A stretch of 32,000 nucleotides of DNA from Candidatus Omnitrophota bacterium (GTDB taxonomy: Bacteria; Omnitrophota; Gorgyraeia; Zapsychrales; JANLHA01): positions 2,790,001 through 2,822,000 of the forward strand of contig OY759724.1 of the NCBI GenBank assembly GCA_963662715.1, given 5' to 3'. The notes below the pieces were generated by a model. The model ran no database searches. It worked only from the letters and a program-made list of their open reading frames with translations, and was not told the DNA's origin. Numbering within the stretch: the stretch's first letter is position 1; each line of letters begins with the position of its first letter. The position numbers and the translations under genes are program-made. Below are positions 1 through 32,000 of this stretch, one piece after another.

Positions 1-1
1 G

Positions 2-361
2 GCGACTCTTTTGCCGGATAATGCCATTGCCCTGGAGCCTGATTTCGAAATCACATCTTTGACTACGGGGCCGTACTCTATCTTCCCGATTTACGGGGAT
101 ATCACGCATATAACGTATGAAATCCCCGCAGATGCGGTGATTACTCTGGAAGTGCTGGATCCTGACGGCGTTTCGGTTCGCACGCTTATAAATGATGCAT
201 TGACGGAAGCAGGTCATTATACCGGTCTCGTTTGGGACGGCAAAGATGATACCGGACGGGTTGTTTCTCCGGCCGGGAATTATATCGTGAAACTCACAGC
301 AGTGAATGCCGCGGACGGGGAAACGAGTATCAAGTATGCCAATGTCACAATTTTTGATTAA
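2..361 (+). CDS. 3' part of an exported protein ending in a FlgD-Ig-like beta-sandwich domain (5' end outside window)
   Basis: The frame is open from the window edge. The pattern ITYEIP..VITLEVLDPDGVSVRTL..AGHYTGLVWDGKDDTGRVVSPAGNYIVKLTA is typical of FlgD Ig-like / T9SS-CTD-like domains. Confidence 0.6.
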   Translation, partial: ATLLPDNAIALEPDFEITSLTTGPYSIFPIYGDITHITYEIPADAVITLEVLDPDGVSVRTLINDALTEAGHYTGLVWDGKDDTGRVVSPAGNYIVKLTAVNAADGETSIKYANVTIFD

Positions 362-375
362 AGAAAGATGAAAAT

Positions 376-1260
376 ATGCTGCAAAGGACTTTAGTTTTTC
401 TGCTCATAACTTTTTTCTTGAGCCATAGTCCGCTTTGGGCTGAGGTTAAAGAACTGATTGCTTATTCAAGTCTCACGGATGGCTACTGGCAGATATGGAC
501 CATGGCCCCGGACGGAAGTCATAAACAGCAGGTGACGCGGTCTTTGTCTGATAAAAGGGACCCGGCATGGATGAACAACGGTCAGGCTTTGGTGTGCCGA
601 ACGAATAATGGCGAACTTTGGACTGTTGACCTTGCGACAAAAGAGGAAAAACAGGTCCTCACAAGATACACCATGATCCGTAATCCGCATTACTGCGATG
701 CCAGCCAGGAGATCGTTTTTGTCCGTTTTGACCCGCGGTCCCAGGGGGCGGGCTTTATATGGAAAACAGATTTGAAAGACAGCTACCCGGAGGTCCTAAC
801 CCGGGAAAGCATTCTGAAATATCAGCCGGTTTTTTCCTGGCAGTGCGACAAGATTGCCTTTGTCAAAGCTGATCAGGAATTAAAGAATCATCATGTATGG
901 CTCATGGACGCTGACGGCAAGAATCAGGAACAGTTGACAAAAGAAACAGGGCTGTTTACGCTCCCGGCGTTTTCTCCGGATCAGAAAAGCCTTGTTTTGA
1001 CCTCAAACTGTCAGGATGATAATTATGAAATTTATGTTCTGGATCTGGCAAGCCGGGAAACGAAGCGGATCACCAGCGATCCGGGGCTGGATACCCATGC
1101 CCGTTTTTCCCCGGACGGGAAAAATATTGTCTTTGTTTCCAACCGCAGCGGGAGTCAGCAGATCTGGACCATGGACCGGGAAGGCCGTAATCTGCAACAG
1201 CTCACCCGCGGCCCGGAGGAATGTGTCACTCCGGATTGGGGAAGGGCCGGGGAGGATTAG
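376..1260 (+). CDS. periplasmic TolB-like PD40 (WD40-like) beta-propeller repeat protein
   Basis: N-terminal signal peptide (LLITFFLSHSPLWAEV). Repeated PD40 motifs, e.g. FSPDQKSLVLTSN, FSPDGKNIVFVSNRSGSQQIWTMDREGRNLQQLT. Starts 14 nt after the upstream gene. Confidence 0.7.
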   Translation: MLQRTLVFLLITFFLSHSPLWAEVKELIAYSSLTDGYWQIWTMAPDGSHKQQVTRSLSDKRDPAWMNNGQALVCRTNNGELWTVDLATKEEKQVLTRYTMIRNPHYCDASQEIVFVRFDPRSQGAGFIWKTDLKDSYPEVLTRESILKYQPVFSWQCDKIAFVKADQELKNHHVWLMDADGKNQEQLTKETGLFTLPAFSPDQKSLVLTSNCQDDNYEIYVLDLASRETKRITSDPGLDTHARFSPDGKNIVFVSNRSGSQQIWTMDREGRNLQQLTRGPEECVTPDWGRAGED

Positions 1261-1297
1261 ACATTGTTTATATTAATTCATACATGAGGGTTATATT

Positions 1298-1678
1298 ATG
1301 AAAAATTTATCTCTATCCGTATTCATGCTTTTATTTTGTGCCTTGTCAGCAAACGTTTTATACGCCCAGTCCGTTATTCCGGTCACACTCAATCTTGTTC
1401 AGGAAGAACCGGATAAAAAAGGGACGGATATAACGAATATCTATACGGTAGAAATTCAGGCTGATCAGCCGGCAGACGTTGAAGGCAGGACATTTGAAAT
1501 CGTTTATTTCCTGGATGATATTGTTATTCAAAGATTTGATCAGCAGACATTGCCGTTTTCGTTCAAAAGAAATTACAAAGGGAAGAAACCGGGTGCGCAT
1601 AAGATACGTGTTGAGCTCCTTGATGAAAACGGCAATAAAGTCGCCCAGAAGAGTGTAACCGTAAATGTGGTCTATTAA
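1298..1678 (+). CDS. small secreted protein, probable Ig-like fold
   Basis: Signal peptide MKNLSLSVFMLLFCALSANVLYAQS. The C-terminus GAHKIRVELLDENGNKVAQKSVTVNVVY resembles bacterial Ig-like domains. Same strand, short gaps to neighbours. Confidence 0.45.
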   Translation: MKNLSLSVFMLLFCALSANVLYAQSVIPVTLNLVQEEPDKKGTDITNIYTVEIQADQPADVEGRTFEIVYFLDDIVIQRFDQQTLPFSFKRNYKGKKPGAHKIRVELLDENGNKVAQKSVTVNVVY

Positions 1679-1696
1679 TAACCGGAACCTTTAATA

Positions 1697-2449
1697 ATGA
1701 GTTACTTGGTCAATATCATATTTCTTGTGTTTATCCTGTCCGGCTGTCAGACCGTGACGGCCCCGCCGGCAAGTGGGCCTGTTACATCTGGGGTGTCTCC
1801 CTCCGAAACAAAGCCTTTTTATGAAGGAGAAGTTAAAGTCTCCGATACCTCTTTTGCCCAGGCAACCGGTAAGATTGTTTACACCCTGGCCGAACCCGCT
1901 TTGGTCCGTATCCGCATAGGCCAGGAGAACGGGGCTTTGTTAAGGACTTTCCTGGATTGGGAAGAACAGGAAAAGGGGGAGCATGTTCTGGCCTGGGACA
2001 GGAAAGATCAGAGCGGCCGGGTGGACTTTTCTTCCCGTAGGGATATAAGCGCGGTGGTCTTTGCAATGTCCCGGGACTCGAAAGAACGTGAAAAATATAA
2101 AGGGCCTATCCAGGGGTTTCGTAAAGCCCCGGAAGTGCATATTGAGTTCCCGGAAAGTTCGCAGGAAAACAGAAAGGGTGTTCCTGTCGTTAAAGGCCGG
2201 GTCCCGGTCAGAATTTCCGTTGATGACAAAGATAAAGAATGGTTAACCGAAACAAAATACGGCATGGTTATTTTTTTTGATTCCGCGTTTGTGATGGCCG
2301 ATGAGGAAGGCCTCAGCCCGTATACCTATATATTAGAGACCAAAAGACTCAATGACGGCCCGCATGTCATAACTGTCAATGTCGTGGCTTATTCCGGCGA
2401 GATCGCTGCGGCCAGCCGGATGATAGATTTAAAAAACAAAAACGAATAG
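1697..2449 (+). CDS. lipoprotein with an FlgD-Ig-like domain and a C-terminal Ig-like domain
   Basis: Lipobox ILSGC near the N-terminus. GKIVYTLAEPALVRIRIGQENGALLRTF..GEHVLAWDRKDQSGR matches the FlgD-Ig pattern. The C-terminus LNDGPHVITVNVVAYSGEIAA is Ig-like. Stop lies 9 nt before the Rhs start. Confidence 0.55.
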   Translation: MSYLVNIIFLVFILSGCQTVTAPPASGPVTSGVSPSETKPFYEGEVKVSDTSFAQATGKIVYTLAEPALVRIRIGQENGALLRTFLDWEEQEKGEHVLAWDRKDQSGRVDFSSRRDISAVVFAMSRDSKEREKYKGPIQGFRKAPEVHIEFPESSQENRKGVPVVKGRVPVRISVDDKDKEWLTETKYGMVIFFDSAFVMADEEGLSPYTYILETKRLNDGPHVITVNVVAYSGEIAAASRMIDLKNKNE

Positions 2450-2458
2450 GACTTTCTC

Positions 2459-5400
2459 ATGTTCAATCTAACCAAATTCCGGGGTATTTCTATTTTAACT
2501 TTATTCTTTTTTATCTGTTCTTGTATCATGCCGTATGTGCAAAGAGCTGAAGCAAATGTAGGATTTGTAGTCTTGTATGTTTATGCCTTGCTTTTCCCTG
2601 GTTCGTGGCCGTCCGGAGGGACGAATCTGGGCAGCGGCAACTCAAGCAGCGGCTCAGGTTCCGGCAGCGGCGGTTCACAAAACGGCCCCCAAAACCCGCA
2701 GACCCTCGATAAAGACTGTCCCAACGGGGATTGTGTGGGGATGTGGTCAAGCCCGAATCCTGTCTCTTACTACAGCGGGCAGGAGAGTTTCAGCCACGTG
2801 GATTTAACAATCCCCGGCCTTGGCATGGATGTGGTCATTGCCCATTCCTATAAAAGTGTGTTTGACTTTAATAATCAGTTCGGCTACGGCTGGATGCTGA
2901 ATTATTACGGCCGTCTCATCCCCCTGTCAAACGGCAACGTCACCGTTATTCTGGGAGAGGACAGCAGCGTCAATACGTTCACCTATTCCGGGGGCGAATT
3001 TATCCCGCCTTACGGCGTGTTCCAGGAATTAAAACAGAACAGCGGCGGCACCTGGACTCTCACCAAAGAGCACGGGAAACAATATCATTTTGACTTGAAC
3101 GGCAATTTGGCTTCTATAAAAGACCGTAACGGCAACGAGATCAAGTTTACCTACTCGATCGGGACATATCCTATCCTTGACAGCGGTACCGGAGACGTTC
3201 TGGCCAATGATTACCGCCTCCTGCACATTACGGATACGCTTACCCGTAACATTGATTTGGTGTATAACCCGTCCGGGCGCCTGGCCGCGATTTATGACCC
3301 CCTGGGCCGTTCCGTGACGTATTCCTACGACCCTAATACGGATGACCTTCTGTCCATAACCCTGGAAGGCGTGAGCCCGTATCCTTCGGGGCTCAGCAAG
3401 CAGTTTACTTATAATGCCGACCATAATCTGGAAAGCGTTACGGATGCCAAGGGCCAGACCTATTTGGTGAACCATTATGATACAGACCAAAGGGTGTACC
3501 AGCAGGATTACGGCAACGGCAGTATTCTCATGGATTATGATGATGTCTTCGGCACAACAACGGTGACCGACCGTAAAGGGAATGTTAAAAAATATACTTT
3601 CACGTCCAGCGGGGAAGCGCAGATCATCGAAACCTTTACCAGCGGGCTGCGCGCCGGGGAGCCGGGCAGTTACAATACCTATTATGCCTTTAACTATCTT
3701 TCCAAACCTGTCCAGGTCAAGTACCCGAACAAAAACGGCATTATGTACACCTATGATACGTCTAATTTAGATCCCCGCGCAAAAGGCAATCTCCTGCAGA
3801 TCAAGCGTGTGGCGGATATGGACGATCCCTATACCACGGATGTCCTGGCCACGAACATGACCTATGAACAGGAGTACAATCAGGTCAGCACGGTTACAGA
3901 CCCGGAAGGCAATATCGTGACCTATGTCTATGATTATCAGCTTATGACCTCGGACCCCCGTTTCGATGACAAGGGAAATCTGGCAAGGATCATTTATCCT
4001 GCGGTGAACGGCCAGACCCCTGTCATTGACTATACGTACAATCAATACGGCCAGGTGACGGAGATCGAAGACCCGAACGACAATATCACCCAGTATACTT
4101 ATTATGCCTCCAGCGGGCTTGTGTATCAAATCATTCAGGACCCGGGCGGGATCAATGCGGTCACCACCTTCACCTACGATACGTACTTAAACATCGATAC
4201 GATCACTGATCCGAACGGGCACACCACGGATTTTGATTATAATGAAATCGGCTGGCTCATGGAGACCACGAACCATCTGGGGTACAGCACGCGCTACACC
4301 TATGATGCCAACGGGAATGTCACGCAAATCGACCGGCAGGCGAATGCCTCCGGGACAAGCTGGCAGACCACAATATATACTTATGATATTCTAAATCATG
4401 TCCGGACCATGACCGATCCGCTGGGCCGGATAACCACCTATACCTATGACAATGAAGAGAACCTCATATCTGTCGAAGACGCGGAAACGAATGTCACCAC
4501 TTACGAATATGATGAACGGAATCTTTTGTTCACCGTCACGGACGCCAACACGCCAGGAGGTGTCACCCGTTATGATTATGACTGGAACGGCAACCTGCAG
4601 AAAATTCATGACGCTAACGGGCACATCACGGAATATCAGTATGACGAATTCAACCGCCTGGTGACAACCATATACCCGGATTCATCCGCCACCTGGTTTG
4701 AATATGACGATAATTCCAACCTCGAGCTGCAGACACTCGCCAGCGGCGAGACCGTCACCTATGAATATGATGAATTGAACCGGCTGACGGACAAACGTTT
4801 CCCGTCTCATCCGTCTCTGGATGTGTCCTATTCCTATGATGTGGGGTCGCGTATGCTGACGGCCGATACCGCGGCCGGCGCGATAAGCTTCACTTATGAC
4901 CATCTGAACCGCGTGGATGCCACGACCCAGACCGTCGCCGGGCTGGCGGCCAAGACCGTTGATTATACGTATGACCAGGCCGGCAACCGCACGCAGGTGG
5001 AGTATCCTTCAACGAAAACCGTTGTTTATGATTATGATGAGATCAACCGCTTGACCAATGTGGAGGTGGACGGCGCGTCTTTGGTGGATTTTACCTATGA
5101 TACTTTAAACCGGCGGACATTAAAGAGTTTTACGGCCGCGCCATCGCTGGATACCTCCTACGCTTATAATAATGATAACACCCTGGACAATATGGTGAAT
5201 CAAATCAACGGCGGGGCTGTGATTTCGCAGTATAGTTATGCGTATGATGGGGTAGGCAACCGTATCGGCGTGATAACGGCCGCTGATAACATCACCTATA
5301 ATTACAATGATATTTATGAGCTTACGTCCGTGACCGGCAGTCAAAGCCATGCTTATGATTATGATGGTGTTGGCAATCGCCTGACCGCCGATAGCCTTAC

Positions 5401-6487
5401 TTACGTCCCGGATGAATTGAATCAGTATGATTCGGTGGACAGTGTGACCTTTACCTATGATCAGACCGGCAACCTTACCGATGACGGGAATAATACTTAC
5501 AGTTATGATGAAGAGAACCGGTTAACGGACGCAAGTAATGTTTCCCATGTCGCGATCTATCAGTACGATGCCTTTAACCGGCGGGTTAGCAAGAATGTCG
5601 ATGGGGTTGTGACGTATTTTGTGTATGATGGCGATGAGGTGATAGCGGAATACGATTCGTCAGGTATTCTTGAATCTGAGTATGTGTATTCCGATAACAT
5701 CGATGAAGTTTTAACGATGGACAGGAACCTCACAACGTATTATTATCATTATGATGGTTTGGGATCGGTCACGGAAGTGACTGACCTTGCCGGTGCTGTT
5801 CAGGAATCGTATAAATATGATCCTTACGGACAGCCTTCGTTCTTTGACGGTTCTGGTTCACCTTTGACCGAGAGCTCAATCGGCAATCCCTACATGTTCA
5901 CCGGAAGAAGATGGGACAATGAGACGGATATCTATTATTATCGGGCTCGAATGTATGACCCTACGATAGGGAGATTTTTGCAGAGAGATCCGATTGGGTA
6001 TGAAGATGGGATGAATTTGTACAGTTATACAAAAAATAATCCCATCAATTATGTCGATCCATCTGGCGAGATTACTTTATATTTCGCTGTAGTTTCTGGT
6101 ATAATGATATTGGTCCTTGTCACTGAATTTGCAGTGCTTTCTATCGCAGGCTCAATGCAATTATTGGACGAACCAAAGAAATGTGAAATACTGCGTGCAG
6201 TCAAGTATGTTTTGAATGAAATAAGTAACCTTTTTTCAGAAGATTTAACGGGTAAAGAAAATTTGTATAAAATAGAAGACTATGGTGAAATAGGTGAAAT
6301 TAAAAATGCAGACCTTGCAGAAAAAGAGAAAGATCCCTCTTTTTCCCCTGCTGCTGATTTAGCAGCAACTGTTTTATTAGATTCTGATCCTGATGAAATT
6401 ACATTGTTTTACCCTTTACCTATACCAAAACCACGATATTTTGGAACATATGATTTTAATAGGGGATTTGTACCACTACCTAAGTAG
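2459..6487 (+). CDS. Rhs/YD-repeat polymorphic toxin (1342 aa). It has an N-terminal signal/anchor and Gly/Ser linker, a YD-repeat shell, an Rhs-associated core ending NPINYVDPSGE, then a ~139-aa C-terminal toxin tip of unknown family.
   Basis: Dozens of YD repeats (YTYD..GN...). Core signature YYYHYDGLGSVTEVTD..YDPYGQ..NPYMFTGRRWDNETDIYYYRARMYDPTIGRFLQRDPIGYEDGMNLYSYTKNNPINYVDPSGE. No PAAR, VgrG or LXG motifs seen. Confidence 0.95.
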   Translation: MFNLTKFRGISILTLFFFICSCIMPYVQRAEANVGFVVLYVYALLFPGSWPSGGTNLGSGNSSSGSGSGSGGSQNGPQNPQTLDKDCPNGDCVGMWSSPNPVSYYSGQESFSHVDLTIPGLGMDVVIAHSYKSVFDFNNQFGYGWMLNYYGRLIPLSNGNVTVILGEDSSVNTFTYSGGEFIPPYGVFQELKQNSGGTWTLTKEHGKQYHFDLNGNLASIKDRNGNEIKFTYSIGTYPILDSGTGDVLANDYRLLHITDTLTRNIDLVYNPSGRLAAIYDPLGRSVTYSYDPNTDDLLSITLEGVSPYPSGLSKQFTYNADHNLESVTDAKGQTYLVNHYDTDQRVYQQDYGNGSILMDYDDVFGTTTVTDRKGNVKKYTFTSSGEAQIIETFTSGLRAGEPGSYNTYYAFNYLSKPVQVKYPNKNGIMYTYDTSNLDPRAKGNLLQIKRVADMDDPYTTDVLATNMTYEQEYNQVSTVTDPEGNIVTYVYDYQLMTSDPRFDDKGNLARIIYPAVNGQTPVIDYTYNQYGQVTEIEDPNDNITQYTYYASSGLVYQIIQDPGGINAVTTFTYDTYLNIDTITDPNGHTTDFDYNEIGWLMETTNHLGYSTRYTYDANGNVTQIDRQANASGTSWQTTIYTYDILNHVRTMTDPLGRITTYTYDNEENLISVEDAETNVTTYEYDERNLLFTVTDANTPGGVTRYDYDWNGNLQKIHDANGHITEYQYDEFNRLVTTIYPDSSATWFEYDDNSNLELQTLASGETVTYEYDELNRLTDKRFPSHPSLDVSYSYDVGSRMLTADTAAGAISFTYDHLNRVDATTQTVAGLAAKTVDYTYDQAGNRTQVEYPSTKTVVYDYDEINRLTNVEVDGASLVDFTYDTLNRRTLKSFTAAPSLDTSYAYNNDNTLDNMVNQINGGAVISQYSYAYDGVGNRIGVITAADNITYNYNDIYELTSVTGSQSHAYDYDGVGNRLTADSLTYVPDELNQYDSVDSVTFTYDQTGNLTDDGNNTYSYDEENRLTDASNVSHVAIYQYDAFNRRVSKNVDGVVTYFVYDGDEVIAEYDSSGILESEYVYSDNIDEVLTMDRNLTTYYYHYDGLGSVTEVTDLAGAVQESYKYDPYGQPSFFDGSGSPLTESSIGNPYMFTGRRWDNETDIYYYRARMYDPTIGRFLQRDPIGYEDGMNLYSYTKNNPINYVDPSGEITLYFAVVSGIMILVLVTEFAVLSIAGSMQLLDEPKKCEILRAVKYVLNEISNLFSEDLTGKENLYKIEDYGEIGEIKNADLAEKEKDPSFSPAADLAATVLLDSDPDEITLFYPLPIPKPRYFGTYDFNRGFVPLPK

Positions 6488-6493
6488 AATATT

Positions 6494-6727
6494 ATGACAG
6501 ATAATGAATTTGACTTGTTAAGAGCTCAAAGTGATAAAAATAAAATTAACGGATTATTTATTGCTGGAATAATTGGTAGTATAGGTTTTATTTCTCTAGC
6601 TTGTTATATGTTTACCCAAATTGACATAGCTACAGGAGCATCTATTGTTATGTTAATTTGGGGATTAGTAATACTGATCACAACAACAAGCATTTTTTTG
6701 TCTTATAAGATAAAAAACAAAAAATAA
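6494..6727 (+). CDS. putative cognate immunity protein, 77 aa with two predicted TM helices
   Basis: Starts 6 nt after the Rhs stop. Hydrophobic stretches GLFIAGIIGSIGFISLACYMF and ASIVMLIWGLVILITTTSIFLSY. AT-rich like the toxin tip. Confidence 0.6.
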   Translation: MTDNEFDLLRAQSDKNKINGLFIAGIIGSIGFISLACYMFTQIDIATGASIVMLIWGLVILITTTSIFLSYKIKNKK

Positions 6728-6736
6728 GATGTTAAA

Positions 6737-6773
6737 GAGACACAATACTTAACTCGGCCAATCCCCACCGCCG
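6737..6773. repeat. cassette-end repeat (right part), copy after the main immunity gene
   Basis: AGAGACACAATACTTAACTCGGCCAATCCCCACCGCC matches 12513-12551 and 14103-14142. A degenerate left part, ATGAAAGTACCAGTCC, lies at 6805-6820. Confidence 0.7.
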
Positions 6774-6918
6774 TTGCCAGATTTGGCTTTAGTGATCATG
6801 TTGAATGAAAGTACCAGTCCAAAATATTAAAATACTACAGCTAAAATGTTGATAACTTTGCTGTAGTTTTCATTTTTTGCTCTTTTTCATATAGGACATT
6901 TCGAAAAGCATCCAATAG

Positions 6919-7380
6919 TCTGATCCTACGATTGGGAGGTTTTTGCAAAGAGATCCAGTAGGATACTTTGATTCGATGAGTCTATATGAATATGCCGATA
7001 GTGTCGGAAAACCTATTGTAGAAACAAATCTGTACTCTTATACCGGAAATGACCCCGTAAATTGGATAGATCCTTTGGGTTTGTTGAAGAGGGATCATCG
7101 TTTCTGGGAGAATGTCAAAGAAGGGGTAATGAATAATCTTAAAAAGAAGTATGCTAAGTTTAAGAAAGAGAATCCCTGTGAAGAAGCTCCGCCAATTGCC
7201 GGGGAAGATTTGGAGAGCTCATTAGATAAATTTGCAGAAGCTTTTGCCGATGAATTAACAGAGAAAGAATTCGGTTTCTTGGGCAGGGGCGTTGAAAAAA
7301 ATAGTGATGCTGTTAAGGAACGCTTAAAAATTAAATATCCTGATTGGCCATGGGAAGAATGGGACATAATTTTTAAATGA
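6919..7380 (+). CDS. orphan Rhs C-terminal cassette 1: short core-homology (DPTIGRFLQRDPVGY...NDPVNWIDPLGL) plus a ~99-aa helical toxin tip of unknown family
   Basis: The frame opens at 6919, directly after a stop. About 100 nt are homologous to main rhs around 5955-6060. DPLGL lies at 7069-7083. There is no ATG; the only possible start is TTG at 6943. Confidence 0.8.
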   Translation, partial: SDPTIGRFLQRDPVGYFDSMSLYEYADSVGKPIVETNLYSYTGNDPVNWIDPLGLLKRDHRFWENVKEGVMNNLKKKYAKFKKENPCEEAPPIAGEDLESSLDKFAEAFADELTEKEFGFLGRGVEKNSDAVKERLKIKYPDWPWEEWDIIFK

Positions 7381-7754
7381 GAAATAACCTGAGAGAGCAC
7401 GTTCCAAGGCGGAAACTAATATTGGGATGTTTTATGGGGTTTTGCTTTGGTATTCTAATAATCGTTTGCGGGGATTTTGTTTCAAATATTCCGAATTATT
7501 CAAGCAGCTTTTTCCTGAATTCAATTTATTGGGTATGTACCTATTTAGCCAGTGTGGCGGCAATACTGGCAAAGCTAATATTAGGAACATTCTTTAATAA
7601 ATGGTACTCAGTGGTATTAAATTTAATCGCATTGATGTATTTTTCAGTATTGGGAATGTGTTGTGTTGTTCTGTTTAGAAGGGGTAAAAAAATTTTTATA
7701 TTTGTTTTCATTGCTCTTCTGGTCGTTCATGGAGCAGGTCTGTATTTATTCTGA
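7377..7754 (+). CDS. putative immunity protein for orphan 1, polytopic membrane protein (about 4 TM)
   Basis: ATGA start/stop overlap with the orphan toxin. Four long hydrophobic segments. Confidence 0.6.
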   Translation: MRNNLREHVPRRKLILGCFMGFCFGILIIVCGDFVSNIPNYSSSFFLNSIYWVCTYLASVAAILAKLILGTFFNKWYSVVLNLIALMYFSVLGMCCVVLFRRGKKIFIFVFIALLVVHGAGLYLF

Positions 7755-7757
7755 GAT

Positions 7758-9521
7758 GTCCGTAATTTCAAAAAGGGATTTTCCTGTAAAATAATATATA
7801 AAACAATAATGTCGTCGAGATTATGAAGTATAATAGAGGTGTCCGAATAAAAGAAAGGAGCCTCTTGAATGTTAAAGAATCCCCAAAACCAAGCCTCATT
7901 TTTTGATGCTGAGTATATCTGCGAAGACTTAATCCCTGCCGATAGTTACTACCGCAAGTTCAGGGAAATAGTCTTCCCGCTCATGGATGAGTTGGATTTT
8001 GAATCCATGTATTGTCAGGATAATGGCCGTCCGCCGATCTCGCCGAAGTTGTTGGCCATGGCGTTGCTGTTGCAATTCCATAAGAATTTGTCAGATCGGG
8101 GAATGGAGCGGGCATGCATGTATGATATTGAGATCAAGTATGCCTTGGGATTAAAACTCAACGAGCGACCGTTCGATCATTCAAGTCTGGGAGATTTTAG
8201 GAAGCGATTGTATGAGCATGGACAAAGCAAGAGGGTTTTTGACCAGATACTCAACAAGTTGATTGAGGCAGATTTGATAGAGCGTGATGAAATTCAGCGG
8301 ATTGATGCGACGCATATGATTGCTGATATTGCGATACCGACGGTGGTGGCGTTGGTCAAGAAAGGCATTCGTGAAATATTAAAACCGTTGAAAGGCCAAA
8401 AGCCCGAGTTATACGCTAAGGTTATAAAAAATATCGATGTCGAAGAATATACGCGGGAAAAAGTCAACCAGGCGGATGAAGGACGGCTGGATATTGAGAA
8501 ACGGCAAAGAAAGCTGGTCAAGGTCGTTACCGATGCGCGAAACCTTTTGAGAGAAGTCGAGGATGTTAACATGAGTCGTGGATTGCGAAAGCGGATTGAA
8601 TTGCTTCAGAGGATACTGCAGGAGAACGTTAAGGAAGCCGACGAGGGCAAGATTGAGGAACGCAAATATAAAGATAAACCGCCGGACTTGCTGGTAAGTC
8701 CGATTGACGAAGACGCGCGGTATGGCGCAAAGTCGGATACAAAAAGATTTATGGGATACAAGGCAAATGTGACAGAGAGTGTGAAAAATCGGTTGATCAC
8801 AAATATTGAAGTGATGCCCGGAAACAGACGGGATGGTGAGCCGACAGTGAAGATGGTGGTGGAGCAGAAACTGAACGGATTAGTCCCTAAGAAGCTGGTA
8901 GGAGACGCGGCGTACGCGGACGGGATGTATAGAAAATTGCTCAAAGATAATGAAACCCTGCTGGTCGCACCGTTAAGAAAAGTTAATGAAAGTGCACAAA
9001 AAATTTACCCCAAAAGCATGTTTTATTACGATGAGAAAACAGGAACAGTAACGTGTCCGCAAGGCGTAAAAACAAAAACATGTTTTGAAGATCGTCGCCA
9101 TGGGTTAAAGCAATTTCATTTTCCGATGAGCGCGTGCAATCAGTGTGGCGTTCAGAAAGAGTGTACAAAAGCAAAAGAAGGACGCCGGACGATAGGGATC
9201 AGTATCTTTAATAAAGAGCTGCGCGAAGCCGAAGTATACAACGAAACAGAACAATTCAAAAAGGACATGAAGCTGCGTCCACCGATTGAAGGAAAGCTGT
9301 CGGAGTTGACGCGGTATCACGGCTTAAGGCGCGCACGATATCGAAGGTTATATAAAGTGCGGCTTCAGGGTTATTTTACAGCGGCTGCGGTGAACATCAA
9401 GCGGTGGTTCAAGCTGATTATCGAAGGAATAGCAAGGCACCCGGAGGTTGCGATGGGCTTTTAGAAGATTGAAGGGCGTAAAATAAGTGCGCCCCAAAAA
9501 TAATGCTCTTTGAAACTGGAC
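7758..9521 (+). mobile_element. IS1182-family insertion sequence (boundaries tentative)
   Basis: Contains the single 531-aa transposase. The candidate imperfect terminal IRs are GTCCGTAATTTCAAAAAGGGATT (7758-) and GTCCAGTTTCAAAGAGCATT (reverse complement of -9521). It separates immunity gene 7377-7754 from a 5'-truncated Rhs orphan. Confidence 0.5.
7869..9464 (+). CDS. IS1182/IS5-like DDE transposase
   Basis: The N-terminus FFDAEYICEDLIPADSYYRKFREIV...GRPPISPKLLAMALLLQFHKNLSDRGMERACMYDIEIKYALGL matches the InsH-N/IS1182 pattern. The C-terminal Cys-rich region and LRRARYRRLYKVRLQGYFTAAAVNIKR are typical of the family. Confidence 0.8.
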   Translation: MLKNPQNQASFFDAEYICEDLIPADSYYRKFREIVFPLMDELDFESMYCQDNGRPPISPKLLAMALLLQFHKNLSDRGMERACMYDIEIKYALGLKLNERPFDHSSLGDFRKRLYEHGQSKRVFDQILNKLIEADLIERDEIQRIDATHMIADIAIPTVVALVKKGIREILKPLKGQKPELYAKVIKNIDVEEYTREKVNQADEGRLDIEKRQRKLVKVVTDARNLLREVEDVNMSRGLRKRIELLQRILQENVKEADEGKIEERKYKDKPPDLLVSPIDEDARYGAKSDTKRFMGYKANVTESVKNRLITNIEVMPGNRRDGEPTVKMVVEQKLNGLVPKKLVGDAAYADGMYRKLLKDNETLLVAPLRKVNESAQKIYPKSMFYYDEKTGTVTCPQGVKTKTCFEDRRHGLKQFHFPMSACNQCGVQKECTKAKEGRRTIGISIFNKELREAEVYNETEQFKKDMKLRPPIEGKLSELTRYHGLRRARYRRLYKVRLQGYFTAAAVNIKRWFKLIIEGIARHPEVAMGF

Positions 9522-9561
9522 CAAAAGTCCAACGGCGGAAAAATACCGGGTTTTCAGACGG

Positions 9562-10050
9562 TATCATGTCCACAATAATCCGATAAATTTTTTAGATCCC
9601 TTAGGATTAGCAGACGTTAATTTAATTAGTCCTCGGAGTAAGAAGGAGAAAACAAATTATGATTTAATGAAACAATATAATCCTAAGCACTTTTTTGTTG
9701 TAGGGGCACATGGAACATATGATGCAGAGAAAAACGTATTTCATGTTGTAGACAACAGAAGGCGTAGGCGCCGTTATCTAACTCCACAAGAATTAGCCCA
9801 AATAATTGTATATTCTGGAATTAAAGAAGGCGAGGTTGTATTATTAGCACTTTGTGAATCTGACGCTGGTGAAGCCTTTGAGCTGTATGTCCAACAATTA
9901 GCAGATGCTCTCAGAGAATTAACTGAAGGGAAAAATATGGTTGTTGTTGCTCCTGCTGGATATTTAAGGTTAATAAAGTTTAGAACAACAGATGTAATAT
10001 CAATAGTTGAAGATGGGGGTTGGGAACCATATGTCGGTAGAGAAAATTAA
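9562..10050 (+). pseudogene. orphan Rhs C-terminal cassette 2, 5'-truncated next to the IS1182 element: ...YHVHNNPINFLDPLGL plus a ~147-aa tip with a candidate His/Cys dyad
   Basis: In frame with the tracked ORF 9667-10050. PxxxxDPLGL lies at 9595-9609. Tip motifs: FFVVGAHGT and VVLLALCESDAG. Confidence 0.7.
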
Positions 10051-10060
10051 ATGAGGTTTA

Positions 10061-10399
10061 ATGATGATGCTTGAAACGAAGAGATATTTACTAAGGACAT
10101 TGTATACTTTAGTTCTAGTTTTTTTGGGCTTTATTTTTTTTGTCCCCCTGAAAACTGATCTATATAAACCTAACTGTCTTTCTTCGTTTAGTGAGAGGAG
10201 AAAGAAAAAATTAGCCATGTCGGGTAATTATGATGCCGTTAAGGATTTGTTTGATCACTATTTAGTATGCCGTCAAGATGTTAATACTGCACTAAAATGG
10301 ATGGAAATAAGTGCCAATCAGGGTAATGTTGATGCTCAATTTACTTTTGCATATTGGAATAAACTTAGGGATAAGAATAAAGCATGTAAATGGTTCTGA
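10061..10399 (+). CDS. putative immunity protein for orphan 2 (N-terminal TM helix plus a Sel1-like repeat); 3' end replaced by the IS end
   Basis: ALKWMEISANQGNVDAQFTFAYW fits the Sel1/TPR-like repeat consensus. The TGA stop (10397-10399) is the first three bases of the IS terminal repeat TGACCCACCCCCC. Confidence 0.55.
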   Translation: MMMLETKRYLLRTLYTLVLVFLGFIFFVPLKTDLYKPNCLSSFSERRKKKLAMSGNYDAVKDLFDHYLVCRQDVNTALKWMEISANQGNVDAQFTFAYWNKLRDKNKACKWF

Positions 10400-10461
10400 C
10401 CCACCCCCCAAAAGTTGAGCCACTTTTTGTGATAGAATAATGATAACAGAAAGGGGCAAAA

Positions 10462-10737
10462 ATGGGTAAAAGATTCAAATCAGAAGAAATAATTACGAAA
10501 TTACGAGAAGTTGAAATACACCTTGGTAAAGGGCTGGACACCGGAGATGCCTGCCGACAAGCGGGCATATCGGAACAGACCTATTACCGTTGGCGCAAGG
10601 CATACGGCGGGATGAAAATAGATCAAGCCAAGAAGTATAAAGAGCTAGAACGGGAGAATACCCGATTAAAGAAACTGGTGGCTGACTTATCATTAGATAA
10701 CGCTATTTTGAAGGAAGTCAATGAGGGAAACTTCTAA
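10462..10737 (+). CDS. IS3-family transposase OrfA (HTH)
   Basis: [77 protein letters not shown] resembles IS407-group OrfA. Confidence 0.85.
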
Positions 10738-10759
10738 GCCCGGCCAAGAAACGCCGGGC
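10725..10759 (+). promoter_or_regulatory. programmed -1 ribosomal frameshift signal: slippery heptamer G_GGA_AAC plus a 7-bp GC hairpin
   Basis: GGGAAAC (10725-10731) is in X_XXY_YYZ register with orfA. The orfB frame opens at 10725. The stem is GCCCGGC (10738-10744) / GCCGGGC (10753-10759), 6 nt downstream. Confidence 0.65.
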
Positions 10760-10763
10760 GATT

Positions 10764-11615
10764 ATGTGGGCGAAGGAGAAATTCCCCAAAGTATCAGAAA
10801 GGCGGTTGTGTAAAATTCTTAGCCAAGCAAGATCAACACAGCAATATAGATGTTCAGGCCGATATGATGAAGGAGCATTAGTTGAGGCTATGATCAATAT
10901 GGTCAAGCAATATGGACGGTATGGATACCGAAAAGTTGCTGAATTGTTACGCGAATCGGGCTGGATGCCATTAAATGATAAACGAGTCGAACGTTTATGG
11001 AGACGGGAAGGTCTTAAAGTTCCGATGAAACAACCTAAACGAAGGAGGTTATGGCTGAATGACGGTTCCTGCATCCGATTACGGCCAGAACATCACAACC
11101 ACGTCTGGAGTTATGATTTTGTTCATGACCGGACATCAAATGGCCGACCAATAAAGATGTTAACGATCATTGATGAGTATAGCCGGGAATGCCTGGCCAT
11201 AGAAGTTGGGCGCAAACTCAATTCCAGGAATGTGATTGATGTTTTATCTCGATTGTTTATTGAAAAAGGAGTGCCGTTATATATTCGTTCGGATAATGGG
11301 CCGGAATTTATCGCTGAACGCGTCCGTTGGTGGTTGAGAAGGATCGGAGTGGAAACGTTGTATATTGAACCGGGAAGCCCTTGGGAAAATGGATATATTG
11401 AATCCTTTAACGGGCGACTACGGGATGAGTTGTTAAATCTGGAAATTTTTGATACATTGTATGAAGCTCAGGTGTTGGTGGAACGCTGGCGGTGGGAATA
11501 TAATACGATCCGTCCGCATGGATCATTGGGTTATAAGCCTCCGGCACCGGAAGCTATTCAACCAAGATGGCTTCAGCCATCTCCGTTAAACTCTCACAAC
11601 TTTTGGCACAACTAA
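10764..11615 (+). CDS. IS3-family transposase OrfB (rve integrase-core DDE); probably made as an OrfAB fusion by -1 frameshifting
   Basis: WSYDFVHD...RSDNGPEF...[17 protein letters not shown] is a DDE/rve pattern. It lies in the -1 frame relative to orfA. Confidence 0.85.
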
Positions 11616-11628
11616 TGGGGGCAGGTCA

Positions 11629-11991
11629 GGCTCGATTGGATTGTCGTTTTTAAGGGCAGCGAAGGCGAGGGGAAAAAATCCAATATTAGGCAAACAACGA
11701 GTAGGAAGTGGATTAAAGGATGATTTTGTAAAACCTATATATGATGATAGTGGAAGAATAATAAAAGAGTTTCCTGCTAAAGCCAAAGCACATGGATTCC
11801 CCGATATTATTGACAATTTTGCTTCTGGGGCTAAAAAATTTAGACTTAGAAAAGGAGTCAATTTATACCAATTAGAAGGATCATATAATGGTGTTGAAGG
11901 AAGATTTGAATGGATTGTTGAACAAGGTAAAGTAACTCATCGAATGTTTGTTCGTGGAGGAAAAATAACAGGAGGACCTATTGTACCATGA
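11629..11991 (+). pseudogene. orphan toxin tip A: only the last 15 codons of the shared pre-toxin module (GSIGLSFLRAAKARG) remain, fused to a ~105-aa tip of unknown family
   Basis: 11629-11674 matches 13442-13487 and 15730-15775 almost exactly and begins immediately at the IS right end. Tip motifs: AHGFPDIIDNFA and GVEGRFEWIVEQGKVTHRMFVRGG. Confidence 0.7.
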
Positions 11992-12530
11992 AAGCTGATT
12001 TAAAAGAGTTTGAAGATATCTTTCCTATTAACTGGACTACCTTACTACTTGGATTAGAGGGGCCTGGGAATTATTTGAATGTTATTTCTACACTTGATGT
12101 AGTTAATTATGTAGAGCAAAAAGTTAATAAAGATGCAATTATTTGTAATCAGCTTGTGATGAGTTTATCTAATTATTCTGATGATAAGACGGCTTTGATT
12201 GCTTGTTTAAGAGAATTAATAAAGACTGAAGATGAAGATATGGATGTTGAACTTAAGAAATGGCAATTGTATTTATTGAAAAAGACTATTGCCTCATTAC
12301 CAGAGGATCCTATTCATGGTTTGATTATGTTAACAGATTTTTGGGAGAAATTTGATTATCCTGAAAATAGCCCTCATAAAGTACAAGGAAAGGATGTCTC
12401 AACTCATCCCAATGACTATTATACTAAGGATAATTATATTAGAATTGTACAACAACATGAAAATTGGCTAAAAAATGAAATTGTAAAGAGGATGAAAGTG
12501 CCAGTCCCCAGAAAGGGACATAATACTTAA
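11988..12530 (+). CDS. putative immunity protein for tip A (180 aa, cytoplasmic, unknown family)
   Basis: ATGA overlap with the tip A stop. AT-rich. The last 12 codons (MKVPVPRKGHNT) are encoded by the cassette-end repeat. Confidence 0.55.
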   Translation: MKADLKEFEDIFPINWTTLLLGLEGPGNYLNVISTLDVVNYVEQKVNKDAIICNQLVMSLSNYSDDKTALIACLRELIKTEDEDMDVELKKWQLYLLKKTIASLPEDPIHGLIMLTDFWEKFDYPENSPHKVQGKDVSTHPNDYYTKDNYIRIVQQHENWLKNEIVKRMKVPVPRKGHNT

Positions 12531-12754
12531 TTCGGCCAATCCTCACCGCCGATCCGATCTTTTTAACCTTTAGTTTTGTCGTTGTTCAGATGCAATGCAT
12601 TCGTTCACGGTTCCAAGTTCACTCATGCATATACATCTGAACCGGTACCCGTTCTTCGCGGAAGATACATTTGATCTTTGATAAATTAATATCCTGTTTT
12701 GTTGCTCTCTGACGAATCGTATCCAAGAGAGAGTTGTTATCACTTGTCTCTGAC
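12495..12754. repeat. cassette-end repeat plus ~250-bp inter-cassette spacer, copy 1 (uninterrupted)
   Basis: About 98% identical by eye to 14101-14192 + 15343-15499. It contains the small hairpin GTCCC-CAGAAA-GGGAC and the empty IS target CATT at 12598-12601. Confidence 0.85.
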
Positions 12755-12823
12755 CTGTCGGTCAGTTTGCTGCTTTTGCAGCAACAAATCTCCCTGCCGG
12801 AGCTTTGAGACAAGTTTTTTACT

Positions 12824-13780
12824 TTGGACAGGAACTCCAACACGTATTATTATCATTATGACGGTAATGGTTCAGTGACAGAAGTGACTGATGCCTCTGG
12901 GAATATACAAGAAAGTTATACATACAGTCCTTATGGCCAGTCTTTGATCTTTGATGATTTGGGCGCACCGTTAACCTCCAGTAATATTGAAAATCCGTAT
13001 ATGTTTACTGGACGTCGCTGGGATGACGAGACGGGCATTTATTATTACCGGGCGAGGATGTATGATCCGGCGATAGGAAGGTTCCTGCAGAGAGATCCGG
13101 TGGGTTATGCGGATAGTATGAACCTGTATTCCTACGCGGGGAATTCCCCGGTGAATGCCTCTGATCCTTTGGGGTCAAGGATTAAGTGGAACTGGACGGG
13201 GGCGTGGAGGTCTATAAGAAACAATGCCGGTGCTTTTCTTGTCGCGGCTATCGGTTGTGCTATTTTGCCAGAAACTGCTTTAGCAGCGCTGGCCGGAAGT
13301 TTTGCCGCACAGATATTGGCAGCCGCAGGGCTGGCGGGGTTAGGCTGGCAAGCCCAGCAAGTTCTTAACCGGTTTCGTTCAAAGAAGCTGTATGATGATC
13401 CTCTCACCACCGAGATGCTCATGAACGTCTTCATCGGTTTAGGCTCGATTGGATTATCGTTTTTAAGGGCAGCGAAGGCGAGGGGAAGAGTAAGAGGATA
13501 TCGTGCTGTTTCTAATGCAGAATTAGACGATATAGCAGAGTATAAGGGCTTTAGACCTGATCCTAAAGGTCGGTCAATGGAAGATAAGTGGTTTTCTGAA
13601 ACTAGAGAAGGGGCTGAGAAATTTTCAAATATGTATCCAGAGTTGGAAAACATAGTCGAAGCCGAAGTCCCAAAATCAGTTTATAACAAAGCTTATCACC
13701 ATCCCAATATTGATAATACAGGGCCTGGTTTTGCTATTCAACCAGAACAACTTCCTAAAGTAAAGCCTATTATAGAGTGA
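12824..13780 (+). CDS. orphan Rhs C-terminal cassette B: ~115 aa of Rhs core homology (to ...NSPVNASDPLGS), a ~105-aa hydrophobic pre-toxin module, and a ~97-aa toxin tip B
   Basis: DRNSNTYYYHYDGNGSVTEVTD...YYYRARMYDPAIGRFLQRDPVGY parallels main Rhs residues around 5710-6070. DPLGS lies at 13163-13177. The only possible start is TTG. Confidence 0.85.
   Translation: MDRNSNTYYYHYDGNGSVTEVTDASGNIQESYTYSPYGQSLIFDDLGAPLTSSNIENPYMFTGRRWDDETGIYYYRARMYDPAIGRFLQRDPVGYADSMNLYSYAGNSPVNASDPLGSRIKWNWTGAWRSIRNNAGAFLVAAIGCAILPETALAALAGSFAAQILAAAGLAGLGWQAQQVLNRFRSKKLYDDPLTTEMLMNVFIGLGSIGLSFLRAAKARGRVRGYRAVSNAELDDIAEYKGFRPDPKGRSMEDKWFSETREGAEKFSNMYPELENIVEAEVPKSVYNKAYHHPNIDNTGPGFAIQPEQLPKVKPIIE
13213..13487 (+). 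repeat. shared pre-toxin module, copy in cassette B (encodes IRNNAGAFLVAAIGCAILPETALAALAGSFAAQILAAAGLAGLGWQAQQVLNRFRSKKLYDDPLTTEMLMNVFIGLGSIGLSFLRAAKARG)
   Basis: Near-identical to 15501-15775 (about 10 mismatches by eye). Similarity stops exactly after the AKARG codons. Confidence 0.9.
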
Positions 13781-13788
13781 GGTGTCAT

Positions 13789-14085
13789 ATGTTGATTTTA
13801 GAAGCAGCTGTCGTTTGGATTAAACCAGAGTTTGGTGGTAGATCAATTAAACCTTTAATAGGTTTAAGACCGATCATTAGATTTCAGAAATACATCTCGG
13901 AATGGTTAAGTACTGCATGGGATGTTGAGATTATTGATCTTGATATCGATAATGACGATTGGTCTGGCAAAGTCAAAATGAAATTTTCTGGGAATGCTAC
14001 ACCAAAAAAAGAATGGCTGAAAAAAGGAGAATTGATTGAATTGTTAGATGCTTACAGAGTGATTGCTATAGGGAAAATAATTTAA
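13789..14085 (+). CDS. putative immunity protein for tip B with EF-Tu domain III-like sequence (98 aa)
   Basis: A GAGG Shine-Dalgarno lies at 13779-13782, and the ATG is 8 nt after the toxin stop. [28 protein letters not shown] compares with E. coli TufA [54 protein letters not shown] compares with [26 protein letters not shown]. Confidence 0.6.
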   Translation: [98 protein letters not shown]

Positions 14086-14100
14086 CGAAGAAATAAATAG

Positions 14101-14192
14101 AGAAAGGGACACAATACTTAATTCGGCCAATACTCACCGCCGATCCGATCTTTTCAACCTTTAGTTTTGTCGTTGTTCAGATGCAATGCATT
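14101..14192. repeat. cassette-end repeat plus spacer, copy 2, left part (interrupted by IS copy 1)
   Basis: Matches 12511-12601 with 3 mismatches. It ends with CATT, the duplicated target. Confidence 0.85.
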
Positions 14193-14206
14193 TGTAATGA
14201 CCCTAG

Positions 14207-14998
14207 TTAAGCAAGGATTTTTTTGTGTAGATCGAGTTCTTTGTTAATCCATCTTTTGTAAAACTCTTCAGGCGTAGCGAAGAATAATGCCTGATGAGGG
14301 AAATCGGTGTTGTAATCGTTGATCCAACGCTTGAAGTCATCTTGAAGATCAAATGGGTTGTCCCATTCATTGATCCAAATGAAATCTTCTTTGATTCTGC
14401 GGATGACGCGTTCGGTGTCAGCATTGCCTTTGGGGTTGGACCAGGTTGAGAAGATCTGCTTGATGCCGGCCAGTGAACAATTAAGCCTGAAGCGCCCGCT
14501 GGTGGGCTGACAGCCATTGTCCGAGATCAGGTGCAGGTCATGATTCAGTGTGTCTTTGATGCCGTTTGGGAATCGGTTGTTGATGGCCATTTCCAGGGCA
14601 TCCAGCCAGTCATCAGTCTTTGACTGGATGTTGAGGCTATAGCCGATAATTTCTTTGGTATACCAGTCTAGGACGATGGTCAGATAGAACCAGCCCCAGG
14701 TCGCCAGTTTGATTTTTGTCATATCGATACCCCAGAATTGATTGGGGTGAGAAGCTCGTGGTTTCCGGCGGAGGTTGCCACGCTTGGCCTTCAAGCGATC
14801 GTTGGGTTGAACCGTTAATTGATTTTCTTGCATGAGGCGTTGGACACAATTTTTGCCAATTTTGTAATGTTTACGGTTGTTTAAATAGGCCCAGACTGAA
14901 CGGTATCCCCAGAGGGGATGTTGCTTTTTAATTTGTCGGATTTTGACTAAATGTTTTTGGTCTTGTTCGATACGCTTTAGAGAACGGCGTCTTTTCAT
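14207..14998 (-). CDS. IS3-family transposase OrfB (rve/DDE)
   Basis: WGIDMT...LISDNGCQP...NADTERVIRRIKED is a DDE triad pattern. It lies in the -1 frame relative to orfA, with an ATGA overlap. Confidence 0.85.
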   Translation of the reverse strand: MKRRRSLKRIEQDQKHLVKIRQIKKQHPLWGYRSVWAYLNNRKHYKIGKNCVQRLMQENQLTVQPNDRLKAKRGNLRRKPRASHPNQFWGIDMTKIKLATWGWFYLTIVLDWYTKEIIGYSLNIQSKTDDWLDALEMAINNRFPNGIKDTLNHDLHLISDNGCQPTSGRFRLNCSLAGIKQIFSTWSNPKGNADTERVIRRIKEDFIWINEWDNPFDLQDDFKRWINDYNTDFPHQALFFATPEEFYKRWINKELDLHKKILA

Positions 14999-15300
14999 AA
15001 CTCGTACTCGTTTTTTTTTAGTTCAACGGTCAAGTCGCCGATGATGCGTTTGAGTTTGGCGTTTTCTTTTTCAAGACGTTGCTCTTTCTGGGACTGTTGT
15101 TTGATGTCAAAGGCCATATGGCATTCTTTGAGGAACTGGTCGCGCCATTTGTAATATTGGGTTTGGCCAATTTGGTATTTGTTACAAAGTTTACTGATGT
15201 CGATTTTCCCGCTGAGGCCTTCAAGCACGATTTGGGTCTTTTGTTGGCTGGTCCATTGGCGTTTTTTCATGGGAATTGGGCTCCTTTCCTTGGAACTCAA
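14995..15300 (-). CDS. IS3-family transposase OrfA (HTH); an A9 slippery run just before its stop (T9 at 15011-15019 on the + strand)
   Basis: KRQWTSQQKTQIVLEGLSGKIDISKLCNKYQIGQTQYYKWRDQF is an HTH_Tnp pattern. The -1 frame is open from the A-run into orfB. Confidence 0.85.
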   Translation of the reverse strand: MSSKERSPIPMKKRQWTSQQKTQIVLEGLSGKIDISKLCNKYQIGQTQYYKWRDQFLKECHMAFDIKQQSQKEQRLEKENAKLKRIIGDLTVELKKNEYEL

Positions 15301-15342
15301 TTCTACACCATTTGTTTAAATTTGTTAACTAGGGTCACTATA

Positions 15343-15499
15343 CATTCGTTCACGGTTCTAAGTTCACTCATGTATATACATCTGAACCGGTACCCGTTCT
15401 TCGCGGAAGATACATTTGATCTTTGATAAATTAATATCCTGTTTTGTTGCTCTCTGACGAATCGTATCCAAGAGAGAGTTGTTATCACTTGTCTCTGAC
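15343..15499. repeat. inter-cassette spacer, copy 2, right part
   Basis: Matches 12598-12754 with 2 mismatches. Confidence 0.85.
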
Positions 15500-16092
15500 A
15501 TATAAGAAACAATGCCGGTGCTTTTCTTGTCGCGGCTATCGGTTATGCTATTTTGCCAGAAACTGCTTTAGCAGCGCTGGCCGGAAGTCTTGGAGCGCAG
15601 ATATTGGCAGCCGCAGGGCTGGCGGGGCTAGGCTGGCAAGCCCAGCAAGTTCTTAACCGGTTTCGTTCAAAGAAACTGTATGATGATCCTCTCACGACCG
15701 AGATGCTCATGAACGTCTTCATCGGTTTAGGCTCGATTGGAGTGTCGTTTTTAAGGGCAGCGAAGGCGAGGGGAAGTGTTCAATTTAGAAGTAAGTTGAG
15801 TACTCAGAAACAAATGAGACATTTAAGAGGAACAGCTGCTCCTAATAGAAGTTATTTTGATTCTATTGATGATGCTCAAGCGGTTCTAGATGCTTATAAT
15901 AGTGGAAATTATAAATTAATTAGTCAGAATCCGGCACAAAATACTGTAACTATTGAAGTAAAGAATATTACTGGTAGATATGTAAATATAGACAACCCTA
16001 AAGGACTTCCGGACTTAAATTTACCAACAAATAAATTCATGATTCAATCATCAAAAGCACCCAAAGTTGTTCCTGTTAATCCATATAAGTGA
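15499..16092 (+). pseudogene. orphan cassette C: pre-toxin module (no Rhs core homology, no ATG) plus a ~105-aa toxin tip C, possibly the polymorphic-toxin type 50 (Ntox50-like) RNase family
   Basis: The frame opens right after TGA 15496-15498. 15501-15775 is near-identical to 13213-13487. Tip: KQMRHLRGTAAPNRSYFDSIDDAQAVLDAYNSGNYKLI...ITGRYVNIDNPKG...TNKFMIQSSKAPKVVPVNP. Confidence 0.65.
15501..15775 (+). repeat. shared pre-toxin module, copy in cassette C
   Basis: See 13213-13487. Confidence 0.9.
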
Positions 16093-16099
16093 GCTAGAT

Positions 16100-16408
16100 A
16101 TGTTAAAAATTAAGGATTTAGAATTAGTCGGAGCATTTCAAAGAGCACTTCTATTTAATATCTCTGCATCAATGCGTTTTATTTCTTGTGAAATAATAAA
16201 TGAGGATATTCTTCAGGTTTATATTTATTTTGACAAGGATCCAACTGAAGAGGAGTTAGATCTCATTTATTCTGTTGCAGGTGAAGTTTGCGGGGATTTC
16301 CCGGGACTTAATAATAGTGATGTGAAACATTTTGTTAATAATAAGGATTTTAATTCTTTAAAACACCTTCGAATATTAGTTTATGCAAGATTTGAAAAAA
16401 ATGAATGA
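16100..16408 (+). CDS. putative immunity protein for tip C (102 aa, unknown family)
   Basis: The ATG lies 7 nt after the tip C stop. AT-rich. Followed by the cassette-end repeat left part at 16414-16440. Confidence 0.5.
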   Translation: MLKIKDLELVGAFQRALLFNISASMRFISCEIINEDILQVYIYFDKDPTEEELDLIYSVAGEVCGDFPGLNNSDVKHFVNNKDFNSLKHLRILVYARFEKNE

Positions 16409-16413
16409 GAGAT

Positions 16414-16440
16414 AAAAGTGCCAGTCCCCAAAAAGGGACA
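16414..16440. repeat. cassette-end repeat, left part only
   Basis: AAAAGTGCCAGTCCCCAAAAAGGGACA matches 12495-12520. Confidence 0.7.
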
Positions 16441-16602
16441 GGGCGTTTTTATGCAGTTGAATAATGCAGGGAAAGAGATATAATATTTATATTCCCCTGA
16501 TGTTTTCCCCGGGTAAACAGAAAGGGGATTTTTTATGCCCAGAGTCGCCAGAAGAGAGGTGTTGTATAACGGGTGTTATGCGCATGTCTGTAATGACCCT
16601 AG

Positions 16603-17394
16603 TTAAGCAAGGATTTTTTTGTGTAGATCGAGTTCTTTGTTAATCCATCTTTTGTAAAACTCTTCAGGCGTAGCGAAGAATAATGCCTGATGAGGGAAAT
16701 CGGTGTTGTAATCGTTGATCCAACGCTTGAAGTCATCTTGAAGATCAAATGGGTTGTCCCATTCATTGATCCAAATGAAATCTTCTTTGATTCTGCGGAT
16801 GACGCGTTCGGTGTCAGCATTGCCTTTGGGGTTGGACCAGGTTGAGAAGATCTGCTTGATGCCGGCCAGTGAACAATTAAGCCTGAAGCGCCCGCTGGTG
16901 GGCTGACAGCCATTGTCCGAGATCAGGTGCAGGTCATGATTCAGTGTGTCTTTGATGCCGTTTGGGAATCGGTTGTTGATGGCCATTTCCAGGGCATCCA
17001 GCCAGTCATCAGTCTTTGACTGGATGTTGAGGCTATAGCCGATAATTTCTTTGGTATACCAGTCTAGGACGATGGTCAGATAGAACCAGCCCCAGGTCGC
17101 CAGTTTGATTTTTGTCATATCGATACCCCAGAATTGATTGGGGTGAGAAGCTCGTGGTTTCCGGCGGAGGTTGCCACGCTTGGCCTTCAAGCGATCGTTG
17201 GGTTGAACCGTTAATTGATTTTCTTGCATGAGGCGTTGGACACAATTTTTGCCAATTTTGTAATGTTTACGGTTGTTTAAATAGGCCCAGACTGAACGGT
17301 ATCCCCAGAGGGGATGTTGCTTTTTAATTTGTCGGATTTTGACTAAATGTTTTTGGTCTTGTTCGATACGCTTTAGAGAACGGCGTCTTTTCAT
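16603..17394 (-). CDS. IS3-family transposase OrfB
   Basis: Identical to 14207-14998. Confidence 0.85.
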   Translation of the reverse strand: MKRRRSLKRIEQDQKHLVKIRQIKKQHPLWGYRSVWAYLNNRKHYKIGKNCVQRLMQENQLTVQPNDRLKAKRGNLRRKPRASHPNQFWGIDMTKIKLATWGWFYLTIVLDWYTKEIIGYSLNIQSKTDDWLDALEMAINNRFPNGIKDTLNHDLHLISDNGCQPTSGRFRLNCSLAGIKQIFSTWSNPKGNADTERVIRRIKEDFIWINEWDNPFDLQDDFKRWINDYNTDFPHQALFFATPEEFYKRWINKELDLHKKILA

Positions 17395-17696
17395 AACTCG
17401 TACTCGTTTTTTTTTAGTTCAACGGTCAAGTCGCCGATGATGCGTTTGAGTTTGGCGTTTTCTTTTTCAAGACGTTGCTCTTTCTGGGACTGTTGTTTGA
17501 TGTCAAAGGCCATATGGCATTCTTTGAGGAACTGGTCGCGCCATTTGTAATATTGGGTTTGGCCAATTTGGTATTTGTTACAAAGTTTACTGATGTCGAT
17601 TTTCCCGCTGAGGCCTTCAAGCACGATTTGGGTCTTTTGTTGGCTGGTCCATTGGCGTTTTTTCATGGGAATTGGGCTCCTTTCCTTGGAACTCAA
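17391..17696 (-). CDS. IS3-family transposase OrfA (A9 slippery run = T9 at 17407-17415)
   Basis: Identical to 14995-15300. Confidence 0.85.
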   Translation of the reverse strand: MSSKERSPIPMKKRQWTSQQKTQIVLEGLSGKIDISKLCNKYQIGQTQYYKWRDQFLKECHMAFDIKQQSQKEQRLEKENAKLKRIIGDLTVELKKNEYEL

Positions 17697-17864
17697 TTCT
17701 ACACCATTTGTTTAAATTTGTTAACTAGGGTCACTATATGTCATATCACGGTCGATCCGTAAAATGAAACTGTTCAGAGATGAAGCAGATTTTCGGGAGA
17801 TACGCCACATAAAATTATATCAAGGGAACGGGATGGTGTCATAAGTCCCTAAAAAGGCGAATAA

Positions 17865-18467
17865 ATGAAAGACTATTCAGAAAAATCCATATTAAGGAAA
17901 ATATTGAGTTATAAAAGTCAATTTAAGAAAGAAAAACAAAAATATGGTCTTTACAGCGATGGTTATGGAAAGAGATTTATCCTCTTTGAGTTATATTATC
18001 TATTGGGTGACCATGAGAAGAGTAAAGAGTATTTTTCTTGGTATACGAAAGAGTTCCCTGACGATGGCTGTGATCCTATTGCACTGCTGTTTTGGTCGTT
18101 GATTTTGTATCAAATGGGAGAAAAAGAAGCCGCGAGATATAAACTTGCGGAAATGATGCTTGCGAATGTTTATATAATTCCGTCAATTCTTGAGGAAGCA
18201 GTTAAAGAATATGATATGTGGCACGGATCGAACACATGTGAGTTATCATATTTTCAATATATCCCGCAGCCTGCTATTGAAAGGATAAATTTTGAAGAGA
18301 AAGAATGGATGCGGGAATTATATTATTCCAAGGATTTCGAAGAGATTAGAAATAGGCATATTGAAATTCATAAAATTTTAAGAGATACTCGTGATATTGA
18401 GAAAAGAGGAATTCTTTGTGATGAAGATGGAGGGTTATTAAAAAAGTTGGATTGTAAAAAAGAATAA
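17865..18467 (+). CDS. hypothetical protein, helical/TPR-like, AT-rich
   Basis: 200-aa ORF with no recognisable catalytic motif. A helical-repeat-like stretch runs GDHEKSKEYFSWY...GEKEAARYKLAEMM. Confidence 0.4.
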   Translation: MKDYSEKSILRKILSYKSQFKKEKQKYGLYSDGYGKRFILFELYYLLGDHEKSKEYFSWYTKEFPDDGCDPIALLFWSLILYQMGEKEAARYKLAEMMLANVYIIPSILEEAVKEYDMWHGSNTCELSYFQYIPQPAIERINFEEKEWMRELYYSKDFEEIRNRHIEIHKILRDTRDIEKRGILCDEDGGLLKKLDCKKE

Positions 18468-18475
18468 TGTCCTTA

Positions 18476-18504
18476 TTGATATCTATAGCACTAGGTGTTA
18501 TACT
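18476..18504 (+). promoter_or_regulatory. sigma70-like promoter for the toxin-antitoxin pair
   Basis: TTGATA, 17-nt spacer, TATACT. It lies 9-20 nt upstream of the candidate starts. Confidence 0.5.
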
Positions 18505-18512
18505 AATAATGT

Positions 18513-18901
18513 GTGAAGAACTTGATGGGATATTTAATAAATAAGTCATTTCAACGAGATTTAAAGGAAAATAAATTAAACCACAGCTATATACGAAAAG
18601 TGTTAGACGATGTTTTTGCAGGGAGAGCAACTTCCCTCGGTTCGAAAATGTATAAGATAAGGGCCTCAAAAGGAGGACGAGGTAAAAGCGGTGGTTTTAG
18701 AAATATTTTCTTTTGGAAAAAAATGAACGTATTATTTTTTGTCTTCTCTTTGGAAAGAATGAGCAGGATAATTTAACGGCTGATGATAAGAAAGCATTAA
18801 GGATTTTATCGGAAGAGTATGATAATTTAACAGAGAAAGAAGTGAAAATAGCAACTAAGCAGAAGATATTCGAGGAGGTCCCCTATGATAACCCGAGCTA
18901 A
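18513..18901 (+). pseudogene. RelE-like toxin (COG4737/DUF1044-type) interrupted by a -1 frameshift in an A7 run (18717-18723)
   Basis: Frame 1 gives LGSKMYKIRASKGGRGKSGGFRNIFFWKK. The next frame continues NERIIFCLLFGKNEQDNLTADDKKALRILSEEY. Joined, they give the family signature GKGKSGG.R.I......R..FL..F.KNE.DN. Confidence 0.7.
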
Positions 18902-19208
18902 AAAACGATCAAAAGTTTTAGATATGGTTGAAGAAGACTTGTACGCCATTGGTGAAATGAAAGACGTTTCTTTAAGCATTCGGAAGTTTAATAGAATTCG
19001 TTATCCTGAACCAAAACAATATAAAGCTAAAGATATTATTAGGATACGAAGGAAGTTGAACGTGAGCCAAGCTGTCTTTGCTTATCTTTTAAATGCCAGT
19101 GAAAGCACTATCCGGCAATGGGAATCTGGTGCCAAAGAGCCAGGTGGAGCCAATTGTCGCCTACTTCAAATTATCGAAAATAAAGGCGCAGACGTATTCC
19201 TTCCTTAG
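18885..19208 (+). CDS. XRE/NadS-like HTH antitoxin
   Basis: IRIRRKLNVSQAVFAYLLNASESTIRQWESGAKEPGGANCRLLQII is an HTH_XRE pattern. It overlaps the 3' end of the toxin gene by 17 nt. Confidence 0.75.
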   Translation: MITRAKKRSKVLDMVEEDLYAIGEMKDVSLSIRKFNRIRYPEPKQYKAKDIIRIRRKLNVSQAVFAYLLNASESTIRQWESGAKEPGGANCRLLQIIENKGADVFLP

Positions 19209-19221
19209 AAAGAAAACCCCT

Positions 19222-20703
19222 ATGAAGACCCCTGTTTACACCGGCATTGTTATCCTGCTGTTGCTCTGGGCTTTCCTGGCCCGGGTGGAATTCGTTTATA
19301 CGGACAGGCTGGGGCCGGATGAGGCCCTGTACGGCTGGTACGCCAAACTCATTGCCGAAAATCCCGCCAAGATTTTTTCCCGGGAAACTCTGGAGTTCCA
19401 CCCGCCGTTATGGCCCTGTCTTTTATCGCTCAGTCATGTTTTTACAAATAAAACCCTTATAGCCTGCCGTTATACGGCTGTCGCCGTGAATTTGCTGGGA
19501 CTGATATTGATCTACCTGATCGGCCGGCGCCTGAAAAGCCGGTTCCTGGGTGTTTTTGCCGCTCTCAGTCTGGCTTTCAACTATTTTTATTTCCTCTGGG
19601 CGTTTTCCCTGACCATTGACAGCCCGTTAACGGTGTGCCTGCTCGGGGTGTTTTTATGCCTTTTGCAGATCAGGGACGGTGCAGGGCTTAAGCCGCATAT
19701 TCTCACCGGGCTCCTGGCCTCTGCCGCGATTCTCCTTAAATGGTCAGGCCTGGTTGTCTTCCCGGCTGTTTTGGCCAGTTACTTTTTTCTGCCGCTTGAA
19801 CGGCCTCTTAAAAGGAAAATGACATTGGCGGGCCTTCCGCTATCCATGGCCTTTTTGACCGCCCTTTTTCTTGCTGCGATGAATGTGGTTCATTTGGGGA
19901 CCGTTTTCCCTAATACAAGCGCTGTGGCTTACCGTTCCTCGGCTATCGGACTGCTGGGCCATTATATCCGCAACCTGAAAACGATCCTGGTTGTTCCTCA
20001 CTATATCCCGTTATTCCTTTACAGCCTTTTTGTTGTCGTCCGGTCAGGAACGCGTCAGACAAAGATGCTCTTGGCTTTTTTTACGGCCTTATTCATTGCT
20101 GTCTCTTTAACACCTGTCAAAGACTGGCGCTACAGTTTATTATTTGCCCCTTTTGCCATTCTGCTGGCGGGTATCGGTCTGGAGACGCTCATAGAAAAGT
20201 TTGTGAAAAGCCTCGACAAACTAAAGCGCGCCAAAACGACCGTGCTTTTTCTTATGGCGGTCTTTTTTGTCTTTCACTCCCGGGGACTATATGCTGTCAT
20301 GCGGGATACCTCAAGCCGCGTGACCGGATACCGTGAAGCCGCAGACTGGATCAAAGCTCATGACACGGGCCGGACCATGGTTATTGCCGAAAGCCCCCGT
20401 ATGATCCGTTATCACACCGGCATTGAATTTCAGGAGTTCGGCGGCCGGATCATAGAACTGCCGCGAAATAAACATGATTTTGAGGACCTTGTACGGAACA
20501 CCCCCGGACATATCCTGCTGGAAGTCGATTTTTGGTCGGAAACCCGCGGAGATGAACTGCCGTCTATGCTGAACAGGGCCGAAGAACAGCGGTATTTCGG
20601 GCAGTTCGGTTTTGTCCCTGTTCAAGAAGTTATTCGTATCATTGATTTTGCAAATGGCAAAAAAAAATTTGTCAGGGCGGTTAGAATTTTTGAAAGGAAA
20701 TAG
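19222..20703 (+). CDS. GT39 / ArnT-PMT-like membrane glycosyltransferase
   Basis: About 12 hydrophobic helices, a GPDEALYGWYA (DE..Y) motif in the first loop, and a soluble C-terminal domain. The start is placed at the first ATG after the antitoxin stop. Confidence 0.65.
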   Translation: MKTPVYTGIVILLLLWAFLARVEFVYTDRLGPDEALYGWYAKLIAENPAKIFSRETLEFHPPLWPCLLSLSHVFTNKTLIACRYTAVAVNLLGLILIYLIGRRLKSRFLGVFAALSLAFNYFYFLWAFSLTIDSPLTVCLLGVFLCLLQIRDGAGLKPHILTGLLASAAILLKWSGLVVFPAVLASYFFLPLERPLKRKMTLAGLPLSMAFLTALFLAAMNVVHLGTVFPNTSAVAYRSSAIGLLGHYIRNLKTILVVPHYIPLFLYSLFVVVRSGTRQTKMLLAFFTALFIAVSLTPVKDWRYSLLFAPFAILLAGIGLETLIEKFVKSLDKLKRAKTTVLFLMAVFFVFHSRGLYAVMRDTSSRVTGYREAADWIKAHDTGRTMVIAESPRMIRYHTGIEFQEFGGRIIELPRNKHDFEDLVRNTPGHILLEVDFWSETRGDELPSMLNRAEEQRYFGQFGFVPVQEVIRIIDFANGKKKFVRAVRIFERK

Positions 20704-20775
20704 TATAATATAATAATACTATAAGAGCCCTCTCCGGGGGGGCGTCAGACTTTAAGTTTTAACGGGAAAAAATAC

Positions 20776-23115
20776 ATGATGAAATATTATGGCAAGTTTT
20801 ATGCTGTCCGGGCCGCGGTGATATCGCTGGCGCTGGTTTTGCTGCCGTCCGGGATGGTTTCCGCGGAAATCCTGCAGCTTAAATCCGGAAAAACAATCGA
20901 GGGTGTTGTTGTTGAAGAAACCAAAACATTCGTCCGGATAAGAACAAATGAAAACAGTTACAAGATCCCTTTAAAGCAGATTACGGAGCGGACGCCGAGT
21001 GAATATAAGCTTAATGAAGAGATTGTTATCCCGGAGAAGTCAGACCCGGCCTACCTGTTATGCCAGGTGAACAGGGAACGGCTGCAGCTGAAGGTCCACC
21101 AGATGGTCGAAGCCCAGCGGTACCCCGAAATTGAAAATATGGCCAGGGAATTCCGTTCGGCCAATACTGTCAATAAATACGGGGATTTTGAATTAAGAAT
21201 GCTTTATGAAGGGATTCACGACTCCTATCGTGACGGGGATGAACGGCTTATCAAGAAATATATCAAACGCTTCGAAGAATGGGGGGAAGAAGGCCCTGAT
21301 TCCATCACGCAAAAACTGGCCCTGGCCGATGCGTACATTGCCTTAGGCTGGGCTTACCGGGGGGAAGGGTATGCCATTACTGTCAGTGAGAAAGAATGGG
21401 AAAAGTTTTTTTCTGCCCTCACGAACGCCAATGAAATGATCATGGTGGCGGAAAATTTGCAGGTGGAGGACCCCCGGCTGTATGAATTGAAAATCACAGC
21501 GGGGAATGCCTTGGGGCTGCCGAAACTGGTCCTTTATGAAATGGCGGAAAAGGCCATGGCGGTCAATCCTGTTTACCCTTACCTTCATTACGCGATGAGT
21601 TCGGCTCTTTTACCCCGCTGGCGGGGAGATATTGGTGAAGTGGAGAAGTATGCCGAATGGGCGGCGGACCAGACCCGGGAGAAGGCCGGGGATCAGATGT
21701 ATGCCCTTATCGCTAATTTTGTGAGAAAGGACGTCGGGAACCAGGATTTCATCAAGTTCCGTTTTTCCTGGCCGCGGATCAAGAAAGGGTTTGAAGAAAG
21801 GCTGGAGCTTTACCCGTATAATTTTTATATATTAAATTCCTTCACCTGGTTTGCCTGTTATTCCAATGACAAGGACACGGCTCAGAAGCTGTTTAAGAAA
21901 ATAGGGGATAACTGGGATAAGCTGGCCGAATCAGCCTGGGGAAGCCGGGACGAGTTTGTCCATTGGAAGAAATGGGCTTTTGAGGAGGAGGAAGAGACAA
22001 AGCCCGAGCCGGCCGGGGATAAGGAGTTGAGGATTGCCATTTTAAACAAGGACGCTGAAGCCGTTAAAAAACTTCTGCCGCGTATAAAAGATATTAACGC
22101 ATTTGACGTTTATGGCGACACCCCTTTTCATTTGGCTGTCCGCAAGAGTTCGAAAGAAATCGTGGCTTTGTTGATCGAAGCCGGGGCGGATTTAAGGCTG
22201 GCCGGTAAGGACGGATACGAAGCCATCCAGATGGCCGCCTACAATCATGATATAGACTTGGTCAGGAATCTGATGCAGAACAACGTCCCGATCAATACCC
22301 CGCAGGGGTTCTTTTTCTGGACCCCGCTGCATATCGCCGCGGAGAAAAATTTCATAGAGCTTGCCAAATATCTTTTAACACTGGACAACGTCAAACTCAA
22401 CCTGCAGAATGTCCAGGAAATGACCCCGCTTTACGTGGCCGCGCAGGAAGGGAGCCTGGAGGTTGCCCAGCTTCTTTTGAACACGGCCGGGGTGGAGTTC
22501 AAGGCCAGAGAACAGGACGGTTTTACGCCTCTGCATGCGGCGGCTTCGCAGGGCCATTTGGCCATTGTGAAATTATTTACTGAAAAAGGCATTGATATTA
22601 ATATAGAGGAAAAAGGCGGGGAGACGGCCGCGGACCTGGCCAAAAAGAACGGGCATATGGAAATCTATGATTATCTTGTCAGGAAAGGGAGTAAGGTCCA
22701 TGACGATGTCTGCAGCCCTGCGGACAGAGCCGAGGCGGAAAGACGCCACGCAAAAGGCAACCAGTTCCTGAAAGAAGGCCAGACGCGGGAGGCGAAAGAA
22801 GAGTATATTAAGGCCGTCAAATACTGCGATGACATGCCCGTCACATATTATAATTTGTATCTTATCACCATGAACCGCGAAGAGAGTTTTACGCGGGCTT
22901 TGTATTTCATTAACAAGGCCATAGAACACGACCCTGATGAAGTGGAATATTATTATGAGCTTGGTCAGGTCTATATGAAGCTGCGGGACCCCCTGAAGGC
23001 TAAACAATATTTCCGGACGTTTATGGAGCGCTGTACGGTAGACGATCCCCGGATGATCAGGCTTATCGAAACGTTCCCCGATTTGAGACCCGCAGACCTT
23101 CCTCCTTCTTTTTGA
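20776..23115 (+). CDS. secreted multidomain protein: N-terminal helical (DUF4034-like?) region, about 6 ankyrin repeats, C-terminal TPR
   Basis: Signal peptide ...LLPSGMVSAEI. Ankyrin motifs: GDTPFHLAVRKSSKEIVALLIEAGADL, WTPLHIAAEKNFIELAKYLL, FTPLHAAASQGHLAIVKLFTEKGIDIN. TPR-like: YYYELGQVYMKLRDPLKAKQYF. Confidence 0.75.
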   Translation: MMKYYGKFYAVRAAVISLALVLLPSGMVSAEILQLKSGKTIEGVVVEETKTFVRIRTNENSYKIPLKQITERTPSEYKLNEEIVIPEKSDPAYLLCQVNRERLQLKVHQMVEAQRYPEIENMAREFRSANTVNKYGDFELRMLYEGIHDSYRDGDERLIKKYIKRFEEWGEEGPDSITQKLALADAYIALGWAYRGEGYAITVSEKEWEKFFSALTNANEMIMVAENLQVEDPRLYELKITAGNALGLPKLVLYEMAEKAMAVNPVYPYLHYAMSSALLPRWRGDIGEVEKYAEWAADQTREKAGDQMYALIANFVRKDVGNQDFIKFRFSWPRIKKGFEERLELYPYNFYILNSFTWFACYSNDKDTAQKLFKKIGDNWDKLAESAWGSRDEFVHWKKWAFEEEEETKPEPAGDKELRIAILNKDAEAVKKLLPRIKDINAFDVYGDTPFHLAVRKSSKEIVALLIEAGADLRLAGKDGYEAIQMAAYNHDIDLVRNLMQNNVPINTPQGFFFWTPLHIAAEKNFIELAKYLLTLDNVKLNLQNVQEMTPLYVAAQEGSLEVAQLLLNTAGVEFKAREQDGFTPLHAAASQGHLAIVKLFTEKGIDINIEEKGGETAADLAKKNGHMEIYDYLVRKGSKVHDDVCSPADRAEAERRHAKGNQFLKEGQTREAKEEYIKAVKYCDDMPVTYYNLYLITMNREESFTRALYFINKAIEHDPDEVEYYYELGQVYMKLRDPLKAKQYFRTFMERCTVDDPRMIRLIETFPDLRPADLPPSF

Positions 23116-23224
23116 GATGCATGACTCGACAAAAACCGATTCCCTTTTTATAATAATAAAATATATGCATGATATTTCTTCAATACGGGGATGAGGGCGT
23201 TTTCCCCCAATAAAGGAGTTGTCT

Positions 23225-24172
23225 ATGAGTCTTTCTGCTGATGAAGTGAGCCGTTTAATGACTTCCGTCGGTGATAACCTGTCGCTGGTTATTCATGGCA
23301 AAGAAGATAAGATTGAGCTGGTTGTCCTGGCTCTTGTCGCCGGGGGGCATGTGCTTATTGAGGACATCCCCGGAGTCGGCAAGACAACGCTGGCCAGGGC
23401 GCTCGCCAAAACCGTGGCCGGAAAGTTCAACCGCATCCAGTTTACCCCGGACTTGCTGCCGACAGATATTACGGGCATCAATATCTTCAATCAGCACGAC
23501 AGCAGTTTTTCGTTCAACCCCGGGCCGTTGTTCGCTCATATTTTATTGGGAGATGAAATCAACCGGGCTTCCCCCCGGACGCAGTCCGCCCTCCTGGAGG
23601 CGATGAGTGAAGAACAGGTCACGGTGGACGGCGTCAGCCACCGGCTTCCGTCCCCGTTCATTGTCCTGGCGACCCAGAATCCCATAGATTATCACGGGAC
23701 TTACCCGCTTCCTGAGGCGCAGCTGGACCGCTTTATGCTGCAGATCGACCTGGGCTACCCGCCGAAGGACAAGGAACGGTCTTTGCTGATCAACCGGACC
23801 CGCGAGGACCCGGTCGATGCCATCCATGCCATTTTATCCCTCGAATCGCTGCAGCAGCTGCGCGGCGCCGTTGACGCGGTCCGGATCGAGGATACTGTCA
23901 GCGAATACCTTTTAAAAATCGTCCTGGCGTCCCGCCAGCATCCCCAGCTCCGGCTGGGGGTTTCGACGAGAGGCACACTGCTTTACGGGCGTATCGTCCG
24001 GGCGCGGGCCCTTATGCGGGGGAGGGATTTTGTGCTTCCCGAGGACGTCAAGGACCTGGCTGTGCCTGTCCTCGCTCACCGTATTCTGCTTGACACAAAA
24101 GCGCAATACGGGGGCATCTCCCGGACGAATATCATATCGGATATTATCGCATCCATTAAAGTGCCAAGATAA
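23225..24172 (+). CDS. MoxR-family AAA+ ATPase
   Basis: Walker A EDIPGVGKTTLA, Walker B LLGDEINRASPRTQSALLEAM, VLATQNP. AAGGAG Shine-Dalgarno 6 nt upstream. Confidence 0.9.
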   Translation: MSLSADEVSRLMTSVGDNLSLVIHGKEDKIELVVLALVAGGHVLIEDIPGVGKTTLARALAKTVAGKFNRIQFTPDLLPTDITGINIFNQHDSSFSFNPGPLFAHILLGDEINRASPRTQSALLEAMSEEQVTVDGVSHRLPSPFIVLATQNPIDYHGTYPLPEAQLDRFMLQIDLGYPPKDKERSLLINRTREDPVDAIHAILSLESLQQLRGAVDAVRIEDTVSEYLLKIVLASRQHPQLRLGVSTRGTLLYGRIVRARALMRGRDFVLPEDVKDLAVPVLAHRILLDTKAQYGGISRTNIISDIIASIKVPR

Positions 24173-25416
24173 TGCCAAAACGGAAATATTCATTTTTTAT
24201 GCCGGCGGAAGACCACGCCTTTATTAAACGCGCGGTGGTTTATACCCGGATGTGGTTTACCGACGCCGGCCGTATTTTATGCGGGATTGCTTTTGTCGGG
24301 ATTATGATCGCTTCCCCCGGACTGCATATCTCCGCCTATCTGCTGCCCAGTTTTGTCACGACCCTGTTCCTGACCGCTTTCATTTTCGCTTTTTTCAGCA
24401 AGCCCCGCGTGGAGGTCAGGCGGCTTCTGCCCCCGCCGCCCTGCGCCGGAGAGTTTCTGTTTTATCAGGTCCTTGTCAAGAATACCGGGCGTCATCCGAT
24501 CAGGTATATGAATATCTGCGAGGACTCCCTTCCTTACGGGTTATATGACGCGCCGGACCATAAAGAGTTTGCCAGTACGGTTCCCTGGCTTGAGCCGGGC
24601 GAGACCGTGAGTATCAAGCTCATTACGCGGTGCAAATTCCGCGGCGTGTATGAACTCCCGCGGCTCCTGGTCGGCTCCAGTTTCCCTTCTGGCCTGCTCC
24701 GCTGGCCGGTCAGGGTGGGGCAGAAGGACCGGCTTATCGTTTATCCGAAGTTTATTTCCCAGACGGATTTTGTCGTCCCTTTCAAACGGGTCTATCAGCC
24801 GGGCGGCATCGCGGTCAGCTCGCATGTCGGCGACTCGAACGAGTTTTTGACAACCCGGGAGTACCGCCGGGGGGACAGGCTGAAAGACATTCACTGGGCC
24901 TCGTATGCTCACACGGGCAGGCTGATCGTTAAGGAATATGTCGATGAGTACTTTATCCGGGTGGGGCTGTTTCTGGATACAGAGCTTAAGAAAAGACAAA
25001 AACAGGAGAGTTTTGAAAAAAGGATTTCCGTGGTGGCCGGGATAGCGGACGCCATCGCGAAGAAGGATTATATCATTGACCTGTTTGCGGCCGGCGATGT
25101 CCTGCATCATTTCCAGATGGGGCGCGCCCTGGCTCATTTGGAAAATCTGCTGGAGCTTTTAGCCTGTATCGAAGATGTCCGCCAGGTGAATTTTAAAATG
25201 CTGGAGCAGAGCCTCAACCCGTTTTTAAAGAAACTGTCTTCAATGATCGTCCTGCTGGGGGATTGGGATGAAGCCAGGTCCGACCTGTGTCAGGCTATTG
25301 AATGCATGGGGACGAATATCAGGGTTATTGTCATCCGCGACCAGCCTTTGACCATGAATCCGGACCGGGAGCTGACGGTCGTGGCCTCGGAAGATTATGA
25401 GAGTTTGATCCGTTAA
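24172..25416 (+). CDS. DUF58 domain protein (MoxR partner, vWA-like)
   Basis: Signature TREYRRGDRLKDIHWASYAHTGRLIVKEY. N-terminal TM helices. 1-nt overlap (TAATG) with moxR. Confidence 0.85.
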   Translation: MPKRKYSFFMPAEDHAFIKRAVVYTRMWFTDAGRILCGIAFVGIMIASPGLHISAYLLPSFVTTLFLTAFIFAFFSKPRVEVRRLLPPPPCAGEFLFYQVLVKNTGRHPIRYMNICEDSLPYGLYDAPDHKEFASTVPWLEPGETVSIKLITRCKFRGVYELPRLLVGSSFPSGLLRWPVRVGQKDRLIVYPKFISQTDFVVPFKRVYQPGGIAVSSHVGDSNEFLTTREYRRGDRLKDIHWASYAHTGRLIVKEYVDEYFIRVGLFLDTELKKRQKQESFEKRISVVAGIADAIAKKDYIIDLFAAGDVLHHFQMGRALAHLENLLELLACIEDVRQVNFKMLEQSLNPFLKKLSSMIVLLGDWDEARSDLCQAIECMGTNIRVIVIRDQPLTMNPDRELTVVASEDYESLIR

Positions 25417-27419
25417 TGTTAACCAAAAGAGAACATACCGAAATATTTCTGACGCTGGTTTTTGCCTGGCTTGTTTACGCTGTCTGTCAGGGAGAGCTTA
25501 TTGTCCCGGCGCTGGCTTTCCTGTGTGTCCTGCCTTCGTACATCAAACAGATGTCCGGCCGGCCCACCCGCAGGTCAAGCATCCATATGTCCTGGCGGTC
25601 CCTCATCAGCATTTCCATCGTTGTCAGCGGCACCTGGCGCAATCTTTTCCCCTCGCCGGATAATGCGGTGTCTTTTATCCCGATTCTGGTCCCGGCTCTG
25701 CAGACCGCTTCAATCTTTGTCGCTATCCTGGCGTGGTTCCGTTTTGATTACAAGTGGCGCACGTACTACCTGAGGTTCCTGCCGTGGTTAACCGTCGCTT
25801 TATCCATCAACGTGCCTTTCACGGTGATCACTCAGTTTGTCTTCTGGTTTTATTGTTATATGAGTGTCGGGATCATGATCGGCCATTTATACTTTCCTGT
25901 CTCTCCGGATACAGCCGAGGCATTCAAACGTTCGAAATACAAAAGCCCTTTCCTTTATGCGTATCCTGTCTTCCTCGCCGTGATTGCTGTCGCCATCTTC
26001 TTTGTCATCGTGCAGAGCATTCATCTGGGGGACGATATCTTTATGCACCTTATCCAGAATTATGTGGGAAGGAGACATTTCAGTTTGTTTGACTCCACCC
26101 TGAACTTAAGCGGGTCCGGGAATTCCCGTAATGATGTCAGGCCGATCCTGGAAATAGACCGCACCGGCGGCCGGTCTCATTATCTTGTGGCCCAGATTTT
26201 CAAGGATTATCAAAACGGGGTATGGACCGCCGTGGAAGACCTGCCCACGGATCCGGTGTCGCGGGAATTCCTGCCCTCCCGGGACACCTTTGAGCTGGTG
26301 ATGTTCGAATATCTGGCAGATATTATCCCTGTCCCCCGGGGGGTGGCCGCTATGCACAGCAAAGGCACGGCCTACGTTCAGGACGCTAACGGGGTTGTTT
26401 ATAATGTCGATAAGAAAATCCCCAAAGCCGAACTTCAGCTCGGGGAAGTTTCCCCGGGGGCAAAAGTGGGCGGGGCTGACCGGCATGACTACACGGCTGT
26501 TTCGGACTTTTTGAGAAAGCATTTGAAAATAAGAAACGATTATCTTATCGGCCGGGAAAACGACCCGCTGCGGATTGCCAGGAAGATGGAGCATTTTTTC
26601 CGCACACAGTTTGAATATAACCTGTATGTCGATTTTGTGGCGGACGACAAAGGGTTGATTTATATGCTGGACTACCGGCGCCCGGCGTATTGTTCTTATT
26701 TCGCTTCGGCGATGACGCTTATGTTAAGGGAAAGGGGGATCCCGGCCCGTTTGGTCGCGGGCTTTCTGGCGACGGAAAAGTCCGCGTTTAGTGACGACAA
26801 GTATATTGTGCGCGGAAGAGACGCCCATGCCTGGGTGGAAGCCCTGATCCCGGTGCGGTCCGGCGGGGCAGGCCCGGATAAGGGGACGGCCCTCTATGAC
26901 TGGGTCCGTTTTGATCCCACGCCCCCGGATTCCCGGTTATCCGCCATAGACCGCTACAGTAAAATCAACAAAATAGCCGACTGGATATGGTGTTCTCAGA
27001 AGCGGTTGAAGGCGGCTATCCTGGATATTGAAACAAGGACTTTAGTGGCCCTTTTGTTTGCCATTGTTATCATGGTGGCGCTGGAAGAAATTTTCAAGAA
27101 ATTCTTGGGCCGTTTATTCAAAAGACATAAGGGGGACGAGGTCTGGACAGAGACCAGACTGAGCAGGAAACAGAATCCTTATGTGTGGGAGTATAAACGG
27201 CTGGAACATTTTTTAAAGACAAAATTTCATGTCGAACGGAAGGACAGCGAAACCGATACGGAGTTATTAACCCGTTTGCGCGGGCTGCCGGAGGTGCCCG
27301 GGAATGTTGTTTTAAAAATCGAGGCCTTTTTTATCAAGTATCATATGGCCCGGTTCGGTTTTAAAAAGGACGTGGATCTGACTCTTCTGCTCGAAGACAT
27401 CCTGCAGGGCCGGAAATGA
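25416..27419 (+). CDS. transglutaminase-like domain membrane protein
   Basis: Cys-His-Asp core: YCSYFASAMTLMLRERGIPARLVAGF, GRDAHAWVEA, FDPTP. Multiple N-terminal TM helices. TAATG overlap with the upstream gene. Confidence 0.85.
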   Translation: MLTKREHTEIFLTLVFAWLVYAVCQGELIVPALAFLCVLPSYIKQMSGRPTRRSSIHMSWRSLISISIVVSGTWRNLFPSPDNAVSFIPILVPALQTASIFVAILAWFRFDYKWRTYYLRFLPWLTVALSINVPFTVITQFVFWFYCYMSVGIMIGHLYFPVSPDTAEAFKRSKYKSPFLYAYPVFLAVIAVAIFFVIVQSIHLGDDIFMHLIQNYVGRRHFSLFDSTLNLSGSGNSRNDVRPILEIDRTGGRSHYLVAQIFKDYQNGVWTAVEDLPTDPVSREFLPSRDTFELVMFEYLADIIPVPRGVAAMHSKGTAYVQDANGVVYNVDKKIPKAELQLGEVSPGAKVGGADRHDYTAVSDFLRKHLKIRNDYLIGRENDPLRIARKMEHFFRTQFEYNLYVDFVADDKGLIYMLDYRRPAYCSYFASAMTLMLRERGIPARLVAGFLATEKSAFSDDKYIVRGRDAHAWVEALIPVRSGGAGPDKGTALYDWVRFDPTPPDSRLSAIDRYSKINKIADWIWCSQKRLKAAILDIETRTLVALLFAIVIMVALEEIFKKFLGRLFKRHKGDEVWTETRLSRKQNPYVWEYKRLEHFLKTKFHVERKDSETDTELLTRLRGLPEVPGNVVLKIEAFFIKYHMARFGFKKDVDLTLLLEDILQGRK

Positions 27420-27508
27420 AAAATTCCGCCCGGAATGGTGGTATCGTCTCCCCTTAAACAACGGGCTGACCGGCGTAGTTTCTTTCAGGGGGAGAGGTGT
27501 CGAATGGG

Positions 27509-27537
27509 TTGACTCGTATCTGACAATTCTATATAAT
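27509..27537 (+). promoter_or_regulatory. sigma70-type promoter upstream of acnA
   Basis: TTGACT, 17-nt spacer, TATAAT (consensus -10). It lies 50 nt before the ATG. Confidence 0.6.
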
Positions 27538-27587
27538 ACCCCGATTAAATTGGTAAAACTTATATATTTACAAGTAAGGATTTCATT

Positions 27588-30290
27588 ATGGATGTTTCCA
27601 AAAAAGATGCCTTTAAAACCATTTCCGTTAATAATAGAAAAATCGGCATTTATCATTTAGCCAAGATTCATAAATTGGGGCTGCCCAAACCGGAGGCCCT
27701 GCCGTATTCCATAAAAGTGCTTTTGGAAAATGCATTAAGGAACTGGGACAATTACCAGATCCAGTTTGCTGACATAGAGAAGCTGGCCCGTTGGCAGGGG
27801 AGCGGTTTGCCCAAAACAGACATCGCTTTTAAACCGGGGCGCGTGATCCTGCAGGATTTTACCGGAGTGCCTTGTGTCGTGGATTTGGCGGCCATGCGCT
27901 CGGCCATGAAACGTCTCGGGGGTGATTATAAAAAAATTAATCCGCAGGTGCCGTGCGATTTGGTGATCGACCACTCTTTACAGATTGACGCTTACGGCTC
28001 CGCCAAAGCCATTGCCACGAATATCCGGCAGGAGTTTAAACGGAACAAGGAGCGCTATGAATTCCTGAAATGGGGACAGCGTGTTTTTCAGAATTTCCGG
28101 GTTGTGCCGCCGTCGACCGGAATCATTCACCAGGTTAACCTGGAATATCTGGCGCAGGGCGTGCTTTTGAAAAAGGAAGAAAAAAGCCTTGTCGCTTATC
28201 CTGACAGCCTTATCGGAACGGACAGCCATACGACGATGATCAACGGTATCGGTGTCGTCGGCTGGGGCGTGGGCGGCATTGAAGCCGAGGCGGTGATGCT
28301 GGGTGAGCCGATTTATATGCTTTTACCGGAGGTCATCGGGTTTAAACTGACGGGCCGGCTGCCCAAGGGCGTTACGGCCACGGACATGGTCTTAACCATT
28401 ACGCAGGTGTTAAGAACCAAAGGCGTGGTCGGAAAATTTGTGGAATTTTTCGGCCCCAGCCTGAAACATTTAAGCCTGCCGGACAGGGCCACGATTTCCA
28501 ACATGGCTCCGGAATACGGCGCCACGATGGGGATCTTCCCGGTTGACGAGGAGACCCTGAGTTACTACCGTTTAACCGGACGGAAGAAAACCCAGGTCGA
28601 CTTGATCGAACGTTATATGAAAGAACAGGGGATGTTTTATCAGCCGCGCTCTGCTGTCCCTGATTACACCGAAGTGCTGGAATTGGATTTGTCGTCCGTG
28701 GAGCCGTCGCTGGCCGGGCCCAAGCGTCCGCAGGACCGGATCCCTTTGAAAGATATGCAGGGCTCTTTTCAGAAAGCTCTGAGTGCCCCTCTAAAAGAGC
28801 GGGGGTTTGAAGTGCCCGGTGAAGAGTTAAACGCGGGCGCTGTGCTTGCTGACCGGAGCGGGAACGCCCTTTCTCACGGCGCGGTGGTGATTGCTTCCAT
28901 CACGAGTTGTACGAACACGTCCAATCCGTCTGTGCTGATCTGTGCCGGGCTGCTGGCTCAGAAAGCCGTGGCGCAGGGCTTGAAAGTCCCGTCTTATGTC
29001 AAAACGAGTTTTGCTCCCGGCTCTCAGGCTGTGGAGGAATATTTGGCCACCTCGGGGCTGCTGCCCTTTTTTGAACAGCTGAATTTTCATATTGTCGGTT
29101 ACGGATGCGCGACCTGTATCGGAAACAGCGGGCCGGTCGCCGGGCCGGTCGCCAAGGCCATACAGGAGAATAACATTGTGGCCGCTGCCGTCTTAAGCGG
29201 GAACAGAAATTTTGAAGGGCGGGTCAGTCCTTTTACAAAAGCGAATTATCTGGCGAGCCCGCCGTTGGTTGTGGCCTATGCTTTGGCCGGGACAGTCAAT
29301 ATTGATTTTATGACACAGCCCGTGGGGCTTGACGCTAAAGGCGCGCCGGTCTTTTTGGAAGACTTGTGGCCTTCCCCGGAAGAGATCGAGGCGGTCTCCC
29401 AGAAACATGTTCATAGAAAAGCGTATGCCAAACGCTATAAGGATGTGTTCGGAGGCAATGCGGAATGGGAAAAGATCAAGGTCCCGCAGGGTGAGCTTTT
29501 TAAATGGAAGACCCAAAGCACCTATATTCAGGAGCCGCCTTTTTTTGCGCATATGACAAAAGAGCCGGGGACGATTCAGCCTGTGTCCGGGGCAAGGGTT
29601 CTCGTCAAGGTCGGGGACTCGATCACGACCGACCATATTTCCCCGGCGGGAGCCATTGCCGTCAACAGCCCGGCCGGGAAATATTTGATTGAACAGGGCG
29701 TTGATCCTGCGCATTTTAACAGTTACGGGTCGCGCCGGGGCAATGACAAAGTTATGGTCCGGGGGACGTTCGCCAATATCCGGTTGCGGAATCAGCTGGC
29801 TCCGGGAACCGAGGGGTCCTGGACGATTCATTTCCCGACCCAGGAGAAAATGAGCATTTACGATGCTGCCCGGCTTTATCATTATGATCAGATACCGCTG
29901 CTGGTTTTGGCCGGGAAAGAATACGGGACAGGTTCCAGCCGGGACTGGGCGGCAAAAGGTACGGCCCTGCTGGGGGTGCGGATTGTGATAGCGCAGAGTT
30001 TTGAACGCATCCACCGCAGTAATCTGGCAGGCATGGGGCTGCTTCCTCTGGAATTTTCTCCCGGAGATTCGGCCGAATCCCTGGGCCTGACCGGAGAAGA
30101 AGTTTTTGACTTCCCGAATCTGAACGAGCAAATACAGCCGGGAGCAGCTGTTGTCGTCCGGGCGCAAAAAAAAGACGGAACCGTTCAGGAGTTCTCCTGC
30201 ATCTGCCGGCTGGATACTCCTGTGGAGATCGACTATTACCGTCATGGAGGGGTTCTGCAGACTGTTCTGCGGAAACTGTTGCTTAAGTGA
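27588..30290 (+). CDS. acnA: aconitate hydratase A
   Basis: 900 aa. Fe-S ligand motifs [13 protein letters not shown] and [23 protein letters not shown]. The C-terminal swivel domain has [10 protein letters not shown]. Confidence 0.95.
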
Positions 30291-30301
30291 TGAATGCGCC
30301 G

Positions 30302-30330
30302 TTGACATTTTTTGTTTTGTTACTTAATAT
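30302..30330 (+). promoter_or_regulatory. sigma70-type promoter upstream of leuC
   Basis: TTGACA, 17-nt spacer, TAATAT. AAGGAG Shine-Dalgarno at 30366-30371. Confidence 0.55.
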
Positions 30331-30376
30331 TATGTAGAAATATAAGGTGTTAATTTAGGTTAGGTAAGGAGAAGAT

Positions 30377-31780
30377 ATGCCAAAGACATTATACGATAAG
30401 ATATGGGAAAAACATCTGGTGCATGAGAGCCAGGAAGACACGTCGGTCATCTATGTCGACCGCCAGCTTGTGCATGAAGTCACCAGCCCTCAGGCTTTTG
30501 AAGGGTTGAGGCTGTCGGAACGGAAAGTGCGCTGTCCGCATAAAACCTTTGCCACCATGGACCACAATGTTTCGACCCGCACGCAGGACTGGTCAAAAGT
30601 CGAGGATACGTCCAGAATTCAGATGGAAACCCTGAAAAAGAACTGTGAGGAGTTCGGTGTCCGGCTTTATGAATTCGGCAGCCAGGACCAGGGGATCGTG
30701 CATGTCATCGGCCCGGAAAAAGGGATCACGCAGCCGGGGATGGTCATTGTCTGCGGTGATTCCCATACCGCGACGCACGGCGCTTTCGGCGCGTTGGCTT
30801 TCGGGATCGGAACCTCTGAAGTGGAGCATGTGCTGGCGACCCAGACCCTGCAGCAGAACAAATCAAAGTCCATGCTGATCAAGGTTGACGGGGTTTTGGC
30901 TGAAGGCGTCACAGCGAAAGATATCATTTTATATATTATCGGGCAGATCGGTACGGACGGAGCCACCGGTTATGTCATTGAATATGCGGGAACCGCGATT
31001 GAGAGCCTTTCGATGGAAGGGCGGATGACGATTTGTAATATGAGCATTGAAGCCGGAGGCCGGGCCGGGATGATCGCGCCGGATGAGAAAACGTTCGAGT
31101 TTTTGAAAGGACGGGATTTTGCCCCGAAGGATAAGGATTGGGACAGGGCCGTGGCTTATTGGCAGACGCTTAAAACAGATCCCGGCGCCGCGTTTGACCG
31201 CCTCATCGAGATTGACGCAGCAGCGATCAAGCCGCAGGTGACCTGGGGAACCAGCCCGGGCCAGGTCGTTTCCATTGATGATGTTGTTCCTGACCCGGAA
31301 GGCATGACAGATCCGGTCAAAAAAACAACGGCGAAGAACGCCTTAAGGTACATGGATCTTCAGCCTTTAACGCCGATAAAAGGCCTTGAGATCACCAAAG
31401 TGTTTATCGGCTCTTGCACGAACGGAAGAATAGAGGATTTGCGTGCCGCAGCGGAAGTGGTCAAAGGCAAGAAGGTGCATCCTCAGGTCGAAGCGATCGT
31501 CGTGCCGGGGTCCGAACGTGTGCGCCTGCAGGCCGAGGAGGAAGGCCTGCAGAAAATATTCCTGGACGCCGGTCTGCAGTGGCGTTTTTCCGGATGCTCG
31601 ATGTGTCTGGGCATGAACGATGATCAGCTGAAGCCGGGGGAACGGTGTGCGTCAACGAGCAACCGTAATTTTGAAGGGCGGCAGGGGCCGGGCGGCCGGA
31701 CGCATTTGATGTCCGTACAGATGGCGGCGCTTGCGGCTTTAAAAGGGCATCTGGCGGATGTCCGGGAAAATATTTCTTAA
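30377..31780 (+). CDS. leuC: 3-isopropylmalate dehydratase large subunit
   Basis: The N-terminus [13 protein letters not shown]...[20 protein letters not shown]...[14 protein letters not shown] is close to E. coli LeuC. Also GDSHT and CSMCLGMN. Confidence 0.95.
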
Positions 31781-31794
31781 AAGAGAGGTCGATT

Positions 31795-32000
31795 ATGAAA
31801 CCGTTTATTCAACATCAAGGTGTTGTTGTCCCGTTGGACAGGGCCAATGTCGATACAGATGCGATTGTTCCCAAACAGTTTTTACGTAAAATTGAGCGCA
31901 CGGGTTTTGGACAACATCTGTTTCATGAATGGCGCTATAAGGATTATGAAGGCACAGAACCCAACCCTGATTTTGTCCTGAATAAAAATGAATACCGTCA
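31795..32000 (+). CDS. leuD: 3-isopropylmalate dehydratase small subunit (5' part; runs off the window)
   Basis: [48 protein letters not shown] compares with E. coli LeuD ..[33 protein letters not shown]. Confidence 0.9.

Follow-up and report, generated by a model that had tools for sequence, protein, structure and literature searches.

The segment shared by three toxin cassettes in the 32,000-nt stretch of Candidatus Omnitrophota DNA analyzed here (the window) is a distinct pre-toxin domain of ~105 aa, located between the Rhs DPxG motif and the toxin domain. The module closes in ..L(R/K)AAKA(R)G, which marks a fixed domain boundary and is the point where unrelated AT-rich toxin/immunity pairs are exchanged. 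On sequence grounds, we lean slightly towards a lineage-restricted membrane-insertion or entry domain, which would serve interchangeable cytoplasm-acting toxins in a subset of Sec-type Rhs/YD toxins.

The array is a Sec-type Rhs/YD toxin locus with many IS interruptions, and includes one full-length gene:

2459–6487, forward strand: full-length Rhs/YD toxin gene (context), with Pfam and NCBIfam matches.

Its product has a signal/anchor at the N-terminus as well as DUF6531, YD repeats and the Rhs-associated core, with matches to RHS_repeat (PF05593, 1.4e-63) and DUF6531 (5e-10) in Pfam, and to YD_repeat_2x, RHS_core and Rhs_assc_core (TIGR03696, 2e-24) in NCBIfam; TIGR01643 scores 4.7e-44. The YD/RHS repeats are thus accompanied by a core with a DPxG motif, the predicted cleavage site, directly before a variable C-terminus. 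At this motif (DPSGE, nt 6056) the GC content falls from 49% in the core to 34% in the C-terminus, which is hydrophobic and lacks the module. Pfam scans revealed no PAAR domain in the main Rhs protein, and neither T6SS-type nor Eag (DUF1795) domains among the selected window ORFs that were scanned.

The window contains six cassettes, each with a small ORF downstream, and combines variable toxins, cognate immunity genes and orphan cassettes in the manner of an Rhs/YD locus (among them an Ntox50 tip and a DUF2247/Imm38 immunity gene). The main gene (DPSGE), orphan 1 (DPLGL) and orphan 2 (DPLGL) lack the module, and diverge immediately past DPxG. Of the module-bearing cassettes, B is an orphan (DPLGS), while A and C are truncated remnants, and none in the window is joined to a full-length Rhs gene. 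Their features are as follows:

10397–11628, forward strand: IS3-family insertion sequence (ORFs 10462–10737 and 10764–11615).
11629–11673, forward strand: cassette A, last 15 codons of the module, GSIGLSFLRAAKARG (exact pattern match and translation).
11674–11991, forward strand: tip A (KNPILGK..), 105 aa plus stop, a toxin domain with no family assigned; GC 34%.
11988–12530, forward strand: tip A immunity gene, DUF2247 (Imm38; Pfam DUF2247, 2e-26), soluble, without hydrophobic segment.
12510–12754, forward strand: inter-cassette spacer (repeat families D4, D5 and D6).
12824–13174, forward strand: orphan Rhs core end of cassette B, closing in DPLG/S (weak RHS Pfam match).
13175–13486, forward strand: complete 104-aa module of cassette B (SRIKWNW...AAKARG).
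13487–13780, forward strand: tip B (RVRGYRAVS..), 97 aa plus stop (AlphaFold2, PDB fold matches).
13777–14085, forward strand: tip B immunity gene, soluble (homolog in contig L004 at 182–490).
14193–15342, reverse strand: 1150-bp IS inserted in the spacer (CATT target duplication).
15502–15774, forward strand: cassette C, 91 module codons (IRNNAG...AAKARG).
15775–16092, forward strand: tip C (SVQFRSK..), Ntox50 toxin domain (Pfam PF15542, 2e-07, passing the family cut-off).
16100–16408, forward strand: tip C immunity gene, soluble.

The three module copies end in the same 45-nt pattern, GGCTCGATTGGATTGTCGTTTTTAAGGGCAGCGAAGGCGAGGGGA, which occurs at 11629–11673, 13442–13486 and 15730–15774 with 0, 1 and 1 mismatches, respectively, and has no match in 100 dinucleotide-preserving shuffles (chance expectation 0). 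It encodes GSIG(L/V)SFLRAAKARG (also repeat family D7). The initial annotation had assigned one coding sequence to all three; this holds for GSIG..AAKARG, but cassette C encodes GSIGVSFL, not GSIGLSFL. Over the 90 nt past the junction, pairwise identity among A, B and C drops to 24–31%, the random level, in agreement with the original claim that three unrelated tips follow a common AKARG. Cassettes B and C share 279 nt (13213–13491 and 15501–15779) at 96% identity, close to the ~275 nt and ~10 mismatches first reported, and the cassette B module was correctly placed directly after DPLGS (13163–13177).

At its left edge, the A copy does not stop at a recombination junction, but against the right end of an IS3-family element that was inserted into the module. 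This element ends TGACC..GGTCA, with inverted repeats at 10408–10426 and 11588–11606, and its right end adjoins the cassette A remnant, showing that the module was cut off there. On the left, the C copy is bounded by a 458-nt deletion that B does not have; cassette C lacks the Rhs core end and has an in-frame stop codon directly upstream of the module. The core end of cassette B is 71% identical to positions 5709–6008 of the main rhs gene. The sequence of the spacer at 12510–12754 also separates immunity gene B from cassette C; at that place it is interrupted by the 1150-bp IS, of which an identical second copy lies at 16589–17738.

The classical organization of Rhs core and core extension ('tip') with orphan cassettes is said to be described in Jackson et al. 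2009. The present array resembles classical Rhs loci (Poole et al. 2011; Koskiniemi et al. 2014, PMC3967940) in its orphan cassettes with core-end homology, and its tips are likewise AT-rich, accompanied by immunity genes and set off by a sharp junction. Unlike in those loci, the break in composition and similarity comes at AAKA(R)G, ~105 codons past DPxG, and therefore defines a second, nested junction. The two levels of diversification originally proposed are thus borne out, with module-less cassettes diverging past DPxG and module cassettes past AAKA(R)G. The accompanying analogy to a VENN-type junction is a poor fit, since VENN is a cleavage site matching DPxG in Rhs. Nothing indicates cleavage at AKARG, and the closer analog is the boundary between entry and toxin domains inside CdiA-CT (PMC9424206, PMC11630599). 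A PT-VENN (DUF638)/CdiA junction was rejected, as there is no Pfam match and no VENN motif, and the carrier is Rhs.

In cassette B, the 104-aa module (aa 118–221) begins with a Trp-rich basic segment, followed by two adjoining hydrophobic segments split by LPE. After these come the loop VLNRFxSKKLYDDPLTTEM, the third hydrophobic segment and a basic end; neither the loop nor the third helix varies. Over the C-terminal 54 codons, dN/dS is 0.0–0.15 with dS up to >1, and the protein sequence is under strong purifying selection. The module has a host-like GC content of 52–59% (52% in cassette B), compared with 31–46% for the tips and 29–40% for the immunity genes, a contrast between module and tip that is owed in part to the Ala/Gly-rich composition of the module.

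Of the 2–3 membrane helices initially predicted, three hydrophobic segments are present, but they are only marginally hydrophobic on simple scales and weaker than usual TM helices. Their Kyte–Doolittle 19-residue means reach up to 2.0, and crude Hessa-type sums are 2.5–4.1, compared with −2.9 to 3.1 for TM controls from the window and ≥6.9 for soluble controls (scale values are position-independent). The supposed glycine zipper AAAGLAGLG is not conserved, as relatives read SLAASAGLAWE. An AlphaFold2 model of the module with tip B was unusable (pLDDT 35).

The module matched no family in Pfam (hmmscan, E up to 1) or NCBIfam, PT-TG included. Two word-indexed searches of 5.8 billion proteins recovered only four proteins, and a full HMMER search of 1.84 billion representative proteins yielded six true relatives and three repeat artefacts. 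These searches indicate a module family restricted to a very narrow lineage. An Rhs core end precedes every true homolog found for which upstream sequence exists. Four related metagenome or MAG contigs (L001–L004) carry the module, with YD repeats upstream of it in L001, L003 and L004.

Among 11 cassette copies from the window and L001–L004, nucleotide identity is 71–100% upstream of AAKA and 21–41% downstream, except for pairs with the same tip. The copies carry nine unrelated tips, all of which part ways after AAKA(R)G/S. Module variants and tips are reassorted: the tip GSLATPKV.. follows module N-half type I in L002 and type II in L004, the tip GIANTV.. follows type II in L001 and a window-like type in P0010/L006, and at least four different tips are attached to type I. 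This reassortment, together with the recurrence of the junction at an identical codon in four further contigs, shows that the module was rightly described as reused by different warheads.

The tips point to targets inside the cytoplasm, which would require passage through the inner membrane. Tip C belongs to Ntox50, a predicted BECR-fold RNase family (PMC3482391). Tip A has no sequence match in Pfam, NCBIfam or PDB; its partner is Imm38, the DUF2247 family (Zhang et al. 2012, PMC3482391). For tip B, the AlphaFold2 model (pLDDT 89.5) shows a fold that begins at residue 2 past the junction, and the best PDB folds are all of the ART type (Tpt1, TreTu and CC0527), although the matches are weak. 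Tip B is an autonomous toxin domain with a probable ADP-ribosyltransferase-like fold that resembles TreTu. Its homologs elsewhere begin at GYRAVS, after signal peptides or other leaders, and since two of them (P0014 and P0020) have signal peptides of their own, the tip B toxin is deployable without the module.

The immunity ORFs lack a hydrophobic segment in 10 of 10 module cassettes, and are TM or signal-anchored in all three module-less cassettes of the window, a correlation that covers nine distinct tips versus three in one lineage. Together with the cytoplasmic-type tips, this correlation lends indirect support to a role of the module in entry or translocation, which is plausible.

We regard the module as analogous to, and not homologous with, the entry domains of CdiA-CT, in which an entry domain precedes a toxin, and a given entry family occurs with several toxin types (PMC9424206, PMC11630599). 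As in CdiA-CT (Willett et al. 2015; Bartelli et al. 2022, PMC9424206; PMC11630599), the module accounts for the N-terminal half of a C-terminal region that is predicted to be cleaved off; a single entry-type module goes with many unrelated toxin domains, here nine reassorting tips; the toxins are predicted to act in the cytoplasm and to be paired with soluble immunity proteins; and the boundary is a recombination point nested within the primary junction, which is VENN in CdiA and DPxG in Rhs. The carrier differs, being an Rhs shell here and the CdiA filament there, and the module has no match in Pfam or NCBIfam to a described entry-domain family. Known CdiA-CT entry domains are described as too little hydrophobic for TM segments (PMC9424206), whereas the module has three marginally hydrophobic helices.

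In having hydrophobic helices of its own for a proposed insertion into the target inner membrane and transport of a toxin domain through it, the module recalls Tse6/prePAAR T6SS effectors, including the Rhs effector RhsA (PMC8765631). The Tse6/prePAAR helices are N-terminal, outside the Rhs shell, flank PAAR and need Eag chaperones; those of the module, by contrast, follow the shell on the C-terminal side, where encapsulation would shield them. Assignment to the prePAAR/Tse6-type TM domain class was rejected, as the main Rhs protein has no PAAR and the scanned ORFs have no Eag or T6SS-type match. The role of such TM domains in membrane crossing is reportedly the subject of Quentin et al. 2018.

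The module could instead be a packaging or release adaptor acting only within the producer's Rhs shell, where it might form a lining of the cavity, bring the chain into place for DPxG autoproteolysis, or serve as a plug or release element, with no crossing of the target membrane. Its position directly 3' of the cleavage motif fits such a role, as do solved Rhs structures in which the C-terminal fragment starts with residues that are ordered within the shell (27 residues in Tse5; PMC10684867), and its strong conservation is compatible with contact to the conserved shell. We nevertheless consider this unlikely. The full-length gene and two further cassettes of the array have similar core ends without the module, which is therefore dispensable for Rhs folding or cleavage, and an adaptor leaves unexplained both the strict pairing with soluble immunity proteins and the hydrophobic, Trp-rich character of the module.

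Less probable still is a divergent generic pre-toxin linker of the PT-TG kind, or an envelope receptor-binding element, in place of a translocation device. Like PT-TG, PT-VENN and PT-HINT (Zhang et al. 2012, PMC3482391; PMC13483458), the module is a conserved domain between a trafficking/repeat region and a variable toxin, PT-TG is itself poorly characterized and proposed to be a linker or mediator of envelope interaction (PMC13483458), and the invariant charged loop could be a binding site. However, the module has no HMM match to these domains, differs from them in composition and predicted structure, and occurs in a very narrow lineage. PT-TG is reported to be disordered, with a conserved Gly/Asp/Arg loop and not with three hydrophobic helices (PMC13483458). 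Membership in PT-TG (PF14449), whose profile also includes a TG motif, was rejected, as hmmscan detected no PT-TG domain in the module (E up to 1) or in the whole of cassette B (E up to 0.1).

It is very unlikely that the module is itself a pore-forming or depolarizing toxin, giving two warheads per cassette. Its helices are hydrophobic and rich in small residues, and Tse5-CT and the CDI ionophore toxins provide precedents (PMC10684867, PMC11630599). Ionophore toxins, and the hydrophobic C-terminus of the main Rhs protein in the window, pair with small TM immunity proteins, but a membrane immunity protein adjoins none of the 10 module cassettes, and the glycine-zipper-like motif is not kept; the glycine zipper of the CDI ionophores is conserved. 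For the same features, non-hydrophobic immunity ORFs and a non-conserved AAAGLAGLG, assignment to the pore-forming/ionophore class (Tse5-CT, CdiA-CT EC93) was rejected. Tse5 does show that a hydrophobic fragment which inserts into membranes can be enclosed and delivered by an Rhs shell (PMC10684867). The module resembles it in the proposed enclosure after DPxG cleavage and delivery to a membrane, and differs in that the hydrophobic fragment of Tse5 is the toxin, whereas the module precedes separate enzymatic tips and has no membrane immunity partner.

A stop-transfer anchor, with the segments halting in the producer's inner membrane during Sec export and the tip staying in the cytoplasm with its immunity protein, has little to recommend it. 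The Sec-type N-terminus of the main Rhs protein, the absence of T6SS-type domains in the scanned window ORFs, and basic residues after the third segment that agree with the positive-inside rule are in line with it, but the segments are only marginally hydrophobic and their crude insertion scores are positive, the basic N-terminal flank is at odds with the topology, and the established Rhs architecture encapsulates the cleaved C-terminus. A mere recombination tract, or relic of recent duplication without protein-level function, is hardly credible: nucleotide identity within genomes is indeed 95–100% (window, L001), but synonymous divergence is saturated between lineages and 0.5 between the two cassettes of L004, while the protein is nearly unchanged (dN/dS 0.0–0.15), which contradicts it.

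Returning to the entry-domain reading, the module would make up the N-terminal half of the cleaved C-terminal region in this subset of Rhs/YD toxins. After cleavage at DPLG/S, the module and tip would be kept together, unfolded, within the Rhs shell, which would hide the hydrophobic segments. Once released at a target cell, the module may bind the membrane interface through its Trp-rich basic N-terminus, and the three marginally hydrophobic helices may be taken up by the cytoplasmic membrane, with the invariant loop possibly touching a membrane protein. The basic junction and the tip would then reach the cytoplasmic side, where RNase-type or ART-type tips would act, and soluble immunity proteins would neutralize them in sibling cells. 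The module probably helps cytoplasm-acting toxins across the inner membrane of the victim.

The Rhs/YD polymorphic-toxin array spans 2.4-17.8 kb of the window on the + strand and is disrupted by many insertion sequences. Three cassettes (A, B and C) carry, ahead of a variable toxin tip (KNPILGK.., RVRGYRAVS.. and SVQFRSK.., respectively), all or part of a pre-toxin segment of 104 aa, here called the module; the main full-length Rhs and two orphan cassettes lack it. A small ORF lies in the immunity-gene position downstream of each of five cassettes.

Cassettes and mobile elements of the Rhs array (window positions)
2459-6487, + strand: full-length (main) Rhs with N-terminal signal/anchor, DUF6531, YD repeats (PF05593, 1.4e-63) and core (TIGR03696, 2e-24)
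6943-7380, + strand: orphan 1, DPLGL at 7069
7869-9464: element with DDE_Tnp_1_6 transposase, directly upstream of orphan 2
about 9520-10050, + strand: orphan 2, DPLGL at 9595, only a short core-end fragment kept
10397-11628: IS3-family element, directly upstream of cassette A, its right end truncating module copy A
11629-11991, + strand: cassette A, module remnant and tip
12824-13780, + strand: cassette B, complete orphan
14193-15342, ORFs on - strand: 1150-bp IS, copy 1, in the spacer between immunity gene B and cassette C, with CATT target duplication
15502-16092, + strand: cassette C, core end deleted
16589-17738, ORFs on - strand: 1150-bp IS, copy 2

Neither a T6SS-type nor a PAAR domain was detected when the main Rhs and nine flanking ORFs were scanned against Pfam, so the main Rhs has the appearance of a Sec-exported protein that works independently of a T6SS. 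Its DPSGE motif lies at nt 6056. Its C-terminus (6071-6487) is strongly hydrophobic over roughly the first 30 aa (crude score -0.14), a region with no sequence relation to the module. The next ORF (6494-6727, 77 aa) contains two TM helices, and together the two probably represent a toxin that acts on membranes and its immunity protein, itself located in the membrane. Directly upstream of the main Rhs, region 376-2449 encodes a PD40/TolB-like beta-propeller protein and a lipoprotein, the latter resembling the FlgD Ig-like domain only weakly, at an E (1.9e-4) that misses the Pfam cut-off; the two may be export or display partners of the main Rhs. Orphan 2 (9595-10050) reads DPLGL↓ADVNL.. and contains an RRRRRR run, and the following ORF (10061-10399) has an N-terminal signal-anchor. 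Neither ORF gave a significant Pfam match, and the signal-anchored neighbor suggests that the orphan 2 toxin acts in the periplasm.

The insertion sequence activity indicates that the array is decaying or being reshuffled. The 1150-bp IS, which carries two overlapping transposase ORFs on the - strand, is present in two 100 % identical copies, which suggests that it moved within the array very recently. Cassette C corresponds to a B-type cassette from which exactly 458 nt are missing (15340-15501 compared with 12595-13212), with the Rhs core end lost, the spacer fused straight to the module codon IRNNAG, and an in-frame stop just upstream. The left edges of module copies A and C were considered as recombination junctions and rejected, the former being the end of the IS3-family element and the latter a deletion. 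An inter-cassette element is kept 3' of several immunity genes (6719-6784, 12497-12604, 14088-14195 and 16411-16440); its core reads GGGACAYAATACTTAAYTCGGCCAAT.CYCACCGCCG, preceded after immunity genes A and C by a GTCCC..GGGAC hairpin, and the element might act in termination or as a site for recombination. Just past the last IS copy, a 200-aa ORF (17865-18467) with only a weak TPR match may be a stranded orphan immunity gene that ends the array.

A 45-nt stretch encoding GSIG(L/V)SFLRAAKARG occurs at 11629, 13442 and 15730 with 0-1 mismatch, and was matched in none of 100 shuffles. From the codon after this stretch, identity among cassettes A, B and C is at random level (24-31 %), in agreement with the initial annotation, which had described three cassettes with a common sequence followed by full divergence. 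Its further claims, that the shared part extends upstream in cassettes B and C and that in cassette B it directly follows DPLGS, also held: the two cassettes have 279 nt in common at 96 % identity, and the shared part of cassette B (aa 118-221) begins right behind the DPLG↓S cleavage motif.

The module has a basic, Trp-rich N-terminus (RIKWNWxGAWxxIRNNA), followed by two adjacent hydrophobic segments with LP(E/A/K) between them, an invariant amphipathic charged loop, a third hydrophobic segment, and the basic end L(R/K)AAKA(R)G. On the Kyte-Doolittle scale, 19-residue means peak at 1.9-2.0. A Hessa-type sum, which is crude and position-independent, gave 2.5-4.1 per module segment, compared with -2.9 to 3.1 for transmembrane and at least 6.9 for soluble controls from the window. 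The two measures therefore describe marginally hydrophobic segments, not classical TM helices. Of the membrane helices predicted in the initial annotation, three hydrophobic segments remain, with this marginal character; the glycine-zipper-like AAAGLAGLG is not conserved and was rejected as a defining feature. An AlphaFold2 model of the module with tip B showed helices only, at pLDDT 35, and was uninformative.

The module had no match in Pfam or NCBIfam, including PT-TG, even at permissive thresholds, and is therefore not assignable to PT-TG or any other family. Four proteins were found in two word-indexed searches of 5.8 billion proteins, and when 1.84 billion representatives were searched in full with a HMMER profile, six true members came up, two of which are the window's own cassettes; three further HMMER matches (P0011-P0013) were rejected as repeat-protein artefacts. 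Only one module locus was picked up in a scan of 185,579 species genomes (contig L004, from a MAG labelled 'uncultured Planctomycetales bacterium'), and two metagenome scans and one viral scan revealed no further copies. All homologue searches return one small clade, and on the basis of these searches the module is a separate, rare, unannotated protein family.

Related contigs (L001-L004 and L006) contain the module behind Rhs core ends (..DPMGG↓RIKWNW..), often several per locus. Across 11 module copies, nt identity was 71-100 % over the 180 nt preceding AAKA, and 21-41 % past the junction, save for pairs with the same tip. The module recurs with nine unrelated tips, every one beginning after AAKA(R)G or AAKAS. 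Among the variants of its N-terminal half are types I and II, and type I is associated with at least four different tips. L002 has the tip GSLATPKV.. behind type I, and L004 has it behind type II; the tip GIANTV.. follows type II in L001 and a window-like variant in the homologous protein P0010. This reassortment of tips and module variants therefore implies exchange at the AAKA(R)G boundary, and also within the module, ahead of the half that is most strongly conserved. At the level of sequence, these comparisons show AAKA(R)G to be a fixed exchange junction, and they sustain the proposal of two nested diversification levels (DPxG and AAKA(R)G), as the second boundary recurs in the related contigs with the nine tips.

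Two of these contigs contain further features. In L003 (GCA_030153525.1), the module-bearing Rhs gene (267-2337) is broken by several frameshifts, with the tip split over two frames and a weak Ntox37 match (E 0.022) in its second part; the breakage may reflect a pseudogene or assembly errors. At the MAG contig edge, L004 has an ORF (182-490) homologous to immunity B of the window, which makes it probable that this lineage also has tip B or something related to it.

The C-terminal 54 codons of the module gave a dN/dS of 0.0-0.15, with dS at 0.5 for the cassette pair of L004 and reaching 1 to above 3 in comparisons across lineages, and these ratios show that the module is under purifying selection. 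The loop VLNRFxSKKLYDDPLTTEM and the segment NVFIGLGSIGxS after it are invariant. GC content is 52-59 % in the module, 31-46 % in the tips and 29-40 % in the immunity genes, a contrast explained in part by the Ala/Gly codons of the module; in the main Rhs, which has no module, GC falls at DPSGE. The module is under constraint at the protein level and resembles a part of the resident core in its behaviour. The alternative that the shared tract is a mere DNA homology tract is contradicted by the dN/dS, and we rejected it as very unlikely.

The tips appear to be autonomous toxins acting in the cytoplasm. Tip C is an Ntox50 domain (Pfam 2e-07, above the cut-off), a predicted BECR-fold RNase (Zhang et al. 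2012, PMC3482391). Downstream of tip A lies a DUF2247/Imm38 gene, and Imm38 is linked with Ntox19 and HNH toxins (Zhang et al. 2012, PMC3482391). Tip B (13487-13780), modelled alone by AlphaFold2, gave a pLDDT of 89.5, with the first strand beginning at residue 2 past the junction. Its best PDB fold matches all have the ADP-ribosyltransferase (ART) fold, including the Salmonella Rhs1 toxin TreTu, at weak scores (E 0.09-0.5, TM about 0.5); these are below significance, and the ART assignment is therefore only suggestive. In tip B homologues elsewhere, a signal peptide or another leader precedes a start at GYRAVS, which confirms the domain boundary, and some of these homologues are stand-alone proteins with signal peptides. 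The family is unannotated and has the motif G[YF]RAVS..E.DDIA..GFRP.P.G.SM.DKWFSE.R.GAE. Searching PDB sequences with tips A and B and the GSLATPKV tip was unproductive.

The presence of the module was compared with the type of immunity protein. All ten module cassettes (three in the window and seven in related loci, with nine distinct tips) are followed by an immunity ORF without a hydrophobic segment (minimum crude score 7.1-15.2), whereas the three module-less cassettes of the window are each followed by one with a clear TM or signal-anchor segment (-1.1 to -2.9). If assignment were random, so perfect a split of nine distinct tips against three would arise with a probability of 1/220; the sample is small and from one lineage. 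Pairing with soluble immunity proteins is the pattern expected if the only toxins to need the module are those that have to cross the cytoplasmic membrane.

The purely architectural statement on the module can be made with high confidence. The comparisons demonstrate its position after the cleavage motif, its predicted marginally hydrophobic helices, and its pairing with soluble immunity proteins. We consider it somewhat probable that the module is, in addition, an entry domain that takes the toxin tips across the target inner membrane. After DPLG↓S cleavage, the module and tip would lie unfolded in the Rhs shell with the hydrophobic segments shielded, for which Tse5 provides a precedent (PMC10684867). 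Upon release at the target cell, the module would bind to and then insert into the inner membrane, bringing the basic junction and the tip to the cytoplasmic side, with the invariant loop possibly contacting a helping membrane protein. That the module is a packaging adaptor is unlikely; it would then still represent a new unannotated pre-toxin family, of narrow reach. A PT-TG-like linker or receptor binder is improbable. We give little credence to a second, pore-forming warhead, and still less to a stop-transfer anchor on the producer side.

The entry mechanism proposed here matches that of CdiA-CT entry domains, which can be swapped and occur with several types of toxin (PMC9424206, PMC11630599). 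A two-domain C-terminus and a nested junction are already known in CDI toxins, and pre-toxin domains behind Rhs repeats are a known category (PMC3482391). A hydrophobic pre-toxin module within a Rhs C-terminus is not described in the literature searched. What appears to be new is a distinct unannotated family, hydrophobic and located inside the payload of a T6SS-independent Rhs, with a clean association with cytoplasmic immunity.

The reach of the finding is limited by the tiny family, its uncultured hosts, the orphaned or truncated window copies, and an inferred function. The module is nevertheless compact, strongly conserved and exchanged among at least nine unrelated toxins, and among the cassettes compared it occurs only with toxins that have cytoplasmic immunity. 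The route of an encapsulated Rhs toxin into the target cytoplasm is described as largely unknown (PMC10684867). CDI toxins solve the entry problem with a modular entry domain, and the module holds the equivalent position in Rhs payloads. As an entry domain, it would be a small portable element, testable in standard bacteria, and Rhs arrays would diversify at two nested junctions, which matters for annotating toxin/immunity boundaries. More speculatively, and with considerable doubt, T6SS-independent Sec-exported Rhs toxins may cross the inner membrane by a self-contained entry device, with marginally hydrophobic helices packed in the shell beside the toxin, able to insert in the target membrane after release yet weak enough for the producer's Sec channel, and with the conserved basic junction as a handle that brings any warhead to the cytoplasmic side; this family would be its first recognisable example. 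If true, a strict rule relating the presence of the module to the target location of the toxin would make the route of Rhs payloads to the cytoplasm directly testable.

Follow-up and report, generated by a model that had tools for sequence, protein, structure and literature searches.

EF-Tu is a binding partner or a substrate of several toxins from Rhs, CDI and T6SS systems, serving as their cofactor, their escort or their target. CdiA-CT NC101, which binds EF-Tu domain 2, and Serratia Rhs2CT, Salmonella Rhs2 and SRLase1 are known to depend on EF-Tu, as a cofactor or for entry; these toxins are nucleases rather than ADP-ribosyltransferase folds, and their immunity proteins have not been described as EF-Tu homologues. 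One of the closest systems to the one considered here is TreTu, the C-terminal toxin of Rhs-main in Salmonella Typhimurium, which ADP-ribosylates EF-Tu (PDB 7ZHL and 7ZHM). The acceptor of TreTu is D21 in domain I of EF-Tu, and residues R6 and E12 of the toxin are essential. TriTu, the antidote to TreTu, is unrelated and forms an alpha/beta lid with a flat five-stranded antiparallel sheet and two helices. As a rule, polymorphic-toxin immunity proteins are regarded as unrelated, idiosyncratic plugs. Self-protection by mimicry or by a copy of the target is found in the McbG/Qnr pentapeptide DNA mimics, in the resistant extra EF-Tu copies of elfamycin producers and in the active-site mimicry of Tdi. 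In these cases the protector imitates or copies what the toxin recognises, and the same is proposed for the locus described below. The candidate decoy differs from them in being a single excised domain of the target, dedicated to one protein toxin and located inside a polymorphic-toxin cassette.

The locus lies in a window of 32,000 nucleotides (the whole stretch of DNA that was analysed) from a Candidatus Omnitrophota bacterium. Positions 13484-14085 are a toxin-immunity cassette within an Rhs polymorphic-toxin array, and the features of the region are as follows:

12824-13780, plus strand: orphan Rhs C-terminal cassette ORF of 318 aa, carrying the last stretch of the Rhs core, then a hydrophobic linker and a toxin tip
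12923-13174, plus strand: final segment of the Rhs repeat-associated core (TIGR03696, aa 34-117)
13175-13483, plus strand: hydrophobic pre-toxin linker ending in the junction ...SFLRAAKARG, common to neighbouring orphan cassettes
13484-13777, plus strand: toxin domain (tip B) of 98 aa, unannotated, with a predicted minimal ADP-ribosyltransferase fold
13779-13782, plus strand: GAGG Shine-Dalgarno of the immunity gene, 6 nt before the ATG, read from the sequence
13789-14085, plus strand: predicted immunity gene of 98 aa plus stop, assigned from fold, profile, Pfam and shuffle comparisons and from its conserved pairing with the toxin
14088-14195, strand not given: inter-cassette repeat (repeat families D5 and D6)
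14193-15342, minus strand: insertion sequence of 1150 bp with IS3-like two-ORF transposase genes, just downstream of the immunity cassette

Compared with a full Rhs protein, the cassette ORF is missing the N-terminal part and most of the core. Its residues 34-117 match the NCBIfam model TIGR03696 (Rhs_assc_core) with an E-value of 6.7e-25, and this core segment terminates in ...NASDPLGS, a cleavage-type motif. The 5' end of the cassette (12816-13115) shares 71% DNA identity with positions 5709-6008, which belong to the full-length rhs gene at 2459-6487 and form its 3' core. The DNA of the linker (13213-13491) is 96% identical to positions 15501-15779, and the FLRAAKARG junction recurs at 11641 and 15553, there upstream of different toxin tips. 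A copy of the conserved inter-cassette repeat comes after every immunity gene in the array (6719-6784, 12497-12604 and 14088-14195). The reading frame of tip B closes with a TGA stop (13778-13780), and the immunity ORF opens with an ATG at 13789, 8 nt past that stop. The sequence-only reading had given the same positions for the GAGG, the start codon and the 98-aa ORF, all of them correctly, and had taken the ORF to occupy an immunity slot.

The slot is conserved: the immunity family lies directly downstream of a single toxin family in 27 distinct pairs from several phyla. When loci were anchored on the toxin, a domain III-like gene was found directly downstream in 20 of 23; one of the other three contigs ends right past the toxin, and the remaining two hold partial toxin matches. 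When loci were fetched via a free-standing immunity gene, the toxin was upstream in every complete one, and this holds for immunity members as remote as E 5.8e-4. In the loci examined, the gene upstream of an immunity family member never encoded a toxin of another type. One pair belongs to a full-length Rhs protein of 1327 aa on a Planctomycetota chromosome; the toxin family occurs in Planctomycetota, in Gamma-, Alpha- and Betaproteobacteria and in one Bacteroidetes-labelled MAG, and a scan of GTDB genomes gave 4 loci. Judged by this conserved gene order, the 98-aa ORF very probably encodes the cognate immunity protein of tip B. The pairs fall into two clades, in which GPGFCVxC toxins go with GGH immunity proteins and GPGFAVP toxins with GGR ones. 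Co-variation between the clades was rejected as proof of contact between the two proteins, as it comes down to one split in the phylogeny, with one mixed case.

The fold of the immunity protein points to EF-Tu. An untemplated AlphaFold2 model of the 98-aa ORF (pLDDT 89.9) was compared with the PDB using Foldseek, and EF-Tu accounts for all 50 best matches, with a probability of 1.00, query TM-scores of 0.62-0.70 and about 101 aligned columns at an identity of approximately 17%. The sequence-only reading had aligned the ORF by eye with domain III of EF-Tu and had proposed both a structural comparison and a profile comparison, setting a probability below about 50% against its claim. In hhalign, the immunity family matches a domain III profile built from the EF-Tu of 10 bacterial species with a probability of 90%, well above that limit (E 1.7e-6, 89 columns), residues 2-98 of the ORF being placed against EF-Tu 303-392, that is, domain III. 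The family HMM aligns with E. coli EF-Tu at residues 303-334 and 370-392, and both methods reproduce the register of the by-eye alignment. The family HMM scores 19.3 bits on whole EF-Tu, and none of 20,000 shuffled EF-Tu sequences attains this score (best shuffle, 10.6). The E. coli EF-Tu query used here is 100% identical to E. coli records over 95 aa. By domain, the HMM scores 23.8 bits on domain III, -1.0 on domain I and -0.2 on domain II; likeness to domain II rather than domain III is ruled out by these values.

At the level of single sequences the similarity disappears from view. The window protein has no match in Pfam or NCBIfam, and none to PF03143 (GTP_EFTU_D3) at E-values up to 10, so the scan against this family that the sequence-only reading had suggested fails for the protein itself; it succeeds weakly for 12 of 97 family members (best E 7.7e-4). 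GTP_EFTU_D3 is the only Pfam family that is matched repeatedly among the 97, although the window protein stays below its gathering threshold. PDB searches with the sequence and with the family profile returned nothing relevant, and nothing usable came from single-sequence scans of PHROGs and PADLOC with the immunity ORF or the tip. The homology to EF-Tu can thus be detected only at the level of profile and fold, as the window protein has no direct sequence match in Pfam or the PDB.

The immunity ORF stands alone, without a G domain or domain II. A deep HMM search found 113 relatives, counted as representatives of clusters at 50% identity, and nearly all of them are about 100 aa long. The immunity protein shares with PF03143 the beta-barrel fold, the strand order, the GGR...[RK]P loop and the C-terminal G.R[TV][VI][GA].G strand, which appear in the ORF itself as a GGR...G.RP loop and a G.RVIA.GKI strand. 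Among the 10 bacterial EF-Tu sequences, GGR never varies and R/K-P is conserved; in the immunity family G17 (100%), G16 (97%), R/H18 (84%) and R27 (85%) are among the best-conserved positions. The family also conserves features of its own that are absent in EF-Tu, namely W10, an IRFQRY..W helix and WDVE. The extra conserved helix (QRYI..W) lies between strands 2 and 3 and sets the protein apart from EF-Tu domain III, as does its genetic setting, a toxin cassette rather than the translation operon. A decayed tuf fragment can be dismissed, given that starts, ends and motifs of their own are conserved in over 100 diverged clusters of proteins about 100 aa long. Taken together, the fold, the profile-profile comparison and the Pfam matches leave little doubt that the immunity protein is truly, if remotely, homologous to EF-Tu domain III. 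No EF-Tu-like or target-mimic immunity family was found in Pfam, in NCBIfam or in the literature searched, and EF-Tu is not mentioned in the available part of the polymorphic-toxin catalogue of Zhang et al. (2012).

The toxin provides the second line of evidence. For tip B, 74 homologues were found, and neither Pfam nor NCBIfam holds a family that matches it. The conserved residues are R7, S10, E13, D16, K35, F37, F47, P63 and a GPGF motif; across the homologues R7, on strand 1, is near-invariant, and E13, G22, K35, F37 and P63 are invariant. The AlphaFold2 model of tip B (pLDDT 93.9) has six strands in an arrangement of the ADP-ribosyltransferase (ART) type. Foldseek matches in the PDB include Tpt1/KptA, TreTu and CC0527 at E-values of about 0.05-0.6 and PARP10 at 7.6; TreTu (7zhm_A) is matched with a probability of 0.99 and a TM-score of 0.52. 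In BFVD the matches are a phage ADP-ribosyltransferase (E 3e-3), DarT (E 7e-3) and PARP-domain proteins. In the two structure libraries the matches up to an E-value of about 0.7 are ART-superfamily proteins, although the E-values are modest (1e-3 to 0.1). Based on these models, tip B likely has an ART fold and is predicted to be a minimal enzyme of this kind from an unannotated family, TreTu being close to it in both fold and size among solved structures. The ART fold was absent from the sequence-only reading and was added by the follow-up. Many ART-fold relatives act on RNA, among them Tpt1, RhsP2, Tre23 and TreThr.

None of the canonical triads (R-S-E, H-Y-E or H-H-h) is conserved among the tip B homologues. 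An R-S-E triad completed by the VEAEVP of the window copy was considered and ruled out, as the ExE is not kept in relatives, and a BECR-like RNase fold found no support in either fold search (PDB or BFVD). The toxin-family profile gave nothing relevant in the PDB, only chance matches to the phage P22 terminase. TreTu_C (PF24691) is matched by one of 49 toxin homologues (E 0.07) and not by the window copy. Tip B and TreTu have no match at the sequence level, and H31 and W68 of TreTu have no identical counterparts in tip B. The two toxins are nevertheless alike in several ways: both are Rhs-borne, about 100-115 aa long and of a minimal, atypical ART fold (predicted for tip B), both have a small immunity gene immediately downstream, and EF-Tu is implicated in both cases. 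The arrangement of R7 and E13 in tip B also resembles that of the atypical R6/E12 site of TreTu, with an arginine on strand 1 and a glutamate on helix 1 six residues further on. The immunity proteins differ, the one described here being a predicted EF-Tu domain III barrel, unlike the flat sheet described for TriTu.

EF-Tu is thus indicated by two independent clues, the homology of the immunity protein and the TreTu-like fold of the toxin. Immunity through mimicry of EF-Tu, with EF-Tu as either the target or the cofactor of the toxin, appears slightly favoured. In the mechanism proposed here, which takes up the docking and decoy idea of the sequence-only reading as a plausible one, the toxin would recognise the EF-Tu of target cells via domain III, and this domain would either accept the modification or offer a surface to dock on. 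The immunity protein would derive from a copy of EF-Tu domain III and would bind the toxin 1:1 as a pseudo-target, keeping it off the real EF-Tu; it would probably also block the NAD+ cleft of the toxin. As the best overall explanation, the combination of an ART-fold toxin, a cognate immunity protein derived from domain III and pseudo-target blocking stands at about even chances. A narrower proposal is put forward tentatively, its chances being somewhat below even: the immunity protein would have started out as domain III of EF-Tu, the toxin's own target, duplicated and cut free, and would act against the toxin as a pseudo-target.

One alternative is that an ancient domain III barrel was recruited merely as a small binding scaffold against a toxin whose target is unrelated to EF-Tu, and that the barrel plugs the NAD+ cleft of the toxin as TriTu does for TreTu. 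Such an origin would be in keeping with the great structural diversity of immunity proteins, which usually just occlude the active site, with the conserved elements of the family that EF-Tu lacks and with the low identity to EF-Tu. The motifs common to both proteins, which any remote-homology method finds first, may have been kept for folding rather than for mimicry, and a TreTu-like fold need not imply a domain III mimic, since TreTu modifies domain I and TriTu is unrelated. However, the EF-Tu-specific GGR and R-P residues are so well conserved in the family although they sit in a long loop outside the barrel core, and chance would have to explain why the toxin fold, too, leads to a relative that modifies EF-Tu. 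Recruitment as a scaffold is rather unlikely, if still a credible reading.

It is also conceivable, but improbable, that EF-Tu is only a docking platform, activator or import helper and that the substrate is an RNA (aminoacyl-tRNA or rRNA) or another molecule; the toxin would bind EF-Tu domain III, and the immunity protein would compete for that site. The RNA-acting Tpt1/KptA is among the top fold matches of tip B, some Rhs ART toxins modify tRNA or rRNA, and the GGR loop of domain III adjoins the tRNA T-stem in the ternary complex; literature searches on this contact and on kirromycin-resistance sites yielded nothing usable. The EF-Tu-dependent toxins introduced above are precedents for a role as cofactor or entry aid. 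RNA targeting finds no support in the present data, and a decoy of a cofactor site must out-compete the very abundant EF-Tu unless the active site is blocked too. A domain III-like protein that shields the acceptor site on EF-Tu, for which a free domain III might dock on domain I of the open GDP form, or that is ADP-ribosylated in place of EF-Tu is highly improbable, as EF-Tu is far too abundant for a small accessory protein to shield it stoichiometrically, a catalytic toxin would not be stopped by a sacrificial substrate, and the tight 1:1 genetic coupling and the clade-level co-variation of toxin and immunity protein fit direct binding of the toxin.

If the pseudo-target reading is true, this would be the first target-derived decoy immunity in polymorphic toxin systems, and the GGR/R-P face of EF-Tu domain III would be the recognition or modification site of new, widespread mini-ART toxins. 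The use of a homologue of a domain from an essential and often attacked protein as an immunity protein suggests that antidotes can evolve from the target itself; if so, what an uncharacterised toxin attacks could be predicted from the fold of its immunity protein. The analysis also defines a widespread, unannotated family of ART-like toxins of 100 aa, with EF-Tu domain III as the proposed target. Domain III also deserves attention as a site for antibacterials, separate from the P-loop site of TreTu.

Downstream of the cassette, the 3' end of the repeat at 14088-14195 is interrupted by the IS insertion. The transposase ORFs of the element lie on the minus strand at 14207-14998 and 14995-15300, its terminal inverted repeats are TGTAATGACCCTAGTTAA and TATAGTGACCCTAGTTAA, and a CATT duplication flanks it. 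A second copy of the element, at 16589-17738, is identical over all 1150 bases.

The window carries an Rhs array: a full-length rhs gene, then orphan C-terminal cassettes that each have a small gene behind them. The orphan cassettes have in common a hydrophobic linker that ends in FLRAAKARG, and their toxin tips diverge beyond this junction. The main features of the region are:

2459-6487: full-length rhs gene
11641-11991: orphan cassette with an unknown 116-aa tip, then a DUF2247 protein gene (cassette 11641-12530)
12824-13780, plus strand: orphan Rhs cassette ORF with tip B, TGA at 13778-13780
13789-14085, plus strand: immunity ORF of 98 codons, from its ATG at 13789 through the stop codon, with GAGG at 13779-13782
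14193-15342 and 16589-17738: two 100% identical IS copies of 1150 bp, with IS3-like two-ORF transposase genes on the minus strand
15553-16092: orphan cassette with an Ntox50 tip (E 2e-7), then a 113-aa ORF without known family (cassette 15553-16408)

The TGA, GAGG and ATG lie exactly where the sequence-only reading had placed them. Searched alone, the 98-aa protein has no Pfam or NCBIfam family, barring one sub-threshold chance match, and a PDB sequence search with it returned nothing meaningful. It nonetheless resembles domain III of EF-Tu, as had been proposed by eye. The untemplated AlphaFold2 model is confident (pLDDT 89.9, pTM 0.81), and its 50 best Foldseek matches in the PDB are all EF-Tu (probability 1.00, E ~1e-4; query TM-score 0.62-0.70 over ~101 aligned columns), including two entries that hold EF-Tu domains 2 and 3 alone.

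The same likeness is found at the family level. A first relative search (alignment A1) yielded 15 close relatives, and a full scan with an HMM over 1.84 billion cluster representatives yielded 113, nearly all stand-alone proteins of ~100 aa. The family HMM aligns to residues 303-334 and 370-392 of E. coli EF-Tu and scores 23.8 bits against domain III, compared with -1.0 for domain I and -0.2 for domain II. Real EF-Tu scored 19.3 bits, and 20,000 shuffles of its sequence all fell short of this value (best 10.6); the E. coli sequence used is exact across the 95 residues checked against records. With hhalign, the 97-member family matches a single EF-Tu sequence at 46% probability and a ten-lineage bacterial domain III profile at 90% (E 1.7e-6), with 89 columns aligned across the entire ORF. 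The anticipated match to PF03143 (GTP_EFTU_D3) failed for the single ORF but appeared in 12 of 97 family members (best E 7.7e-4), the sole Pfam family matched repeatedly.

These programs also reproduced the by-eye register, namely the GGR-x6-G-x-RP loop and the C-terminal stretch. Among ten bacterial EF-Tu sequences sampled, GGR is invariant and R/K-P is conserved, and in the immunity family these positions are some of the most strongly conserved (G17 100%, G16 97%, R or H18 84%, R27 85%; G95 reaches 99%). In EF-Tu, the GGR loop lies near the tRNA T-stem in the ternary complex, and its structural role also bears on the domain I-III interface and the kirromycin-resistance sites. W10, an IRFQRY..W helix and WDVE are features of the immunity family that EF-Tu lacks.

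The position of the gene is consistent, in that tip B relatives always precede a domain III-like gene. Such genes were first noted in two loci (L001 and L002), and the pair also occurs on a mis-binned contig (L004) and in a Gammaproteobacteria MAG (L005); in L006, a 1327-aa Rhs protein encoded on a 9.2-Mb Planctomycetota chromosome carries the toxin at its C-terminus. In a toxin-anchored metagenome scan, 20 of 23 loci had the domain III-like gene immediately behind the toxin; of the other three, one contig stops right after the toxin and two have partial toxin matches only. Even distant immunity relatives (E 1.6e-7 to 5.8e-4) remain downstream of distant toxins of the same family. This conserved gene order, with 27 distinct pairs in all, marks a cognate toxin-immunity pair and bears out the immunity slot assigned to the ORF. 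Two clades correspond, GPGFCVxC toxins with GGH..GMR immunity proteins and GPGFAVP toxins with GGR..GLRP immunity proteins. Because this correspondence amounts to one phylogenetic split and one locus (L033) is mixed, it fits co-evolution and proves no contact.

In a Planctomycetales MAG (L003, CAZAXH010000031.1), the Rhs linker and cassette layout are nearly those of the window, and the immunity gene is 68% identical, a likeness that suggests a related planctomycete as the source of the window. The sole toxin-less domain III-like gene seen encodes a 262-aa fusion (P0027; 2501-3289 of locus L016) with a hydrophobic membrane segment and a Cys-rich CxxC...CxxC tail. It adjoins a Na+/H+ antiporter gene, lacks an upstream toxin, and could be an orphan or membrane-anchored immunity version.

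The 98-aa tip B itself has no family in Pfam or NCBIfam, and its relatives are named hypothetical proteins, except for a few generic Rhs labels. Its AlphaFold2 model, built with 49 homologues (pLDDT 93.9), has a beta-alpha-beta layout with six strands, and its best Foldseek matches in the PDB (E up to ~0.7) all belong to the ADP-ribosyltransferase (ART) superfamily. These include the tRNA 2'-phosphotransferases Tpt1/KptA (E 0.05), CC0527 and the Salmonella Rhs toxin TreTu (7zhm_A; probability 0.99, TM-score 0.52, E 0.07); PARP10 is far weaker (E 7.6), and the weakest matches listed include unrelated chance ones. A viral structure library returned a mycobacteriophage ADP-ribosyltransferase (E 3e-3), DarT (E 7e-3) and PARP-domain proteins. 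The toxin family has a conserved Arg on strand 1 (YRAVS) and, six residues on, an invariant Glu in helix 1, spaced like the essential R6 and E12 of TreTu; its N-terminal motif recalls YRADSRPPDEIKQSGGL of cholera toxin. Since the ExE of the window copy is not kept across the family, the active site would, like that of TreTu, be atypical.

Among the best solved matches, TreTu is the nearest to tip B in size, and it modifies EF-Tu by ADP-ribosylation at D21 in the P-loop. TriTu, the immunity protein of TreTu, is an unrelated alpha/beta lid. Two independent lines implicate EF-Tu: an antidote homologous to an EF-Tu domain and a TreTu-like toxin fold. In the best-supported reading, tip B would recognise EF-Tu via domain III, and the immunity protein would descend from a copy of that domain and bind the toxin as a pseudo-target. 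We infer this binding mode; the direct evidence consists of gene-order pairing and of sequence and predicted-fold similarities. That the barrel was recruited as a scaffold, without mimicry, is doubtful. It is unlikely that EF-Tu is a mere docking cofactor for a toxin acting on RNA, although related ART folds include tRNA- or rRNA-acting enzymes and EF-Tu is a required helper for several toxins. Shielding of the target, or a sacrificial substrate, is very improbable.

The system behaves as a standard Rhs toxin-immunity cassette, of a kind already known; its novelty lies in where the immunity protein comes from and how it probably acts, and in the toxin family itself. Both families are unannotated in Pfam (2025), NCBIfam (2026), PHROGs and PADLOC, full-text literature searches found no EF-Tu-like immunity protein, and EF-Tu goes unmentioned in the searched portion of the reference catalogue of polymorphic toxin systems.

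In the window, the toxin may be silent, because its cassette is an orphan that lacks the N-terminal part of Rhs and has an IS element just downstream; the immunity gene retains its own ribosome-binding site. Behind each immunity gene of the array lies a conserved stretch of 66-95 nt (...GGGACACAATACTTAATTCGGCCAATCCTCACCGCCGATCCGATCTTT...; 6719-6784, 12497-12604, 14088-14195), which may be an inter-cassette recombination, terminator or regulatory element. The IS copy at 14193-15342 interrupts this repeat and is accompanied by a CATT target duplication, which marks its insertion as recent; both copies have the terminal inverted repeats TGTAATGACCCTAGTTAA / TATAGTGACCCTAGTTAA. In region 6100-7754, the unannotated C-terminal tip of the full-length rhs gene and two small downstream ORFs without a Pfam family (6943-7380 and 7377-7754) are likely another unknown toxin-immunity set.

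Among the matches of the HMM scan, a 228-aa protein (P0115) consists of four tandem repeats of ...GTEW[IV]RNDFGGRAVNPSTGLG..., each matching solely the W...GGR...P..GL loop of the immunity family profile. In Lactococcus lactis plasmid pNP40 (NC_010901.1 33611-35071; locus L050, 1322-2782), the C-terminus of a 486-aa hypothetical protein shares 45% identity with EF-Tu domain III, and the gene for this protein sits two genes downstream of one for a WYL-domain protein. pNP40 is a phage-resistance plasmid, so the gene may encode an EF-Tu-like protein with a role in defence.
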